Program-made: the position numbers and the translations under genes
Assembly: GCF_041583155.1 (NCBI RefSeq)
Contig: NZ_JBFHGK010000010.1
Span: 33,216 to 97,215, forward strand
Direction: 5' to 3'
DNA from: Mariniflexile sp.
GTDB taxonomy: Bacteria; Bacteroidota; Bacteroidia; Flavobacteriales; Flavobacteriaceae
DNA length: 64,000 nucleotides
Notes under the pieces: model-generated
Seen by the model: only the letters and a program-made list of their open reading frames with translations
Databases searched by the model: none
Told to the model about the DNA's origin: nothing
Part shown: positions 1 through 64,000 of the stretch, piece by piece
How positions within the stretch are numbered: the first letter of the stretch is position 1
Layout: each line of letters opens with the position of its first letter

Positions 1-107
1 TCCAAGTATTTGTTTTCATCAGGATTGTAAATTTCACAAAACAAAACATCGTCTTCTATCCAAAACTTAGACTGTTCTATTTCTATAATATCGCTTTTAT
101 CAGTCAT
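1..107 (-). CDS. small STAS/SpoIIAA-like protein, B-type paralogue (N-terminal part only; runs off the window edge)
   Basis: Too short for the ORF track. The reverse complement of 1..107 reads MTDKSDIIEIEQSKFWIEDDVLFCEIYNPDENKYL. This is clearly paralogous to the N-terminus of 8325..8747 (MTNKDDFIELERSEFWTETGVLFCKIRNPDENINL). Its ATG overlaps the TAA of 107..520 by one base (TAATG). Confidence 0.7.
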   Translation of the reverse strand, partial: MTDKSDIIEIEQSKFWIEDDVLFCEIYNPDENKYL

Positions 108-520
108 TATTGTTCTGAATTAAATATGTAATTAGTTTTTAAAGAATAATGAACTGCTTTTTCGAAAGAACAAAATATTCTATTAGGTATTATAGGGTCG
201 GGAATGAGGTTAAAAATGGCTAAACCAAATTTTGTAGCGAATGAACTTACCACAAAAGATTTAGACAGCACTATTGTTTTAAGCTCCAAATTCCTGGAAA
301 GTTTTTTTACTACGGAAAACACATAACCATCACCAAGATTTCTGAGATCTATTACTAATGGATAATACCGCCCATTTGATAATTTGTCAATTACACTGAA
401 GTAATCTTTTAAATTTTCCGTATTAAAATTATTAACAGACTCTTTTTGCATGAACCGGCAAAAAACCACTCCACTGTCTAGCCAAAATTCTGCATTCCCA
501 CATTTAACTTTTTTGCTCAT
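107..520 (-). CDS. small STAS/SpoIIAA-like protein, A-type paralogue (function unknown)
   Basis: 137-aa ORF with an ATG start. It is roughly half identical by eye to 8744..9163, sharing blocks FW..GV.FC, PLVIDLR, LSKSFVVSS and IPN..F...E.A..YSL. The layout (strand, ..IDLR.. strand, C-terminal F....A..Y/W-L) resembles the STAS_2/SpoIIAA-like family. The family assignment is tentative. Confidence 0.65.
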   Translation of the reverse strand: MSKKVKCGNAEFWLDSGVVFCRFMQKESVNNFNTENLKDYFSVIDKLSNGRYYPLVIDLRNLGDGYVFSVVKKLSRNLELKTIVLSKSFVVSSFATKFGLAIFNLIPDPIIPNRIFCSFEKAVHYSLKTNYIFNSEQ

Positions 521-544
521 AACTATTTGAATTACAAACTAAAA

Positions 545-560
545 GACAATTGATGTGCCA
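545..560 (-). promoter_or_regulatory. sigma-54 type -24/-12 promoter (TGGCAC-ATCAA-TTGTC) for the 107..520 operon
   Basis: The minus strand reads TGGCACATCAATTGTC, ending 24 nt upstream of the ATG at 520. It matches TGGCAC-N5-TTGC except for the last C (T here). The same 16-mer with 1-2 changes is found at 9190..9205 in front of the paralogous operon. Confidence 0.55.
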
Positions 561-650
561 AAGTATGCCAAACACAAAAGAAACAATTTCAAGTGTCTGA
601 TTTTCAGTTATATATGTTTTTTAAGCAAAAACACAGACATAAAAAAAGTC

Positions 651-662
651 ACGGTATATCGT
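651..662. promoter_or_regulatory. putative enhancer (UAS) palindrome, proximal site (ACGGTATATCGT)
   Basis: Imperfect ACGG-N4-CCGT palindrome embedded in GTCACG..CGTGAC. Its centre lies 98 nt from the GG of the -24 box. That distance is the same as for the site at 9296..9307. Confidence 0.45.
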
Positions 663-691
663 GACTTTTTTTGATGTAAAATTTTGAAATA

Positions 692-703
692 ACGGTATTC
701 CGT
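692..703. promoter_or_regulatory. putative enhancer (UAS) palindrome, distal site (ACGGTATTCCGT)
   Basis: ACGG-N4-CCGT palindrome whose centre is 41 nt from the proximal site, the same spacing as at 9337..9348. The flank AAATAACGGTATTCCGTGAGT is nearly identical to the reverse complement of 9291..9313. Confidence 0.5.
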
Positions 704-1008
704 GAGTGTTACTTCCTAATAATCAGTACATTTCAAAATAAAATTATAAAGCTTCATTAGAAAATAATCCAAAAAAAAAGCTACCCTTTATAGGACAGCT
801 TATATTATAATTTTACTTTTCTAATTCTAGTTAAAAAATTGGGTTTCCTTAATTGCTATAAAATGTAATTTAAAATACCATATAAAATCTAAATTCATTA
901 GTATTAGTAAAATTACGACAAGAAAGATAGTTATATTTACTTTCAATAAAATACAACTAGCAACACCCTATTAGCAGGTTTCATTTGGAATTATAATATT
1001 ATAATTTG

Positions 1009-2016
1009 CTATTTGGCATACTCCGTTCTACTACCATCACTATCAATTTCATAATGAAAATCAATTTCCAACAAAGCAACATAGTCGTTAAAAGTATCAC
1101 TAGCATTTGTAGTATACCTATAAAGCCTACACATTAACATACTAGAAATTTCTTTACCAGTACCATCAATGGCCCCTAAAGGAGTGATAGCATGCTCATA
1201 CGCACTAACCGAACCTCCATTTGAAGGCACCAAAGTACTTCCGCTTACAGTTGTAGTATTTGGAAACACAGCACCAACATTAGTCCATGTATACTCTAAA
1301 GCCCAAACAACAGTATTTGACCCGACATCCGACTTGGAGGACCAATGCACATGCGGATAAATGGTTGATCCTTCTTTCCACCCATGAGGCAATTGAACAC
1401 TAAAAACCACGGAAGGCTCTTTATTGTAAGGAAAAAATAGCGCGGCGGTATTATCTTTAAACACGTCGTATTCAACATCGGTAATATCTGTTTTCTTTAT
1501 TTGAACCGTATTTACTGGTACTTTTAAATCATCAAACCTTGTAGCAGTACCTTCAAAACTCAAAGACCCATCACTTCCTATATAAGTATTATTAGTACCG
1601 TCTCCAAATCTGGTATTTCCTGCGTCGTCAATTGTCATTCGTTCACTACCGTTCGTAGTGAAGCGTATTTTATCATCATCGGGCGTTTTTTCAACTTCAA
1701 TTCTTGTATCACCTTCTTCGTTTACCATTTTATCTGGTGCGTTATCAGATAGCTCTGTCCAACTAGTTTTATAGAACCAAAAACTTTGCGTAGTGGTATC
1801 AAAAACTAACAAACCTGTTACCGGACTCGCAATGGCCATTCTTTGAGTTGAATCCATTCTAGGAATAAGAATTCCTTTTGAAGAAGACTGAATATCTAGC
1901 ATAGATGAACTATCCGGGCTATTTGTACCAATACCCACTTGTGATTTAACGGAATAAGTGATAAAAAAACAAGCGATTAGTGCGCATTTGAAAATTAAAG
2001 TATAAATGCTTTTCAT
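1009..2016 (-). CDS. secreted protein of unknown function with a tail-fibre-like N-terminal motif
   Basis: 335 aa with a signal peptide (MKSIYTLIFKCALIACFFITYSVKSQ). This is followed by VGIGT..P..S.MLDI.S..KG.L.PRM...QR.AI..P..GLLVFDT, a motif I recognise from many Bacteroidota proteins annotated as tail-fibre-domain proteins. The C-terminal beta-rich domain is unassigned. It lies 12 nt downstream of 2029..3987, so the two are probably co-transcribed. Confidence 0.6.
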   Translation of the reverse strand: MKSIYTLIFKCALIACFFITYSVKSQVGIGTNSPDSSSMLDIQSSSKGILIPRMDSTQRMAIASPVTGLLVFDTTTQSFWFYKTSWTELSDNAPDKMVNEEGDTRIEVEKTPDDDKIRFTTNGSERMTIDDAGNTRFGDGTNNTYIGSDGSLSFEGTATRFDDLKVPVNTVQIKKTDITDVEYDVFKDNTAALFFPYNKEPSVVFSVQLPHGWKEGSTIYPHVHWSSKSDVGSNTVVWALEYTWTNVGAVFPNTTTVSGSTLVPSNGGSVSAYEHAITPLGAIDGTGKEISSMLMCRLYRYTTNASDTFNDYVALLEIDFHYEIDSDGSRTEYAK

Positions 2017-2028
2017 TTTAATAATTTT

Positions 2029-3987
2029 TTAATTGGCTATTTTAAAGGTTTTGCTTCCCTCGTTTGAATGTACTACAACTAAATACACACCTTGAGAATG
2101 CTGTAATGGAATTTCAATTTGTTCTTTATTTAATACTTCATTTTTAAGTTCAACAACATACTGACCTAACATATTGTATACCAACACATTATTTAACCTT
2201 AAAAGCTTTTTATTGTTTACTACTATCGTATTATCTTTATAATAAACTTGTATATTTTCTTCTATACTCGATTTTATGCTCAGCGCATGTTCTGGAATAA
2301 ACACCAATTCAAAACGACCATTATAAACTCCTGATGGCAGGCTAAGTTCAAGGCTCGCATCTTTTAAATTATAGGTTTTATTTAACACATTATCCTTAAT
2401 GTAAACGGGATCTGGAAAATTCTCTACCGCGTCTAGCATGATTGTATGAATTCCTGATTCTTTAATTATTAAACTCAAAGGAAACTTATATGAAGCGTCA
2501 TAACTTCCAACGCCTTGAATTATATATTTTTTCGAAAAATCATTATCTATTATAAAGAACAAATCATTATCTCGTGTAGTGGAAGGAATCGCATCATAAC
2601 CTAGGTTAACACCTAAATCTGCCGTTGTTCCTGGCAAAAATCCCAGCAATAGTTGCCTATGATAGCCTTCAGGACTATTATAACCAATTCTTATATATTT
2701 TTTATCTGTATCCGCAACCTTTTCATTTTTTTGGCCAGTAGTTTTATAAAAACTTGAAATAACACCGTCTTCTGTTTTAAATACGCGTTGCGAATTACTA
2801 AAAACAACATTTCCATTAGAAATAGCGTCAATAAAAAACCCTTGAGCAACTGCAATATAGCGTTTGGGAATCACCCCTGAAGAGGTACCCAGCCCTGATA
2901 TTGTACTAATTAATGATGGCGCCACACCTCCAGTTAAATTATAAACAGCATACCCACCTTGGTAATCGGCCAAATAATGCGAAGTTGAACCGCCATCAAC
3001 CCAAAATTGTATATTATCAAAAACACTAAGATTATCTGCTATTAATTTATTAGCATCAATAGCCGAAGGATATGGGTTACCAAATAATGCACTTTGCCCT
3101 GATAGTATTGGAAATGTTATATCACCATTATTAGGAACACCTTTAAAAACATAATTTTGACCAACTACACCAGACCCTTTTATTGAAAATCCATATCCAG
3201 GATTAATAGCTGTGCTGCTCGTAATTTGTTTCCACCCATAGTAACTATTACTATTTTGCGGGAACATATATAACCATCTAGTATTTACTGTAAGAGGTGT
3301 AACTACGTTACCACTGCCATTTAAAACAGATGATGCACCATTGTAAGGCGAACCAGAATTAAATAAAATTTGTTGGGGTGAAAATGGACTTAAACCTGCA
3401 TCTGTACCATCATACAAGCCACCATATAATGAAAAAGTACCAGTATTATTAGTAGTTGGAGACGACATATAATTATAAGCATAACCGTTTGAAGTTCCTT
3501 GTTGATCTTTTAATAAACTTCCTGAAATAACCGTATTTGTATTGGCCCCTATCTGTTTTTGAACTAATTGAGAATTGCCTGCTAAACGCAAATCTCCATT
3601 TACCAAATTTAAATTTTTGGTTACTACAACACCTATATTATCTGCTACATAAACCCCTTTTTTAGACGCTCCATAAACATCAACTTCTAAATTATAAAAC
3701 TGAATACTATCGCGTGTCCCACTTATATTTAAAACGTCATTTGCCAAACTTTTAAAATAGGTTGTTCCAGAAGCAGAGGACGCCACACCATTATTAACAA
3801 AATTGTCATTAAAATATAGATCTACATCATTTACATGAATCCCTGTTGATTGATTTACATATGCATTTTCAAAATACACCGAAGTTGATGGTGATATTTT
3901 TAAAGTTCCTTCGTTTACAATTTGCGCAAAAGTAGAATTCGAGATTACTAAGCAAAGGCAATAAAACGCCAAAATTTTTATATTCAT
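2029..3987 (-). CDS. T9SS type A C-terminal sorting domain protein (large secreted protein)
   Basis: The track ORF starts at a TTG at 3993. The first ATG at 3987 gives MNIKILAFYCLCLVISNSTFAQ, a signal peptide. The C-terminus (..NVLVYNMLGQYV..GVYLVVVHSNEGSKTFKIAN) is a typical Por/T9SS sorting tail. The body is Asn/Gly/Ser-rich and beta-like. Confidence 0.75.
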   Translation of the reverse strand: MNIKILAFYCLCLVISNSTFAQIVNEGTLKISPSTSVYFENAYVNQSTGIHVNDVDLYFNDNFVNNGVASSASGTTYFKSLANDVLNISGTRDSIQFYNLEVDVYGASKKGVYVADNIGVVVTKNLNLVNGDLRLAGNSQLVQKQIGANTNTVISGSLLKDQQGTSNGYAYNYMSSPTTNNTGTFSLYGGLYDGTDAGLSPFSPQQILFNSGSPYNGASSVLNGSGNVVTPLTVNTRWLYMFPQNSNSYYGWKQITSSTAINPGYGFSIKGSGVVGQNYVFKGVPNNGDITFPILSGQSALFGNPYPSAIDANKLIADNLSVFDNIQFWVDGGSTSHYLADYQGGYAVYNLTGGVAPSLISTISGLGTSSGVIPKRYIAVAQGFFIDAISNGNVVFSNSQRVFKTEDGVISSFYKTTGQKNEKVADTDKKYIRIGYNSPEGYHRQLLLGFLPGTTADLGVNLGYDAIPSTTRDNDLFFIIDNDFSKKYIIQGVGSYDASYKFPLSLIIKESGIHTIMLDAVENFPDPVYIKDNVLNKTYNLKDASLELSLPSGVYNGRFELVFIPEHALSIKSSIEENIQVYYKDNTIVVNNKKLLRLNNVLVYNMLGQYVVELKNEVLNKEQIEIPLQHSQGVYLVVVHSNEGSKTFKIAN

Positions 3988-4165
3988 AACCAATACCCTA
4001 TTTGGTTGTTGCTACATATAAAGTTAAAATTCCGGACGGGTTATTTACATGACATTTATCATGTTTGACTATATATTGTGTTTTTTACCCAAGTAAAATG
4101 TATTTTATCGATTATTTAATACTATAAACGCTTGAGTATGTTTTTTTCGTACAATATATTTAGGT

Positions 4166-5776
4166 CTAGAAGTTTCTTAATAACTTGGCAGTAAATCCAT
4201 CGCTGTTAACATTCTGACTTTCCGAATTAATAATAGGAAAACAGAAAAAGAAGGTACTCCCTTTTCCTATAGCTGAATCAATCCAGATATTACCATCCAA
4301 TAGCTTAACCAACTTCTTAACTATTGTAAGCCCGATACCTAAACCTTCATGTAGTCTGTTATAAGAATTATTAACCTGCGTGAAGCCTTTAAAAATTAAA
4401 TCGTAATGCGCTTCTTCAATACCAATTCCTGTGTCAGAAACAAAAAATGTAATATAAACTTTACCATCTTCCTGACACACGTTGAACCCTAAGTTTACAT
4501 CACCATTTTCTGAAAATTTAAACGCATTTTTTAAGAGGTTTATTAAAATGTGTTTTAGTTTCAACTCATCAATATAAATGGTAATATGTTTATATTCTGA
4601 AGGAATTTTTAGATTAAATTTTATATGGTTTTTTCCTATTGTATTTTGATAGTCTTTCATTAGCAAATAAACATCATCAAACAAATCAGCTAAACCAATT
4701 TTTTTATTATGAATTTTCACTTTGCCCGATTCAATTAAGGAAATATTAAATAAGTCTTCAATAAGTTTAAGTAAATGTTCCCCATTTTTATGAATAATTT
4801 GGTTGTATTCCAAAATCTCATTCATAGGCGAATCGGCATCTATAAGTCCAGATAATCCTATTATAGCATTAAGGGGTGTTCTAAGTTCGTGAGACATAGT
4901 TGCCAAAAACTCCGACTTTAATTTATCCGATTCTCTGCCTTTTTCTATAGCTGCTTCAAGTTCTGCTATATATTTAATCCTTTTAGAAATATCATGTTGA
5001 ATTCCCAAATACCCAATAACGTTATTGCCACTATCCAAGATAGGATCTATAGTACTTTCCAAGTCAATTAAACTACCATCCTTCCTTTTGTTTTGATAAT
5101 GGGACATTTTAAAACTTTTCTTGTTTTTAAGGGTTTGCCAAAGCAACTTAAAACGATCGTCATCGTTGCATCCCTTTAAAACTCGAGGGGTAAACCGTCC
5201 TATAACTTCACAAGCAGTATAACCGTAGGTTTTTGTGAATTGCGGGTTCACGTAGGTTATGATGCCATCAGGATCTGTCATTATAACGATGTCGTTTGAA
5301 TTTTTCATTGCCAAATCCAATTTTCTCAACAAAAATTCATTAGACTTGCGTTCCGTTATATCCCTAATCCCAAAAACAAAATAGGTATTACCTCTTAACT
5401 GCCAATCAGAAAAAGAAAGTTCTACAGGAATTTCTTTACCATCTTTTCGTATGGCTAATAATTCAAAGTTTTTTGCAATATGTTTGCGGTGCCCTTGAGT
5501 AAAATAACCTTGTAGAATTTGGCGTTTTATTTCAAACTTATTTGATATAATTTCAAATATACTTTTACCTACAATTTCGTTGGATTGAAACCCCAACATT
5601 CTTTCCGCAGCCGGATTCCATGACAAAATAAAACCATCATAATCAACACTAACCATTGCATCCGTTGCATTTTCAACTATAGCCTCATTTAGTTTTTCAG
5701 ACTTAAGTACTTTTTCTTTAAGTATTTTATTCTCTGCCAAAAGCATTTCAATAGTTTCCTTGTCATTTTTCTCCAT
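4166..5776 (-). CDS. soluble PAS-PAS sensor histidine kinase (no TM segment, no receiver)
   Basis: 536 aa. It has two PAS modules ending in IRDITERK and IQHDISKR. The H-box is SEFLATMSHELRTPLN. N and G boxes are present (LINLLKNAFKF, DTGIGI, GLGIGL). It is a tandem paralogue of 6289..7878. Confidence 0.9.
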   Translation of the reverse strand: MEKNDKETIEMLLAENKILKEKVLKSEKLNEAIVENATDAMVSVDYDGFILSWNPAAERMLGFQSNEIVGKSIFEIISNKFEIKRQILQGYFTQGHRKHIAKNFELLAIRKDGKEIPVELSFSDWQLRGNTYFVFGIRDITERKSNEFLLRKLDLAMKNSNDIVIMTDPDGIITYVNPQFTKTYGYTACEVIGRFTPRVLKGCNDDDRFKLLWQTLKNKKSFKMSHYQNKRKDGSLIDLESTIDPILDSGNNVIGYLGIQHDISKRIKYIAELEAAIEKGRESDKLKSEFLATMSHELRTPLNAIIGLSGLIDADSPMNEILEYNQIIHKNGEHLLKLIEDLFNISLIESGKVKIHNKKIGLADLFDDVYLLMKDYQNTIGKNHIKFNLKIPSEYKHITIYIDELKLKHILINLLKNAFKFSENGDVNLGFNVCQEDGKVYITFFVSDTGIGIEEAHYDLIFKGFTQVNNSYNRLHEGLGIGLTIVKKLVKLLDGNIWIDSAIGKGSTFFFCFPIINSESQNVNSDGFTAKLLRNF

Positions 5777-6288
5777 CTTTTACTAAATTTTAATTCTACT
5801 AAACTTAATGACAAAAAAAACACACGTTACTATTGGGTTAAAAACGTTATCCTTAGGCAATAGAAACTTCAATTAACAAACACAATACGTTTTGCTCACC
5901 TTTCGTCATCATTAATTTATAATTTCATCTGACAAAATAACAGCGTTATTAATTGATAGGCATTGACAATTGTCATATTACAGTTTAAATACAATACAGA
6001 CATGAATTAAAGAAAAGAAAAGCCAATATAAACATTGTTTTTTAACACTAATTAACTCATTAAGCCTCCCACAAATAAAAAAAGCGACCCTTTTACAGAC
6101 CGCTAATTTTGCTATTAATTAAAAATAATTGAGATATAATTTCGCTATTTACTAAAACCCATACGGGACCAAATTTAAGAACCATAAATGACGGTATTTA
6201 ACAAAGCATTAATCCGGATATTTCGATTCTTAAAAAACATACCGACAATTGCTTTATTAAATAGTTTAAGGCTTTTATATTTATCCTA

Positions 6289-7878
6289 TTATTTAAAGTC
6301 ACTCAACAATGTAGTATTGTTTACGTGACTATCAATAACTTGGCATTCCGTGTTCACAACAGGAAAAGAGAAAAAGAAGGTACTTCCATTACCTAATTTT
6401 GATTCTATCCAGATATTTCCATCCAATAGTTTCAACAGCTTTTTCACTATAGTTAGCCCAACGCCTATGCCATCATAAATCCTATTATACGAATTATTGA
6501 CTTGCGTAAAGCCTTTAAAAATTAAATCGTAATGTTCTTGATCTATACCTATTCCTGTGTCATTCACAAAAAAAGTAACAAACTCCTCACCAGCGGTTTC
6601 GCGCACATTAAATCCAAAATTAACATCGCCATTTTCCGAAAATTTAAAACCATTTTTTATCAAGTTTATTAAAATATGTTTCAATTTAAAATCATCAGCA
6701 TATATACGCATATGCTTATATTCATCAGGAATTTTTAAATTGAAATTTATATGAGTCTTCCCTAATTTTTTCTGATGTTCCTTCATTAAAATATAAACTT
6801 CATCAAATAAATTAGCCAACTCAAAATGTCTTTTATACACCTTCACTTTACCCGATTCAATTAAGGAAATATTAAATAAGTCTTCAATAAGCTTAAGTAA
6901 ATGTTCCCCATTTTTATGAATAATTTGGTTGTATTCCAAAATCTCATTCAATGGCGAGTCGGCATCTATAAGTCCAGATAATCCTATTATAGCATTAAGT
7001 GGTGTTCTGAGTTCGTGAGACATGGTTGCCAGAAACTCCGATTTTATTCTGTCCGATTCTTTTTCCTTTTCTATAGCTTCCTCTAGTTTAGCCACATATT
7101 TAATTCTGCTACTAATATCATGCTGAATCCCCAAATATCCAATAACCTCACCTTCGTCATTAAGAATAGGGTCGATAGTACTCTCTAAATCTATGAAACT
7201 GCCATCCTTTTTTCTATTTTGGTAATGGCCCATTTTAAAACTTTTCTTCTCTTTAAGGGTTGCCCAAAGGCTTTCAAACCAATCTGAACCACCAGAAACT
7301 TTAAGAATTCTAGGAGTATGCTTCCCGATTACCTCATGAGGTTGGTAACCATAAATTTGCGTAAATTTAGGATTAACATAAGTAATTATTCCATCAAGAT
7401 TCGTCATTAAAACAATGTCGTTGGAGTTTTTTATTGCCAGATCTAGTTTTTTAATCAAGAAATCATTAGCCTTTCGCTCACTGATATCCCTAAAACCGAA
7501 AACAAAATTTCTATTACCATCAAATTGCCAATCTGAAAAAGAAAGTTCTACCGGAAACTCTTCACCGCCTTTTCGAATGGCCATTAATTCAAAGTTTTTT
7601 TTGGCAATTTGCTGACCTAAAAGCTGATGTTTTATTTCACTTTTATCGGATATTATTTCATAAATACTTTTATTAATAATTTCACTAGCACTAAATCCAA
7701 AAATTCTTTCGGCAGCAGGATTCCAAGACAAAATAACCCCAAGGTGATCCACACTTACCATGGCATCGGTAGAATTTTCAACTATTAATTCATTTAGTCT
7801 ATTGGACTGAATGGCTTTTTCTTTAAGCGTTTCTATCTCCGCTAAAAGCATTTGCATTGTTTTAAAATCTTCAATCAT
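6289..7878 (-). CDS. soluble PAS-PAS sensor histidine kinase (paralogue of 4166..5776)
   Basis: 529 aa with the same architecture and H-box as 4166..5776. It lies 67 nt downstream of the PAS gene 7946..8335 on the same strand. Confidence 0.9.
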   Translation of the reverse strand: MIEDFKTMQMLLAEIETLKEKAIQSNRLNELIVENSTDAMVSVDHLGVILSWNPAAERIFGFSASEIINKSIYEIISDKSEIKHQLLGQQIAKKNFELMAIRKGGEEFPVELSFSDWQFDGNRNFVFGFRDISERKANDFLIKKLDLAIKNSNDIVLMTNLDGIITYVNPKFTQIYGYQPHEVIGKHTPRILKVSGGSDWFESLWATLKEKKSFKMGHYQNRKKDGSFIDLESTIDPILNDEGEVIGYLGIQHDISSRIKYVAKLEEAIEKEKESDRIKSEFLATMSHELRTPLNAIIGLSGLIDADSPLNEILEYNQIIHKNGEHLLKLIEDLFNISLIESGKVKVYKRHFELANLFDEVYILMKEHQKKLGKTHINFNLKIPDEYKHMRIYADDFKLKHILINLIKNGFKFSENGDVNFGFNVRETAGEEFVTFFVNDTGIGIDQEHYDLIFKGFTQVNNSYNRIYDGIGVGLTIVKKLLKLLDGNIWIESKLGNGSTFFFSFPVVNTECQVIDSHVNNTTLLSDFK

Positions 7879-7945
7879 AATCCGATTTTCTCGCTATAAC
7901 ACATAACTCACTATAACTAATAACTCCATACCGCTGAAATCTGTT

Positions 7946-8335
7946 TTAGAGCTTCTCTTCAGAAACATCTTTATACATGGACACGAAGCTTTCTACATTG
8001 CCTTCACTATTTTTAATTGGTACGATAGTGGTTTCCAAACAAAATAGCTCACCTGATTTTGCCTTGTTAGTTAGTACACCACACCAAACAAAGCCATTTT
8101 TTATAGTTTCCCATAAATTTTTATAAAACTCATCATTTTGAAGATTTAAAGAAAACAAGCTATTTACCACTCCTAAAAGTTCATTTTCCTGATATCCGGT
8201 TATCTCACAAAATATATTATTAACATAAACAATACGGCCGTAATTGTCGGATACCGATATAGCCATATTTGTTCCAATAAATTGAGATGCGACAAGTTCT
8301 GATTTTTCGCACCAATTAAAATCTTTATTCGACAT
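7946..8335 (-). CDS. stand-alone PAS domain protein
   Basis: 129 aa with a single PAS fold pattern (..ISVSD..GRIVYVN..FCEITGY...ELLG......F...W..I..G..W.G......K.GE.F....TI.PI.N..G....FV....DVSE). Its start overlaps the end of 8325..8747 by 11 nt. Confidence 0.8.
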   Translation of the reverse strand: MSNKDFNWCEKSELVASQFIGTNMAISVSDNYGRIVYVNNIFCEITGYQENELLGVVNSLFSLNLQNDEFYKNLWETIKNGFVWCGVLTNKAKSGELFCLETTIVPIKNSEGNVESFVSMYKDVSEEKL

Positions 8336-8747
8336 CTTTTTGCTGTTCTTTCACATTCTGCACATATTCCAGAGCATCATTGTAATTATTAAATATTTCA
8401 AAGGGAGTAATTGGTTCGTAAATTCTTTTGTAGGACATTATTAGCAATCTTACTTTTAAAGAGTCCACAACAAATGCCTGAGCCAGACACAACTGAATAA
8501 GCTTAGTATCGCTAGATAATTTTTTAGCGCCTGATGTTAAAAAAGTACCATGTGTATTTCTTAAATCTATTAAAAATGGCTTTTTTTGACCTTCACATAA
8601 ATCTATTACAGCTTGCAAATGCTTATCAACTGTTTCTTCACTTAAATTTATGTTCTCATCAGGGTTTCTAATTTTACAAAATAAAACACCAGTTTCGGTC
8701 CAAAATTCGGAGCGTTCGAGTTCTATAAAATCATCTTTATTGGTCAT
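8325..8747 (-). CDS. small STAS/SpoIIAA-like protein, B-type
   Basis: The track ORF extends to 8774. The ATG at 8747 (MTNKDDFIELERSEFW..) matches the paralogue start at 107 and overlaps the TGA of 8744..9163 (ATGA). Motifs include PFLIDLRN, AFVVDS and EIFNNYNDALEYV. Confidence 0.65.
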   Translation of the reverse strand: MTNKDDFIELERSEFWTETGVLFCKIRNPDENINLSEETVDKHLQAVIDLCEGQKKPFLIDLRNTHGTFLTSGAKKLSSDTKLIQLCLAQAFVVDSLKVRLLIMSYKRIYEPITPFEIFNNYNDALEYVQNVKEQQKDVE

Positions 8748-9163
8748 ATTGATTTTTGGGTATTGAAAACACAATTGGTTTCTAAAGAATACTTTATAGC
8801 ATTTTCAAGGTTAGTAAATACTTTATTGGGGATAACTGAGTCTTGATTCATGATAAACAAGATTACATTCAGTTTCATAATACAAGAACTCACTACGAAT
8901 GATTTTGAAAGAATAAAAGAGTTGAGTTCAGGATTTTCAGATAATAATTCAATGGCTAATAATGCGCATTTGTTTTTAAGAGCTCTTAGATCGATAACCA
9001 ATGGAAAATGGCCATCCTTGGACAAGGTACTTATTGCTTCTAAAAAATCATCTAAAAAATGTACACTAAAATGATCATCGGCTTCATGAGGTATAAATTC
9101 ACAGAATAGCACCCCTTCATTAAACCAAAATTTAGCTTTTCTACACAGTATCTGTTCACTCAT
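8744..9163 (-). CDS. small STAS/SpoIIAA-like protein, A-type
   Basis: 139 aa and a paralogue of 107..520. It is the first gene behind the sigma-54-type promoter at 9190..9205. Confidence 0.65.
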   Translation of the reverse strand: MSEQILCRKAKFWFNEGVLFCEFIPHEADDHFSVHFLDDFLEAISTLSKDGHFPLVIDLRALKNKCALLAIELLSENPELNSFILSKSFVVSSCIMKLNVILFIMNQDSVIPNKVFTNLENAIKYSLETNCVFNTQKSI

Positions 9164-9189
9164 AATTGTAATTCATTTTAAAATTGAAT

Positions 9190-9205
9190 GACAATTGGTG
9201 TGCCA
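9190..9205 (-). promoter_or_regulatory. sigma-54 type -24/-12 promoter (TGGCAC-ACCAA-TTGTC)
   Basis: The minus strand reads TGGCACACCAATTGTC, ending 26 nt upstream of the ATG at 9163. It is a twin of 545..560. Confidence 0.55.
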
Positions 9206-9295
9206 AAGCACAACTATGCGCTACACATAATACTTATCTAATTGATTTTTAAATATTTAAGTTTTAATGAGAAAATACAGTGAATTACAGAACTC

Positions 9296-9307
9296 ACGGG
9301 ATACCGT
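9296..9307. promoter_or_regulatory. putative enhancer (UAS) palindrome, proximal site (ACGGGATACCGT)
   Basis: ACGG-N4-CCGT palindrome with its centre 98 nt from the GG of the -24 box. Confidence 0.5.
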
Positions 9308-9336
9308 TATTTTAAACCCTTAATTGACCTAAATTA

Positions 9337-9348
9337 ACGGAATACCGT
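9337..9348. promoter_or_regulatory. putative enhancer (UAS) palindrome, distal site (ACGGAATACCGT)
   Basis: This site is embedded in TAACGG-AATA-CCGTTA, which has 6-bp arms. It lies 41 nt centre to centre from the proximal site, immediately after the stop codon of the EBP gene. Confidence 0.5.
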
Positions 9349-9352
9349 TATT

Positions 9353-12322
9353 TTATGAAGGTTTTACTATGTTTAATTTGGTCATTTTATCCCGCAATGT
9401 ACTTGGTTTTAATTCTAGTAAAACAGCTGCGCCTTTAGGACCACTAATTTTCCAATCGCATTGTTTTAACACCTGAATAATATGATTGCGTTGGGCCGTG
9501 TCTAGGGATAAGTTTTTGGTATGACTTGTTATTTTAGTTTTTTGAGATTCGGACTCAAAACCAGGAATTACAAGTGTTTCATTAACCGATAAGATTACAG
9601 CTCTTTCTATTAAATTCTCTAATTCTCTAATATTTCCTGGCCAATTATATTCTTTTAACTGGTGCATAGCATCATCAGAAATGAACTTAATATGTTTGGC
9701 GTAGGCCTTATTAAATTTATCAACAAAATGTTCTACCAATAGTGGTATATCATCTTTTCGATCTTTCAGTGGAGGTACAACTATAGGAAATACGTTTAAT
9801 CTAAAATACAAATCTTCCCGAAACCTGTTGTTTTCAATTTCCTTTTTTAAGTTCCTGTTTGTTGCTGCAATAACCCTAACATCCAACTTTTTAGAGATCG
9901 AACCTCCAACTACCTCAATTTCACCTTCTTGCAAAAACCGTAAGATTTTTGGCTGCATATCTAATGGCAATTCACCTATTTCATCTAAGAATAAGGTTCC
10001 GCCGTCTGCTAATTCAAATTTCCCAATTTTATCACTAAAAGCACCTGTGAACGAACCCTTTTTATGTCCGAATAACTCACTTTCAATTAATTCTCTTGGA
10101 ATAGCCGAACAGTTAACCTTTATTAACGGCTTGTTATTTCTTAGGCTTATATTATGCACCGCCCTAGCTAACAACTCTTTACCTGTTCCAGATTCACCCA
10201 ACAACAAAACAGTAGCAGTAGTGGGCGCTACCTTCTCAACCTCGGTAAGTACTTTGCTAAATTGTACACTGCCGTAAACCATTTCTTCGTAGTTAAAGGC
10301 TAAATCGATTTCATTTCTTAGATATACATTTTCCTCTTCTAATTGGCTACGAAGAATGTTCAACTCGTTATTAGCTTTCTTTAATTCTTCGTTTGCTTTT
10401 GCTATTTCATTTTCTGATAATTTACGAGAGGTTATATCCTGAATGGTACCATAGAAATTTACAGGTATCCCTTCTTTAAAAACAACTTCTCCTAAACCGT
10501 GTATCCATTTTAATTCGTTATGGTCTTTAGTAATAATTCGGAACTCTAAATCATATTTTCCTCCGGTTTCTATACACCATTTTAGTGCCTTTTCACTAGC
10601 CAGCAAATCATCAGGATGTGTAATTGTCTTCCAAATATCAAATGTAAATTCAGTATTAATCTCAATACCAACAATTTCTTTGAATGAAGTTGAAGTTTCG
10701 GCAACTTTAGTTGTTAAATCCAAATTATAACTTCCCACTTTAGCAATACGCTGCGCTTCCGTTAATGATTTTTCACTCTTCAATAACTTCTGTTCAGCCA
10801 ACCGTTTTTGCGTAACGTCTCTAATAATACAAATTAAATATTTGTCGCCATCATCATCAATAAATCTGGTTTTTTTTGTTGAAATATAAAGGGTTTTACC
10901 ACCTTTAATGGTAAGGGTTTCTTCGTTTATGTTTTCAACTCCAGTGGCAAGCACTTGTCTATCAATAAACATAAAAGCGTCCTGCTCTTCCGGCGCTACG
11001 TCTTCAGCTAGCGTTCTACCAATTATTTGGTCTTTGGTAGCTCCAAACAACTTACAAAAAGCATCATTTACCAACACCATTCGGCTTTCTTCATCTTTTA
11101 CAAAAAAGGGGTCGCCAATATTATTAAGAAAGCTATCTAATGATTTTTCACTTTTAATTAATAGCTCTTCATTCTTTTTTCGTTCGGTTATATCATCAAT
11201 AGTTGAAAAGAAGATTTTTGTTTTACCCTTTTTATTTTTTATTACAGAAGTTGTAATCTCAACTGGGAATTTTTCTCCATTTTTACGAACATACACAAAC
11301 TGATACACCCCTACTTCACCCTTTAACGTAAGTTTAAGAGCGATTTCTAATTTATCGAATGATTCTGGTGCCCAATAAGGAAATGGCGCTTTCAGCCCTA
11401 TTAATTCTTTTCGTTTATAGCCAAGCATTTTGCATAGCCCAGGATTTACGTCTATAATTTCACCTTTACCGTTAATTACTGTTATTCCTTGGCGCAAGGA
11501 TTTAATCAGGTTTTCCGCATATATCTTCCCTTCTTTAACCTGTTTTTGAGCCCTAATTCTTTCGGTTACATCATGAAAAAATACTGAAACTCCATCACTA
11601 GTAGGTATAATACGATTTTCAAACCAGCAATCCCAGGGCTCATAATATTCCTCTAAAACAAAACTTTGTTGCGTTTCTATAGATTTATAACAATTATTAT
11701 AAAATGGTTTTCCAACAATGGCTGGAAACTCTGTCCAAATATGTTTGCCTATTAATTCCTCTGGTTTACGCCCTAGCATATTGGCCGCTTTTTTATTCAC
11801 GTAAGTATAAACCCATTGCTTGTTTAGAGATACAAAACCATCCGTCATATCCTCAATAGAATTAACAATAAAGTTTTGCGCTTTAAAAAGAGCCTCTGTA
11901 TTTTTTATTAATGCTAACTCTTGTTGCTCTTGGTAATCTGGTAATTTATCTATGTTGTTAATGGAACTTAAAACAAAATCTTCATTATCAACAGAAATTA
12001 CATACATGGTTAATAAAACATGTATTTCCGTGCCATTTTTAACTCGGATGAAATTTTCATAAGAGACTAACTCCTGTTCGGTTAATAACTTCTCTCTTAG
12101 ATGTTGCACGCTTTCTTGGCTCATTAAATTAAGCTCCAAAGTTGTTTTACCAAAAACTTCTTCTTGAGAAAAGCCAGTAAACTCTTCCCATGCAGGATTT
12201 ACGAAGGCATACTTTTTTGTTGTTAAGCTTGAAATTGATTTAGGAATAGGGCTGTTCTGAAACAAATTTGTAAATAAATTTATTTTTTCAAATTTGGAGA
12301 TGAGGGCATTTGGTTGTTCCAT
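9353..12322 (-). CDS. sigma-54-dependent transcriptional activator (bacterial enhancer-binding protein) with about five N-terminal PAS modules and no receiver domain
   Basis: AAA+ core motifs: Walker A GESGTGKE, Walker B LFLDEIGE, and the sigma-54 contact loop GSFTGA (a GAFTGA variant). A C-terminal Fis-type HTH is present (..[36 protein letters not shown]). The N-terminal ~690 aa show PAS-type repeats ending in ..DVTERI, ..DDITERK, ..RDVTQKR and ..QDITSRK. The track ORF starts at a TTG at 12430. I prefer the first ATG at 12322 ([11 protein letters not shown]..). Confidence 0.9.
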
Positions 12323-12553
12323 TTTAAACTTAAATTCTAATCTTTCGTAAGATTTATCTAATATAATATTTTTAATTGTAAGAAGAAGAAATAATACAAA
12401 CAGACGTGCTTTTTTAACTAAAATCTCCAAAAAAAAATAGGAACCATTTTAGCAAAACGATTATTCAATTTTTCAAACTTTTTTCAGCCTTATTGTCAAA
12501 AATCTAAACAATTTTATAATTAAAATATGACGGATATCATTAGTAATTATTCA

Positions 12554-12597
12554 CAAAAAAAGCTTTCCAATTTTCTTAAATAAAAAAAGGAAAGCTT
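12554..12597 (-). terminator. putative rho-independent terminator after 12660..14300
   Basis: On the minus strand, a 9-bp stem AAGCTTTCC / GGAAAGCTT with a 20-nt A/T loop is followed by a T7 run. Confidence 0.45.
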
Positions 12598-12659
12598 CCA
12601 ATAAACAAGAATTACAAATTGTTTTTATAATATTTTCAATTTACATCAAATAAGCAGAA

Positions 12660-14300
12660 TTAAAATAGCTTTTTATAATAATCATCCGCCATTCTATGCG
12701 ACGTGAATTCCGGAATCACATCATCCATTGCCGTAAATACAATATCTTGCCAAACCTCGGGTTGGTCGTAAAAAGTGGGAATTACCTTAGTTTCCAAAAT
12801 ATGGTATAAGTTATCCGTGTCAATTTGATCCTGATCCCATATTGGCATATTATGATCTAAAGCAGGTAATACAAAACAGTTTTTGGTGTCTTTTTGAAAT
12901 TCTGGAATCCAGCCATCGTTGGTAGACACATTAACCGAACCATTCATAGCTGCCGCCATCCCACTGGTTCCAGAGGCTTCACGGGTAATTCGAGGTGTAT
13001 TCAGCCAAACATCAGAACCACATTTAAGTTTCTTTGACAACTCAATTTCATAACCAATTAAGACCGCCAAATTTGGTTCGTTTTTACATTGATATACTAA
13101 GTGATTAAACAAATCGATAGCGCCATAATCAAAAGGATATGGTTTTCCTGCCCAAATTATTTGAACAGGGTATTTTTCGTTGGAAATTAAACGTTTAAAA
13201 CGATCAAAATCACGCAAAAGTAAATCGGCCCTTTTGTAGCCTGCAAAACGTCGAGCCCAAACTATGGTTAATACATTAGGATCGAACACCTTACCTGTTT
13301 GAGAATAAACCTCAGCCGCAAGGTTACTTTTTAAATCGGACTTACGCTTCTTATATGCTTCAGTATCTTTAGCAATCCAAGCATTTTTTATACTTTCGTC
13401 TTGCCAAAATTTTTGATTCTGGGCATTTGTGATTGGAATTATTTCACATATTCCTGGATAGTCTTTCCACATATCATTAGCTACAATAGCGTGCAATTTA
13501 GAAACTCCATTGGCTTTTTTTGCCATTCGTAATGCGGAAACTGTATAATTAATCATGCCCCCATTAACCATTTCTTTTTGAAGCTCTTCATCCGAAAGTC
13601 TTCGGCCAAAAAAACCACATCTATTTAAATGTCTCGCTTCCCGTTCTTCATTCCCTGCCTTTTCAGGTGTATGGGTTGTAAACACCATTTGGTTTTTACC
13701 AACACCTCTGTCTCTTAAATAATAAAAAGCCGGCAATGCATGCCCCTCATTTAAATGATAAGTGTCTGCACCTCCTAACGCTTCAACTACCTTGGCTCCA
13801 CCAATTCCAAGCACAATACTTTGTGAAACCCTAGTAACTTGATTATTATCGTATAGATGATTTGTAATTGTTCTGGACAAATGGTCATTGCCTTCCACAT
13901 CGGTGGTTAAAAAATACATAGGTACCGTTCCAAAAATTTCAGGTTTTAAAACATAGGCCCTTACCTTCACATGCGGATTATCATGAAGCGTAATCTCAAC
14001 CTCAATACCTGTATCTTCCAGGAAATCAAAATGTTTTACATTAAAATCGGACCACAATGTTTGGTCTTGGTTTCTTGCCTGATCATAATAACCATATTTC
14101 CAAAGCATCCCAATGCCTATCATGTTTTGTTTTAGTTCCAATCCAGAACGCATATGGGAACCTGCAAGAAATCCCAATCCACCCGAATAAATATTGAAAG
14201 ATTGGTCTATTCCAAATTCCATACTAAAATAAGCCACCTTTTTTTTGTATTCCTTAGCAGGGGTATAAGGATGATACCATTTACTATATATATTTTCCAT
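12660..14300 (-). CDS. short-form alpha-glucan phosphorylase family protein (GT35-like), atypical cofactor site
   Basis: 546 aa with family blocks YFSMEFGI, YSGGLGFLAG, HLNEGHA, FTTHTPEKAGNE and WAGKPYP. The signature reads REASGTSGMAAAMNG where the family normally has EASGTSGMK. See findings. Confidence 0.75.
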   Translation of the reverse strand: MENIYSKWYHPYTPAKEYKKKVAYFSMEFGIDQSFNIYSGGLGFLAGSHMRSGLELKQNMIGIGMLWKYGYYDQARNQDQTLWSDFNVKHFDFLEDTGIEVEITLHDNPHVKVRAYVLKPEIFGTVPMYFLTTDVEGNDHLSRTITNHLYDNNQVTRVSQSIVLGIGGAKVVEALGGADTYHLNEGHALPAFYYLRDRGVGKNQMVFTTHTPEKAGNEEREARHLNRCGFFGRRLSDEELQKEMVNGGMINYTVSALRMAKKANGVSKLHAIVANDMWKDYPGICEIIPITNAQNQKFWQDESIKNAWIAKDTEAYKKRKSDLKSNLAAEVYSQTGKVFDPNVLTIVWARRFAGYKRADLLLRDFDRFKRLISNEKYPVQIIWAGKPYPFDYGAIDLFNHLVYQCKNEPNLAVLIGYEIELSKKLKCGSDVWLNTPRITREASGTSGMAAAMNGSVNVSTNDGWIPEFQKDTKNCFVLPALDHNMPIWDQDQIDTDNLYHILETKVIPTFYDQPEVWQDIVFTAMDDVIPEFTSHRMADDYYKKLF

Positions 14301-14609
14301 AGTTGTTTTTATAATTAATAAAAACTAAATGTAGTAAAAATGGTTTTTCTTTAAATGAAATTCTCACAAATTATATCACCTTTTCAATGTTATTTATAAT
14401 GGTTATAAACATAACTTAAGATTCTGAGAATAAAAAACATACTAGTAATAGCTAAAGGATAACATTTAAAAGGTAAGAACCCCTTAAAACAAAAAAGCAT
14501 CCCAATCTTCTAGAAAGAAAAAAGGAAAGCTTCTCATTGGAATACCAAATTACTCTGGTAAACTACTCCCTAGATTACTCTAGGAACAACACAACTTCTT
14601 ATAAGTGCC

Positions 14610-14635
14610 AAAAAAAGCCCTAATCTCTTAGAGCT
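14610..14635 (-). terminator. rho-independent terminator after tRNA-Asp
   Basis: The minus strand reads AGCTCTAA-GAGA-TTAGGGCT (8-bp stem, one mismatch) followed by a T7 run, about 17 nt after the tRNA 3' end. Confidence 0.55.
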
Positions 14636-14651
14636 TCTTTAGCAATTTTTG

Positions 14652-14725
14652 CGGTCTGGACGGGACTCGAACCCGCGACCTTCGCCGTGACAGGGCGACA
14701 TTCTAACCAACTGAACTACCAGACC
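14652..14725 (-). tRNA. tRNA-Asp (anticodon GTC)
   Basis: The minus strand reads GGTCTGGTAGTTCAGTTGGTTAGAATGTCGCCCTGTCACGGCGAAGGTCGCGGGTTCGAGTCCCGTCCAGACCG. It folds as a cloverleaf with a 7-bp acceptor stem, anticodon stem TCGCC/GGCGA, anticodon loop CTGTCAC and a GTTCGAGTC T-loop. It is 74 nt long and CCA is not encoded. Confidence 0.93.
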
Positions 14726-14743
14726 GTTGCTTTATTGCGGTTG

Positions 14744-14774
14744 CAAATATACACGCCTTTTTTAATATCTCAAA
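14744..14774 (-). promoter_or_regulatory. Bacteroidota sigma-A type promoter for tRNA-Asp (-33 TTTG / -7 TATATTTG)
   Basis: The minus strand reads TTTG, a 19-nt spacer, then TATATTTG, which matches the TAnnTTTG consensus. The -7 box ends about 18 nt before the tRNA 5' end. Confidence 0.55.
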
Positions 14775-14884
14775 CCTTTTTTTTGATTTTTTTTATATTA
14801 TTTTTTAATGCGCTTATTTATAGCTAGATAAGTAATAAAAATATTAAACCATGGTTACCACACTTTATTTCAAGTTTAATAAAC

Positions 14885-15814
14885 TTAAACAAATTTTTTA
14901 CGCTCCACCATATAAGCGGTTAAGATGTTGTTAAAGCCTTTATTTATATCTGCTTCAACATATTTTATCTTGTATTGCAAACATTTCAATTTTAAAGCTT
15001 CAAAATAATTAAACACCGTATTTTTATAGCTTTCCTTAATACTATCGGCATATAGGTTAATATAATCTCCGGTTTCAACATCAATAAATCGTCTTGGTTT
15101 GTTATCAAAGTCAAAAATCAGCTCTTTTTGCTTATCAAAAACATGAAATAAAATAACTTCGTGTTTATTGTATTTCAAATGCCGAAGTGCTTCAAACAAC
15201 TTCGTTTCATCTTCACTTGTTTGAAACATATCAGTAAACAAAAAAATCATGGATCGCTTATGTATTTTTTCAGCAATTTCATGCAAATACTTATAGGTTT
15301 CTGTTTGCTTACTTTTATGTTTTGAAACAACAGCCTCACTTAAATGACTCAACAGCATTTCATGATGCCGTTCACTTCCCTTTTCAGGTGCATAGTAATC
15401 ATAGGCGTCACTATAAATACTTAAACCTACAGCATCGCGTTGCTTTTTCAAAATTTGCATTAATGAAGCGGCTGCTAAGGCTGAAAATGCAATCTTATTA
15501 AGGTTTTCTATGGAAAAAGAGCGCATGTCTGGGTAATGCATTGAACTACTATTATCCAGAATGATATGACAGCGCAAATTGGTCTCGTCATCATATCGCT
15601 TTGTATATAGCTTTTCTGTTTTTGCATACAGTTTCCAGTCTATATGCCTGGTACTTTCTCCTTTGTTATAAATTTTATGTTCTGCAAACTCTGCTGAAAA
15701 TCCGTGAAACGGACTTTTATGCATGCCGGCAATAAATCCCTCTACCACTTGTTTTGCAAGTAGTTCAAGATTTTTAAATCCTTCGGCTTTATTAAGTTCG
15801 TTCTGTAAATTCAT
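14885..15814 (-). CDS. DUF58 domain protein (vWA-like)
   Basis: 309 aa. It has the N-terminal block G..AG.H.SPFHGFS.EF.EH..Y..G...R.IDWK..A......K.Y..E typical of DUF58. No MoxR ATPase gene is adjacent in this window. Confidence 0.75.
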   Translation of the reverse strand: MNLQNELNKAEGFKNLELLAKQVVEGFIAGMHKSPFHGFSAEFAEHKIYNKGESTRHIDWKLYAKTEKLYTKRYDDETNLRCHIILDNSSSMHYPDMRSFSIENLNKIAFSALAAASLMQILKKQRDAVGLSIYSDAYDYYAPEKGSERHHEMLLSHLSEAVVSKHKSKQTETYKYLHEIAEKIHKRSMIFLFTDMFQTSEDETKLFEALRHLKYNKHEVILFHVFDKQKELIFDFDNKPRRFIDVETGDYINLYADSIKESYKNTVFNYFEALKLKCLQYKIKYVEADINKGFNNILTAYMVERKKFV

Positions 15815-15939
15815 AATAGGCCCACATACCCTCCCAGAAGGGAGGAATAAACATGTGGTAAAATTATATCTTAAAAATTTGGTTACATACCCCTAACTTG
15901 TTTAGCAAATAACCTAAAGCAAGGGTATAATTTAATGGG

Positions 15940-16482
15940 TTAGATTATGCCATCTACAATGCCATATTCAACTGATTCTTGAGCACCCATCCAATGGTCG
16001 CGGTTGAAATCCTTCATCACTTTTTCAAATGATTGTCCGCAGTTATCAGCTAAAATTTGTGCACTTAATTCTTTGGTAAGGATTATTTCTTTTGCAGTAA
16101 TTTCAATATCACTTGCTTGACCACGAGCACCACCACTTGGCTGATGAATCATGACACGTGCATGTGGCTGAATAAAACGTTTTCCCTTGGCTCCAGCAGA
16201 TAGTATGATTGATCCCATAGAAGCTGCAAAACCTGTACATATGGTAGATACTGGGCTACTTAAAGATTTAATACAATCGTAAATTGCAAAACCTGAAGTT
16301 ACATAACCTCCCGGACTATTAATGTATAAGTGAATATCATCAGTACCCAACGAATCTAGATAAATTAATCTATCTATAACATGTTTTGCAGAGGCATCAT
16401 CTACCTGTCCCCACAAAAACACCTTACGCTGTTCTAATAATTTGCTATCAATAGCATCTTGAACTTTTGTTTTATTACTCAT
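15940..16482 (-). CDS. clpP: ClpP-family serine protease, N-terminally short paralogue
   Basis: 180 aa. Catalytic context is present: GFAASMGS (Ser), MIHQPSGG (His) and NRDHWM (Asp). The sequence starts only just before the ..R.VFL.G.V.D.. block. Confidence 0.8.
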   Translation of the reverse strand: MSNKTKVQDAIDSKLLEQRKVFLWGQVDDASAKHVIDRLIYLDSLGTDDIHLYINSPGGYVTSGFAIYDCIKSLSSPVSTICTGFAASMGSIILSAGAKGKRFIQPHARVMIHQPSGGARGQASDIEITAKEIILTKELSAQILADNCGQSFEKVMKDFNRDHWMGAQESVEYGIVDGII

Positions 16483-16507
16483 CTCTTAATTTAATTTTCA
16501 TCTAAAA

Positions 16508-16540
16508 TAAAAAAAGGTTTACCATAATGGCAAACCTTTT
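16508..16540 (-). terminator. rho-independent terminator after trxA
   Basis: The minus strand has an AAAGGTTTGCCA-TTA-TGGTAAACCTTT hairpin (one mismatch) followed by a T-run. Confidence 0.6.
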
Positions 16541-16561
16541 AAGTTTTCTTTTTTATATTGA

Positions 16562-16879
16562 CTATAAAAGTGCATCAATAGCTTCAGTGTAAGTGTTTTT
16601 TGGCGCTACACCAACTTGTCTTTCTACAACTTCACCATTTTGAAACAATAAAACCGTAGGTATGTTACGCACACCATATTTTGCAGCAAATTCTTGATTT
16701 GCATCTACATCAACCTTACCAACAACTGCTTTTCCGTCGTATTCTTCACTAATTTGTTCGATGATTGGTCCTACCATTCTACATGGTCCACACCAAGCAG
16801 CCCAAAAATCAACCAATACTGGTTTACTGCTTTTTAATACTGTTTCTTCAAAAGTTGCATCTGTTATTTCTAGTGCCAT
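16562..16879 (-). CDS. trxA: thioredoxin
   Basis: 105 aa with the WCGPC active site and a classic TrxA length and pattern ([16 protein letters not shown]). Confidence 0.95.
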
Positions 16880-16917
16880 AATATTTATATTTTAATTCGT
16901 AATTTACTTTAATACTG

Positions 16918-16925
16918 CAAAATTA
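16918..16925 (-). promoter_or_regulatory. candidate -7 box TAATTTTG upstream of trxA
   Basis: It matches TAnnTTTG and ends about 38 nt upstream of the trxA ATG. Confidence 0.35.
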
Positions 16926-17160
16926 GTCAAAATTTCCACTAAAGCTGACAAGGTAACAATTTGTTTTCTTTATACTAACATTGTTTTGTACTATCATTAA
17001 TTTTGAAGATCAAAAAAAGTTAAACTATTTACTTAAAACTTTTACTCATCAAAAAAAAATGAAGCTTCAGGTATGAAATATAAAGCATTTCAATTTTGAA
17101 CACTAAATATAAGAATTATACTTGCTACAATTCAGGATATTTACAAAAAAATAACTAAAA

Positions 17161-20100
17161 TTAATTCAATTTAAATAAGACATCCTGATTTTGTAATTCG
17201 TTAAGTAATTCTTGAGAAACTTTTACTTTATGTTTTCTGCTTGGCATGGATAATTTTAACATTTCCTTGTTGTCATACACCACAAAATTAAGCGACTGAT
17301 TTCCTGGATGTGAATGAACTAACTCCTTTAATGCGGCAATTTTACGTTCATTTAAATCTCTAATATCCAATTGTATAGATAATTTTTTAGCATAGTTCTC
17401 CATAACATCGTGCAGCAACTGAAAACTATTGAACTGCAATCGAGGTTCACTCTTTTTACCTGTATCTTTATTTACCCAACCTTCTCTAACAAATGATTTC
17501 ACAAAAACAAAATTGCTTTTCATTAAAAAATGCCTAAACTTTAAGTATTCTTCACCAAAAATGCGAAACTCAAAACTATCGGTATAATCTTCAACTGTAA
17601 ACATAGCCCATCCTTTACCTTGCTTACTTACACGGTGTTGCACATCGGTAACTACACCACCAAAAACCAATTCTCTGTTCACATAAGGTTCTAAATCTTT
17701 AAAGAATGCCAAATTAGCGTTACAAAAGGTGTTCATCTCAATTTTAAAATCGTCTAACGGATGCCCAGAAATATAGATTCCTACCACTTCTTTTTCACGT
17801 GCTAATTTCTCCATAGTTCCCCACTCTTCACATGGTGGCACTTCGGGTTCGGCGATTTGCACATTACTGGCATCCCCAAACAAACTTACTTGCGCAGAAT
17901 TTTCATTTTCCTGATGTTTATTACCATAACGAATCGCTTTTTCTAAAAAAGTAATACCATCACCTTCATCATGAAAATATTGTGCACGATGGGTTGAACT
18001 AAAACCATCAAAGCCACCTGCCAACGCTAAATTCTCGAACGCTTTTTTATTAGCTGCACGTAAATCAATCCGCTTTGCAAAATCAAAAATTGTTTTATAA
18101 GGCCCGTCTTTCTTTCTGTTTTCAACAATTGTTAGTACGGCACCATGACCCACACCCTTTATGGCTCCCATTCCAAAACGAACTGCGTTATTTTTATTTA
18201 CTGAAAATTTATAGAATGATTCGTTTACATCTGGCCCTAAAACTTCCAGTTTCATACGCTTACATTCTTCCATAAAGAAAGTAACCTGTTTGATATCGTT
18301 CATGTTATTGGAAAGCACCGCCGCCATATATTCTGCTGGGTAATGCGCTTTTAAATAGGCTGTTTGGTAGGCTATCCATGCATAACAAGTAGAGTGCGAT
18401 TTATTGAAAGCATAACTTGCAAAAGCCTCCCAGTCTTTCCAAACTTTTTCCAACACTTTTGCATCATGGCCATTTGCACTCGCCTGTTCTACAAATTTAG
18501 GTTTCATTTTATCCAGTACCGCAATTTGCTTCTTACCCATTGCCTTTCTTAGTACATCGGCTTCACCTTTAGTAAATCCAGCAAGTTTTTGAGACAGTAA
18601 CATTACTTGCTCCTGATAAACGGTAATACCATAAGTTTCCTTTAGGTATTCTTCCATGGCATCTAAATCGTACTCAATTGGCTCTTCACCATGTTTGCGT
18701 CGTGTAAAACTTGGAATATACTCCATAGGCCCCGGACGATACAAGGCATTCATTGCAATTAAATCTTCAAAAACGGTTGGTTTTAATTCCTTAAGGTGTT
18801 TTTGCATTCCGGGTGACTCGTATTGGAATACACCGACCGTTTCTCCCCGTTGGAACAACTCATAAGTTTTAACATCATCTAACGGAAAATTATCCGGATC
18901 GAGTAAAATATCATGTCTTGCCTTTACAATTTTAACGGTGTCCTTAATTAAGGTTAATGTTTTTAACCCCAAGAAATCCATTTTTAATAATCCAGCTTCC
19001 TCAACAACCGAGTTATCAAATTGGGTAACATATAAATCGGAATCTTTTGCCGTGGAGACGGGAACGAATTTGGTAATATCATCTGGCGTAATTATAACGC
19101 CACAAGCATGAATTCCCGTATTTCTTACGGATCCTTCAAGGGTTCTAGCTAAGTTTATCGTTTCCGCTTCTAAATCATCACCTTCGGAAATATTTAAAAG
19201 CTGATTCACCTTTTCTAAATCTTCCGCCCTAAACTTACTCGCTAATTCCTTCTCGCTTAAACCAAAGATTTTATTCAGTTTAGACATGGTTGGAATTAAT
19301 TTAGCAATTCTATCGGCATCAAACAATGGTAAATCAAGCACACGAGCCGTATCACGAATGGACGACTTTGCAGCCATAGTACCATAAGTAATAATTTGAG
19401 CCACCTGATTACTTCCGTATTTATTGATAACGTAATCCATCACCCGGCTTCTGCCTTCATCATCAAAATCGATATCAATATCGGGCATACTTACACGATC
19501 GGGATTCAAGAAGCGCTCAAAAAGCAAATCGTACTTAAGTGGATCTATATTAGTAATCCATAAACAATAGGCTACCACCGATCCTGCCGCCGAACCACGA
19601 CCCGGACCCACCGATACATCCATTTTTCGAGCTTCTCGAATAAAATCTTCAACAATTAAAAAGTAACCAGGATATCCTGTATTTTGAATAACATCGAGCT
19701 CAAAGTCTAAACGCTCTATAACTTCCTCCGAAAGTTCTTCTCCATAGCGTTTCTTAGCTCCTTCATAGGTTAAATACCGCAAATAGGCATTTTCACCTCG
19801 TTTCCCTCCATCGATTAAATCTTCTTCATTTTTAAAAGAGTCTGGAATATCGAATGCCGGTAACAACACCTCTCGGGCCAACTCGTAGGCTTCTACTTTA
19901 TCTACAACTTCTTGAATGTTACTAATAGCCTCAGGTACATCCTTAAAAATCTGCTTCATTTCTTCTGCAGACTTAAAATAATATTCCTGATTGGGTAATC
20001 CGTAGCGATAACCTCGACCACGACCTATAGGTGTTGCCTGCTTTTCTCCATCCTTTACGCACAATAAAATATCATGTGCATTGGCATCTTCCTTTTTACA

Positions 20101-21549
20101 ATAATAGGTATTATTAGTGGCAACCAACTTAACCTCGTGTTTCTTGGCGAGCGAAATAAGTACTGGATTCACACGATTTTCATCTTCTTGATTGTGACGC
20201 ATTAACTCCACATACAGATCGTCTCCAAATTGTTCTTTCCACCAAATTAAGGCTTCTTCAGCTTGATTTTCTCCTACATTTAAGATTTTACTTGGCACTT
20301 CACCATACAAATTTCCGGTAAGCACCATGAGGTCATCTTTATACTTCTCTATTAAATTCTTATCTATTCTTGGCAGGTAATAAAAACCATCCACAAAGGC
20401 GTGCGACGATAATTTTGCCAGATTATGATACCCATTTTTATTCTTGGCAAGTAGCACGATTTGATAACCATTATCTTTTCTAGTTTTGTCGGTATGGTCT
20501 TCGCAAACAAAAAACTCGCACCCAATTATGGGTTTAATTTCTTTAGCTTTAGGGGTTTCACCTCTTTCAATAGCGGCTGCATTTTTTGCTTTAACACCTT
20601 TATTATGATTGCTAACTGCTTTCACAAAGTGAAAAGCCCCCATCATATTGGCATGGTCGGTTAAAGCAACCGCAGGCATGTTATGCTCGGCAGCTACTGC
20701 AACCAAATCTGCAACACTGATAGTAGACTGCAAAACCGAAAACTGTGAATGATTATGAAGGTGAACAAAATCAACTTCCTTTAATTCGGAAATGTTTTGT
20801 TTAATGACTTCCGTAGAAATGGTATTTCCTTCAACTTTTTTTATACCCTCCCTTATTTTAGCACTTTCTTGTTTTAGGTTAATATGCTTTAAGCCAATAA
20901 GCTGAATCTCCATAGGATTAGCTTCTTTAAACCTATCAAAATAATCGGGCTGAACATCTAGCTGTTCTACTGTATATTCTTCTAACCGAATTAATTCAAA
21001 AAAGCAACGCGTAGTTGCTTCCACATCGGCAGTCGCATTATGCGCTTCAGAAAAAGGCACTTTAAATAAATATTCGTGTAATTCAGTAAGCGTGGGTAAT
21101 TTGAATTTCCCATATCGCCCACCTGGAATTTGACATAAACTAGCTGTGTGTTCGGTACAAGTATCTAAAACTGGTAATTCTTGTAATGTGTTTGCAACAT
21201 CTGCCCGCACAAATTCAGCCCCCATAATATTAAGGTCGAATTTCAGGTTTTGTCCTACTACAAATTTTGTTTTGCTTAAAGCTATATTAAATTTCTCCAA
21301 AACTTCAGTTAACGGAACACCTTGTTCTTGCGCTAACTCTGTTGAAATACCATGAATTTTCTCAGCATCATACGGAATATTAAACCCATCTGGTTGCACC
21401 AAATAATCTTGATGATCGACACAATTCCCCATTTCATCATGTAATTGCCATGCAATTTGAATACACCTTGGCCAATTATCAGTATCTGTAATTGGTGCAT
21501 CCCAACGTTTAGGCAATCCGGTAGTTTCAGTATCGAAAATTAAGTACAT
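17161..21549 (-). CDS. dnaE: DNA polymerase III alpha subunit with an N-terminal DnaQ-like 3'-5' exonuclease domain
   Basis: 1462 aa. The N-terminus has MYLIFDTETTGLP (ExoI) and HNATADV (ExoIII-like) motifs. These are followed by the PHP domain (FVHLHNHSQFSVLQS) and the Pol III alpha core (..GPGRGSAAGS.., ..PDIDIDF..). Confidence 0.95.
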   Translation of the reverse strand: MYLIFDTETTGLPKRWDAPITDTDNWPRCIQIAWQLHDEMGNCVDHQDYLVQPDGFNIPYDAEKIHGISTELAQEQGVPLTEVLEKFNIALSKTKFVVGQNLKFDLNIMGAEFVRADVANTLQELPVLDTCTEHTASLCQIPGGRYGKFKLPTLTELHEYLFKVPFSEAHNATADVEATTRCFFELIRLEEYTVEQLDVQPDYFDRFKEANPMEIQLIGLKHINLKQESAKIREGIKKVEGNTISTEVIKQNISELKEVDFVHLHNHSQFSVLQSTISVADLVAVAAEHNMPAVALTDHANMMGAFHFVKAVSNHNKGVKAKNAAAIERGETPKAKEIKPIIGCEFFVCEDHTDKTRKDNGYQIVLLAKNKNGYHNLAKLSSHAFVDGFYYLPRIDKNLIEKYKDDLMVLTGNLYGEVPSKILNVGENQAEEALIWWKEQFGDDLYVELMRHNQEDENRVNPVLISLAKKHEVKLVATNNTYYCKKEDANAHDILLCVKDGEKQATPIGRGRGYRYGLPNQEYYFKSAEEMKQIFKDVPEAISNIQEVVDKVEAYELAREVLLPAFDIPDSFKNEEDLIDGGKRGENAYLRYLTYEGAKKRYGEELSEEVIERLDFELDVIQNTGYPGYFLIVEDFIREARKMDVSVGPGRGSAAGSVVAYCLWITNIDPLKYDLLFERFLNPDRVSMPDIDIDFDDEGRSRVMDYVINKYGSNQVAQIITYGTMAAKSSIRDTARVLDLPLFDADRIAKLIPTMSKLNKIFGLSEKELASKFRAEDLEKVNQLLNISEGDDLEAETINLARTLEGSVRNTGIHACGVIITPDDITKFVPVSTAKDSDLYVTQFDNSVVEEAGLLKMDFLGLKTLTLIKDTVKIVKARHDILLDPDNFPLDDVKTYELFQRGETVGVFQYESPGMQKHLKELKPTVFEDLIAMNALYRPGPMEYIPSFTRRKHGEEPIEYDLDAMEEYLKETYGITVYQEQVMLLSQKLAGFTKGEADVLRKAMGKKQIAVLDKMKPKFVEQASANGHDAKVLEKVWKDWEAFASYAFNKSHSTCYAWIAYQTAYLKAHYPAEYMAAVLSNNMNDIKQVTFFMEECKRMKLEVLGPDVNESFYKFSVNKNNAVRFGMGAIKGVGHGAVLTIVENRKKDGPYKTIFDFAKRIDLRAANKKAFENLALAGGFDGFSSTHRAQYFHDEGDGITFLEKAIRYGNKHQENENSAQVSLFGDASNVQIAEPEVPPCEEWGTMEKLAREKEVVGIYISGHPLDDFKIEMNTFCNANLAFFKDLEPYVNRELVFGGVVTDVQHRVSKQGKGWAMFTVEDYTDSFEFRIFGEEYLKFRHFLMKSNFVFVKSFVREGWVNKDTGKKSEPRLQFNSFQLLHDVMENYAKKLSIQLDIRDLNERKIAALKELVHSHPGNQSLNFVVYDNKEMLKLSMPSRKHKVKVSQELLNELQNQDVLFKLN

Positions 21550-21729
21550 TTTTAAATATAGATGTTTGTTTTTAAGTCGTTTAGAAATTTCAAACGCAGT
21601 TTATAAAATTACAGAATTATATCGCCTTATTAACCGAAAGTTATAAAGAGTTTTAAACAAAATAGCACAACAACACTTAAGTATTGTTCATGCAAAAACC
21701 TTATTTTTGAAATCTTATATTCCAACTCC

Positions 21730-22791
21730 ATGAAAATTAAACTCTTATTTTTAGTGCTTTTAATAGTAACTGCAACTAGTAATGCCCAAAACGTAGCAAT
21801 GTACGTTGGCACCTATACCAAAGGCACAAGTGAAGGTATTTATAAATTACAATTCAATACAAAAACTGGCGAACTTAGCGAATTACAATTAGCTATTACC
21901 ACCGAAAATCCATCATTTATAGCCTATTCACCAAACAAGAGATTTTTATATGCTGTAAGTGAAAGTCTTGGTGGCTCGGTATCTTCATTTAAGATTCAAG
22001 AAAATGGCCTGCTAAAGTTTATAAACAAAGTAAGCAGTAACGGTAAAGGACCTTGCCATATAGCCTTAAACAAACAAGGAACCAAAGCAGTTGTGTCAAA
22101 TTATGTTGGAGGTAGCGCATCTATTTATCCTATTTCTAGAGACGGAAAGCTAAATGATGCCTCCCAAATTTTTAATTACAACTTAACAGACGAAGTTTCG
22201 CATGCACATTCTGCTCAGTTTTTTAGAGACGACTTATATATCGCAGACTTAGGAATGAATGCTGTTTATCAATATAAATTAAAAAATGATAGTTATGAAT
22301 TGGAGACACCTTCAATCTTCCAAACCTCAGAAAATCCAGGACCAAGACATTTCGCCATAACAAGAAATGGTCAATTCATCTATATCATTAATGAATATGG
22401 TGGCTCCATAACTTCGATTGAAAAAACAGACAGTGGTTTTAAACAAATTGACTACGACTCTACATTGGAAGACACCTACGAAGGAAAAAATTCCTGTGCC
22501 GATATTCATTTATCCAAAAACGAGCTATTTTTATACGGTTCTAATAGAGGTGAAAATTCTATTGCTGTGTTTAAAAGAAACAAATTAGATGGCACGATTG
22601 AAAAAATTCAAACCATGCCTGTCCATGGGGATTGGCCTAGAAATTTCACTATAGATCCCACTGGAAAATTTTTATTAGTTGCAAACCAAAAAAGTGAAAA
22701 CATCTCTGTTTTTAGCATTGATGCATCTACCGGAAAACTAAGTTTTTTGAACGACGCAAAAGTCCCAACACCAGTATGTTTGCTCTTTTAA
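21730..22791 (+). CDS. lactonase-family 7-bladed beta-propeller protein with a signal peptide
   Basis: 353 aa. It begins with MKIKLLFLVLLIVTATSNAQ, followed by YVGTYT......GIY and repeated propeller blocks as in the 6-phosphogluconolactonase/YbhE-like family. The signal peptide argues against a cytoplasmic Pgl role. Confidence 0.75.
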   Translation: MKIKLLFLVLLIVTATSNAQNVAMYVGTYTKGTSEGIYKLQFNTKTGELSELQLAITTENPSFIAYSPNKRFLYAVSESLGGSVSSFKIQENGLLKFINKVSSNGKGPCHIALNKQGTKAVVSNYVGGSASIYPISRDGKLNDASQIFNYNLTDEVSHAHSAQFFRDDLYIADLGMNAVYQYKLKNDSYELETPSIFQTSENPGPRHFAITRNGQFIYIINEYGGSITSIEKTDSGFKQIDYDSTLEDTYEGKNSCADIHLSKNELFLYGSNRGENSIAVFKRNKLDGTIEKIQTMPVHGDWPRNFTIDPTGKFLLVANQKSENISVFSIDASTGKLSFLNDAKVPTPVCLLF

Positions 22792-22821
22792 AAAAAAATA
22801 ACTCCAACACTAAATAAAGTA

Positions 22822-22851
22822 TTGATTATTAGGATTAAAAGATTATCTTTG
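22822..22851 (+). promoter_or_regulatory. Bacteroidota sigma-A type promoter for rpsP (-33 TTG / -7 TATCTTTG)
   Basis: TTG at 22822..22824, a 19-nt spacer, then TATCTTTG at 22844..22851. The ATG is at 22899. Confidence 0.5.
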
Positions 22852-22898
22852 CGCCCTCATTAATAACCGAGGTCGAGAACCTCAAATAATTAATTATT

Positions 22899-23417
22899 AT
22901 GCCAGTAAAAATTAGATTACAAAGACATGGTAAAAAAGGGAAACCTTTTTACTGGATTGTTGCAGCTGATGTACGATCAAAAAGAGATGGTAAATACCTT
23001 GAAAAATTAGGAACTTACAATCCAAACACAAACCCAGCAAGTATCGATTTAAATGTTGATAGTGCTGTACAATGGTTGCAAAACGGTGCACAACCAACCG
23101 ACACGGCTAAAGCTATTTTATCTTACAAAGGTGCTTTACTAAAAAATCACCTAGTAGGTGGAGTTAGAAAAGGTGCTTTAACAGAAGAACAAGCCGAAGC
23201 TAAATTTACAGCTTGGTTAGAAGAAAAAGCAGGTAAAGTTGGCGCTAAAACAGATGGTTTAGCAAAAGCACAAGCTGAAGCAAAAGCGAAAGCATTAGAA
23301 GCTGAAAAAGCAGCTAACGAAGCGCGTATTGCAGCAGCAGCAGCTGTTGAAGAAGCAGCTGAAGCAGAAGCTGTTGCTGAGGAAGCAACCGAGGAAGAAG
23401 CTAAAACAGAAGAATAA
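22899..23417 (+). CDS. rpsP: 30S ribosomal protein S16 with an Ala/Glu/Lys-rich C-terminal extension
   Basis: The N-terminus MPVKIRLQRHGKKGKPFYWIVAADVRSKRDGKYLEKLGTYNP is canonical S16. Residues from about 90 to 172 are a low-complexity A/E/K tail. Confidence 0.95.
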   Translation: MPVKIRLQRHGKKGKPFYWIVAADVRSKRDGKYLEKLGTYNPNTNPASIDLNVDSAVQWLQNGAQPTDTAKAILSYKGALLKNHLVGGVRKGALTEEQAEAKFTAWLEEKAGKVGAKTDGLAKAQAEAKAKALEAEKAANEARIAAAAAVEEAAEAEAVAEEATEEEAKTEE

Positions 23418-23441
23418 AAAAATTATTTTTTATACTTTTAA

Positions 23442-23470
23442 ACTCCGATACGTGTATCGGAGTTTTTTTT
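23442..23470 (+). terminator. rho-independent terminator after rpsP
   Basis: ACTCCGATA-CGTG-TATCGGAGT is a perfect 9-bp stem followed by a T8 run. Confidence 0.8.
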
Positions 23471-23557
23471 ATCAAAAATGTCACATCAACTACAGTCGAG
23501 CCATTAGTAATTTAATATTTATTAGCTTTACACTGTTATTGCACAAACCCATTTCTC

Positions 23558-24082
23558 ATGAAAAAAGAAGATTGTTTTTACTTAGGCAAAATTGTAACAA
23601 AATATAGTTTTAAAGGTGAACTTTTAATAAAATTAGACACCGATGAACCTGAGTTATACACCAACTTAGATGCCATGTTTATTGATGTGCGCAACTCCCT
23701 CATCCCTTTCTTTGTTGAAAGTTCGCAACTTCATAAATCTGATCTTTTACGCGTACAATTTGAAGATGTTAATAGTGAAGGCGATGCCGATGCTTTGATT
23801 AAAAGTGATGTATATTTACCTCTAGAATTCCTACCAAAATTAGAAGGTAACAAATTTTATTTTCATGAAGTTATAGGCTTCAACATGGAAGACATAAATT
23901 ACGGTAAAGTTGGCACAATCGTTGGAATTAACGATTCTACAGCGCAGGCTTTATTCGAAGTTGAAAATAATGGAAACGAAATACTAATACCAATGAATGA
24001 TGAATTTATTGTAAAAGTTGATAGAAAAACAAAAACCATCATAGTTAATACACCAGATGGTTTGATTGATTTGTATATTTAG
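23558..24082 (+). CDS. rimM: 16S rRNA processing protein RimM
   Basis: 174 aa. It has the typical G.I.K..G..GEL.......... N-terminal beta-barrel and a PRC barrel, and occupies the conserved position after rpsP. Confidence 0.85.
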   Translation: MKKEDCFYLGKIVTKYSFKGELLIKLDTDEPELYTNLDAMFIDVRNSLIPFFVESSQLHKSDLLRVQFEDVNSEGDADALIKSDVYLPLEFLPKLEGNKFYFHEVIGFNMEDINYGKVGTIVGINDSTAQALFEVENNGNEILIPMNDEFIVKVDRKTKTIIVNTPDGLIDLYI

Positions 24083-24087
24083 TTTAT

Positions 24088-24552
24088 TTAGGAAGCTCTT
24101 TTCTCTGCAAAGAAATCTTTATAAACTTCAATACCATATAACGATTTCACAATGGTGTCTTGTTGATCTTCCAACAACTCTTCATCGGAATCTGAAAATT
24201 CAAAATAATTAAGGATTTTTTGATATTTTTCAATATCTGAAACTTGAACTCTACCTGCTTCGGTTAATATAAACTGCTCATTTTGCGAAGCTATTGCTTT
24301 TATTAAATTTGAATTTTTAATATACTCTTCCACTAATGAGGTGTCATGATATGTAGGCGTAGCACCTTTTTCTCGAATACTAGCATCTATTGCTTTAATA
24401 AATCTGTTTCTTTCATAGCCAGCCACACTAAAGAAATTCTTTAATATCTTACCTTCAACTTGGTCTAGTGCATAAAAAAACAACTTTTCAGTCTCACAGT
24501 TTAGAATTAGTAATCTATTTAAAGTGCTAACAATTTGTTCATGGTTTTTCAT
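24088..24552 (-). CDS. DUF2383 / PA2169-like four-helix-bundle (ferritin-like) protein
   Basis: 154 aa. The pattern LN.LL..N...EK.F..A......LK.FF......R..F...I matches this family as I remember it. It is a paralogue of 24844..25293. Confidence 0.55.
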   Translation of the reverse strand: MKNHEQIVSTLNRLLILNCETEKLFFYALDQVEGKILKNFFSVAGYERNRFIKAIDASIREKGATPTYHDTSLVEEYIKNSNLIKAIASQNEQFILTEAGRVQVSDIEKYQKILNYFEFSDSDEELLEDQQDTIVKSLYGIEVYKDFFAEKRAS

Positions 24553-24761
24553 AATTAAAATAGGTTTTTATTTGGGGGTTAAAAACAAAAATAACGCTAA
24601 AAAGACATTTAATTCGATTAAAAACAAAAAACACTGTCGTTTTATCTTACTTTATGCCGCAATGTAGCGAAAAAGCTTAACCCAACCCAAAATCCATTCA
24701 AGTTTTCGATGAACGGTATATTCTTTATAAGATACGGAAATTTTATTTAATTAAAATAGAT

Positions 24762-24801
24762 GCGCCAAGAAGCTCGATATTTTTACAGAGCTTCTTGGCG
24801 C
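24762..24801 (-). terminator. strong hairpin between the two DUF2383 paralogues (possible terminator)
   Basis: GCGCCAAGAAGCTC-12 nt-GAGCTTCTTGGCGC is a perfect 14-bp GC-containing stem in an AT-rich spacer. The U-tract is weak on either strand. Confidence 0.35.
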
Positions 24802-24843
24802 AAAACTTATAAAATTTAAATTGGATTTTTAAACAAGCATTAA

Positions 24844-25293
24844 TTACACAACAAACTCTTCTTGTCGTTTCATGGCATTCATATTACTATAAATGCTATC
24901 ACGTTGTTTTACCAGCATTTTACACGTAGATAATGGCAAATTGATTTGCATCAATAATTCATTATATCCATCAATACATAATGATTTAAGTTTAAAAACC
25001 TCTGTCATTAAATCGTCCTCGTTATTTATTAAAAGGTGGTTTTTGAATTTCGTTTCAAAGTTTTTTAAATCACCCTTAACCTTACCTAACTGTATAGGTT
25101 CCCCTTTCAATTTATTTATTTCTGTTCTTAATTGTCTACTAAATTCATTTCTCTCAAAAGCACGTTCTGTAAAAAACGCTTTTAAATTATCATTAGTAGC
25201 CAAATCAAGTGCACCTAAATAAATTTTTTCAACTTCATAATTCATTACCAATAAATTATTGAGCTTCTTTAAAATTTTTTCTGCAGACTTCAT
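24844..25293 (-). CDS. DUF2383 / PA2169-like four-helix-bundle protein (paralogue)
   Basis: 149 aa with LNNLLVMNYEVEKIYLGALD....NLKAFFTERAFERNEF, the same pattern as 24088..24552. Confidence 0.55.
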   Translation of the reverse strand: MKSAEKILKKLNNLLVMNYEVEKIYLGALDLATNDNLKAFFTERAFERNEFSRQLRTEINKLKGEPIQLGKVKGDLKNFETKFKNHLLINNEDDLMTEVFKLKSLCIDGYNELLMQINLPLSTCKMLVKQRDSIYSNMNAMKRQEEFVV

Positions 25294-25474
25294 ACAATTT
25301 ATTTTTAGTTTAGCACTTTCAATACCTTATTTAAAGATGGGTATTAATTATACATCTATCATACAAAATTAATAACGTATTTAACAAGAAAATATTTTTT
25401 AACAGAGTTTAATATTTTTCAAGGCTTTTTGATCCTTTTTTCAAAATTCAATCTTAAATTTTTAACATTCAGCT

Positions 25475-26191
25475 ATGGCTTCCTCTCCTTTTTCTTTCAA
25501 ACAATTCACAATAAACCAAAATAAATGTGCCATGAAAGTTGGAACGGACGGGGTTTTATTAGGGGCTTGGGCATCTATCAAAACAAATCCCTTTGCAGTT
25601 CTAGATATTGGAGCTGGCACCGGAATACTTTCGTTAATGCTTGCACAACGTAGCTTCGCTGAAATAATTGATGCCATTGAAATAGATGATGATGCTTACG
25701 AACAATGTGTTGAAAATTTTGAAGCATCCCCGTGGGCAGACCGATTGTTTTGCTACCATGCCTCACTTGAAGAATTTACTGATGAGATTGAAGATAAATA
25801 TGATTTAATAGTTTCTAACCCGCCATTTTATTCAGAAAATTATAAATCGGAAAGTGAACAACGCGATTTAGCACGTTTTAGCGAGGCCATGCCTTTTGAT
25901 CACTTAATTGAAAGTGTTTCAAAATTACTATCCGAAGAAGGTGTTTTTTCTGTTATCATTCCTTTTAAAGAAGAAGCTACTTTTATTAGTTTAGCTTCTA
26001 GTTTCAAGTTATATCCAAATAAAATTTTACATGTAAAAGGCACACCTACTTCAGAAATTAAACGCAGCCTTATGGAATTCTCGTTCCGCAAATGCGACAC
26101 TAAAATAGAAACCCTTATTATTGAAATTAGCCGCCATATATACACCGAAGACTATATAAGCTTAACAAAAGATTTCTATTTAAAAATGTAA
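25475..26191 (+). CDS. tRNA1(Val) (adenine37-N6)-methyltransferase (TrmN6/YfiC-like)
   Basis: 238 aa with F.FKQF.I.Q..CAMKVGTDGVLLGAW, the SAM motif LDIGAGTG and the NPPF catalytic motif. Confidence 0.8.
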   Translation: MASSPFSFKQFTINQNKCAMKVGTDGVLLGAWASIKTNPFAVLDIGAGTGILSLMLAQRSFAEIIDAIEIDDDAYEQCVENFEASPWADRLFCYHASLEEFTDEIEDKYDLIVSNPPFYSENYKSESEQRDLARFSEAMPFDHLIESVSKLLSEEGVFSVIIPFKEEATFISLASSFKLYPNKILHVKGTPTSEIKRSLMEFSFRKCDTKIETLIIEISRHIYTEDYISLTKDFYLKM

Positions 26192-26298
26192 ATTACTTAC
26201 AAGATTTCATTAAATTTGAGACTAACGATAGTGTTTTGTCGGCAAAGTAGTGTTGTTAATACATATTTTGTTTAAAACACTAATAAATTCAAATAGTA

Positions 26299-27477
26299 AT
26301 GAAACCAGATTTGTTTGAAGCACCGGATTATTACAATCTTGACGAATTATTGTCCGATGAGCACAAATTAGTACGGGATGCCGCAAGGAGTTGGGTAAAA
26401 CGTGAGGTTTCACCTATTATTGAAGACTACGCTCAAAAAGCGGAATTTCCTAAACAAATTATTAATGGTTTAGCTGAAATTGGCGCTTTTGGACCTTACA
26501 TTCCTATTGAATATGGCGGAGCTGGATTAGACCAAATTAGCTACGGCCTAATTATGCAGGAAATTGAACGAGGCGATTCGGGCGTTCGTAGCACCGCTTC
26601 AGTACAATCCTCCTTAGTAATGTATCCTATTTGGAAATATGGGAATGAAGCACAGCGTCAAAAATATTTACCAAAATTGGCCACTGGCGAATGGATGGGT
26701 TGTTTTGGTTTAACCGAACCCGACCATGGTAGTAACCCAAGTGGTATGGTCACTCATTTTAAAGATATGGGAGACCACTATCTTTTAAATGGCGCTAAAA
26801 TGTGGATAAGCAACGCAACATTCGCACAAGTTGCTGTAGTATGGGCTAAAGATGAAGATAATCGTGTTCACGGCCTACTTGTGGAACGTGGTATGGAAGG
26901 CTTTACAACACCCGAAACGCACAACAAATGGTCGCTACGAGCCTCAGCTACTGGCGAACTTATATTTAACAATGTAAAAGTTCCTAAAGAAAACCTGTTA
27001 CCAAATAAATCTGGATTGGGTGCCGCATTAGGTTGTTTAGATTCCGCACGATATGGCATTGCTTGGGGAGCCATTGGTGCCGCCATGGATTGCTATGATA
27101 CCGCACTAAGATACAGTAAAGAACGTTTGCAATTCGGGAAACCAATTGGGCAATTTCAATTACAACAGAAAAAATTAGCCGAAATGATAACCGAAATTAC
27201 CAAAGCACAATTACTTACTTGGCGCCTTGGTGTTTTGCGAAATGAGAATAAAGCAACCTCTGCACAAATTTCTATGGCAAAACGCAATAATGTAGAAATG
27301 GCTATTACTATAGCCCGTGAAGCAAGACAAATATTAGGCGCGATGGGAATTACCGGCGATTATTCGATTATGCGACACGCTATGAACCTGGAAAGTGTTA
27401 TAACTTACGAAGGTACACACGACATTCATTTACTAATAACAGGCCTAGATATTACAGGGTTAAATGCATTTAAATAA
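26299..27477 (+). CDS. acyl-CoA dehydrogenase, glutaryl-CoA dehydrogenase-like
   Basis: 392 aa with the ACAD fold blocks (CFGLTEPDHGSNPSGM, ...YEGTHDIH...). The N-terminal pattern resembles GcdH. Confidence 0.8.
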   Translation: MKPDLFEAPDYYNLDELLSDEHKLVRDAARSWVKREVSPIIEDYAQKAEFPKQIINGLAEIGAFGPYIPIEYGGAGLDQISYGLIMQEIERGDSGVRSTASVQSSLVMYPIWKYGNEAQRQKYLPKLATGEWMGCFGLTEPDHGSNPSGMVTHFKDMGDHYLLNGAKMWISNATFAQVAVVWAKDEDNRVHGLLVERGMEGFTTPETHNKWSLRASATGELIFNNVKVPKENLLPNKSGLGAALGCLDSARYGIAWGAIGAAMDCYDTALRYSKERLQFGKPIGQFQLQQKKLAEMITEITKAQLLTWRLGVLRNENKATSAQISMAKRNNVEMAITIAREARQILGAMGITGDYSIMRHAMNLESVITYEGTHDIHLLITGLDITGLNAFK

Positions 27478-27606
27478 CCCTTAAAACTTTTAAACGCATA
27501 GTGAACCTATGATAAATGTCATCTTTATTGAAAAGTTTTGATATTAATTTTGGAAACGATATGCTTAAATAGGATATATAAATTTTTAAAGCACAATTGA
27601 TTTAAA

Positions 27607-30600
27607 ATGGAAAACAACATTAAAATGGGGAACGAAACAGGTAAACAAACTAGGAGAGATACTATTCAATTTATCAATCTACAATTGGCTTATTTAGGCC
27701 AACCAACGTTTAAAGATCGTGAAGATAGCAAAGAAAAATTTTGCGATCCAGAGTTTGAAAAAACTACAAGACCACTAATAATGAGTCTTAGAGAAAAATC
27801 GAGACTTCTAGGAAACCATCTTGCCCCCGCTGACTCAAGAATCCAAAATTTTATTGATGCTTATTTAAAAGATGTATCCATTGACAAACCATGCAAGTTA
27901 CCAAACAACACTTTAATTCTGTCTAAAAAAGGACAAGCTAGAGAAGCCAGTTTACCACCAGACGGCACCTCATTTAAAAGTGATTTAGTAACCTCTATCC
28001 GACTTAAACAAGGTATTTTAAACAATCCGTTACACGATAAACGAACCACAAAAGGAACCTTCCATATTGTTGAAGGCCCATTACCAGTTCCTTTTGATAA
28101 AAAGGAAGTGCCTAAAATAGTTTTTGCACACTTCCTACATGCTGCCTTTAATCCTTCCGAAGACTTAAAAACACTTCCGCTAACCTCAAACCAAGAAGAG
28201 AAAGAGCAGGCTAAAACCATAGTATCTATGCTCTTAAGACCAACGGTTTGCCCTGAAGTACCAGGCGTTATTGCTCAAAAATCAATGGAAGTTCGCTTTT
28301 TTGCTCCAGGCTCTCTAGTAAGTAACCTAGATTTTGTGGAAGCTATTTTTGGTAATGCTGGCGATCCTAATTTAGCTCATAACGATGCGGCATTGGATCC
28401 TGTACACTGGACAGGCCATACTGGCTGTATCGTTCTTGCACCACAATTATTAACGCTTAAAAAGAAAGACTTAGGCTTACCTCATTTTAACGATGCCACA
28501 GACCGCCAGAAAAAAGATGGTATGTGCTGGAACGATGAACATGAACTATATAATGACGGTAGCGCATTTAAAATTACATGTAGAGATGATAGCGGCGTTG
28601 TGGTAACGCTTATAGCAGACAACTATTACGGATACTCAAAAAAAGAGATAAAAACACAAATCAGTTATTCCGCAAACCTATTTGGTCTTGCTGAAGAAGA
28701 ACATGCTGGTGGCGCCATTGCCTATGCTAGGCGCGTAATGGGAGAAACTGTAAACTGTAGTGATTATGCTAAATATTACGGTTTAGACCATACTTTTGAA
28801 GATGTTAAAACTTTAATTGCCGATAGAATTGAAGTGAAACCGGAAAATTATGCAATAGATAAAAAATATCCGAATTTAATTTACATACCCGAATCCTCTT
28901 ATGTAAATACGGCTACGAATAGTATCTCATGGACATACAAAGGTGAAGAACAAAAATTAACCTTATCACCTTATAAAACATACATACACCCGTCTGGAAA
29001 CAAACTTAGGTTAGAAAAACATAAATCTATCAACTTATGGCGTATGGTTGAAACCTATCCTGAAGGTGTTTTTTGCCATAAACCTTGTACAGTTTCAGGA
29101 GGTGGTAAATCAGAGATTTCTAAATCTATGCAAAACGCCATCACATATAATGCGTTCAACATTCATGACATTGATGAAGATTTTAAGAAAGCTGACGAGA
29201 TTATTGAATACAACTATTCAACCAGATGGAAAATTAAAGATCCTAACAGACCCCCTTCTCGATCTTTCTTAAGCGAAAAAAGAACCTTAGGATCTGTTGT
29301 TAAATTACTAACCCCTAACGAAGAAAATTCGGATGAATTCAATGAATTTTTAAGAAGTATTCCCGTGCATGTACGTTCATTAGTCTTGTTTGTAAAACGT
29401 TTATTCAGGCAAGCACATGGCGCCAACCTAAATTGGAAAGACATGATGTCCGTAGAATTCATCAATGGCGTTAAGGGGACTTCATTAATATACAACCACA
29501 CGCCTGTTGTTGGTAGTTATGTTCGTATCGGATTCAATCAAGAAGGCAATTGGATGCTTAACAAATTACGTTCAGATTTTGCGGCTTGTGAAAAAATTCA
29601 AACGGAAGATGATATTACCGCATCAATCACATTACCGAAAAACCGATTTAAAAACTTAAACCCTGAATACACAAACCAAAGTGTAAAGGTACTGGTAAAT
29701 TGTGAAGCACATTTATTCCAAAGACCAGATGAAGCAATCGTTAGAGGTTATGATAAGCTTGCGGAATTGGACATTGTTTCAGATGGAAGGTTCCTTACAA
29801 ATTATGAAATGTTAACCAAAAAAGATGCCATTGCAATTTATGAAGACACTATAAATTACGATAAGTATACTCAACCGGTTAAAGATTTTATAAAGGAAAT
29901 AGTAGACTCTAAGGAAGAAGACGTACAATTCGTTTTACCTTCTCACCCTAGAATTGTAGATGGCGAGCCTACTAAAAACCCTCGCTACTTAGAACCTAAT
30001 AAATTTTATGAAGAAACGGAAGCATCGTACATCTCCGATATAGGGGTTCGATTGCGTCGAAGAATTAAAGCTGATGACCCAGTAATTCATACAGTAAATG
30101 CGGTGTTACCAGGAAGAAGAAACAATCCAGCAGACAGAGCAGCTGGCATCAGACCATTAGCGGTATATAACCCAATTCATTACCAAGAAACACCCGAATT
30201 GTTTATGGACTTTATTTGTAGTTTAACTGGTAAATCGCCATCAACTACAGGAGCTGGTTCTGAAGGAGCCTTAACAAAAGCACCATTTAATATGTTAACC
30301 CCCACAACAGATTTAAATAATGCATTATTATCACATATTTTAACAGAGTCTAATGGATTTAGTACTGCAGCCGGTTATGTTGGAGGAGAAAACAAGGTAG
30401 ATCATGATATTAGTTTATTAATTCCGGAAATTTGGGCACGTATGGCTCCTGAAGATCGCGATCCTAAAAAGCTAATTGAAAATCGTTGTTTAGAAAAAAT
30501 TGAAGATTTTGAGCACGAAGGTAAAACCATTTTAGCAAGCCGTTTAGGGTACAGAATTACAAAACGTTTTTCTTTAAGATGTTTAAATCGATTGTTTGAT

Positions 30601-31095
30601 GAACCAACTGCTGTATTTAACGAACGTATGTTGAAACCAGAATTGCAAGGATTGGAGGATTATGTAGATGGAATCAATAATATTATTGAAGCACAAGAAA
30701 AAGTAGCTATACGTTATTTTGAAGAAGGCAGCATTGAAGCAACCATACCGCCACTTAAAATTCTACTTCATGTGATGGCTTATGGCCATTATGAAGGAAA
30801 AAGTATTAGCGACCCAGAATTAAGAAAGTATTTTGATAGAGACTATGTAATAAATAGCGATTGGTACAAAGAACGATTAAAACTCAAACAACAAAAAGAC
30901 ATTCGTTCTTACGAATCTCAAATAGCGTATTTGAAAGCATTTATTAACAACCCAAATAATGAAGTTTTAGTTTCGGATATGAAAATTACAGACCGTTTAC
31001 AAGCTGTTGAAGAACTTTATGCTGAAGCAAAATCTGAAGCCTATCTAGATAGTTTAGTCGGCACCATTGGTGTAGACCCCTTATTTAGAAAATAA
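27607..31095 (+). CDS. large conserved protein, tentatively a PPi-type phosphoenolpyruvate carboxykinase (PEPCK-fold)
   Basis: 1162 aa and cytoplasmic-looking. The segment YYGYSKKEIKTQISYSANLFGLAEEEHAGG has a KK-x19-H spacing identical to the metal-site K244/H264 spacing of GTP-PEPCK ([29 protein letters not shown], from memory). A P-loop-like VSGGGKSE lies further on. The size matches the ~130 kDa PPi-PEPCK family. No search was run. Confidence 0.45.
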   Translation: MENNIKMGNETGKQTRRDTIQFINLQLAYLGQPTFKDREDSKEKFCDPEFEKTTRPLIMSLREKSRLLGNHLAPADSRIQNFIDAYLKDVSIDKPCKLPNNTLILSKKGQAREASLPPDGTSFKSDLVTSIRLKQGILNNPLHDKRTTKGTFHIVEGPLPVPFDKKEVPKIVFAHFLHAAFNPSEDLKTLPLTSNQEEKEQAKTIVSMLLRPTVCPEVPGVIAQKSMEVRFFAPGSLVSNLDFVEAIFGNAGDPNLAHNDAALDPVHWTGHTGCIVLAPQLLTLKKKDLGLPHFNDATDRQKKDGMCWNDEHELYNDGSAFKITCRDDSGVVVTLIADNYYGYSKKEIKTQISYSANLFGLAEEEHAGGAIAYARRVMGETVNCSDYAKYYGLDHTFEDVKTLIADRIEVKPENYAIDKKYPNLIYIPESSYVNTATNSISWTYKGEEQKLTLSPYKTYIHPSGNKLRLEKHKSINLWRMVETYPEGVFCHKPCTVSGGGKSEISKSMQNAITYNAFNIHDIDEDFKKADEIIEYNYSTRWKIKDPNRPPSRSFLSEKRTLGSVVKLLTPNEENSDEFNEFLRSIPVHVRSLVLFVKRLFRQAHGANLNWKDMMSVEFINGVKGTSLIYNHTPVVGSYVRIGFNQEGNWMLNKLRSDFAACEKIQTEDDITASITLPKNRFKNLNPEYTNQSVKVLVNCEAHLFQRPDEAIVRGYDKLAELDIVSDGRFLTNYEMLTKKDAIAIYEDTINYDKYTQPVKDFIKEIVDSKEEDVQFVLPSHPRIVDGEPTKNPRYLEPNKFYEETEASYISDIGVRLRRRIKADDPVIHTVNAVLPGRRNNPADRAAGIRPLAVYNPIHYQETPELFMDFICSLTGKSPSTTGAGSEGALTKAPFNMLTPTTDLNNALLSHILTESNGFSTAAGYVGGENKVDHDISLLIPEIWARMAPEDRDPKKLIENRCLEKIEDFEHEGKTILASRLGYRITKRFSLRCLNRLFDEPTAVFNERMLKPELQGLEDYVDGINNIIEAQEKVAIRYFEEGSIEATIPPLKILLHVMAYGHYEGKSISDPELRKYFDRDYVINSDWYKERLKLKQQKDIRSYESQIAYLKAFINNPNNEVLVSDMKITDRLQAVEELYAEAKSEAYLDSLVGTIGVDPLFRK

Positions 31096-31132
31096 ATTAC
31101 AAAGTGTAAACTTTTTTTTATTATTTTAAAAA

Positions 31133-31158
31133 AGCGTTCCTAATAGGGGCGCTTTTTT
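31133..31158 (+). terminator. rho-independent terminator after 27607..31095
   Basis: AGCGTTCC-TAATA-GGGGCGCT is an 8-bp stem including two G.U pairs, followed by a T6 run. Confidence 0.6.
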
Positions 31159-31173
31159 AGTTAAATTTACTTC

Positions 31174-32073
31174 ATGCTTACAGCCAAAAAAAGATTAGAT
31201 AACGCTTATAAAAAAGCTAAAATCATCCCTTTTGATGATAATAGTAAATTTATTTTATTCAGTGATTGCCATAGAGGAGATAACAGTTTTGCTGATGATT
31301 TTGCCAACAATCGAAACATTTATTTTCATGCCCTTAAGCACTACTATGCTGAAGGTTTCCAGTATGTTGAAATTGGCGATGGCGATGAACTCTGGGAAAA
31401 CTTGTCTTTTAGACCTGTTTTTGAAGCCCATAAAAATGTGTTCATACTGATGCAACAATTTCACAAAGAAAAAAGTTTGCACATGATTTGGGGAAACCAC
31501 GACATGGTTTACCGAAACCCTAATTATGTAAAAAAACACCTCTCAACTTATTTTGATAAAACTCTGGGAATAGATGTTGACTTATTTCCAGGAATTGAGT
31601 ACCACGAAGGCATTGTTTTAAAACATAAAGAAACTAAACAAGAACTCTTTTTAACCCACGGACATCAGGCAGACTGGTGGAATTATCTGTTTTGGAAATG
31701 GAGTCGTTTTATGGTTCGTATTTTATGGAAACCACTGAATGTTATGGGTATTGCCGACCCAACAAGTCCGGCTAAAAACTATAGCGAACTTATTAAAGTA
31801 GAACGCAGAACCAAAAAATGGATAATTGAAAACAACAATTTAATTACAATTGTTGGACATACACACCGACCCCGATTTCCTGAACCTGGTGATATAGCTT
31901 TTTTTAATGATGGAAGCTGTGTACACCCAAGAAGTATAACAGGGATTGAAATTGAAAACGGACAAATTTCACTCATTAAATGGTATATAGACACAAATGA
32001 TGATGGTGTACTTCAAATAGTTAGAGTATTACTTGAAGGCCCAAGAAAATTAATTGAATATAAAAGGACCTGA
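31174..32073 (+). CDS. metallophosphoesterase (calcineurin-like)
   Basis: 299 aa with the motifs SDCHRGD, GDGDELWEN, GNHD, GHQAD and GHTH in canonical order. Confidence 0.85.
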   Translation: MLTAKKRLDNAYKKAKIIPFDDNSKFILFSDCHRGDNSFADDFANNRNIYFHALKHYYAEGFQYVEIGDGDELWENLSFRPVFEAHKNVFILMQQFHKEKSLHMIWGNHDMVYRNPNYVKKHLSTYFDKTLGIDVDLFPGIEYHEGIVLKHKETKQELFLTHGHQADWWNYLFWKWSRFMVRILWKPLNVMGIADPTSPAKNYSELIKVERRTKKWIIENNNLITIVGHTHRPRFPEPGDIAFFNDGSCVHPRSITGIEIENGQISLIKWYIDTNDDGVLQIVRVLLEGPRKLIEYKRT

Positions 32074-32095
32074 CTTTTTAAATAGTAATCCACAA

Positions 32096-32890
32096 ATGAT
32101 TCAGAAAAGATACGAAGGATTTTTAAAAACTCCCTACTTATGGAAAGGCAATACTGTATATGATTTACATCAATTAGAAATTAGTACAGAAATTCACAAA
32201 ATAAATATAGATATAGATGAAAAACTACGCTTAGGAAAATATGTAGAACGCCTTGTCACTATCGAACTTGAATCTCATAAAAACATTTCATTTATTGCTG
32301 AAAATATTCAAATCCAAGATAATAAAACCACTTTAGGTGAATTAGATTGTTTGCTTTTAATAGATGGAGAACCCGTTCATTTAGAAATTATTTTCAAGTT
32401 TTATTTATATGATCCTTCTGTTGGCACTACAGAAATTGAACATTTTATAGGGCCTAACCGAAAAGATTCTTTAAAAGAAAAACTAACGAAATTAAAAAAC
32501 AAGCAGCTCCCTCTTTTATATCATCCCATCACCGAAAAATATTTAACACAATTTAAATTAAACCGAAATCAAATTAGGCAACAGGTTTATTTTAAAGCGC
32601 AATTATTCGTTCCTTTTGATAACCAAAAAATTAAGCTAAAAACTTTAAATAATGATTGCATTATTGGATTTTATATAAATGAGACACAACTTCAACAATT
32701 TGAAAATTGTAAATTTTATATTCCAAACAAAAAGGAGTGGTTAGTTGTACCACATCAAAATGTAAATTGGATTTTATTTGATGCTTTTGTAAAGAAGGCA
32801 AAACTCTATTTTGAGCAACAATTTTCGCCCTTATGCTGGATAAAATTTAAGAATGGGGAATTAAAAAAAGCGTTTCTAATTTGGTGGTAA
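32096..32890 (+). CDS. DUF1853 family protein (PD-(D/E)XK nuclease-like fold)
   Basis: The track ORF begins at a TTG at 32054 inside the upstream gene. The first ATG is at 32096 (MIQKRYEGF..). The core GELDCLLL..GEPVHLEIIFKFYLYD matches the DUF1853 signature as I remember it. Confidence 0.6.
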   Translation: MIQKRYEGFLKTPYLWKGNTVYDLHQLEISTEIHKINIDIDEKLRLGKYVERLVTIELESHKNISFIAENIQIQDNKTTLGELDCLLLIDGEPVHLEIIFKFYLYDPSVGTTEIEHFIGPNRKDSLKEKLTKLKNKQLPLLYHPITEKYLTQFKLNRNQIRQQVYFKAQLFVPFDNQKIKLKTLNNDCIIGFYINETQLQQFENCKFYIPNKKEWLVVPHQNVNWILFDAFVKKAKLYFEQQFSPLCWIKFKNGELKKAFLIWW

Positions 32891-33047
32891 GTCTTAAGTT
32901 ATAGTTTTTATAAGAGAGAATAGTTAAACTCTCAATTATAAGTATAGATAAAAATACATAGCAAAGCCTAACTATAAGGGTTAGGCTTAATTAATATTAA
33001 ATAAGACGTGCTTAGTAAACTAAAGCACTATTATAAAATCGCAATGA

Positions 33048-33377
33048 TTAACATTCAGGGGCCAACTGAACTTCAAGTCCATTCATATCTGGCGTCATTT
33101 GTATTTGACAACCCAAACGGCTATTTCCACGAACATCAAAAGCTTCAGAAAGCATTGCTTCTTCATCGTCAGTCATTTCTGGTAATGATGTATCACTTAA
33201 AACATAACATTGGCATGATGCACACATGGCCATACCCCCACAAACGCCAATGGTTCCCTCAGGAGCTAACTCATAAGATCGTACCACTTCCATTAAGTTC
33301 ATCGCCATATCTGTAGGCGCCAATACTTCGTGTTTTTTACCGTCTCTATCCGTGATATTTATTGTGATGTTTTCCAT
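33048..33377 (-). CDS. 2Fe-2S ferredoxin (adrenodoxin/putidaredoxin type)
   Basis: 109 aa with the Cys pattern CGG.A.CASC.....(30 aa).LGCQ typical of vertebrate-type [2Fe-2S] ferredoxins. Confidence 0.85.
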   Translation of the reverse strand: MENITINITDRDGKKHEVLAPTDMAMNLMEVVRSYELAPEGTIGVCGGMAMCASCQCYVLSDTSLPEMTDDEEAMLSEAFDVRGNSRLGCQIQMTPDMNGLEVQLAPEC

Positions 33378-33750
33378 GTCTTTAAAACTAAATAATTAAT
33401 ACGTTGTGCCAAACTTTAAGATTATCTAAAATCTCAAAGAAAAGTTCGGCAAAAATAAAATTAAATTTATAAATACCAAACCTATTTCCTATAAATCTAA
33501 TAGGTTTAATAGGAATAATATAAATTTCACACTTAAAGCCCTGTTATTATAACGATTAACAAATTTAAATTTACAAAAAATCTTAATATGTCAATGCATT
33601 TTTGGCTCTATATGATATACATAACAACTTTTAGGCCATAAATTAAGCAGCTGTAGCTGTAAATTATAGCATTTCCTGACATTAATCATATATTACCCTG
33701 AATGTAAGCACTAATTTAACGCTCTCAATTTAATTAACTTAAGGCGTAAA

Positions 33751-34179
33751 GTGAGTACACAATTATCGAATAAAAACGCATTTATTCATTCTGGTATTGT
33801 ATCTAAAATATCAGATGATTCTGTTTTTGTTTCAATTAAACAAAGTGTGCATTGTGAGTCGTGTCGTGCCAAAGCATCTTGCGGAATTTCAGAATCTAAC
33901 ACAAAGGAAGTTGAAATCTTGAACTCCTGTGAATCGCTAAAACTTAATGAGAGTGTTCAATTAGTTCTAAAAAAATCTTTGGGTTTAAAAGCGGTGTTTT
34001 GGGCTTATGTTTTTCCTTTTATTCTGATGTTTTCAACCTTAATTATAGCATCGGCTTTTTTTAAGGAATGGGTAGCCGGAATATTGTCTCTTTTCGTTTT
34101 ATTGCCTTATTATTTAATGCTTTATTTCTTTAAAAACACTTTTAAAAGTGCTTTTAATATTTCAATACTAAAAACATAA
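33751..34179 (+). CDS. rseC: RseC/MucC family (SoxR-reducing system) membrane protein
   Basis: 142 aa with a GTG start. The N-terminus G.V..I.DDSVFVSIKQSVHCESC.AK.SCG is followed by two TM helices. It sits directly upstream of rnfB. Confidence 0.75.
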   Translation: MSTQLSNKNAFIHSGIVSKISDDSVFVSIKQSVHCESCRAKASCGISESNTKEVEILNSCESLKLNESVQLVLKKSLGLKAVFWAYVFPFILMFSTLIIASAFFKEWVAGILSLFVLLPYYLMLYFFKNTFKSAFNISILKT

Positions 34180-34185
34180 ATAGGT

Positions 34186-35076
34186 ATGTCTGAATCTGTT
34201 TTATATAGTGTTTTTTTACTCGCTTCTTTAGGGTTGATAGCAGCCATAGTGCTGTATGTCGTTTCCAAGAAGTTTTATGTTTATGAAGACCCATTAATAG
34301 GTGAGGTTGAAGATATTCTGCCTGCTGCCAATTGTGGTGGATGTGGTTCTCCTGGATGTAAATCTTTTGCAGAAAAATTGGTTAACACTGAAGATATTTC
34401 CGATCTTTTTTGTCCTGTTGGTGGAAATGATGTTATGAAACTTGTTGCCGAAGTTTTAGGCAAGCAAGTAGCCGAAAAAGACCCAACATTAGCCGTAGTA
34501 CGATGCCAAGGGGCATGTGATGTACGCCCAAAAACAACCGAATATCAAGGCCCAAGAAATTGTGCTATTTCCGCTATGATTTATAGTGGCGAAACCGATT
34601 GCCAATACGGATGCTTGGGCGATGGCGATTGTGTAGCAGTTTGTAAGTTCGATGCCATGTACATGGATGAAACTACTGGATTGCCAGTGATTATTACTGA
34701 TAAATGTACTTCGTGTGGTGCTTGCGTTGAAGCATGTCCTCGAGATATTATTGAAATGCGCCCACGGAATAAGCGCGATTTAAAAGTGTACGTTGGCTGT
34801 TTAAACCAGGATAAAGCAGGAATTGCAAAAAAAGCATGTGATGTTGCTTGTATAGGTTGCTCCAAATGTGAAGATATATGCCCAAAAGATGCCGTTATTA
34901 TGGTTAACAATTTAGCATATATAGACCCTGTGGCTTGTACATTATGTAGAAAATGTGTTGAAGTATGCCCCACTCATTCTATTATAGAAACCAATTTTCC
35001 TCCGAAAAAAGTAAAAAAAGAGGAACCTAAAGTTGAAGCAAATGTTGAAACTGAAAAATTAAAAACCGATGCTTAA
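34186..35076 (+). CDS. rnfB: Rnf electron transport complex subunit B
   Basis: 296 aa. It has an N-terminal TM helix, the CGGCG.PGC motif, and several CxxCxxCxxxCP 4Fe-4S motifs. Confidence 0.9.
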   Translation: MSESVLYSVFLLASLGLIAAIVLYVVSKKFYVYEDPLIGEVEDILPAANCGGCGSPGCKSFAEKLVNTEDISDLFCPVGGNDVMKLVAEVLGKQVAEKDPTLAVVRCQGACDVRPKTTEYQGPRNCAISAMIYSGETDCQYGCLGDGDCVAVCKFDAMYMDETTGLPVIITDKCTSCGACVEACPRDIIEMRPRNKRDLKVYVGCLNQDKAGIAKKACDVACIGCSKCEDICPKDAVIMVNNLAYIDPVACTLCRKCVEVCPTHSIIETNFPPKKVKKEEPKVEANVETEKLKTDA

Positions 35077-36397
35077 AACATTTCATAAAGGCGGAATTCA
35101 CCCACCAGAAAACAAGATAACAGCATCAAAAGGTATTAAGAGAATGGCTGCCCCTACTATGGTATATGTGCCAATATCTCAACATATCGGTATTCCCGCA
35201 GAAATTGTTGTTGCTGTAAAAGACAAAGTTGAAATCGGTCAGGTTATTGCTAAATCTGGCGGCTTTGTGTCTTCCAATGTCCATTCACCAGTAGCTGGTA
35301 CTGTTACAAAATTAGACCTAATCATTGATACGAGTGGTTACAAAAAACAATGTATTATTATTAGGACTGATACCAAAAACGAATCAAACAGTATCGTGCC
35401 AGAATATCCTTTAATAAAAGAAATTACTGCTGAACCAAAAGATATTTTAAAACGTATTAACGACAATGGTATTGTTGGTTTAGGCGGTGCAACATTTCCT
35501 TCTCATGTAAAATTAAATGTTAAAGAAGGTACCGTTTTGGACCATCTTATAATTAACGGTGTTGAATGCGAACCCTATTTAACAGCCGATCACCGTTTAA
35601 TGCTGGAGAAGGCTGAAGAAATTGTTGTTGGTATCGAAATATTAATGCACGCTTTACATATAAACAAAGCCGTAATTGGAATTGAAAACAATAAAAAAGA
35701 TGCCATTGACCTCTTTAAAAATCTCACCCAAAACAACGATAAAATTAAAGTAGCTGCTTTACAAGTAAAATATCCGCAAGGTGGTGAAAAACAGCTTGTT
35801 CAAGCCATTTTAAATAGAGAAGTACCTAAGAACGGGTTGCCTCTAGATGTTGGCGTTATTGTTCATAATGTTGGTACCATTTTCGCTATTTATCAAGCCA
35901 TACAGCATAACGTCCCATTAACAGAGCGTGTTGTTACTGTTACAGGTAAAAAACTTGAAAACGCATCCAATTACTGGGTAAAAATAGGCACCCCTATTTC
36001 CGATTTAGTAAAAGAAGTTGGAGGTTTACCTGAAGGAACACGTAAAATTGTTAATGGTGGTCCTATGATGGGAAAAGCTATTAAAAACATGGATGTACCT
36101 GTCACCAAAGGAACTTCTGGCATTTTAGTTATCTCTGAAGAAGAAGCCAGTAGAGGTGAACAGAAAAATTGTATACGCTGTGGCGAATGTGTTGATGTTT
36201 GCCCTATGGGTTTAGAGCCACATCTTTTAATGAATTTATCAGAAAAAGGGCTGTTTGAAAAAGCCTCCGATGAAGATGTTATGACCTGTATTGAATGCGG
36301 CTCTTGTAGTTATGTATGCCCATCTCATCGCCCATTATTAGATTATATCAGGTTTGGAAAAAGCATTGTCAAAAAATTAAATACTGCAAAAAACTAA
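35069..36397 (+). CDS. rnfC: Rnf electron transport complex subunit C
   Basis: 442 aa with GIVGLGGATFP, the NGVECEPYLT motif and C-terminal 2x[4Fe-4S] motifs (CIRCGECVDVCP, CIECGSCSYVCP). Confidence 0.92.
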   Translation: MLKTFHKGGIHPPENKITASKGIKRMAAPTMVYVPISQHIGIPAEIVVAVKDKVEIGQVIAKSGGFVSSNVHSPVAGTVTKLDLIIDTSGYKKQCIIIRTDTKNESNSIVPEYPLIKEITAEPKDILKRINDNGIVGLGGATFPSHVKLNVKEGTVLDHLIINGVECEPYLTADHRLMLEKAEEIVVGIEILMHALHINKAVIGIENNKKDAIDLFKNLTQNNDKIKVAALQVKYPQGGEKQLVQAILNREVPKNGLPLDVGVIVHNVGTIFAIYQAIQHNVPLTERVVTVTGKKLENASNYWVKIGTPISDLVKEVGGLPEGTRKIVNGGPMMGKAIKNMDVPVTKGTSGILVISEEEASRGEQKNCIRCGECVDVCPMGLEPHLLMNLSEKGLFEKASDEDVMTCIECGSCSYVCPSHRPLLDYIRFGKSIVKKLNTAKN

Positions 36398-36399
36398 TC

Positions 36400-37410
36400 A
36401 TGAGTAACCAAACAATAATTGTATCTGCTTCACCTCATGTTCATTCCGACAGGACTTCTAAAAAACTCATGTATGATGTAATAATCGCACTAATACCTGC
36501 CTTTTTAGTTTCTATATATGTGTTTGGAATTAGCGCGTTAATAGTAACTTCTGTTGCTATTACGTCTTGTATGGTGTTCGAATATGTAATTCAGAAATAT
36601 CTTTTTAAAACCGAAGTAACCATAACAGATGGTTCCGCATTACTTACAGGCATACTTTTAGCCTTCAACCTACCTTCTACTTTACCAATATGGATGGTTA
36701 TTGTTGGCGCACTTGTTGCGATTGGTATAGCAAAACTATCTTTTGGCGGCTTAGGCTTCAACATCTTTAATCCCGCCTTGGTAGGACGTGTGTTTTTACT
36801 AGTGTCCTTCCCGGTACAAATGACCATGTGGCCAACAGCAATTGAAAATAATACAACAGTTGTGGATGCGGTTACAGGAGCTACTTCATTAGGAGTTATT
36901 AAAGAAGGGTTACAATATGGCGAAACCATGACAGAAATAAGCTCTAAAATTCCATCAACCATGGATATGCTTTTCGGTTTCACTGGAGGTTCGTTAGGTG
37001 AAATGTCTGCTTTAGCATTATTGCTTGGTGGGTTTTATTTAATCTACAGAAAAGTAATCTCTTGGCATATTCCAATTATTCTTCTTGTAACTATGGCTGT
37101 TATTACTGGTGCTTTTTGGAGTTTAGACCCGGAGCATTATGCAAATCCACTAATACATATCTTATCTGGTGGTGCTATTCTTGGTGCATTTTATATGGCA
37201 ACCGATTTAGTTACTAGCCCTATGACCAAAAAAGGCATGGTAATTTTTGCTATCGGTATTGGGCTTATAACCGCATTAATAAGGCTTTTTGGAGCCTATC
37301 CTGAAGGTATTTCTTTCGCTATTATAATTATGAATGCCTTTGTGCCTCTAATTAACAAATATTTCAAGCCTCGAAGATTCGGAACCAAAATAAAAGCTAA
37401 AATCGTGTAA
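36400..37410 (+). CDS. rnfD: Rnf electron transport complex subunit D
   Basis: The track ORF starts inside rnfC at 36316. The ATG at 36400 gives MSNQTIIVSASPHVHS, the typical RnfD/NqrB start. The protein is polytopic and contains the GATSL flavinylation-type motif (DAVTGATSLG). Confidence 0.9.
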   Translation: MSNQTIIVSASPHVHSDRTSKKLMYDVIIALIPAFLVSIYVFGISALIVTSVAITSCMVFEYVIQKYLFKTEVTITDGSALLTGILLAFNLPSTLPIWMVIVGALVAIGIAKLSFGGLGFNIFNPALVGRVFLLVSFPVQMTMWPTAIENNTTVVDAVTGATSLGVIKEGLQYGETMTEISSKIPSTMDMLFGFTGGSLGEMSALALLLGGFYLIYRKVISWHIPIILLVTMAVITGAFWSLDPEHYANPLIHILSGGAILGAFYMATDLVTSPMTKKGMVIFAIGIGLITALIRLFGAYPEGISFAIIIMNAFVPLINKYFKPRRFGTKIKAKIV

Positions 37411-37412
37411 CT

Positions 37413-38009
37413 ATGAGTAAAAAAGAATCAACATTTATAAACATGGTGGTATCTCTTTTATTGATAACACTAATCTCGGGACTAACATTAGGTTTTGTAA
37501 ATGACTTAACCTTAGAACCTAAAGCTAAAGCTAAATTAGAGAAAAAGGTGAATGCCTTAAAATTAGTTTTACCAACTTTTGACAACAACCCTGTAGAAGA
37601 TATGAAACTCGTTAAATCTGAAACCGCCTCAGATAGTGTTGAAATATATCCTGCTTATTCAAAAAATGAATTTGTTGGCGCCGCAGTAATAGGATCCACC
37701 AATAAAGGATTTAGTGGTCTAGTTAAAATCATGATTGGTTTTAAACCAACCGGCGAAATTGAAAATGTGGTTGTTTTAGAACAAAAAGAAACTCCTGGTT
37801 TAGGAACTAAAATGGCAGAACCAAAGTTTCTGCAGCAGTTTAAAAACATAAATATTGCCTCTTACAATTTAAAAGTAAAGAAAGATGGAGGCGATGTAGA
37901 TGCGCTTACGGGAGCAACCATATCAACCAGAGCATTTTGTGATGCAACTCAAATGGCGTATGATGCCTTTATAAAAAATAATAGTTCATTAATTGAATCT
38001 AAAAATTAA
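37413..38009 (+). CDS. rnfG: Rnf electron transport complex subunit G (FMN-binding)
   Basis: 198 aa with an N-terminal TM helix, ETPGLG, and the covalent-FMN motif D..TGATISTRA. Confidence 0.9.
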   Translation: MSKKESTFINMVVSLLLITLISGLTLGFVNDLTLEPKAKAKLEKKVNALKLVLPTFDNNPVEDMKLVKSETASDSVEIYPAYSKNEFVGAAVIGSTNKGFSGLVKIMIGFKPTGEIENVVVLEQKETPGLGTKMAEPKFLQQFKNINIASYNLKVKKDGGDVDALTGATISTRAFCDATQMAYDAFIKNNSSLIESKN

Positions 38010-38014
38010 GAATT

Positions 38015-38620
38015 ATGGCCGAAACAATAAATCAAAAGCAAAATTTCTTAAAAGGAATCATTAAAGAAAACCCCATTTTTGTAATGCTTCTAGGTATGTG
38101 TCCAACATTGGGTGTTACCTCATCAGCATTCAACGGTTTAGGTATGGGCGTTGCTACAGCATTTGTATTACTGATGTCGAATGTGGTAGTTTCTTTAGTA
38201 AAAACCCAAATACCAGCCAAAGTACGTATTCCGGCCTTCATCATCATTATTGCATCTTTCGTTACTGTCGTGGAGATGATATTGGAAGCGTTTGTTCCAT
38301 TTCTATACGAACAACTGGGGATTTTCATCCCATTAATTGTTGTAAACTGCATCATTTTAGGACGCGCTGAAGCTTTTGCATCAAAAAACAACTTGCTTTC
38401 ATCGGCTATTGATGCCTTGGGAATGGGACTGGGTTTTATATTAGCCTTAACGGTTTTAGGTTCCATTCGCGAAATTTTGGGAAGCGGCAGTTTGTTTGGA
38501 GCAAGCTTTGTTCATGAAGACGCTAACACCTTTATACTTTTTATTTTACCACCAGGTGCGTTTATAGCCTTGGCCTATTTAACTGTTGTTTTCAACAAAT
38601 TAACATCTAAAACATCTTAG
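38015..38620 (+). CDS. rnfE: Rnf electron transport complex subunit E
   Basis: 201 aa and polytopic, with the LG.CP.L.V and IPLIVVNC.ILGRAEAFA blocks typical of RnfE/NqrD. Confidence 0.9.
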   Translation: MAETINQKQNFLKGIIKENPIFVMLLGMCPTLGVTSSAFNGLGMGVATAFVLLMSNVVVSLVKTQIPAKVRIPAFIIIIASFVTVVEMILEAFVPFLYEQLGIFIPLIVVNCIILGRAEAFASKNNLLSSAIDALGMGLGFILALTVLGSIREILGSGSLFGASFVHEDANTFILFILPPGAFIALAYLTVVFNKLTSKTS

Positions 38621-38622
38621 AA

Positions 38623-39198
38623 ATGGATTATGTAATTATCATTATAGCAGCCGTTTTTGTAAACAATATTGTTTTATCTCAATTTTTAGGAATTTGTCCG
38701 TTTCTGGGTGTTTCCAATAAAGTTTCTACATCGGTAGGTATGTCTGGAGCCGTATTGTTCGTTATGACGATAGCTACCACAGTAACCTACCTCCTACACG
38801 AGTATGTTTTAATACCTGCAGGATTGGATTATTTAAGAACAATATCCTTCATTTTAGTAATTGCAGCTTTGGTTCAAATGGTTGAAATTATTCTTAAAAA
38901 AGTAAGTCCACCATTATATCAGGCCTTAGGTGTTTTTCTTCCATTAATTACAACCAATTGTGCCGTTTTAGGAGTTGCTATTTTAGCCTTAGGATTAGAT
39001 AACAGCAGCCTTTTAAAAGCTGTATTTTTCGCAATTTCAAACTCCGTTGGTTTTGCATTAGCGCTAATCGTTTTTGCCAGTATTAGAGAACAATTAGAAC
39101 TTGCAAATATTCCTGAAGGCATGAAAGGAGTACCTATTAACTTATTAGTTGCCGGACTTTTATCATTAGCATTTTTAGGATTTACTGGGCTAGTATAA
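38623..39198 (+). CDS. rnfA: Rnf electron transport complex subunit A
   Basis: 191 aa and polytopic, with the LGICPFLGVS and LPLITTNCAVLG blocks typical of RnfA/NqrE. Confidence 0.9.
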   Translation: MDYVIIIIAAVFVNNIVLSQFLGICPFLGVSNKVSTSVGMSGAVLFVMTIATTVTYLLHEYVLIPAGLDYLRTISFILVIAALVQMVEIILKKVSPPLYQALGVFLPLITTNCAVLGVAILALGLDNSSLLKAVFFAISNSVGFALALIVFASIREQLELANIPEGMKGVPINLLVAGLLSLAFLGFTGLV

Positions 39199-39475
39199 TT
39201 TTTAAAGACTGATTTTATTTTGTCTTCTAATAGAAATATTAAATCTTCCTGTTTTTTAGATTCTGCCATGATTTAATGATTCTAATTAATAAAACTCACC
39301 TTAACAAGAGGTTATAATCTAATCATGTGTTTTAAATTCATTCTTTACCTATAAAAAGGAATTAATACAACGTAACCTAAAGTTACTCCTCTTAAAAATT
39401 GCATTTTTTGCACCAAATCAGCCAAAACAACTATTATAGTTATGTTAAAAGCGCCATTTTAACATAATTAAAAAA

Positions 39476-39483
39476 TAAATTTG
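39476..39483 (+). promoter_or_regulatory. candidate -7 box TAAATTTG upstream of the M13 peptidase gene
   Basis: It matches TAnnTTTG and ends 26 nt before the ATG at 39510. No clear -33 TTG is present. An 11-bp inverted repeat (39440..39450 / 39457..39467) lies just upstream. Confidence 0.35.
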
Positions 39484-39509
39484 CAAAAAACTAAAACAAC
39501 AGAAATACT

Positions 39510-41558
39510 ATGATTTCAAAAACTACTAAAATTTTTATGGTTTTGATTACTGCCTTAAGCCTTAATCAAAGCTATGCACAACAAAAAGGGGTTGGAATAG
39601 ATTTATCCTTGATGGACACCTCCGTTAGTCCAAAAGATGATTTTTTCAATTTTGTAAATGGCACTTGGCTAAAAAACACCGAGATTCCGGCAGATAGAAC
39701 ACGTTGGGGAAGTTTTGATGAATTGAGAAAAAAAACAGATGCAGATGCCCTAGCTATTTTAGAAGAAGCTTCTAAAAACCCACAATATAAATCGGATACC
39801 GATCAAGGTAAAGCTATCAATTTGTATAAATCCATCATGGATACTGTGGCAAGGAATAAGGCAGGTATTACCCCCTTAAAACCTTATCTTGCTAAAATTG
39901 ATGCAGTAAAAAATGTAACAGATTTACAAAATCTAGCCATTGAAATGGCTTCCAAAGGCGGTATTGGATTTTTTGGAATAGGTGTTGGAACGGATGCCAA
40001 AAACAGTTCTAAAAACGTTATTTATGTTGGTCCCGGAAGTTTAGGATTACCTGATAAAGATTATTATGTATCCAAAGATGCCGATTCTAAAGAGAAGCGT
40101 GAAAAATATGTGTTACACATAGCACGTATGCTGCAATTTATTGGAGAAAAACCAAAAGTTGCCAAAAAGAATGCTGAGAAAATTTTGGCTTTAGAAACTG
40201 AAATGTCTAAACCAAGATTAGACCGTGTTGAACGCAGAGACAGAAGAAAATCGTACAATCCAATGACGATTGCCGATTTGCAGAAAATGACAAACGCTAT
40301 CGATTGGGAAAAGCAAATTACTAGTATTGGGTTGCCAATTGTAGATACTTTAATAGTGTCTCAACCAAAGTATATGGACGCTTTACAACAAATTCTAACA
40401 GCAAACAAAATTGAGGACTGGAAAGCCTATATGCGTTGGACCCTACTTAATAAAGCAGCCGATAATTTATCAACAGATTTAGAAAAAGCTAACTGGGATT
40501 TTTATAGTAAAACCCTAAGCGGTGCCATCAAACAACGCCCAAGAGATGAAGGGGCGCTTCAAGTTATTAATGGTGCAACTGGCGAGGCTTTAGGAAAATT
40601 ATATGTTGAAAAAATGTTCCCAGCGGAAGCTAAAGAAAAAGCACAAAACATGATTAAAAACGTTATCCGTGCTTATGAAGCTAGAATTAACAATTTAACT
40701 TGGATGTCGGCAGACACAAAGAAAAGTGCTATTGAGAAGCTAAATAAAATGACCATTAAAATTGGATACCCTGATAAATGGAAAGACTATTCAGCTTTAA
40801 CCATTATAAGTCCGGAAGAAGGCGGTACGTATTTTGATAATTCCTTATTAATTTCAGAGTGGAGTTTCAAAAGAAATATCGAAAAATTAAATAAGCCTGT
40901 TGATAAAACAGAATGGGGTATGTCGCCTCAAACAGTGAATGCGTATTTCAACCCTTCAAATAATGAAATCGTTTTCCCAGCAGCTATCCTGCAACCTCCT
41001 TTTTATGATTACAATGCAGACGAAGCCGTAAATTACGGTGGTATTGGAGCCGTAATTGGACATGAAATCTCGCACGGTTTTGATGATTCAGGGTCTCGAT
41101 ATAATGCCGATGGAAATCTTATAAACTGGTGGACTGAAGAAGATTTAACTCAATTTACAGCACTAGGTACAGCCTTAGCTGATCAATATTCAGCTTTAGA
41201 ACCAATACCAGGAATTAAGGTAGATGGTAAATTTACTTTAGGTGAAAACATAGGAGATCTTGGTGGCATCAATGCTGCATATGATGGATTGCAACTATAT
41301 TTAAAAGAAAACGGCAACCCTGGATTAATTGATGGTTTTACTCCAGAACAACGTTTATTTATTTCTTGGGCAACCATTTGGAGAAGTAAAATGCGTGATG
41401 AAGCCATTAAAAATCAAGTAAAAACGGATCCACATTCTCCTGCAATGTATCGTGGTTATGTGCCTTTATTAAACTTGGAAACGTTCCATAAAGCGTTTGA
41501 TATAAAACCAGGCGATGGTATGTATGTTGCCCCAGAAAAAAGAGTTTTAATTTGGTAA
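39510..41558 (+). CDS. M13 family zinc metallopeptidase (PepO / endothelin-converting-enzyme-like), secreted
   Basis: 682 aa with a signal peptide, the HEISHGFD zinc motif, a downstream GENIGDLGG (ExxxD) motif and C-terminal ..VLIW. Confidence 0.9.
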   Translation: MISKTTKIFMVLITALSLNQSYAQQKGVGIDLSLMDTSVSPKDDFFNFVNGTWLKNTEIPADRTRWGSFDELRKKTDADALAILEEASKNPQYKSDTDQGKAINLYKSIMDTVARNKAGITPLKPYLAKIDAVKNVTDLQNLAIEMASKGGIGFFGIGVGTDAKNSSKNVIYVGPGSLGLPDKDYYVSKDADSKEKREKYVLHIARMLQFIGEKPKVAKKNAEKILALETEMSKPRLDRVERRDRRKSYNPMTIADLQKMTNAIDWEKQITSIGLPIVDTLIVSQPKYMDALQQILTANKIEDWKAYMRWTLLNKAADNLSTDLEKANWDFYSKTLSGAIKQRPRDEGALQVINGATGEALGKLYVEKMFPAEAKEKAQNMIKNVIRAYEARINNLTWMSADTKKSAIEKLNKMTIKIGYPDKWKDYSALTIISPEEGGTYFDNSLLISEWSFKRNIEKLNKPVDKTEWGMSPQTVNAYFNPSNNEIVFPAAILQPPFYDYNADEAVNYGGIGAVIGHEISHGFDDSGSRYNADGNLINWWTEEDLTQFTALGTALADQYSALEPIPGIKVDGKFTLGENIGDLGGINAAYDGLQLYLKENGNPGLIDGFTPEQRLFISWATIWRSKMRDEAIKNQVKTDPHSPAMYRGYVPLLNLETFHKAFDIKPGDGMYVAPEKRVLIW

Positions 41559-41579
41559 GATTAAAATAAAAGACAAAAA

Positions 41580-41606
41580 CCTCAAGAAATTCTTGAGGTT
41601 TTTTTT
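41580..41606 (+). terminator. rho-independent terminator (A-run on the other side, possibly bidirectional)
   Basis: CCTCAAG-AAATT-CTTGAGG followed by a T8 run, preceded by an A5 run. It lies between the convergent genes 39510..41558 and 41635..42648. Confidence 0.8.
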
Positions 41607-41634
41607 ATAAAACAATCTGCCATTTACAATTTAT

Positions 41635-42648
41635 TTATTTCACTTGATACGTTTCACCAGAGAAAAACAAATCATCTGTTTTTGTAAATTTAGAATTCGC
41701 CTTTACTTGCTTAGTTAAGTTGTCTTCACGCTCTTCTAATGTTACATCATCAAAACTTCTAATAATTCCGGTAACTAAGGGGTATTCCAAACGCACTAAC
41801 ATTTGATGTAAGGTTGGGTCTTTCTCTTTAGCATCATGAACTAAAATATCGTCTTCAGTATAGCCATCTTCGCCTATAGAAACCACTACCAATTTCAACC
41901 CACTTAATATCAAACCTTTATCTTTACACTTTCCAAAAATCATGGGTTTTCCATGTTCAACATACAACTGTTTATCTTCCCTAATGTTTTTATCGGTATA
42001 TCTAGTAAAGCAACCTTCATTAAAAATAACACAATTCTGTAATACCTCAACCAAGGATGTTCCGTTAAATTTTTCAGCTTCAATAAATATTTCTGTCATT
42101 TCTCGCGGGGTATTCCCTCCTATTCTAGCAAAAAATCGCGCTTGCGCTCCTATAGCTAATTCACCTGGATGAAACGGTGGTTGGGTATTTCCGTAAGGCG
42201 ATGATTTTGTTTTTTGACCAACCATAGATGTTGGCGAAAACTGACCTTTGGTTAAACCGTAAATTTGATTATTAAAAAGGATTATGTTTAAATCGATATT
42301 TCTTCGAAGTACATGTATAAAATGATTTCCGCCAATAGCCATAGAGTCGCCATCGCCCGTAATTACCCATACACTTAAATTTGGATTTGCCAATTTAACT
42401 CCCGATGCTATAGCTGGCGCTCTACCATGAATGCCATGCATCCCATACGTATCCATGTAATAAGGAAAGCGCGATGAGCAACCAATTCCTGAAATAAAAA
42501 CGACATCTTCTTTTTTTACCCCCATTTCTGGAAGTGCTTTTTGCATGGATCGTAGGATAACATAATCATCACAACCAGGACACCATCTTACTTCTTGGTC
42601 GCTTGCAAAATCTTTAAACGTATATCTTTCTGTAGCTGTTGTTTCCAT
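41635..42648 (-). CDS. korB: 2-oxoglutarate/2-oxoacid:ferredoxin oxidoreductase beta subunit (TPP-binding)
   Basis: 337 aa with the WCPGCGD-like CPGCDDY motif and the TPP motif GDGD....GGNH. Confidence 0.88.
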   Translation of the reverse strand: METTATERYTFKDFASDQEVRWCPGCDDYVILRSMQKALPEMGVKKEDVVFISGIGCSSRFPYYMDTYGMHGIHGRAPAIASGVKLANPNLSVWVITGDGDSMAIGGNHFIHVLRRNIDLNIILFNNQIYGLTKGQFSPTSMVGQKTKSSPYGNTQPPFHPGELAIGAQARFFARIGGNTPREMTEIFIEAEKFNGTSLVEVLQNCVIFNEGCFTRYTDKNIREDKQLYVEHGKPMIFGKCKDKGLILSGLKLVVVSIGEDGYTEDDILVHDAKEKDPTLHQMLVRLEYPLVTGIIRSFDDVTLEEREDNLTKQVKANSKFTKTDDLFFSGETYQVK

Positions 42649-42650
42649 AA

Positions 42651-44507
42651 TCAGTTTACTAATTGTTTAAATTTTTCTACTAACTCCAAGTTTCCAAATG
42701 GTAGGCCTTGTATTTTATTATATTGCAATAAACCAGTTATGTTAGTATTCATTTTTAGAATGTTTACAAATTGCCCGTTATTTAACTCGCAAACCACAAC
42801 CTTTTTAAATTTACTCAAAACGGCTTCTGTATTTTTTGGCAATGGGTTAATGTATTGAAAATGAGCAAAACCTATATTTTTATAACCTTGACTATTTAAT
42901 TGTTTTACTGCTGAATGCAAACTACCATAAGTGCCTCCCCACCCTACAACCAACAAGTCTCCCGAATCGGCAAATTCAGTTTGTAATTCAGGTATATAAT
43001 TTTGTACACGCTTAATTTTTTCGGCCCTAATTTTAGTCATGAATTCATGATTTTCAGGTACATGAGATACGTTCCCTGTAATTTTATCCTTTTCTAAACC
43101 TCCAATGCGGTGTTCCAAACCATAGGTTCCGGGAATTGCCCAATTACGAGCCAAAGTTTCTTCATTTCTATCGTAAGGGTGCCAGTTTTCTTTTACTTCG
43201 GTAACTTTATTATTTTTAATTTCTGGCATTTCTGCCACTGTTTTTATTTTCCATGGTTCAGAACCATTAGCAATATAGCCATCTGTTAACAGCACCACAG
43301 GCGTCATATGCTCCAAAGCCAGTTTTGCCGCCTGATAGGCATAATTAAAACAATCGGATGGTGTACTTGCCGCCAACACTATTACAGGGCTTTCACCATT
43401 TCTACCATACATGGCCTGCATAAGATCGGATTGTTCTGTTTTTGTAGGCAACCCTGTAGATGGGCCCCCACGTTGTACGTTTACTACAACTAAAGGTAAT
43501 TCTACCATCATAGCCAAGCCTAATGCTTCACTCTTTAATGCTAGTCCTGGACCAGATGTTGTAGTAATAGCTAAATCACCAGCAAATGACGCCCCAATTG
43601 CCGATGTTACTCCTGCAATCTCGTCTTCTGCCTGAAAGGCTTTTACACCAAAATGTTTGTGTTTTACCAGCTCATGTAAAATATCCGTTGCTGGAGTAAT
43701 TGGGTAGGACCCTAAAAATAATTCTAAACCCGATTTCTCGGCGGCTGCTAAAAAGCCCCAGGCTGTTGCTTTGTTTCCTCCAATAATTCGGTAGGTACCT
43801 GGTTCCATTTTAGCTGGTAAAATGGTGTAAGAATTTGGTATAAGCTCTAAAGTTTCGGCATAAAAATATCCAGCATTTAATACTCTACTATTTAATTCAA
43901 TTATAAGAGGATTCGATTTAAATTTCTTATTGAAGAAATCAATGGTGTGTTCGGGAGACCGATCGTACATCCAATACACAATACCCAAAGCAAACATATT
44001 TTTACTTCGAGTAACACTTTTATTGTCTAGATTATCTAGATCCTTCAAAGCTTCCTTCGTTAATGAAGACATAGGAACTTCTATAACCCGATAATTATTT
44101 AAACTTCCATCTTTAAGCGGATTACTTTTATATTGCGCTTTTTCTAAGTTTTTAGTAGTGAATGAATCCGCATCTACAATAATAGTATGACCTGGTTTCA
44201 CTGCATATAAATTGGTTTTTAAACCCGCAGGATTCATAGCTACAAGTAAATCAACATCATCGCCGGGTGTACTAATCTCCACACTACCTATATGAACCTG
44301 AAAACCTGAAACGCCATAAAGACTTCCTTGAGGCGCTCTAATTTCCGACGGATAATTAGGGAAGGTAGCAATGTCGTTTCCAAACATGGCAGAGGTATCG
44401 GAAAACTGCGTTCCTGTTAACTGCATGCCATCTCCGGAATCTCCTACAAAGCGAATCACGACCGCTTCTAATTCTTCTGGTAGCACTTTTAATTTTTCTA
44501 ATAACAT
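42651..44507 (-). CDS. korA: 2-oxoglutarate/2-oxoacid:ferredoxin oxidoreductase alpha subunit (fused gamma-alpha type)
   Basis: 618 aa. The N-terminal gamma-like block is I.F.GDSGDGMQ.TG. The alpha domain has YPITPA and ..EDEIA... Its stop is 2 nt before the korB start. Confidence 0.88.
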   Translation of the reverse strand: MLLEKLKVLPEELEAVVIRFVGDSGDGMQLTGTQFSDTSAMFGNDIATFPNYPSEIRAPQGSLYGVSGFQVHIGSVEISTPGDDVDLLVAMNPAGLKTNLYAVKPGHTIIVDADSFTTKNLEKAQYKSNPLKDGSLNNYRVIEVPMSSLTKEALKDLDNLDNKSVTRSKNMFALGIVYWMYDRSPEHTIDFFNKKFKSNPLIIELNSRVLNAGYFYAETLELIPNSYTILPAKMEPGTYRIIGGNKATAWGFLAAAEKSGLELFLGSYPITPATDILHELVKHKHFGVKAFQAEDEIAGVTSAIGASFAGDLAITTTSGPGLALKSEALGLAMMVELPLVVVNVQRGGPSTGLPTKTEQSDLMQAMYGRNGESPVIVLAASTPSDCFNYAYQAAKLALEHMTPVVLLTDGYIANGSEPWKIKTVAEMPEIKNNKVTEVKENWHPYDRNEETLARNWAIPGTYGLEHRIGGLEKDKITGNVSHVPENHEFMTKIRAEKIKRVQNYIPELQTEFADSGDLLVVGWGGTYGSLHSAVKQLNSQGYKNIGFAHFQYINPLPKNTEAVLSKFKKVVVCELNNGQFVNILKMNTNITGLLQYNKIQGLPFGNLELVEKFKQLVN

Positions 44508-44664
44508 AAAAAGCGTATTAATTAATTGAAAATGAGCCTATTTAAATAAATAGGGATACTTTCAAATTTAATTCTACTTTTTATTTTTAAATATGACTTT
44601 TGTCATTTGTAGGAAGTTAGAATAAACCTAATATTGTTGTGTACTTTATTAAAAAATCAATTTT

Positions 44665-45015
44665 ATGGCTATTATTATAACAGAAGAATGCATCAACTGC
44701 GATGCTTGTATCGCAGAATGTCCAAATAATGCAATTTACGAACCAAGCCAAGAATGGGCTTATGCAGATGAAACTGCTTTAAGTGGTATGGTAAAAACGC
44801 CAAGCGGAAAAGAAGTAGATGCAGATGAAATGAACAACCCAATCTCTCAGGAATTTTATTACATAGTGCCAGATAAATGTACTGAATGTAAAGGATTCCA
44901 CGATGAACCACAATGTGCATCTGTATGTCCGGTTGACTGCTGTGTTCCTGATGAAAATCATGTTGAAAGCGAAGACGCTTTATTAGAAAAGAAAGCTTGG
45001 TTACACGCAGAGTAA
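44665..45015 (+). CDS. 4Fe-4S dicluster ferredoxin
   Basis: 116 aa with [12 protein letters not shown] and [20 protein letters not shown] motifs. Confidence 0.85.
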
Positions 45016-45114
45016 CTCTTTAAAAAAACTGCAAAACAATATTTACAATTCATTTTGTTGTATATTTATCAAGGTTTCGTGGGTTAAAAAACTTTGAAAA
45101 AATATACTTTTGAG

Positions 45115-45154
45115 AATGAGGTCTTCGGTAATTTTGAAGACCTCATTTTTTTTT
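45115..45154 (+). terminator. rho-independent terminator after the ferredoxin gene
   Basis: AATGAGGTCTTC-9 nt-GAAGACCTCATT is a perfect 12-bp stem followed by a T-run. Confidence 0.8.
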
Positions 45155-45392
45155 ACACCTATTCATTATATATAATCAATGTGTTTTATGAAGAAAATAA
45201 ATAAAGAGGCTCCATCATTTATTTATTGTAATAAATAACATCCAACACGTAGATTCAATTCCTACCAAAAATATTCAATTGCCTCATTTTAAATCACATT
45301 ACCTGATATAAATCATATATTTTAATGTATATAGTTACTAATTTTCACACTTCTAATATCAAATAAATTCGACTTTAACTTAATATTTTATC

Positions 45393-48300
45393 ATGAAAAA
45401 AGAATTTAAGAAACTAATATGTGATGGCAACGAGGCAGTGGCTATTATAGCTCATAAAACCAATGAGGTTTGTGCTATCTACCCTATTACGCCTTCGTCT
45501 CCTATGGGAGAGCACGCAGAACTTTACAGCTCGAAAGGCAAAACAAATATTTGGAATAATACGCCTCGAATTGTGGAAATGCAAAGTGAAGGTGGGGCCG
45601 CAGGAGCCGTTCATGGTTCTTTACAAGCTGGTGCTTTAACTACAACTTTTACAGCTTCCCAAGGGTTATTGTTAATGATTCCTAATATGTATAAAATCGC
45701 AGGTGAATTATTGCCATGCGTAATACACGTAGCTGCAAGAACAATTGCAACGCATGCACTATCCATTTTTGGAGATCATTCCGACGTTATGGCTTGTCGT
45801 CAAACTGGATTCGCTATGTTATTTGGTGGTTCCGTACAAGAAGCCCATGATTTTGCATTGATATCGCAAGTAGCAACTTTAAAATCAAGAGTACCATTTT
45901 TAAATATTTTCGATGGTTTTAGAACTTCTCATGAAATTTCTAAAATAGATGGAATTCCAGACGATGTTATCAAATCAATGATGCCTGAAGCCGAAGTAAT
46001 GGCACATAGAAAAAGATCATTGGATCCCGACAATCCTGTTTTGCGAGGGTCTACTCAAAATCCTGATGTATTTTTCCAAGCCAGAGAAGCTTGTAACCCT
46101 TTTTATGATAAAGTACCAGGAATCGTTCAAAAAACTATGGACGAGTTCTTCGAACATACTGGTCGTCGATACAATTTATTTGATTACTTAGGCCACCCAG
46201 AAGCAGAACGTGTTATTATTATCATGGGATCAGCCGAAGGCCCAGTAAAAGAAGCATTGGAAGTGATGTTAGCCGACGGCGAAAAAGTGGGTGTTATTTT
46301 TGTTCGTTTATTCAAACCATTCTCTATTGCTGCATTTGTTGAAGTTTTACCAGAAACAGTAACTAAAATAGCTGTTTTAGATAGAACTAAAGAGCCAGGA
46401 AGCGTTGGCGACCCACTTTACTTGGATATTGTTGCGGCACTTAATGAAAGTGAAAGAGAGATGCCTACTGTAGTTGCTGGACGATACGGATTGTCATCAA
46501 AAGAATTTACCCCAGCAATGGTTAAAGGAATTTATGACGAATTATTAAATAAAAAACCTAAAAACCACTTCACTATTGGAATTAATGATGATGTGACCTT
46601 TACTAGTTTATATTACGATCCATCATTTGAAACCAAAACTAAAACCATTAACTGTATGTTTTATGGTTTAGGTTCCGATGGAACCGTAGGGGCAAATAAA
46701 AACTCCATTAAAATTATTGGTGAAACCACTGATAATTATGTGCAGGGTTACTTTGTGTACGATTCTAAAAAAGCAGGAGCTCAAACCATTTCGCATTTAC
46801 GTTTTGGTCCAGACCCAATTCACTCAAATTATTTAGTAGATAAAGCCGATTTCATCGCCAGTCATAAATTTAATTTCATAGAGAAATTTGATATGATTTC
46901 CGAATTAAAACATGGCGGAACGTTCTTATTGAATTCGCCATATTCCAAAGATGAAATATGGGATATATTACCTGCTGAAATTCAAAAAGGAATCATCCAA
47001 AAAGAAGCTAAATTTTATGTGATTGATGCGACTCAAGTGGCGCACGATGCCAAATTAGGAAAACGCGCCAATACTGTTTTACAAACCTGCTTCTTCGCTA
47101 TTTCTGGTATTCTTCCAAGAGAGGAAGCTATTCAAAAAATTAAAGATGCCATTGTAAAATCGTATTCTCATAAAGGAGAAAAAGTGGTTAAAATGAATTT
47201 TAATGCCGTTGATAAAGCATTAGAAAATTTATTCCAAGTAGATTATCCTAAAGTATTAACAAGCGAAAAAGAATTATCATCAGCCATGAGAAATGCGCCA
47301 GATGGTTTCGTTACTGATGTTTTAGAAAAAATATTAGCTGGATTTGGAGATGAACTTCCTGTAAGTGCCTTTACAGTGGATGGCACCTTCCCAACAGGAA
47401 CTACTCAATACGAAAAAAGTGGAATTGCCGATTTTATTCCTGTTTGGGACGACGCAGATTTATGTACACAATGTAACAAATGTGTTGCCATTTGTCCTCA
47501 CGCAGCAATTCGATCTAAAGTAGTTTCTAACGAGGATATTGCTAGTTTCCCAACCTCTTTAAAAAGAGCAGCAGCTATAGGACGACCATTCTCTAAAGAA
47601 AATGATTCCTATGTTTTACAAGTTTCTCCTGAAGATTGTACAGGTTGTGATCTTTGTGTGGCCATTTGTCCTGCAGTTTCTAAAGAGAAGGACAACTTCA
47701 AAGCTATTAATATGCATAAGAAAATTGAAGTTGATGCAGAAGAAAACGTTAATTGGGATTATTTTGTTAACCTGCCATATAACGACAGAACTGCGTTGCA
47801 AATTACCAACCTAAAAGGCTCGCAATTCTTAGAACCATTATTTGAGTTCTCTGGGGCTTGTTCAGGTTGTGGTGAAACACCTTATATAAAAATGATTACG
47901 CAGTTGTATGGCGATAGCATTATGATTGCCAATGCAACAGGATGTTCTTCTATTTATGGTGGTAATTTACCAACAACACCTTACAAGAAGAATGAATTCG
48001 GTAGAGGTCCAGCTTGGGCAAATTCATTGTTTGAAGACAATGCTGAGTTTGGCTTAGGCATGAAACTTGCACTTACCAAAAAACAAGAAATAGCGGTAGA
48101 TTTATTAAAATCGTTAGAACCGTTAGTTGGAAGTGAATTAGTTAATAATATTTTAAACAATCCTGAAGCAACAGAAATTGAAAAAGCTAAAAAACATGCT
48201 GATATTGCCGAACTTAAGAAATCATTAGAAATCATTAATAACGAAGATGCTCTTAAATTAAACCAATTAACTGAATATTTACGTAAAAAAGCCGTTTGGA

Positions 48301-48923
48301 TATTTGGTGGAGACGGATGGGCATATGATATAGGTTACGGTGGTGTAGATCACGTATTATCAACAGGAGAAGATATAAATATTTTGGTAATGGATACCGA
48401 GGTTTATTCAAACACTGGAGGTCAGGCATCAAAATCGACTCCACTAGGAGCTAGTGCTAAATTTACCATTGGCGGTAAAAAGACCAGCAAAAAGAGCATG
48501 GCTTTACAAGCAATTTCTTATGGAAATGTATACGTTGCTCAAATAGCAATGGGAGCCAAGGACATGCAAACACTTAGAGCAATTCAAGAAGCTGCGGCAT
48601 ATCCTGGTCCATCTTTAATTATTGCCTACGCACACTGTGGTGAGCATGGTTACGAATTGAAACACGCAATTTCACAACAAGAAAAAGCTGTAGATTCTGG
48701 ATATTGGCCGCTATTTAGATTTGATCCTTCTAAACCAAAAGGAAAACGTTTCAGCATGGATTCTAAAGCACCAAGCATCCCATTAAGCGACTTTATGTAT
48801 AACGAAGCTCGTTTTAACAGGGTGGTAAAAGAAAATGCAACTTTAGGAGCCGAATTATTAAATCAAGCTCAAGATGAAGTTCATTCTAAATGGGAACGTT
48901 TAGAATTATACAGAGATATGTAA
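45393..48923 (+). CDS. nifJ: pyruvate:ferredoxin (flavodoxin) oxidoreductase
   Basis: 1176 aa single-chain PFOR. It has N-terminal DGNEA.A..A......IYPITPSS, internal 2x[4Fe-4S] motifs (CTQCNKCVAICP, CTGCDLCVAICP), and the TPP domain GGDGWAYDIGYGG. Confidence 0.95.
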   Translation: MKKEFKKLICDGNEAVAIIAHKTNEVCAIYPITPSSPMGEHAELYSSKGKTNIWNNTPRIVEMQSEGGAAGAVHGSLQAGALTTTFTASQGLLLMIPNMYKIAGELLPCVIHVAARTIATHALSIFGDHSDVMACRQTGFAMLFGGSVQEAHDFALISQVATLKSRVPFLNIFDGFRTSHEISKIDGIPDDVIKSMMPEAEVMAHRKRSLDPDNPVLRGSTQNPDVFFQAREACNPFYDKVPGIVQKTMDEFFEHTGRRYNLFDYLGHPEAERVIIIMGSAEGPVKEALEVMLADGEKVGVIFVRLFKPFSIAAFVEVLPETVTKIAVLDRTKEPGSVGDPLYLDIVAALNESEREMPTVVAGRYGLSSKEFTPAMVKGIYDELLNKKPKNHFTIGINDDVTFTSLYYDPSFETKTKTINCMFYGLGSDGTVGANKNSIKIIGETTDNYVQGYFVYDSKKAGAQTISHLRFGPDPIHSNYLVDKADFIASHKFNFIEKFDMISELKHGGTFLLNSPYSKDEIWDILPAEIQKGIIQKEAKFYVIDATQVAHDAKLGKRANTVLQTCFFAISGILPREEAIQKIKDAIVKSYSHKGEKVVKMNFNAVDKALENLFQVDYPKVLTSEKELSSAMRNAPDGFVTDVLEKILAGFGDELPVSAFTVDGTFPTGTTQYEKSGIADFIPVWDDADLCTQCNKCVAICPHAAIRSKVVSNEDIASFPTSLKRAAAIGRPFSKENDSYVLQVSPEDCTGCDLCVAICPAVSKEKDNFKAINMHKKIEVDAEENVNWDYFVNLPYNDRTALQITNLKGSQFLEPLFEFSGACSGCGETPYIKMITQLYGDSIMIANATGCSSIYGGNLPTTPYKKNEFGRGPAWANSLFEDNAEFGLGMKLALTKKQEIAVDLLKSLEPLVGSELVNNILNNPEATEIEKAKKHADIAELKKSLEIINNEDALKLNQLTEYLRKKAVWIFGGDGWAYDIGYGGVDHVLSTGEDINILVMDTEVYSNTGGQASKSTPLGASAKFTIGGKKTSKKSMALQAISYGNVYVAQIAMGAKDMQTLRAIQEAAAYPGPSLIIAYAHCGEHGYELKHAISQQEKAVDSGYWPLFRFDPSKPKGKRFSMDSKAPSIPLSDFMYNEARFNRVVKENATLGAELLNQAQDEVHSKWERLELYRDM

Positions 48924-48978
48924 ATACATATTAATTAACAAATAAAAGTAGTGTTTCTCCATGCTATAATTTTGTAGC

Positions 48979-49383
48979 ATGGAGGGCTCTAAATTAAAAT
49001 CACACATTATGGACAAAGAACCCATTGACTATTTTGTAAATGCAGCAAAGAAACTGAATGATGCAAACAAAGAACTATATAAACCTAAAGAAGATATTGT
49101 ATCCTTCCTTGTTTGTAAAAATTCACAATTTGCTATTGAAAATTATTTAAGAGGTTATCTCTTAAAAAATGGTGTAAACCATGAGAAATACACAACTATT
49201 AATAGTCTTTATGAGCAGTGCAAAAAAATAAATAAAAATTTTAGTAAATTAAACTTGGTAGATTTTAAATGTCAATCACAGAATACCGATTTAAAATTTT
49301 GTAATGAAGTTTCAATAGTAAGCAAATGTTTTGACGTGGCGAATAACCTAGACACACTACTTAGACAAGAAAGAATTATTTAA
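48979..49383 (+). CDS. hypothetical helical protein (weakly HEPN-like, no Rx4-6H motif)
   Basis: 134-aa ORF. The real start may be the second ATG at 49009 (MDKEPIDYF) because the first ATG sits in the right arm of a 10-bp hairpin (48957..48984). There is only a weak resemblance to the HEPN helix pattern (AIENYLRGYLLKNG). Confidence 0.4.
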   Translation: MEGSKLKSHIMDKEPIDYFVNAAKKLNDANKELYKPKEDIVSFLVCKNSQFAIENYLRGYLLKNGVNHEKYTTINSLYEQCKKINKNFSKLNLVDFKCQSQNTDLKFCNEVSIVSKCFDVANNLDTLLRQERII

Positions 49384-49430
49384 GAATAAATTTGTTTACA
49401 CTTCAAAAAAAGGCAAACATATCAACAAAT

Positions 49431-49480
49431 AAAACAGCCTTTAAATTGAATTACAAAAATTCAATTTAAAGGCTGTTTTT
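49431..49480. terminator. bidirectional rho-independent terminator
   Basis: ACAGCCTTTAAATTGAAT-TACAAAA-ATTCAATTTAAAGGCTGT is a perfect 18-bp stem flanked by an A4 run and a T5 run. It lies between convergent genes. Confidence 0.8.
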
Positions 49481-49498
49481 ATAAAATTCAATAGGTAA

Positions 49499-49744
49499 TT
49501 ATGACTGTATATTAATTACACGCTCTATTTGAGGTGCGTACTTTTTTATTGTCATTTCAACACCCGATTTTAGTGTCATTTGGTTAACACTGCATCCAAC
49601 GCATGCACCTTGTAACTGTACTTTTACTAAAGTATCATTCTCTTCAATAGATAATAATGAAATATCACCGCCATCACTTTGTAAAAACGGACGAATTTCT
49701 TCTAAGGCTTTTTCAACATTATCTCTTATTTCTTCTGACGTCAT
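49499..49744 (-). CDS. NifU-like (Nfu) Fe-S cluster carrier domain protein
   Basis: 81 aa with IRP.LQSDGGDI.L........V.VQLQGAC.GC, which contains the CxxC motif. Confidence 0.85.
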   Translation of the reverse strand: MTSEEIRDNVEKALEEIRPFLQSDGGDISLLSIEENDTLVKVQLQGACVGCSVNQMTLKSGVEMTIKKYAPQIERVINIQS

Positions 49745-50884
49745 TTATTTATTATTAACTGTTGAACATCCTGCCATTGTTGTAATTTTAATAGCTTCGG
49801 TTGGGGGTAAACTTTCATTACGCTTTACTACTTCTTGCACTACATTTTGTGTTAATTTCTCAAAGGCTTGCTCTAAAGGCGTACCTGTTTGCAATGCTGC
49901 TGGACGACCTACATCACCAGCTTCCCTGATACTCTGAACTAATGGTATTTCACCTAAAAATGGAATATTTAAATCCTCAGCTAAGTTTTTCGCACCTTCC
50001 TTTCCAAAAATATAGTATTTATTTTCTGGTAATTCCGCAGGTGTAAAATAGGCCATATTTTCAATGATTCCTAAAACAGGAACATCAATACTTTCTTGTT
50101 GGAACATCGCAACTCCTTTTTTAGCATCGGCTAAAGCTACATTTTGAGGAGTACTTACCACCACTGCTCCGGTAATAGGTAAAGACTGCATAATGCTTAA
50201 ATGAATATCGCCAGTTCCAGGAGGTAAATCAATTAGCAGAAAATCAATCTCACCCCAATGTGCATCAAAAATCATTTGATTTAAAGCTTTCGCCGCCATA
50301 GGACCTCGCCAAACAACCGCTTGGTTTGGTTGCGTAAAAAACCCAATAGAAAGGACTTTTACATCATAATTTTCAACAGGTTTCATTTTAGACTTCCCAT
50401 CAATGGTTACTGCAAGCGGTCTTTCAGCTTCTACATCAAACATAATTGGAATAGATGGCCCGTAAATATCGGCATCCAAAACCCCAACTTTAAAACCCAT
50501 TTTCGCCAAAGAAACAGCCAAATTAGAAGTTACTGTAGATTTTCCAACACCACCTTTACCTGAAGCCACAGCTATAATATTTTGAATTCCAGGAATAGGA
50601 TTTCCTTTTATTACGTTTACTTTTGGTTTTTCTGGAGCATCAACTGTTACGTTTACTTTTATTTTTGCTTTTTCGTAAACCAGTTCATGTATTGTTTTTA
50701 AAATATCAACTTCAGTACGTTTTTTTGCTTGTAAACTAGGGTTTGTAATGGTAATATCAACAATTACCTCATCTCCAAAAGTGATTACGTTTTTTACGGC
50801 ACCACTTTCTACCATGTTTTGCCCTTCACCCGCCACTGTAATAGTTTCTAGCGCTTTAAGTATATCTTGTTTATTAAGCTTCAT
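49745..50884 (-). CDS. apbC: Mrp/NBP35 (ApbC) family Fe-S cluster carrier ATPase
   Basis: 379 aa with an N-terminal DUF59-like domain, the deviant Walker A SGKGGVGKST and the DLPPGTGD motif. Confidence 0.9.
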   Translation of the reverse strand: MKLNKQDILKALETITVAGEGQNMVESGAVKNVITFGDEVIVDITITNPSLQAKKRTEVDILKTIHELVYEKAKIKVNVTVDAPEKPKVNVIKGNPIPGIQNIIAVASGKGGVGKSTVTSNLAVSLAKMGFKVGVLDADIYGPSIPIMFDVEAERPLAVTIDGKSKMKPVENYDVKVLSIGFFTQPNQAVVWRGPMAAKALNQMIFDAHWGEIDFLLIDLPPGTGDIHLSIMQSLPITGAVVVSTPQNVALADAKKGVAMFQQESIDVPVLGIIENMAYFTPAELPENKYYIFGKEGAKNLAEDLNIPFLGEIPLVQSIREAGDVGRPAALQTGTPLEQAFEKLTQNVVQEVVKRNESLPPTEAIKITTMAGCSTVNNK

Positions 50885-51093
50885 TTTTATATGTAATAGA
50901 CCTGATTTATAAGGTGTTAAACAAAAGACTAAACTCCTATAAATCTAATTAAATTTAATTTTATTAAGAATCATTCTAATCCACAAATATAGTCAATAAA
51001 GACTGAAGACAAATGACTTAAGTTATAAGTTTTTATGATAATATTTTGTATGAGATAATGGAATGATTGAATATTTAATTGAAAAATAAATAT

Positions 51094-51423
51094 TTATAAT
51101 TCTTTTGAAGGATCCCAATAAACAATTTCAAAATTTTGAATTTGATTGTTTACCACCTCAACACCTTCACTTTCCAATAACTGTTGCATCAAGTTAGTTC
51201 CTTCAAAATGATGTTTACCCGTTAATAAACCTTTACGATTTACAACCCGGTGGGCAGGCACCTCTTTATTATGAGACCCATTCATTGCGTAACCAACCAT
51301 ACGTGCACTACGTGCTGCACCCAAATAACATGCAATTGCTCCATAACTAGTTACACGACCGTAGGGAATCTGTTTTACAACTTCATAAACTTTATCAAAA
51401 AAACTAAGCGTTTCCTGCTTCAT
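51094..51423 (-). CDS. MGMT-family DNA-binding protein lacking the acceptor cysteine (alkyltransferase-like, ATL)
   Basis: 109 aa with V..IP.G.V.SYG.IA and VPAHRVVN in place of the PCHRV active site. Confidence 0.75.
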   Translation of the reverse strand: MKQETLSFFDKVYEVVKQIPYGRVTSYGAIACYLGAARSARMVGYAMNGSHNKEVPAHRVVNRKGLLTGKHHFEGTNLMQQLLESEGVEVVNNQIQNFEIVYWDPSKEL

Positions 51424-51426
51424 TTC

Positions 51427-52056
51427 CTACATTTCTTTAATAATATTGATTAATGTTATTATGGAAATAATAGCTGTGATACTACCAATAAGATAGTTCA
51501 TACTTTTTTGAGATGTAATGGATTTACCTTTTATTTTGTCGAAGAAAAACATATAAATATAAAGCATTACAAAGGTACCCATAGCTGCACCAGCTACATA
51601 AGAGATGATACTAATCTGGCTAAAATCTAATAAATTAAATGATGCCAACGTAATGGTCATATAAGCCTGATAAGGAATTGGAAATATATTAATGCTTGAC
51701 AAAAACACACCTTGAAAAAATCTGCCTTTTTTACTCCATCGCGCGGGTTCTTCAACTTCCACAGGCTCCTTTTTAGCGATAAATAAAAAGTATATGGTGA
51801 TAAGTACAAAAATAACGAATGCAACGCGTTGAAGCACATCTACAATCTCTAAATGATTACTCAATTGCCTAGCAAAAATGGCCGCCAAATATGTTTGTGC
51901 TATAACAACAATACAAACCCCAATTGAAAACATAACACCTCTTACAGGTCCTTCCTTTAAGCTTATTTTAGCAGCCGTCATGTTTAGCAATCCTGGTGGA
52001 ATTACACCAAGCAAAGCCACTATTAAGCCTAATAAAAAGATAACTGTTATGTCCAA
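51427..52056 (-). CDS. LysE family amino-acid exporter
   Basis: 209 aa with about 6 TM helices and an N-terminal ..G..PPG.LN.. block. The apparent start is a TTG at 52056, directly after the trmB stop. Confidence 0.65.
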   Translation of the reverse strand: MDITVIFLLGLIVALLGVIPPGLLNMTAAKISLKEGPVRGVMFSIGVCIVVIAQTYLAAIFARQLSNHLEIVDVLQRVAFVIFVLITIYFLFIAKKEPVEVEEPARWSKKGRFFQGVFLSSINIFPIPYQAYMTITLASFNLLDFSQISIISYVAGAAMGTFVMLYIYMFFFDKIKGKSITSQKSMNYLIGSITAIISIITLINIIKEM

Positions 52057-52058
52057 AC

Positions 52059-52733
52059 TTATTTTATTTTAAACTTAATATAAGTTATTGGTTTGTTTAG
52101 TTCTAAATACTGCGATTCGTAAAAAGTTTGTATACTAGTTACTTCCTCTGGACTTCCTTCTTGTTTATATACATTATGATTAGCATATAAAACCTCATGC
52201 CCTGCACCATGTAATAACCCCAGCGTGTAACCATGCATAAACTCGCTATCGGTTTTAAGGTTTACCACACCATCTGCTTTTAAAATGGTTTTGTAACGCT
52301 TTAAAAACTCAGCATTGGTCATACGATGCTTCGTTCGTTTGTATTTAATTTGTGGATCCGGAAAGGTTATCCAGATTTCATCTACCTCTGCTTCTGCAAA
52401 GGCATGATCTATTAATTCAATTTGCGTACGTAAGAAGGCAACATTAGAAATATTTTCTTCTACTGCCGTTTTGGCTCCTCGCCAAAAACGAGCCCCTTTA
52501 ATGTCGATTCCTATAAAATTTTTGTTAGGATACTTTTTTGCCAAGGCTACCGAATACTCTCCTTTACCACAACCTAACTCCAATACTAAGGGGTTATCAT
52601 TTTTAAACACCTCTTTATTCCATTGGCCTTTTAATGGGTATTCGCTATTTACCAACTCATCCCTTGTTGGTTGGTATACATTATTAAAGGTTTCATTCTC
52701 TCTAAATCGTCTCTGTTTATTCTTGCTTCCCAC
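52059..52733 (-). CDS. trmB: tRNA (guanine46-N7)-methyltransferase
   Basis: 224 aa with LELGCGKGE, FPDPQ.K.....R and a typical TrmB layout. The apparent start is a GTG. Confidence 0.88.
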   Translation of the reverse strand: MGSKNKQRRFRENETFNNVYQPTRDELVNSEYPLKGQWNKEVFKNDNPLVLELGCGKGEYSVALAKKYPNKNFIGIDIKGARFWRGAKTAVEENISNVAFLRTQIELIDHAFAEAEVDEIWITFPDPQIKYKRTKHRMTNAEFLKRYKTILKADGVVNLKTDSEFMHGYTLGLLHGAGHEVLYANHNVYKQEGSPEEVTSIQTFYESQYLELNKPITYIKFKIK

Positions 52734-52975
52734 GGGTAATTTTTAAAATAATTTGGTAAAATTAAGGAAATATAACTAAGCACATATATTCTTATCTTTG
52801 AATTTACTTTAAAGTTGCGTTAGGGATTGCAGCGATATCCTTTTTAAAAGTGGACTGGAAGACACCATTCGATGGCATTTTTTTACTGATTACCACATAA
52901 TATTTATTGAAATTCACCTTTTAAAAAGATAAAGCGAAAAGCCCGACCCTTGTGGTAACGCCATAATAAATACAG

Positions 52976-54022
52976 ATGAAAAAACGCATTTTAGTAGCGC
53001 CTTTAAACTGGGGACTGGGTCATGCAACACGCTCTATCCCGATTATAAAGGCCTTAATTTTACAGAATTTTGAGCCTGTTATTGCTAGTGATGGCGCTGC
53101 TTTAATGCTTTTAAAAAAAGAGTTTCCGGAATTATGCTTTTTTGAATTACCATCATACAACATCACTTATACAAAAAACGGTAAGTTTTTAAAATTCAAA
53201 CTTCTTTTAAACTCCCTGAACGTTGCAAATGCTATTAAAGCTGAAAGAGAAGTAACAAAAAGGATTGTAGACAAACAGGGAATTTCAGGCATCATTTCAG
53301 ATAACCGATTAGGTGTTTATAGTAATAAAGTTCCTTCCGTTTATGTAACACATCAATTAAAAGTTTTAAGTGGCAACACCACATGGATTAGCACTAAAGC
53401 ACATAGAAAATTTATACAAAATTTTGATGTTTGTTGGGTTCCAGACGTTGAGGGACCTATTAATTTAAGCGGACAGCTGGGGCATCCTAAAACTTACAAA
53501 ATCGCTACCAAGTATATTGGACCGTTAAGTCGGTTTGAAAAGAAAACTACAACCACATTGAATACCTTGCTTGTTGTACTTTCAGGCCCCGAACCACAAC
53601 GTAAGTTATTAGAAAACAAACTTCTAGCTGAATTAAAACACTATTCGGGCAGCATTATTTTTATAAAAGGTATAATGGAACAAGAGCAAACCAAACAAGT
53701 TTCAAACAACATAACCATATATAATTTTATGACCTCTGCCCAACTAGAAAAAACAATAAATGAAAGTGATTTGGTTATTTGCAGGTCTGGTTATACAACT
53801 ATTATGGATTTGGCAAAACTAAACAAAAAAGCTTTTTTTATACCAACACCTGGACAGTTTGAACAGGAATACTTAGCAAAACGTTTAACGGAATTGAAAC
53901 TAGCACCTAGTTGTAAACAAGATGAATTTTCTATAGACCAACTTAAAAAGACTGCAGATTTTGAAGGCTTACAATCGTTAGATTTTGAAACCGATTTTAA
54001 AACCTTATTTAGCCTTTTCTAA
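52976..54022 (+). CDS. glycosyltransferase (GT-B fold, MurG/GT28-like family protein)
   Basis: 348 aa with N-terminal ILVAPLNWGLGHATR and C-terminal ..SGYTTIMDL......FIPTPGQ.EQ. The substrate is unknown. Confidence 0.6.
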   Translation: MKKRILVAPLNWGLGHATRSIPIIKALILQNFEPVIASDGAALMLLKKEFPELCFFELPSYNITYTKNGKFLKFKLLLNSLNVANAIKAEREVTKRIVDKQGISGIISDNRLGVYSNKVPSVYVTHQLKVLSGNTTWISTKAHRKFIQNFDVCWVPDVEGPINLSGQLGHPKTYKIATKYIGPLSRFEKKTTTTLNTLLVVLSGPEPQRKLLENKLLAELKHYSGSIIFIKGIMEQEQTKQVSNNITIYNFMTSAQLEKTINESDLVICRSGYTTIMDLAKLNKKAFFIPTPGQFEQEYLAKRLTELKLAPSCKQDEFSIDQLKKTADFEGLQSLDFETDFKTLFSLF

Positions 54023-55048
54023 GGTAAACGAAAACTCACTACCTACACCAAATTCGCTTTCCACATAAATCTTCTCATTATGCGCTTCTATAATGTGCTT
54101 TACTATGGAAAGCCCTAAGCCAGAGCCACCTTCTTTACGAGAGCCACTTTTATCTACCCTATAAAAACGCTCGAACAAACGTTTATGGTGAGTTTTCTCG
54201 ATGCCTTCTCCATTATCGGTTACTCTAACAATAACCTTATTTTTTATTAGGTTTTCAATACTCACTTCGGTGGTGCCTTTTTCACGTCCGTATTTAATAG
54301 AATTCACCACTAAATTTGCTAAAACCTGCTGAATGCGTTCTTTGTCTGCCTTCACCATGATTGGTTTTGGGTAAATAATATCGTAAGTAAGGGTTATTTT
54401 CTTCTTGTTTGCCTTCATTTCAAGCATATCGAACACATTCTTAACTAACTCTACAATATCAAAGGTTTCAATATTTAAACTTAAATCACCAACCTCTAGT
54501 TTGGTAATCATATCTAAATCTTTAATAATGTATCCTAGGCGTTCTACACCTTTACTTGCGCGCTCTAAATATTTCTCCCTTAAATTTTTGTCATCCATGG
54601 CGCCATCAAGCAACGTAAGTATATACCCTTGAACCGTAAACAAAGGTGTTTTTAATTCGTGAGATACGTTGCCTAAAAATTCTTTTCTATACTGTTCTCG
54701 AACTTTAAGGGTTTCTATTTCAATTTTTTTATCGCGTGCAAACTTATCAATTTCTTGAGTTAGCGTTTGCATATCGGTAGTAATAGTTCCTTTATTGATA
54801 CTTGTGGATTCTAGCAGTGTAAGGTCGTCGTATATTTTTTTAACGCGCCGGTATATAAAGCGCTCTACACGAAATTGAACAATAGCAAAAGAAAAAAGAC
54901 ATGTTACAACTGCAAACAACAAGATATGCCAAACAGTTGGCTGGTAAAAACTGTATAAAAAAACACTCAATAAGAGCGTTATGAATACAGTAATATAGAG
55001 CGCTGTTTTTATCGCAAAATGATAAGACTTTTTAAATTTTGGCTGCAT
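54005..55048 (-). CDS. membrane sensor histidine kinase (PhoR/BaeS-like)
   Basis: 347 aa with two N-terminal TM helices, the H-box SHELKTPL, and the N/G boxes LANLVVNSIKY, DNGEGI and GSGLGLSI. Its ATG overlaps the TAA of the regulator gene (TAATG). Confidence 0.88.
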   Translation of the reverse strand: MQPKFKKSYHFAIKTALYITVFITLLLSVFLYSFYQPTVWHILLFAVVTCLFSFAIVQFRVERFIYRRVKKIYDDLTLLESTSINKGTITTDMQTLTQEIDKFARDKKIEIETLKVREQYRKEFLGNVSHELKTPLFTVQGYILTLLDGAMDDKNLREKYLERASKGVERLGYIIKDLDMITKLEVGDLSLNIETFDIVELVKNVFDMLEMKANKKKITLTYDIIYPKPIMVKADKERIQQVLANLVVNSIKYGREKGTTEVSIENLIKNKVIVRVTDNGEGIEKTHHKRLFERFYRVDKSGSRKEGGSGLGLSIVKHIIEAHNEKIYVESEFGVGSEFSFTLEKAK

Positions 55049-55728
55049 TAATCTACAAACTTATAGCCAACTCCTTTTATTGTTTTAAAACTATCATCTC
55101 CAATCTTTTCTCGCAGTTTACGGATATGTACATCAATCGTTCTTCCTCCAACTACAACTTCGTTACCCCAAACAGCATCAAGAATTTCATCGCGCTTAAA
55201 AACTTTTCCTGGTTTTGACGCCAATAAAGATAGTAATTCAAATTCTTTTCTAGGTAAAATTATTTCTTTGCCTTTTGACGTTATTTTATATTCATCGCGA
55301 TTTATCTCTAAACTTCCTATTTTGAATGAATCGGCAACATCTTCTTCTTTAAATCGACGTAGTAAAGCTTTTACTTTGCTTACCAAAACCTTTGGCTTAA
55401 TAGGTTTGGTAATATAATCATCAGCGCCTGCATCAAAACCTGCAACTTGCGAGTAGTCTTCACCCCTTGCGGTTAAAAACACCACTAATGTATTTTGCAA
55501 ATCGGGATTTTTTCTGATAAGTTCACAAGCTTCAATACCATCCATTTCTGGCATCATAACGTCTATGATAATCAAATTAGGCAGTTCTTTTTTTGCTTTC
55601 TTAACACCTTCAATGCCATTTTCAGCCGTAATAATCTGGTAGCCTTCACTTGATAAATTATAACCAACTATTTCTAAAATATCTGGTTCATCATCTACTA
55701 ATAGTATTTTGATATCTTTATTTTTCAT
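55048..55728 (-). CDS. OmpR-family response regulator
   Basis: The track start at 55740 is a TTG. The ATG at 55728 gives MKNKDIKILLVDDEPDI. It has a receiver domain (DD..D..K) and a winged helix (..TIDVHIRKLREKI....I.T..GVGYKF). Confidence 0.9.
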   Translation of the reverse strand: MKNKDIKILLVDDEPDILEIVGYNLSSEGYQIITAENGIEGVKKAKKELPNLIIIDVMMPEMDGIEACELIRKNPDLQNTLVVFLTARGEDYSQVAGFDAGADDYITKPIKPKVLVSKVKALLRRFKEEDVADSFKIGSLEINRDEYKITSKGKEIILPRKEFELLSLLASKPGKVFKRDEILDAVWGNEVVVGGRTIDVHIRKLREKIGDDSFKTIKGVGYKFVD

Positions 55729-55940
55729 CACTAAAAACAACGAAATTTCGTTTCGTTAAGTAAAGATAAAACTATTAACAATAATCCCTTGTAATTTTTG
55801 TAAGAATATAGCATTAATAACATTTAGGTAACAAACTGGATACCATAATTTAAACTTTCAACCAAAAACACCCATCTTTAACAATTTTTTGGCATCACTT
55901 TTGCGGATAATTAGTATCTTTATTCCGTTAAACAGAATTT

Positions 55941-56282
55941 ATGAAGAAACACTACTATCTAATCTTCTTTTTTGCATTAGCTTTTTTTACTACCCAACTA
56001 GGGTTTAGTCAAAATAATGCTAACAGCAATTCTGTGCAGCAAAATATAGAAGATTTATCCATTTACCCTAACCCTATAAGTAACGGTAAAACCCATATAT
56101 TTATTACATCAAGACGTAATTTTGCCAAAAAAATTGAGTTTTTCGATGTTTTAGGCAAACAAATATTCACAACAGTTCTTACTGGAAAAGAGTTAAACAT
56201 TTCCAATTTGAACAAAGGGGTGTATATTTTGAAAATTACCGAAGATAATATAAGTGAAACCAGAAAATTAGTGATTAGGTAA
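55941..56282 (+). CDS. small secreted protein consisting essentially of a signal peptide plus a T9SS type A sorting domain
   Basis: 113 aa. A signal peptide (MKKHYYLIFFFALAFFTTQLGFSQ) is followed by a short Asn/Ser linker. The remainder is LSIYPNP......I......KIEFFDVLGKQIF........ISNLNKGVYILKI.......RKLVIR. Confidence 0.75.
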   Translation: MKKHYYLIFFFALAFFTTQLGFSQNNANSNSVQQNIEDLSIYPNPISNGKTHIFITSRRNFAKKIEFFDVLGKQIFTTVLTGKELNISNLNKGVYILKITEDNISETRKLVIR

Positions 56283-56354
56283 AACGTAATCATTATTATA
56301 AATTTTAAACGTTACCTTTTGGTAGCGTTTTTTTATTTTATCTACTTTTGTTTT

Positions 56355-57335
56355 ATGATTGACACAAACGCCATTTTTAATATAAAAACTGAAAATGAAT
56401 TTAACGACTTAGCCTTAAAAGTTTTTAAATTTCAGTTTGAAAAAAATCGTGTATATCGTTCTTTTTGCGATTTATTATACAAACACCCTAGCGATGTAAA
56501 TACAATTGATGACATCCCTTTTTTACCCATTCAGTTTTTTAAATCTCATGATGTTTTAAGTTCCAAAGAAGCTGTTCAAACTACTTTTACAAGCTCAGGA
56601 ACCACTGGAAGTATAACAAGTAAACATTTAGTTACCAATTTGGAAATTTACCAAGAAAGCTTCCGAAAGGGGTTCATGCAATTTTATGGTGCGGTGGAAG
56701 AGTATGTTGTTTTAGCATTGCTTCCTTCGTATTTGGAACGTGAAGGTTCTTCATTAATTTATATGGTTGAAGATTTTATTAAACAATCCAATCATCCTGA
56801 AAGTGGATTTTATTTGAACAACCTTTTAGAACTTAAAGACACTCTAATTCGTTTAGATTCACAAGAAAAAAAAGTGCTACTTATTGGAGTTTCCTTTGCG
56901 TTATTAGATTTGATTGAAACACATCAATTTAACCTAAAACACAGTGTTATTATGGAAACAGGAGGTATGAAAGGACGTAGAAAAGAATTAATTCGAGAAG
57001 AATTGCACAAACAATTAAAACAAGGTTTTGGTGTTGAAGCGATACATAGTGAATATGGCATGACCGAATTATTAAGCCAAGGCTACTCTAAAGGTAACGG
57101 TGTTTTTAATTGCCCTAGTTGGATGCGTATTTTAACCCGAGATACGGAAGACGCCTTAAGCATTCTACCTAAAGGAAGGGCAGGCGGAATTAACGTGGTT
57201 GATTTAGCAAATATTAACTCCTGTTCGTTTATTGCTACTCAGGATTTAGGTCGGGTTTTCGAAAACCAGTCGTTTGAAATTATTGGCCGTTTTGATAATT
57301 CTGATATACGCGGCTGTAATTTAATGGTACTTTAA
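56355..57335 (+). CDS. LuxE/PaaK-like acyl-adenylate-forming enzyme (annotated as acyl transferase in Flavobacteriia)
   Basis: The track start at 56319 is non-ATG. The ATG at 56355 gives MIDTNAIFNI... It has the blocks F.SSGTTG and METGGMKGRR.E. Confidence 0.6.
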   Translation: MIDTNAIFNIKTENEFNDLALKVFKFQFEKNRVYRSFCDLLYKHPSDVNTIDDIPFLPIQFFKSHDVLSSKEAVQTTFTSSGTTGSITSKHLVTNLEIYQESFRKGFMQFYGAVEEYVVLALLPSYLEREGSSLIYMVEDFIKQSNHPESGFYLNNLLELKDTLIRLDSQEKKVLLIGVSFALLDLIETHQFNLKHSVIMETGGMKGRRKELIREELHKQLKQGFGVEAIHSEYGMTELLSQGYSKGNGVFNCPSWMRILTRDTEDALSILPKGRAGGINVVDLANINSCSFIATQDLGRVFENQSFEIIGRFDNSDIRGCNLMVL

Positions 57336-57435
57336 AAAAACGTATACTTGGGTGTAAGTTTACAAACAGTATAGCGACTAATACAATAACTATGAAAAAG
57401 AATAATTACTTTTTTTTGGTTGGTTGGTTATTTAA

Positions 57436-57470
57436 TAAGCCTGATGTTCTCATCAGGCTTATCTTTTTTT
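57436..57470 (+). terminator. rho-independent terminator after 56355..57335
   Basis: TAAGCCTGATG-TTCT-CATCAGGCTTA is a perfect 11-bp stem followed by a T-run. It abuts the tyrS stop codon on the other strand. Confidence 0.75.
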
Positions 57471-58764
57471 ATACCATTCTAAGAACAAAATAGTTCTTTT
57501 TACCACGTTGTAATAGTACAAATTTGTTGTTTATAAGGTCCGATGTCGTAATATTATAATCTTCTTGAACCTTTTCTTTATTCACAGAAATGGAGTTTTC
57601 CTTTAATGCTCTACGTGCCTCACCATTCGATTTTAAAAACCCTCCTTTTTCAGCCAGAGCTGCGATAATATTCAATCCGTTATCAACATCTTCTTTGGAA
57701 ACATCTGTTAATGGCACACCATCAAAAACCTCTAAGAATGTTTTCTCGTTTAGTAGTTTCAAATCATCACCTGTAGAGTTTCCAAAAAGTATCTCACTGG
57801 CTTTAATAGCATTATCTAACTCCTCTTTAGAATGAACCATCGTGGTTATTTCTTCTGCCAAACGCTTTTGCAGTACACGTAAATGCGGTGCTTCATTATG
57901 CTCTTTAATTAAATTTTCAACTTCTTCACGAGTTAAGAAAGTAAAGATTTTAATATATTTTTCGGCATCAACATCGCTAGTATTTAACCAATATTGGTAA
58001 AATTTATAAGGCGAGGTTCTCTCGGCATCTAACCAAATATTGCCACCTTCTGTTTTACCAAATTTAGTGCCATCGGCTTTTGTAATTAACGGCCATGTTA
58101 GGGCGTATCCTTTTCCGGCATCAACTCTTCTTATTAATTCCGTACCTGTAGTGATATTTCCCCACTGGTCGCTTCCTCCCATTTGAAGCGTACATTGTTT
58201 ATCTCTATATAAATGTAAAAAATCGTAACCTTGTACTAATTGGTATGTAAATTCGGTAAAACTCATTCCCACAGAAGACTCTGAAGACAAACGCTTTTTA
58301 ACCGAATCTTTAGCCATCATATAATTTACAGTAATATGCTTTCCTACATCTCGTATAAATTCTAAGAATGAAAAATTCTTCATCCAATCGTAATTATTCA
58401 CAATAAGAGCAGCATTTTCAGCGTCGCTATCAAAATCTAAAAAACGAGATAATTGTTCTTTAATAGCATTTTGATTGTGTCTAAGTATATCTTCAGTCAA
58501 CAAATTACGCTCGGCCGATTTCCCTGAAGGATCACCAATCATACCCGTTGCACCTCCAACCAAGGCTATAGGTTTATGTCCTGATAATTGAAAATGTTTA
58601 AGTCCCATAACCCCTACCAAATGTCCAATGTGCAACGAATCGGCCGTAGGATCAATCCCCACATAAGCTAATCGCATGGCTTCCATTAAGTGTTCTTCAA
58701 CACCCGGCATGCTATCTTGTATCATCCCACGCCATGTTAATTCTTCAACAAAATTCTTTATCAT
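57469..58764 (-). CDS. tyrS: tyrosine--tRNA ligase
   Basis: 431 aa with HIGH (SLHIGHL), KFGKT (KMSKS-type) and a C-terminal S4 domain. Confidence 0.95.
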
Positions 58765-58932
58765 TATTCCTGTTTTTATTTAAACCAAGGCAAAGATAAA
58801 AATCAATGTATAATTCCTCCATTTTTAAACTTTAAATGTTCAAAAAATGACACAAATTAGGCCAGATAAAACTCAAATATGAAATCTACAGCCGAAAACT
58901 GCCGCTAAACTAAAATTTGCTATTTTTGAAAC

Positions 58933-59940
58933 ATGATTTTAGTAACAGGAGGTACTGGCTTGGTAGGTTCGCATTTACTTTACAAGCTTGCAAAAAATAA
59001 GGAAAGGGTTAGAGCCATTTATAGAAGCGAACACAAACTAGATTTAGTTAAGCAAGTTTTCGCAACATATACTGAAAACTACGAATCCCTCTTTAATACC
59101 ATAGAATGGATTCAGGCAGATATTTTAGACATCCCTTCGTTAACCGAAGCTTTTAAAAATATATCTCATGTTTACCACTGTGCTGCATTTGTATCTTTTG
59201 AACCTAATAAATACCATTTTTTAAGAAAAACTAATATTGAAGGAACTGCCAATATTGTTAACTTTTGTATTTCAGAAAACATAAAAAAATTATGTTATGT
59301 AAGTTCCATTGCCACATTAGGAAAGCCAATTACTAACAAACAGATTACTGAAAAAACCGCTTGGAACCCCGAAGATGACAACAATGTTTACGCCATTACT
59401 AAATATGGTGCCGAAATGGAAGTTTGGCGCGGAACCCAAGAAGGTGTAAATGCCGTAATTGTAAATCCGGGGGTGATTTTGGGAGCTGGTATTTGGCAAT
59501 ATGGATCTGGAAGCTTATTTAAAAAAGCACATAAAGGTTTTAAATATTATACATCAGGTACCATTGGACTTATTGATGTAGCAGATGTTACTGCTATAAT
59601 GATCACCCTTATGAATAGTGATATTACCAACGAAAATTTTGTTTTAGTAGCCGAAAACTGGACGTATAAACAGTTTTTACAGACCTTAGCGCAATCTGTT
59701 AATACAAAAAAACCTAAAAAATTAGCAAGCCCTATGTTGTTAAGCTTCGCTTGGAGATTGGATTGGTTGGTCCATAAACTAACAGGAAAACGTAGGCAAC
59801 TTACAAAAAACCTGACCTCTTCATTAAAATCTGAGACCTATTATAGTAGCAACAAACTTAAAGTTACGTTGAACTTTGATTTTAAGTCTGTAGAAAAAAC
59901 TATTTATGAAGTTGGCGCTCTTTATCAGAAACAGGTGTAA
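58933..59940 (+). CDS. NAD-dependent epimerase/dehydratase family protein (extended SDR)
   Basis: 335 aa with VTGGTGLVGSHL (Rossmann fold) and the YAITK (YxxxK) motif. Confidence 0.8.
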   Translation: MILVTGGTGLVGSHLLYKLAKNKERVRAIYRSEHKLDLVKQVFATYTENYESLFNTIEWIQADILDIPSLTEAFKNISHVYHCAAFVSFEPNKYHFLRKTNIEGTANIVNFCISENIKKLCYVSSIATLGKPITNKQITEKTAWNPEDDNNVYAITKYGAEMEVWRGTQEGVNAVIVNPGVILGAGIWQYGSGSLFKKAHKGFKYYTSGTIGLIDVADVTAIMITLMNSDITNENFVLVAENWTYKQFLQTLAQSVNTKKPKKLASPMLLSFAWRLDWLVHKLTGKRRQLTKNLTSSLKSETYYSSNKLKVTLNFDFKSVEKTIYEVGALYQKQV

Positions 59941-60448
59941 TTAAAACAGCTTCGTTTTCATCCAACTTCTTCTTTTTTAATTCCTTTATTTTAATAAGCT
60001 CCTTTTTCTTATCAACTTTTAAAGTATCGCTTTTTAAAGTATCGTTCTCTTTTAAAGCGTTTATTGAATCTTCCTTTTGTTTCTTCAACTCTTTTTCTTC
60101 CTTGGCTTCCAAGGCCTTTAAATCCTTTTTAAGCTTCTCTAGGCTATCGGTTACCATAGTATATATTTCTTCGTATTCGCTTAAGTGGTAAGCATAGTAA
60201 TTATTACTTTGTGCAAATTGCAAACTATCGATACCATATTTTTCAAAAACATAACTTTCAATTTTTAGTCCTCGGGCTTCCATGGCATTTTTGTTAGTAA
60301 TAGTTGCCGACCCAATTAATTTGGCATCTATCAAAATTTTAACCATATCACTTTTAGAAATCAGGTTTTTTGGTTTATCAGGACCTCCAAACCCACAAGA
60401 TATCATAAGCAATAGAATACAAAAAAATATGAGTTGTCTTTTAATCAT
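59900..60448 (-). CDS. DUF4296-like lipoprotein
   Basis: 182 aa with a lipoprotein signal (LLLMISCG), a typical S...M..IL.D..L N-terminal domain and a Lys/Glu-rich tail. It lies in the conserved position after pyrC. Its 3' end overlaps the convergent gene by 41 nt. Confidence 0.55.
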   Translation of the reverse strand: MIKRQLIFFCILLLMISCGFGGPDKPKNLISKSDMVKILIDAKLIGSATITNKNAMEARGLKIESYVFEKYGIDSLQFAQSNNYYAYHLSEYEEIYTMVTDSLEKLKKDLKALEAKEEKELKKQKEDSINALKENDTLKSDTLKVDKKKELIKIKELKKKKLDENEAVLITPVSDKERQLHK

Positions 60449-61794
60449 TATCTAGTAAAAGTTAATCTTTTTGCTGTTTTAGCTTCACTAAATTTAGAAT
60501 TTTGATACACTAAACCACCATTTACAAAGGTATGTGTAATTCTAGATTTGAAGGTTGTTCCTTCAAACGGCGACCAACCACATTTATACAATATATTTTC
60601 TTTTTTAACGGTCCATGGATTATTCAAATCAACTAAAACTAAATCGGCATAAAAACCTTCTTTTATAAAGCCACGTTTTTCAACTTGAAATAAAATAGCC
60701 GGATTATGACACATTTTTTCAACGATTTTCTCGATTGAAATTTTGCCTTTATGATGCATTTCCAGCATAGCTGGCAGCGCATGTTGCACTAACGGCCCAC
60801 CTGAAGGCGCTTTGGTATATACGTTTTTCTTTTCTGCTGCGGTATGAGGCGCATGGTCTGTTGCAATAACATCAATCCTATCATCTAATAAAGCTTCCCA
60901 AAGTTGATCCCTGTCAGTCTCCGTTTTTACAGCAGGATTCCATTTAATTAAAGTGCCTTTTTTATCATAATCAGCATCAGTAAACCACAGATGATGAATG
61001 CAAACTTCAGCTGTAATTTTTTTGTCTTTTAAAGGAATTTTATTGCTAAATAAACTCGTTTCTTTTCCTGTAGATAAATGAAACACATGCAGTCTTGCAC
61101 CTGTTTTTTCTGCTAATTTTATAGCTTTTGAAGAGGATAAATAACAAGCTTCTTCACTTCTAATGATGGGATGGTATTTTACAGGAATATCATCTCCAAA
61201 TTTATCAAAATGTTCTTGAAAATTCTTTTGGATGGTTGCTTCATCTTCACAGTGAACCGAAATCAGCAACTTTGTACTTTTGAATATTTTTTCTAAGACT
61301 GCCGCGTCATCAACCAACATATTTCCTGTTGAAGACCCTAAAAACAATTTTAAACCAGCAACGTTATTGGCATCGACCTTTAAAATTTCATCTAAATTAT
61401 CATTTGTACCACCAAACATAAACGAATAGTTGGCAGATGATGTTTTAGCTGCTATTTCAAATTTCTTCTCTAATTTTTCAATGGTTGTAGTTTGCGGATT
61501 GGTATTAGGCATTTCAATAAATGAGGTAATACCTCCAGCGATTGCTGCTCTTGATTCGGTTTCAATAGTCGCCTTTTCAGTTAACCCAGGCTCTCTAAAA
61601 TGCACCTGATCATCAATGGCGCCTGGCAACAAATATTTCCCTTCTGCGTCAATTACAAACACATCCGAGGATTTTGCACTAATGGATTCGCTTATTTCTT
61701 TTATATACTCTCCTTCTATTAATATATCTCCATTAAAAATAACGCCTTCATTTACAATGTGTGCGTTTTTTATAAGTATTGTTTTTTGCTTCAT
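60448..61794 (-). CDS. pyrC: dihydroorotase (cyclic amidohydrolase family)
   Basis: 448 aa with the metal ligands DDQVHFREPG, ..HCED.. and TDHAPH. Confidence 0.85.
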   Translation of the reverse strand: MKQKTILIKNAHIVNEGVIFNGDILIEGEYIKEISESISAKSSDVFVIDAEGKYLLPGAIDDQVHFREPGLTEKATIETESRAAIAGGITSFIEMPNTNPQTTTIEKLEKKFEIAAKTSSANYSFMFGGTNDNLDEILKVDANNVAGLKLFLGSSTGNMLVDDAAVLEKIFKSTKLLISVHCEDEATIQKNFQEHFDKFGDDIPVKYHPIIRSEEACYLSSSKAIKLAEKTGARLHVFHLSTGKETSLFSNKIPLKDKKITAEVCIHHLWFTDADYDKKGTLIKWNPAVKTETDRDQLWEALLDDRIDVIATDHAPHTAAEKKNVYTKAPSGGPLVQHALPAMLEMHHKGKISIEKIVEKMCHNPAILFQVEKRGFIKEGFYADLVLVDLNNPWTVKKENILYKCGWSPFEGTTFKSRITHTFVNGGLVYQNSKFSEAKTAKRLTFTR

Positions 61795-61803
61795 AATTTG
61801 TGT

Positions 61804-62526
61804 CTACTTTTTAAATAAACTGTTTATTTTCATAGAAATAACACCAAAAATAGCTTCAGATATGATACCTGAACTTAATTTTGATTGACCTAAGGTTCTA
61901 TCAGTAAAAATTACCGGCACTTCTACTATTTTAAATTTTTTCAAATATGCTTTAAATTTCATTTCAATTTGAAATGCATAACCTATAAATTTAATTTTAT
62001 CCAAATTCAAAGTTTCCAATACAATGCGCTTGTAACAAACAAAACCAGCTGTAGTATCATGTATTTTCATACCTGTAATTATTCGCACGTAATGGGATGC
62101 AAAATACGACATTAAAACCCGACTCATAGGCCAATTTACAACATTTACACCTGTTGCGTAACGCGAACCAATAGACACATCGGCACCATCTGCATGGCAG
62201 GCATGGTGTAATTTAACTAAATCTTTTGGATCATGCGAAAAATCGGCATCCATTTCAAAAATATACTGGTAGTTTTTTTTTAAACTCCATTTAAACCCAT
62301 GAATATAGGCCGTTCCTAATCCCGATTTCACCTCTCTTACTTCTAAAAACAACCTTTTCGGGAATTCTTTTTGAAGTTCCTGTACTTTTAATCCCGTAAA
62401 ATCGGGTGAATTATCATCCACAACAAGCACATGTATGTCATCAGATTGAGAAAAAATCGCTCTAACGATAGCCTCAATATTCTCAATTTCATTGTACGTT
62501 GGAATGATAACAATCGTATCAGTCAT
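61804..62526 (-). CDS. polyprenol-phosphate mannosyltransferase-like GT2 glycosyltransferase
   Basis: 240 aa with VIIPTYNE, VVDDNSPD and MDADFSHDP (the DxD region), typical of Dpm1-like GT2 enzymes. Confidence 0.85.
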   Translation of the reverse strand: MTDTIVIIPTYNEIENIEAIVRAIFSQSDDIHVLVVDDNSPDFTGLKVQELQKEFPKRLFLEVREVKSGLGTAYIHGFKWSLKKNYQYIFEMDADFSHDPKDLVKLHHACHADGADVSIGSRYATGVNVVNWPMSRVLMSYFASHYVRIITGMKIHDTTAGFVCYKRIVLETLNLDKIKFIGYAFQIEMKFKAYLKKFKIVEVPVIFTDRTLGQSKLSSGIISEAIFGVISMKINSLFKK

Positions 62527-62648
62527 GCTTTTCTTTTATTGAAAATTGTGTTTAATTTCAGCAAATGTACATTATTAGGCGTTTATTTATTTTAAATATT
62601 CCTTAATAATTAATCCACCATCTAATATTTTTATAATAATTTTACACT

Positions 62649-63296
62649 ATGTTAAGGGAAACAATATCAAACGATTTTTTTACCATTTTATTAATGGCAG
62701 GCCTTTTTATTGTTGCTGCAGCAAAGGCTACCTCTCCCAAACGGTTTCATGATTTTACAACTGTTTTAGGAAACTCAAAGTACCTTAAAATTTATTCGAG
62801 AGAGCAAAAGTTTTTCGATAAATTTGACGCTTTACTCTTTACCAACCTTATCATTTCCGTTTCGCTTCTGGCTTTTATTTGCTATAAATTTTTCACAAAA
62901 AGCAATACCATATCACCAGAAATAATGTTTAAAATATCATTTGGCATCTGTATTTACATTTTAATAAAAGTACTTTTGGAACGGCTTATTGGTAGCCTTT
63001 TTGAAATGGATGATATGATAGACCAATATCTATTTCAAAAAATAAGCTATAAAAACTATTTGGGTATTGTACTAATTCCCATGAACGCTTTATTGCTGTA
63101 CAGTTTTAAACCAACGTTAACCTTTTTTTACGTAACTGTTACCTTATTATTTATTGTAGTCTTAATAGGTCTTTTCACTTCTCTTAAAGCCCATCAAAAT
63201 TTAATAAAATACAACTTCTTCTATTTTATTTTATATCTTTGCGCACTTGAAATCGCACCTTGTATAATTTTATACAAAGCAATCATTCCAAAATAG
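62649..63296 (+). CDS. DUF4271-like polytopic membrane protein
   Basis: 215 aa with about 6 TM helices. It lies in the conserved position directly upstream of the uroporphyrinogen-III synthase gene in Bacteroidota. Confidence 0.55.
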   Translation: MLRETISNDFFTILLMAGLFIVAAAKATSPKRFHDFTTVLGNSKYLKIYSREQKFFDKFDALLFTNLIISVSLLAFICYKFFTKSNTISPEIMFKISFGICIYILIKVLLERLIGSLFEMDDMIDQYLFQKISYKNYLGIVLIPMNALLLYSFKPTLTFFYVTVTLLFIVVLIGLFTSLKAHQNLIKYNFFYFILYLCALEIAPCIILYKAIIPK

Positions 63297-63317
63297 AATA
63301 ACAAACGACTTGCGCTT

Positions 63318-64000
63318 ATGAAAGTGAAAACCATTTTAGTATCTCAACCAGAACCTAAAATAGAAAACTCGCCTTACTTTGATTTAATAGAAAAACAAAA
63401 GGTAAAAATTGATTTCAGACCATTTATTCATGTTGAAGGCGTATCTGCAAAAGAAATAAGACAACAAAAAGTTGATTTAAATAATTACACTGCTATTATT
63501 TTAACTAGTAGAAATGCCATTGATCACTTTTTTAGAGTTGCAGAAGAAATGCGCTTTAAAGTACCAGATAGCATGAAATACTTCTGTTTATCTGAGGCCG
63601 TTGCTTTTTACCTTCAAAAATATGTGGTTTACAGAAAACGTAAAATTTATGTTGGTAAACGTACTTTTTCTGAGTTATCACCCCTTATTAAAAAATATAA
63701 AGACGAAAAGTTTTTGTTGCCAAATACAGATAAAGTTAATGACGAAGTGCCAACTGCTTTAGATGCCTTAGGTGTGAATTGGAAGCAAGCTATTTTTTAT
63801 AAAACTGTTATTTCCGATTTATCTGATTTAGCTGATGTATATTATGATATTTTAGTATTCTTTAGCCCTTCGGGAATTGATTCTTTATTCCATAATTTCC
63901 CAGATTTTAAGCAAAACGATACACGAATAGCCGTATTTGGAGATACCACACTTAAAGCTGCTGAAGAAAAAGGCCTACGCATAGACATTGCAGCGCCTGC
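63318..64000 (+). CDS. hemD: uroporphyrinogen-III synthase (partial, continues beyond the window)
   Basis: Not in the track because the ORF is open-ended. The ATG at 63318 gives MKVKTILVSQPEPKIENSPYFDLIEKQKVKIDFRPFIHVEGVSAKEIRQQKVDLNNYTAIILTSRNAIDHFF, the typical Bacteroidota HemD N-terminus. Confidence 0.75.
   Translation, partial: MKVKTILVSQPEPKIENSPYFDLIEKQKVKIDFRPFIHVEGVSAKEIRQQKVDLNNYTAIILTSRNAIDHFFRVAEEMRFKVPDSMKYFCLSEAVAFYLQKYVVYRKRKIYVGKRTFSELSPLIKKYKDEKFLLPNTDKVNDEVPTALDALGVNWKQAIFYKTVISDLSDLADVYYDILVFFSPSGIDSLFHNFPDFKQNDTRIAVFGDTTLKAAEEKGLRIDIAAP

Follow-up and report, generated by a model that had tools for sequence, protein, structure and literature searches.

The question raised by this locus is whether a sigma-54 activator rich in PAS domains, pairs of small STAS-like proteins and soluble PAS kinases together constitute a new type of signalling system that lacks a receiver domain, as a first-pass annotation of the sequence had proposed. 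The DNA analysed (hereafter the window) comprises 64,000 nucleotides, with the locus at its left-hand end. The cassette is best seen as an interesting variation on familiar signalling components, conserved in marine Flavobacteriaceae, and not as a new system that does without a receiver.

Organization of the locus and its promoters

The features of the locus are itemized in Table 1. Every open reading frame within 1..12430 lies on the minus strand, in keeping with the co-orientation noted previously. The sigma-54 activator (EBP), the start codon of which was set by alignment with a Mariniflexile orthologue, comprises five PAS modules (PAS or sensory_box stretches in Pfam and NCBIfam), a coiled coil, an AAA+ Sigma54_activat domain, AAA_lid_14 and a weakly matching HTH_8; the loop sequence is GSFTGA and the Walker A motif reads GESGTGKE. 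Neither REC nor GAF was found in it with Pfam or NCBIfam, so the description of an activator with PAS in place of the usual input domains is correct. An N-terminal REC is present in one orthologous EBP. The best NCBIfam match of the AAA+ core is the NifA model, scoring 351.7 vs an equivalog cut-off of 528.85. Together with one module in the stand-alone PAS protein and two in each kinase the count is ten, in agreement with the rough estimate made earlier.

Table 1. Positions of genes and predicted regulatory elements in the window
Feature	Position	Strand	Remarks
B1, DUF7793 type B, first 35 codons	1..105	-	runs off left end of window
A1, DUF7793 type A, 137 aa	107..520	-	41% identity to A2
Second sigma-54 promoter, TGGCACATCAATTG(T)	547..560	-	
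Second upstream activator pair	651..703	.	651-662 (one mismatch) and 692-703
Terminator-like hairpin, 10 pairs + T7	778..801	-	3′ of cargo pair
Cargo partner gene, 335 aa	1009..2016	-	PF26696 (PTL_trimer) in source's precomputed Pfam hits
T9SS type-A cargo, 652/654 aa	2029..3987	-	TIGR04183, 32.1 bits vs cut-off 23
HK2, PAS-PAS-HisKA-HATPase_c, 536 aa	4166..5776	-	HK1 paralogue; 512-nt spacer before gene
Terminator-like hairpin + T-run	6083..6104	-	3′ of HK1; likely A2-B2-PAS-HK1 transcript end
HK1, soluble PAS-PAS-HisKA-HATPase_c, 529 aa	6289..7878	-	
Stand-alone PAS protein, MmoS/NifL/Aer class, 129 aa	7946..8335	-	PDB sequence matches 3ewk (7e-27), 2gj3 (8e-15)
B2, DUF7793 type B, STAS-fold, 140 aa	8325..8747	-	PF25056, 50.3 bits
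A2, DUF7793 type A, STAS-fold, 139 aa	8744..9163	-	PF25056, 29.8 bits vs gathering score 26; A-type cluster
Conserved inverted repeat, ATTCAATTTT/AAAATGAAT	9171..9189	-	between -12 element and start codon
Sigma-54 -24/-12 promoter, TGGCACACCAATTG(T)	9192..9205	-	43 nt 5′ of A2 start codon
Conserved AAATCA block	9236..9250	-	conserved alignment columns between activator sites and promoter
Tandem upstream activator palindromes	9296..9348	.	ACGGGATACCGT (9296-9307) and ACGGAATACCGT (9337-9348)
EBP, 989 aa	9353..12322	-	ATG at 12322; Pfam + NCBIfam

Each A–B pair is preceded by the same promoter in identical geometry, as had been claimed. The two copies of TGGCACAYCAATTGT are the sole exact TGGCAC-N5-TTG matches placed upstream of a gene in the region, and each has two ACGGnnnnCCGT palindromes with a spacing of 41 bp, lying 91 bp from the -24 element. 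Barring four matches with one mismatch elsewhere, these are the only ACGGnnnnCCGT sites in the window. Alignment of 13 promoters from 12 genomes yields a phylogenetic footprint in which TGGCA[CT]N5TTGT is found 41–44 nt 5′ of the A start codon, with the palindromes maintained in position at about -186 and -146. The EBP would be expected to drive both cassette promoters. The AAATCA block resembles an IHF site (WATCAAnnnnTTR), and might function as one to judge by its sequence. The inverted repeat closest to the start codon is paired in 86.5% of cells, with three of its eight pairs altered on both sides; it may be a 5′UTR hairpin or an operator. HK2 and the cargo gene are separated by 178 nt, and a terminator-like site lies between HK1 and HK2, so that in this genome HK2 and the cargo pair are only putative sigma-54 targets.

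A receiver beyond the edge of the window

The nearest relatives of the stand-alone PAS protein are the FAD-PAS domains of MmoS, NifL and Aer, and it is probably a flavin or redox sensor that would bind flavin. Its best NCBIfam match is NifL PAS1 at the nifL N-terminus (TIGR02938; 80.5 vs an equivalog cut-off of 242.45). HK1 and HK2 are 70% identical, and both lack a long hydrophobic run, in keeping with their earlier description as soluble paralogues.

No REC domain was found within 1..12322 by tblastn or domain search, and it was partly on this basis that the system had been placed outside both the two-component and the partner-switching classes. However, contig L004, which matches window positions 1..4754 with a single mismatch (99.98% identity), continues the A1 operon as A1-B1-PAS (133 aa)-HK (620 aa)-REC (152 aa, Response_reg). 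The receiver, REC152, ends this operon some 3 kb past the window edge. It has the canonical DD...D...S...K residues, and the adjoining kinase (HK620), the N-terminus of which also has NifL PAS1 as its best match, carries a SHDLKAP H-box. The apparent lack of a receiver is therefore an artefact of the window edge, and the system contains an ordinary two-component pair. Of the kinases, only HK1 and HK2, the two described as orphans earlier, have no partner beside them. A homologous single-domain REC lies downstream of the cassette in 12 of ~16 related loci, and the one EBP orthologue with its own REC points the same way. The receiver-less reading, for which only the content of 1..12322 speaks, is scarcely credible and was rejected.

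The A and B proteins

The small proteins belong to Pfam DUF7793 (PF25056), which is uncharacterised, and so do not come from a family of known function. In the literature searched, DUF7793 does not appear and DUF3478 is mentioned only in passing. On clustering, A and B form two distinct subfamilies. The start of B2 overlaps the stop of A2 by 4 nt. A second A–B pair is indeed present; B1 starts at 105, and the full protein (135 aa) is 56% identical to B2. A natural A–B fusion (P0025) is known, for which AlphaFold2 gave no usable interface (pTM 0.53). A and B would be expected to form a heteromer; Psychroserpens has a B-type protein only, so a heterodimer is not obligatory. L022 contains large DUF7793 arrays and tandem fusions.

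The assignment of a STAS fold had been made by eye, and holds at the level of the fold. An AlphaFold2 model of B2 (pLDDT 83.5, pTM 0.81) matches SpoIIAA/STAS folds in Foldseek with probabilities of 0.98–1.0 and TM of 0.5–0.67. The best match is 2q3l (DUF3478), the second SiaC (6kko_C), and 4hyl, RsbS (6jhk) and the stressosome entry 2vy9 are also found. A tandem relative has a faint match to the SpoIIAA-like PF11964. Among sequence relatives of the family, only 3bl4 (Arthrobacter arth_0117; E 4e-9 with a broad profile) has a solved structure, and it superposes poorly on the B2 model (TM 0.3). Like A and B, 3bl4 and the DUF3478 proteins (PF11964; 2q3l, 2ook) are small and stand alone; they are of unknown function and derive from structural genomics.

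A and B could be phosphorylated on Ser or Thr by a GHKL kinase, either the neighbouring kinase through its HATPase_c domain or an RsbW-type enzyme encoded elsewhere, and swap between the kinase and another partner in the manner of SpoIIAA, RsbV, SypA and SiaC. The fold of the B2 model is consistent with this, the HK620-type kinases match HATPase_c_2 weakly (E 3e-4 to 4e-3), and in a sub-threshold profile alignment 57% of 131 family representatives have Ser or Thr at the column opposite the RsfB phosphoserine. However, none of the four window proteins has Ser or Thr at the canonical phosphosite, where the residue is Leu in B2 and B1, Ala in A2 and Val in A1. Moreover, a Pfam domain search found no PP2C, RsbW/RsbT-type kinase or anti-sigma domain in the region, as reported before, and there is no PP2C/SpoIIE phosphatase, RsbW-type kinase or anti-sigma factor within 8–10 kb in any annotated related locus. 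A classical phospho-dependent switch is thus very unlikely. The same differences set the cassette apart from Pseudomonas aeruginosa SiaABCD. SiaC, a divergent STAS-like protein, binds a non-sigma target and so regulates it; its switching at a Thr, however, depends on a kinase (SiaB) and a PP2C phosphatase (SiaA), and the cassette has neither these enzymes nor the phosphosite.

The Bacillus subtilis RsbR/RsbS/RsbT stressosome and RsbRST modules linked to different outputs likewise place paired STAS-fold genes before a sensor and a GHKL kinase. By analogy, A and B could take the parts of RsbS and the RsbR STAS domain and build a multimeric platform that keeps the kinase inactive, with the PAS protein sensing in trans and release of the kinase allowing phosphotransfer to REC152. 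Two paralogous STAS-fold types are always co-encoded ahead of the PAS sensor and kinase, RsbS and 2vy9 are among the structural matches, and the arrays and tandem fusions of L022 would fit multimeric assemblies. Against this, the STAS-fold proteins of the cassette carry no fused sensor domain, there is neither an RsbT-type (HATPase_c_2-only) Ser kinase nor an RsbX/RsbU phosphatase, the kinases, which bear DHp and have a cognate REC, are true histidine kinases, the window proteins lack Ser or Thr at the RsbS/RsbR phosphosite position, and some genomes keep A–B without a kinase in the operon. We consider such an arrangement unlikely.

Conservation and a putative two-tier cascade

The same cassette is found in ~16 genomes of Flavobacteriaceae from at least nine genera. 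It comprises the PAS-rich EBP, two ACGGnnnnCCGT palindromes, a TGGCA(C/T)-N5-TTGT promoter, A and B, usually followed by a PAS protein, a kinase and a single-domain receiver. The synteny of A–B with PAS-rich EBPs and PAS kinases suspected from the single locus is thus real. The invariant core is only the EBP, promoter, A and B. Mariniflexile gromovii has a minimal A–B, and M. aquimaris A–B-PAS. In Psychroserpens a homologue of the PAS protein is fused to the kinase N-terminus (tblastn). More distant DUF7793 genes are solitary, adjoining housekeeping genes, so that the family is not tied to EBPs in general.

The organization suggests a two-tier sigma-54 cascade with A and B as phosphorylation-independent adaptors, a model to which we give an even chance. 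In the first tier the cytoplasmic EBP, with its PAS array as input, would bind the two ACGGnnnnCCGT palindromes and activate its -24/-12 promoters, two of them in this genome. In the second, the activated operons would provide the translationally coupled, divergent STAS-fold pair, the MmoS/NifL-type PAS protein, PAS histidine kinases and REC152; in this genome and three further genera they would also provide a RemA-like surface protein secreted by the T9SS, with its partner. The A/B pair would most likely be a protein–protein adaptor, a partner switch lacking Ser kinase and phosphatase, through which a target is coupled to the state of the PAS/HK/REC module. As this target the EBP itself is most plausible, because only the EBP, promoter, A and B are present in every genome. 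This would be feedback of the kind seen in NifL–NifA, PspA–PspF and HrpV/HrpG–HrpS. There too the EBP lacks a REC, and regulators encoded beside or under it suggest control by protein–protein contact. The likeness to NifL–NifA extends to the NifL PAS1 and NifA matches, yet all NCBIfam scores are far below equivalog cut-offs and no nif genes are present, while the STAS-fold pair has no counterpart in these systems.

The syp locus of Vibrio fischeri is similar in plan. Its sigma-54 EBP, SypG, activates a locus of which the first gene encodes the small STAS-only protein SypA, which acts at a post-transcriptional level; two-component proteins provide input, and what results is a change at the cell surface (PMC4517449). 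However, SypA belongs to the canonical STAS family (PF01740) and is governed via phospho-Ser56 by SypE (an RsbW-like kinase with REC and PP2C), and the input of SypG is a REC. The cassette has an A/B pair of DUF7793 proteins that lack the phosphosite, no SypE-like enzyme, and an EBP with PAS input.

Alternatively, A and B may not be signal transducers but small ligand-binding or chaperone-like proteins that serve the co-encoded surface proteins or a metabolic function, the EBP, kinases and receiver merely regulating their expression. Transporter and scaffold subunits with a STAS fold are also known (reviewed in PMC8256260), the Olleya operon is A-B-cargo-partner with no kinase or REC, and the solitary distant genes would also fit. 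We regard this as improbable, since 12 of ~16 loci have A–B without the cargo pair, A and B lack a signal peptide while the cargo is exported, and it is with the EBP that the association is tight and invariant.

The cargo and partner genes are an addition in four genera, among them that of the present genome. They lie directly downstream in the same cluster in Olleya (EBP-A-B-cargo-partner, with a 55-nt gap) and in Aquaticitalea and Psychroserpens (REC then cargo, with gaps of 30–49 nt), so that the proposal that they are an output is plausible. Of the two genes previously grouped as a T9SS cargo operon, the larger is a genuine cargo; the 335-aa partner lacks a T9SS C-terminal domain, and gave no match in the local Pfam copy or among PDB sequences. 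Residues 281–642 of the cargo, some 360 at its C-terminal end, share homology with the C-terminal portion of two gliding adhesins, RemA and RemZ (PMC10994853), with PDB sequence matches to 8gl6_D (5.5e-26) and 8gl8_D (7e-25), and this RemA-like protein would be an output of the cascade. It is 46.5% identical to its Psychroserpens orthologue.

Organisation of the cassette and its promoters

All the open reading frames of 1..12430 lie on the minus strand, and the features are collected in the table. The sigma-54 enhancer-binding protein (EBP) comprises five PAS stretches, a Sigma54_activat domain (PF00158, 4.4e-69), an AAA_lid_14 domain and a weak C-terminal HTH_8 match (19.5 bits against a cut-off of 22). 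It carries a GSFTGA loop of the GAFTGA type and the Walker motif GESGTGKE. The ten PAS modules counted for the region in the first-pass annotation are correct. A long hydrophobic run is absent from every protein of the region, and on this basis all appear to be soluble. An Rfam search of 1..12.4 kb gave no match. Between DUF58 and the EBP lie a glucan-phosphorylase-like gene of 546 aa (12660-14300, minus strand) and a tRNA (14652-14725, minus strand). In many relatives the slot upstream of the EBP is occupied by genes for a VUPS-PAS protein, a kinase of the PAS-HisKA type and a REC protein of 125 aa; this two-component layer seems to have been replaced in the window genome.

Features of the cassette region, with PAS-only forms of the HK620-type gene in four related loci
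Feature	Coordinates	Strand	Remarks
EBP	12322..9353	-	ATG placed by aligning Mariniflexile orthologue
EBP-A2 intergenic region			189 nt; contains first promoter
A2	9163..8744	-	139 aa
B2	8747..8325	-	4-nt overlap with A2
Stand-alone PAS protein (PAS129)	8335..7946	-	129 aa
HK1	7878..6289	-	529 aa
Terminator-like hairpin	6104..6083	-	between HK1 and HK2
HK2	5776..4166	-	536 aa
T9SS cargo	3987..2029	-	652 aa
Cargo partner	2016..1009	-	335 aa
Strong terminator-like hairpin	801..778	-	3' of cargo partner
Second promoter	560..547	-	
A1	520..107	-	137 aa
B1	105..1	-	initial 35 codons only within window
PAS-only HK620-type gene, L001	10639-11451		
PAS-only HK620-type gene, L007	10974-11771		
PAS-only HK620-type gene, L012	10943-11704		
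PAS-only HK620-type gene, L013	10954-11745		

The promoter element TGGCACAYCAATTGT is found at 9192-9205 and 547-560. Ahead of each copy stand two ACGGnnnnCCGT palindromes spaced by 41 bp, the nearer located 91 bp from the -24 element. The second A-B pair thus has the same promoter as the first, as originally proposed, with identical palindrome geometry. The four ACGGnnnnCCGT sites are unique in the 64 kb, barring four matches elsewhere with one mismatch. Alignment of the EBP-A intergenic regions from 12 genomes provided 13 promoters with the consensus TGGCA[CT]N5TTGT and tandem palindromes. The alignment keeps both palindromes, an AAATCA block, the -24 and -12 elements and, just ahead of the start codon, an inverted repeat in register throughout; the remaining spacer sequence is not conserved. 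There is thus strong comparative evidence that the predicted enhancer-dependent promoter is real, and from adjacency and conservation we infer that the EBP of the window binds the ACGGnnnnCCGT sites.

The AAATCA block (9236-9250 and 597-604, both minus strand) lies halfway from the activator palindromes to the -24 element, and at several loci its sequence conforms to WATCAAnnnnTTR, the consensus for IHF. The AT-rich inverted repeat ATTCAgTTTT/AAAtTGAAT (9171-9189, minus strand; alignment columns 205-224) lies between the -12 element and the start codon of A. In the 13 promoters 86.5% of its cells are paired and three of the eight pairs are changed on both sides; the covariation is modest, the observed value being reached in 1-2 of 500 shuffles. 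The repeat may form a hairpin in the 5'UTR or serve as an operator.

The A and B proteins

The four small proteins all score above the gathering threshold of PF25056 (DUF7793; 26 bits), with 31.6 bits for A1, 29.8 for A2, 50.3 for B2 and 40.0 for B1. None matched an NCBIfam model. DUF7793 is a family without known function; a literature search found no mention of it, and nothing on 3BL4 with STAS or on STAS proteins with sigma-54 EBPs. A and B form separate subfamilies, with A-B identities of 26-30% compared with 41% between A1 and A2 and 56% between B1 and B2.

Assignment of these proteins as STAS-like, the weakest link of the first-pass annotation, is borne out at the level of the fold. The AlphaFold2 model of B2, calculated with 24 homologues, is confident (pLDDT 83.5, pTM 0.81). 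The modelled fold is alpha/beta, built of a central sheet and four helices, and can be superposed on STAS structures already solved; the best Foldseek matches of the model in the PDB are all SpoIIAA/STAS-like folds (probability 0.98-1.0, TM 0.5-0.67). These are 2q3l (a DUF3478 structure; E 3e-4, TM 0.61/0.67), 6kko_C (SiaC), 4hyl (an anti-sigma antagonist), 6jhk (RsbS) and 2vy9 (a stressosome entry). A broad family profile of 131 sequences reached a single solved relative among PDB sequences, 3bl4 from Arthrobacter (E 4e-9), yet this fits the B2 model with a TM of just 0.3 and an rmsd of 14.9, against 0.5-0.67 for the unrelated STAS proteins. The poor fit may stem from swapped segments in the crystal or from a modelling error. 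A narrower A/B profile did not reach 3bl4, and its only match, to BsaXI, was discarded as spurious. The canonical STAS models PF01740 and PF13466 gave no match to the window proteins at E <= 0.1, and the SpoIIAA-like model PF11964 matched faintly in a tandem DUF7793 relative. No A-B interface was found in an AlphaFold2 model of a natural A-B fusion protein (pTM 0.53, low pLDDT in the N-terminal half); MAFFT had aligned all the single-domain sequences to the C-terminal half.

If A and B constituted a classical phospho-switch, a phosphorylatable residue and its modifying enzymes would be expected. The broad profile aligns with the antagonist RsfB over a common xIDL(S/R) strand at sub-threshold significance (E 0.24), so the position of the phosphosite column, at the start of helix alpha-2, is approximate. 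The residue opposite the RsfB phosphoserine is leucine in B1 and B2, alanine in A2 and valine in A1; serine or threonine occupies the column in 57% of DUF7793 family representatives. In agreement with the first-pass annotation of 1-12322, there is no PP2C phosphatase, RsbW/SpoIIAB/RsbT-type kinase or anti-sigma factor in 1..16500, and at five related loci with annotation (L001, L002 and L016-L018) none was found within 8-10 kb. A stressosome-like scaffold is suggested by the structural matches to RsbS and 2vy9. Its hallmarks, an RsbT-type Ser/Thr kinase and an RsbR protein with an N-terminal sensor fused to STAS, are absent: the kinases of the locus have a HisKA or H-box DHp with HATPase_c, and A and B are single-domain proteins.

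The core that is invariant among the related loci consists of the EBP, the promoter, A and B only. With A and B having neither a phosphosite nor modifying enzymes, this favours a phosphorylation-independent adaptor role over the phospho-switch, the scaffold or a non-signalling role.

Kinases, receiver and the free PAS protein

HK1 and HK2 are both PAS-PAS-HisKA-HATPase_c kinases and are 70% identical. They are separated by a 512-nt non-coding spacer (5777-6288) with a terminator-like hairpin and without a sigma-54 promoter, so HK2 is probably transcribed from a promoter of its own.

An exact-sequence look-up of A1 led to an 8,290-bp contig (L004) that matches 1..4754 of the window with one mismatch and extends 3.5 kb beyond its left end. 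Here the operon runs A1, B1 (135 aa), a PAS protein (133 aa), a histidine kinase (620 aa; HK620) and a Response_reg protein (152 aa; REC152). HK620 has three PAS domains, an H-box of sequence SHDLKAP and HATPase_c. The REC152 gene overlaps its stop codon by 4 nt, and REC152 has the canonical acidic pocket together with the Ser and Lys. With DHp and ATPase domains and a co-encoded receiver, HK620-REC152 is a predicted two-component pair. The absence of a receiver domain from the system as first described is therefore an artefact of the end of the window, and the view that the system is categorically new for want of a receiver is wrong. The observation was otherwise largely right, and what remains is a well-conserved, uncharacterised combination of known parts. 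HK1 and HK2, the two orphan kinases of the first-pass annotation, still have no adjacent receiver; they belong to another type than HK620 (HisKA) and share only ~24% identity with it. HK620 was also considered as an RsbW-like serine kinase; this was rejected on the basis of the H-box and strong HATPase_c match, HATPase_c_2 matching only weakly.

No REC turned up in 1..16500 when this stretch was searched by tblastn with REC proteins from relatives. The sole REC domain in the window, from scanned ORFs and tblastn with these RECs, belongs to an ordinary OmpR-type pair at 54005-55740 (minus strand), a HisKA-HATPase_c kinase with a REC-Trans_reg_C regulator.

The best solved relatives of the stand-alone PAS129 are the FAD-binding PAS domains of MmoS (3ewk, 7e-27) and NifL (2gj3, 8e-15), and Aer, and PAS129 is thus likely to bind flavin. 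A LOV photoreceptor was rejected: inspection of the sequence by eye showed no NCRFL cysteine motif, and PAS domains of the FAD type gave the best matches. HK620 and the Psychroserpens kinase both begin with a homologous PAS domain, so the free protein looks like a split-off kinase input domain. The best NCBIfam model for PAS129 is the NifL N-terminus (80.5 against an equivalog cut-off of 242.45), and the EBP matches the NifA model (351.7 against 528.85). The likeness to NifL/NifA is thus below the equivalog cut-off for both proteins.

A two-subunit 2-oxoacid:ferredoxin oxidoreductase (41635-44507, minus strand) and a 1176-aa pyruvate:ferredoxin oxidoreductase (45393-48923, plus strand) are encoded close together in the window. 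Both are oxygen-sensitive enzymes, here in a Flavobacteriaceae-like genome, and may be of relevance to a redox-sensing PAS cascade.

Distribution, T9SS cargo and a possible cascade

Two word-index searches, an exhaustive profile search and a genome scan yielded 482 DUF7793 family clusters (E <= 1e-3) and 11 genome loci. For annotation of the loci we called ORFs ourselves and ran phmmer, and we also drew on precomputed Pfam hits. The cassette occurs in Mariniflexile (four species), Algibacter (three genomes, of which one is a MAG), Aquaticitalea, Hwangdonia, Olleya, Psychroserpens, Sabulilitoribacter and Saonia, and in two Flavobacteriaceae MAGs and assembly GCA_024643405.1. All the loci listed share a PAS-rich EBP of 865-2058 aa, the promoter and the genes for A and B, except that Psychroserpens has B only. 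A-B is therefore linked to the EBP in ~16 Flavobacteriaceae loci, and a kinase is usual without being universal. A-B is usually followed by genes for a PAS protein, a kinase of the HK620 type and a single-domain REC, the latter present in 12 of the ~16. Four genomes have the HK620-type gene as a PAS-only form of 253-270 aa lacking the kinase core, with the single-domain REC retained 3' of it. M. gromovii has A-B only and M. aquimaris A-B-PAS. The Sabulilitoribacter EBP begins with REC-GAF. The window genome stands out for its two cassettes and for the HisKA-type HK1/HK2 pair in the first of them.

The cargo has a TIGR04183 sorting domain (32.1 bits against a cut-off of 23); the 335-aa partner has no match to this model. 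Residues 281-642 of the cargo are homologous to the C-terminal ~350 residues of RemA (5.5e-26) and RemZ (7e-25), of which RemA is a gliding adhesin and RemZ a RemA-homologous type-A T9SS substrate (PMC10994853). The full architecture of these proteins, with an N-terminal repeat and lectin region, is absent from the cargo, which is shorter (652 aa against 1436 aa for RemA and 1114 aa for RemZ, reported as half or less). In Psychroserpens and Aquaticitalea the orthologues of cargo and partner come directly after REC (gaps of 30-49 nt), and in Olleya directly after B (55-nt gap). Their operon position in these three genera makes them a recurrent operon member and a plausible output. Of the two readings of the embedded T9SS operon in the first-pass annotation, an output or unrelated, the former is thus plausible; the 335-aa protein has no T9SS C-terminal domain. 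In the window the cargo lies 178 nt past HK2 with no predicted terminator between them, and no further sigma-54 promoter or palindrome was found upstream of HK2 or the cargo. HK2 itself follows the terminator-like site 3' of HK1, so sigma-54 control of the cargo and partner is here a candidate only.

The best-supported interpretation is a two-tier sigma-54 cascade. The multi-PAS EBP would activate the conserved sigma-54 promoters, and the induced operons would supply a second signalling layer comprising the STAS-fold A/B pair, the flavin-type PAS, the kinase and the single-domain receiver; a RemA-like surface protein would be a further product in some genomes. A/B would be a phosphorylation-independent adaptor, most plausibly feeding back on the EBP, for which NifL-NifA, PspA-PspF and HrpV/G-HrpS may be parallels. 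The closest described arrangement is the syp locus of Vibrio fischeri, turned on by the sigma-54 activator SypG, in which the first gene encodes the STAS protein SypA (PMC4517449). SypA differs as a canonical phospho-regulated STAS protein. We think it rather unlikely that A/B form a new phosphorylation-independent STAS-type partner switch that gates the EBP as anti-activator and anti-anti-activator, is set by a flavin-PAS redox sensor with a kinase and single-domain REC, and controls the display of a RemA-like gliding or adhesion protein in marine Flavobacteriaceae.

To our knowledge the Bacteroidota have hardly been studied for sigma-54 regulation or STAS-type signalling. The cassette offers a defined regulon in which the promoter, the activator sites and an IHF-like block are conserved; the PAS-rich EBP, flavin-type PAS protein, kinase and single-domain receiver as conserved partners; and a T9SS RemA-like surface protein as candidate output for experiments. 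If A/B act without phosphorylation, partner switching would reach past the kinase/phosphatase model, and this could account for the tuning of receiver-less, PAS-rich EBPs. The circuit may tie redox or light-related cues to adhesion or gliding in marine polysaccharide degraders.

In other Bacteroidota the distant DUF7793 genes are solitary, amid housekeeping genes (four contexts of distant members, the multi-copy contig below included). This indicates that the link to a sigma-54 EBP is a trait of a Flavobacteriaceae sub-branch and not of the whole family. One DUF7793 representative is fused to an XRE-like helix-turn-helix (motif by eye only). A metagenomic contig (L022, 1238-9737) has at least eight consecutive DUF7793 genes, including two-domain and four-domain tandem forms, beside a CBS-HATPase_c gene, a striking expansion of paralogues. 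Elsewhere in the window, Rfam matches to the S16-Flavobacteria ribosomal leader (22859-22894, plus strand) and the Flavo-1 sRNA (52809-52952, plus strand) both fit a Flavobacteriaceae origin.

Follow-up and report, generated by a model that had tools for sequence, protein, structure and literature searches.

In the XylR/Pu system of the Pseudomonas TOL plasmid and in DmpR/Po, two tandem upstream activating sequences lie roughly 120-180 bp upstream, and at classical sigma-54 promoters the IHF sites fall in the region from about -68 to -56. In the enhancers of NtrC and NifA, tandem sites nucleate the ATPase oligomer, and promoters of the nifH type make use of IHF. The locus analysed here belongs to a stretch of 64,000 nucleotides from Mariniflexile sp. 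(Flavobacteriaceae), the whole of which we call the window, and carries two promoter regions, locus A and locus B, that can be set beside these systems. Like Pu and Po, they combine two candidate upstream sites, an IHF-like site between the putative enhancer and the promoter, and a sigma-54-type -24/-12 box, and the predicted activator resembles XylR and DmpR in being a one-component sensor that is not phosphorylated; however, its sensor is a chain of PAS domains instead of V4R/XylR_N, its candidate sites follow the unrelated sequence ACGG-N4-CCGT at a spacing of 40-41 bp, and what stands downstream is a signalling module in a Bacteroidota host without IHF-beta rather than a catabolic operon. 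The likeness to NtrC/glnAp2 and NifA/nifH lies in the dyad sites of an HTH_8 (Fis-type) activator placed >100 bp upstream of a promoter of the GG-N10-GC type, in which the window has T for the final C; yet NtrC is a phosphorylated response regulator, whereas the activator considered here has no receiver domain, and the NifA site is TGT-N10-ACA as opposed to ACGG-N4-CCGT. The PAS one-component activators of the Desulfovibrio vulgaris sigma-54 regulome, which were predicted by comparative genomics (PMC4641369), are similar in that the gene stands beside its target operon and the palindrome lies about 100 bp from the promoter, but they differ in phylum, motif and target genes. A published survey of sigma-54 regulons covers the class Flavobacteriia (PMC12316311); our literature search found no activator-site pair described for Flavobacteriia or Flavobacterium, and a search for literature on FhlA sites returned nothing usable for comparison.

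Our analysis argues that both regions are very probably enhancer-dependent sigma-54 promoters served by a single activator, the product of the gene at 9353..12322. The genes concerned are the following.

9353..12322, minus strand: gene of an enhancer-binding protein with about five PAS domains, a sigma-54 interaction AAA+ domain and a C-terminal HTH_8.
6289..9163, minus strand: operon A, encoding two DUF7793/STAS-like proteins, a PAS protein and a PAS histidine kinase (Pfam).
8744..9163, minus strand: first gene of operon A, DUF7793/STAS-like (Pfam).
8325..8747, minus strand: second gene of operon A, DUF7793/STAS-like (Pfam).
7946..8335, minus strand: third gene of operon A, PAS protein (Pfam).
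6289..7878, minus strand: fourth gene of operon A, PAS histidine kinase (Pfam).
1..520, minus strand: start of operon B, consisting of a DUF7793 gene (107..520) followed by another, of which only the first 35 codons fall inside the window.

Ahead of the two operons stand these elements.

9191..9205, minus strand: sigma-54-type -24/-12 promoter of locus A, TGGCACACCAATTGT, with the ATG 27 nt after TTGT.
546..560, minus strand: sigma-54-type -24/-12 promoter of locus B, TGGCACATCAATTGT, with the ATG 25 nt after TTGT.
9335..9350 (12-bp core 9337..9348), minus strand: distal candidate enhancer site of locus A, TAACGGTATTCCGTTA, centred 139 bp from the GG.
9296..9307, minus strand: proximal candidate enhancer site of locus A, ACGGTATCCCGT, centred 98 bp from the GG, the distal site being 41 bp away.
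692..703, minus strand: distal candidate enhancer site of locus B, ACGGAATACCGT, centred 139 bp from the GG.
641..672, minus strand: proximal candidate enhancer site of locus B, with the core ACGATATACCGT at 651..662 and one mismatch.
9235..9247, minus strand: IHF-consensus-like block of locus A, AATCAATTAGATA, with one mismatch to WATCAR-N4-TTR and starting 42 nt upstream of the T of TGGCAC.
590..602, minus strand: IHF-consensus block of locus B, AATCAGACACTTG, a perfect WATCAR-N4-TTR starting 42 nt upstream of the T of TGGCAC.

The two -24/-12 boxes, which a preliminary description of this DNA had placed on the minus strand, do lie there, at 9205..9191 and 560..546, and the gaps of 26 nt (locus A) and 24 nt (locus B) that it gave between its 16-mer form of the box and the ATG were found again. 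In the 64-kb window the pattern TGGCAC-N5-TTGY has two matches, which are these two boxes, against an expectation of 0.31, and two or more matches were reached in 3 of 100 shuffles of the window. TGGCAC and TTG recur at exactly the N5 spacing in both window loci and in all the orthologues, TTGT replacing the consensus TTGC in the window, which tells against the sigma-54 reading, and throughout the window loci and the orthologous loci (L001-L008) the distance from TTGT to the ATG is 25-28 nt, on the coding strand and in intergenic DNA. The shared TTGT at -12 that had been singled out earlier is present in both loci, but it characterises the Mariniflexile/Algibacter-like clade alone, since other members of the family show TTGG, TTGA or TTGT: over 24 promoters, drawn from the orthologue and metagenome comparisons, the fourth base of the -12 element is T 14 times, G 7 times, A twice and C once. 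Judging by these counts, the consensus C is avoided at -12 in this promoter family, and established work on the -12 region suggests that a base other than C may tune the stability of the closed complex or basal activity. A motif search found no ORF with an RpoN box in the 64-kb window; the presence of an activator of the GAFTGA type implies that the genome has rpoN, on which both promoters are predicted to depend. A sigma-70 scan was uninformative (65 matches versus 61.8 in shuffles), Bacteroidota promoters being unlike the model.

Exact copies of ACGG-N4-CCGT occur three times in the window, whose G+C content is 34%, at 692, 9296 and 9337; 0.13 are expected, and three were reached in 0 of 100 shuffles. 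In the window the motif is present at these two promoters only. Two such palindromes had been assigned to each promoter, which is accurate for locus A, where both are exact, and in part only for locus B, whose proximal core at 651..662 (ACGGTATATCGT on the plus strand, ACGATATACCGT on the minus strand) carries one mismatch to ACGG-N4-CCGT and constitutes the tip of a terminator-like palindrome with a 14-bp stem, AAAAAAAGTCACGATATACCGTGACTTTTTTT. The spacing is identical in both loci, as had been claimed: 41 bp separate the centres of the two sites, and 98 bp lie between the proximal centre and the GG; over the orthologue and metagenome promoters measured, the distances of 98 and 139 bp between dyad centres and GG become 96-100 and 136-140 bp. 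At locus A the stop codon of the activator gene (9353..9355) is separated from the distal site by 4 nt.

When the two loci are compared by an ungapped alignment anchored on TGGCAC, the identity is 49% over 246 nt, from the upstream region through the start codon; by element, each 16-bp site agrees at 13/16 positions and the promoter block at 18/19, whereas the spacers are 39% identical against 32% expected from composition, which bears out the proposition that the sequence between the elements has diverged. The enumeration of conserved elements in the preliminary description was right as regards the sites and the promoter, but it missed one further block, the IHF-like one. Since the identity of the spacers is at the random level, the background has been randomised while the elements and their indel-free spacing were kept. 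Between the two operons, protein identity is 41% for the products of the first genes, 56% for those of the second and 72% for the PAS proteins, values that imply an old duplication; on these comparisons, an ancient event in this genome copied the promoter region together with the first three genes. Related genomes have one such operon, directly downstream of the activator gene. Given that the full cis-architecture was kept in both copies, one activator should drive both.

The conservation of the elements extends beyond this genome. Using one genome per species, relatives of the first DUF7793 protein led to eight loci, from Mariniflexile soesokkakense, M. aquimaris, M. gromovii, Algibacter amylolyticus, an Algibacter MAG, Hwangdonia seohaensis and two Flavobacteriaceae MAGs, in all of which the gene for that relative directly follows the activator gene and precedes a second DUF7793 gene; most also have genes for the PAS protein, histidine kinase and receiver. 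A box of the form TGG[CT]A[CT]-N5-TTGT lies 27-28 nt before the ATG in 8/8, and sites of the [AG]CGG-N4-CCGT type, 39-41 bp apart, are likewise present in 8/8 (one proximal site reads ACGA), with the GG at 98-100 bp from the proximal site and at 138-139 bp from the distal one. The 20 sites of the ten promoters (eight orthologues plus the two of the window) yield the consensus T-A-ACGG-T-A-T-W-CCGT-K-A, in whose core the C, the first G, the CCG and the T are invariant. Across the 99 kb of the eight loci, [AG]CGG-N4-CCG[TC] matches 15 times, in every case in the promoter region and nowhere else, and a relaxed sigma-54 pattern matched the promoter of every locus and two other places only. Phylogenetic footprinting over the ten promoters, a check proposed at the outset, delineates the two sites and the -24/-12 box as conserved islands in randomised DNA, with the proviso that related species are non-independent samples and that shuffle-based statistics overstate significance.

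A gene-blind query of metagenomes, ACGGNATNCCGT-N26-30-CGGNATNCCGT, matched at least 120 contigs, among them at least 17 (29-41% G+C) in which the pair of sites lies between the stop codon of an activator homologue and a DUF7793 operon, the DUF7793 identity to the window going down to 26% and the operon proteins being 26-60% identical among the matches listed. A TGGCA[CT]-N5-TTGN box whose GG lies 96-100 bp from the proximal site was present in 15 of the 19 low-GC contigs examined, with the sites 38-41 bp apart; these 15 include L110, on whose contig no activator or DUF7793 homologue was detectable, and L124, a locus with an XRE-type gene. The strict pattern TGG[CT]A[CT]-N5-TTG[CT] had retrieved 5 promoters only, 97-99 bp from the proximal site, an under-count that is explained by the fourth -12 base being free in this promoter family, for which the relaxed form gave the 15/19. 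In all 24 of the group-1 loci aligned, the site pair starts 2-15 nt after the activator stop codon. Taken at the level of sequence, this indicates that the layout of enhancer and promoter has been maintained over a wide evolutionary range.

The candidate activator has the domains of a sigma-54 enhancer-binding protein, with Pfam matches to Sigma54_activat (PF00158, 4e-69), four to five PAS domains, AAA_lid_14 and HTH_8, the last of these being weak (E = 8e-4, 19.5 bits versus a gathering cut-off of 22); in its translation the two Walker motifs (A and B) and the GSFTGA loop are intact. It had been named as the sole enhancer-binding protein of the window, and no other ORF of the GAFTGA type was found there. 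No NCBIfam equivalog scored above its cut-off (NifA, PrdR, FhlA and NorR were the best, all below threshold), and the C-terminal HTH region, searched by sequence against the PDB, gave a weak NifA match alone (E 0.03), with no clue to the site. Independent support as to the reader of the palindromes comes from comparison among homologues. The C-terminal HTH of the flavobacterial activators follows the pattern W[KR]ISG..GAA.LL.[LI]KPSTLRD[KR]M, and that of the activators on GC-rich contigs follows WRVSG..GAA.LLG[VL][KR]P[ST]TL.DR[IM]R. The GC-rich contigs include a group of at least 13 (53-64% G+C) with a divergent region that contains three sites at intervals of about 20 bp (ACGGAATTCCGT, a degenerate one in the middle, and ACGGAATTCCGT again). 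The last site is followed at about 15 nt by the start of the PAS/sigma-54 activator gene; in the other direction, 45-48 nt separate the first site from a canonical TGGCAC-N5-TGCA promoter, a good IHF consensus standing in the gap, and this promoter has as its target a small secreted protein. For the small secreted targets beside this group Pfam gave no family. In L037, whose G+C content is 67%, the flavobacterial order reappears, namely the activator stop codon, the site pair and a TGGCAT-N5-GTGC box. The recognition helix KPSTLxDRM thus co-occurs, as a correlation, with the same half-site in the low-GC loci, in the GC-rich divergent loci and in L037, and the persistence of the same helix with the same half-site despite changed targets and geometry is what would be expected if the activator's own HTH reads ACGG-N4-CCGT. 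We infer from these patterns that the DNA-binding domain of the activator is the predicted reader of the sites, and its regulon appears to be local, consisting in this genome of the adjacent operon and its duplicate.

Between the palindromes and the box, the IHF-like block corresponds to the conserved columns 116-134 of the promoter alignment and spans roughly -68 to -56, taking the GG as -24. In 16/23 promoters the promoter strand carries, 41 or 42 nt before the T of TGGCA, the start of a WATCAR-N4-TTR block that departs from the consensus at no more than one position; in shuffled spacers the count averaged 1.1 and never exceeded 6, and other windows of the spacer gave 0-2, the relatedness of the promoters qualifying this comparison as well. 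Bacteroidetes are reported to have an IHF-alpha-like protein only and no IHF-beta, and the sequence specificity of this protein has been reported as untested (bioRxiv 10.1101/2024.06.24.600358); our motif search found no HU/IHF gene in the 64-kb window. It is possible, although we incline somewhat to doubt it, that the WATCAR-N4-TTR block is a sequence-specific site of the Bacteroidota-only IHF-alpha-like protein and that the activator and ACGG-N4-CCGT are a recognition pair that crosses phyla (29-67% GC). Were this to hold, a phylum without IHF-beta would still build IHF-assisted sigma-54 enhancers like those of Proteobacteria, the blocks would be the first natural targets for asking whether IHF-alpha-like proteins read DNA sequence, and the pair of helix and half-site would be usable for wide regulon prediction.

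The assignment of the palindromes to the activator has to be weighed against the reading that they are operators of another protein, such as an XRE-type or other HTH repressor encoded elsewhere, the activator being a neighbour by coincidence. Pairs of nearly identical 12-mers, spaced about 41 bp apart, do stand upstream of the XRE-type gene in L124, and similar pairs occur in several metagenome families that lack a sigma-54 activator on the contig, as well as in REP-like and tandem repeats; with the pair thus found in unrelated contexts, the motif alone does not identify the protein that binds it. We nevertheless regard operators of another protein as unlikely, for the sites travel with an activator of the same helix across all three settings (low-GC, GC-rich divergent and L037), where targets and geometry differ, no other DNA-binding gene is conserved at the locus, and a fixed 96-100 bp to the -24/-12 box fits an enhancer and not the operator of a repressor. 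That the shared motifs are mere leftovers of the duplication or chance occurrences in AT-rich DNA, devoid of function, is a reading to which we attach next to no credence: some similarity is expected between paralogous loci, and the 49% ungapped identity over 246 nt might be taken in this sense, but outside the elements identity is 39% versus 32% by composition and the first-gene proteins are 41% identical, the same elements and spacing recur in >20 independent loci from distant relatives, and three exact palindromes were never reached in shuffles of the window.

A different question is posed by the hairpins that the palindromes could form, since the sites might act mainly as RNA, as terminators or insulators against read-through from the activator gene, and not as protein sites. 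In many loci a longer palindrome has the proximal site at its tip, adding 4.4 base pairs on average and up to 15 (the stems of L013 and L039 reach 19 bp); A and T runs often flank it (window locus B, L013, L032, L039, L051, L057, L063 and L080), a test for a stem of 6 plus a T tail was passed by 6/23 proximal sites, and the flanking stem sequences vary between loci while the pairing is kept. A near-invariant 12-bp core with variable flanks is, however, the opposite of what a purely structural hairpin would show, and most distal sites have stems of 4-6 bp and no T tail. The stems at locus A are short (6 bp with a weak tail for the distal site, 4 bp and no T tail for the proximal one) and neither was flagged by the minus-strand terminator scan; locus B has a separate upstream terminator at 801..778, and its sites are therefore not needed to terminate a preceding gene; and the sites of the GC-rich group, which occupy a divergent promoter region, follow no gene. 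A mainly RNA-level role thus seems to us very unlikely, slightly more so than operators of another protein, while a dual role, with the proximal site also terminating the activator gene in some lineages, may exist.

Enhancer sites of the neighbouring activator remain the reading that we favour, and the earlier suggestion of an enhancer-binding protein acting from upstream sites on a sigma-54 promoter is supported, as far as DNA and protein sequences can speak to it, by the motif statistics, the footprinting, the metagenome pairs and the shared helix. On this proposal, dimers of the activator, which combines a multi-PAS sensor, an AAA+ ATPase and a C-terminal HTH, would bind the two palindromes of about 16 bp, T-A-ACGG-TATW-CCGT-K-A, which lie about four helical turns apart and would be centred near -122 and -163 from a start site predicted by setting the GG at -24. 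A signal perceived by the PAS domains would cause the bound dimers to assemble into an active ATPase ring; a bend at the IHF-like block near -62 would loop the DNA so that the ring meets the closed complex of RNA polymerase and sigma-54 on TGGCAC-N5-TTGT, and ATP hydrolysis would open the promoter. The output would be a signalling module made up of two STAS-like proteins, a PAS protein and a PAS histidine kinase, joined in locus B by a receiver protein.

The mechanism itself is that of the textbook enhancer and sigma-54, and it is the regulator family that had no earlier description; the value of the analysis accordingly resides in annotation and experimental design and not in a new concept. 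Sigma-54 regulation in Bacteroidota has been little studied, and the locus offers a complete cis-regulatory map (two candidate activator sites, a candidate bend site and a -24/-12 box), conserved in many marine flavobacteria, for an undescribed multi-PAS activator and an undescribed module of STAS, STAS, PAS, kinase and receiver proteins. The rule that joins the KPSTLxDRM helix to T-A-ACGG-N4-CCGT-K-A could be reused to predict the targets of related activators in other phyla. What is added to the known scheme is an IHF-like element found in a phylum that lacks canonical IHF, a helix/site pair that spans phyla and the avoidance of C at -12.

As regards the transcripts, a candidate mRNA leader hairpin, an inverted repeat 3' of the -12 box, was rejected, its 5' arm lying upstream of the predicted start and the repeat being confined to one clade; in 1..13000 no Rfam family was found even at E = 1, that is, no known riboswitch or leader. 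A terminator scan placed a terminator-like hairpin at the end of operon A (6104..6083), and operon B continues on the overlapping contig L009 with genes for DUF7793, PAS, PAS histidine kinase (620 aa) and receiver (152 aa) proteins. NCBIfam gave no match for the DUF7793 proteins or for a 335-aa protein, and a full-text search of the literature found no mention of DUF7793. The AlphaFold model of the first DUF7793 protein has a pLDDT of 85, and its top Foldseek matches in the PDB are the STAS structure 4xs5 (E 6e-5, TM 0.56-0.62), RsbS, a DUF3478 SpoIIAA-like protein and SiaC; the TM scores to these folds are about 0.55, at a sequence identity of just 10-18%, so that the label STAS-like, given in the preliminary description, seems reasonable in the light of the predicted fold.

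The ACGG-N4-CCGT palindrome, the predicted site of the sigma-54 activator encoded at 9353..12322 (minus strand), is, as far as sequence context can tell, a 12-mer that serves other regulators too, because TTAACGG-N4-CCGTTAA palindrome pairs spaced about 41 bp apart also occur on metagenome contigs from our site-pair search that carry no sigma-54 activator. Such contigs comprise three families (L059/L061/L072/L104/L113/L115/L122, L052/L066/L077 and L112/L118) as well as L124, where the pair lies immediately upstream of an XRE-type HTH gene. A separate set of GC-rich contigs (L025, L027, L043, L048, L055, L056, L058, L065, L079, L088, L094, L098, L109, L117 and L125) carries the repeated palindromic element GGGGCACGGCATGCCGTGCCCC, which looks REP-like and was picked up by the search solely through the ACGGCATGCCGT within it. 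The same search also returned an uncharacterised divergent unit on at least 13 metagenome contigs of 53-64% G+C (L021, L023, L053, L082, L092, L093, L101, L102, L108, L119, L121, L126 and L129), in which a canonical TGGCAC-N5-TGCA promoter stands opposite the gene for a two-PAS sigma-54 activator, and the DNA separating the two holds an IHF consensus plus three ACGG-N4-CCGT-type sites; the promoter's predicted target, some 50-115 aa long, is a small secreted protein for which Pfam gave no family.

Within the window, further features were noted besides the two paralogous DUF7793 (STAS-like) operons, locus A and locus B:

9171..9189, minus strand: inverted repeat ATTCA...TGAAT straddling the predicted transcription start of locus A
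1009..3993, minus strand: two genes between the operons, encoding 654-aa and 335-aa proteins
55890..55904, plus strand: third sigma-54-like box, TGGCATCACTTTTGC, upstream of ORF 55941..56282
17161..21549, minus strand: DNA polymerase III alpha subunit (1462 aa)

The inverted repeat recurs at the equivalent position in the orthologous Flavobacteriaceae loci L001-L006 and L008 and on metagenome contig L074, its version in L003 being GTTGTTCAGTTTTTAAATTGAACAAC; it is restricted to a Mariniflexile/Algibacter-like clade and is weak at locus B. Some of its between-species changes are compensatory and its folding z-scores reach down to -6; since the expected +1 falls only after the 5' arm, the repeat may represent a DNA operator or a melted-strand feature rather than an mRNA hairpin.

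The two operons are unlike at their 3' ends (6289..7878 and 5777..6288 in the window; 5612..7929 on L009, a contig overlapping the window at locus B): locus B retains the kinase and receiver known from other genomes, whereas locus A carries a different PAS kinase, 25% identical, without a receiver. A terminator-like hairpin at 6104..6083 marks the end of operon A, and a gap of 512 nt separates the locus A kinase gene from that of another similar kinase (4166..5776). As for the two genes between the operons, the 654-aa product shows a weak T9SS sorting-tail match and the 335-aa product is annotated as PTL_trimer on L009. The former may be loosely linked to the DUF7793 signalling module, given that in L063 a homologue comes after the receiver gene and in L097 one shares the contig, both contigs having been recovered by the site-pair search.

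The third sigma-54-like box, whose -12 element is the canonical TTGC, is intergenic, and the ATG of its downstream ORF, which encodes a 113-aa product with a T9SS C-terminal sorting domain, lies 36 nt further on. No ACGG-N4-CCGT occurs near this box, which, if real, would therefore need a different activator; no other is encoded within the window. Elsewhere in the window, the DNA polymerase III alpha subunit bears an N-terminal RNase_T-type exonuclease domain followed by a PHP domain.
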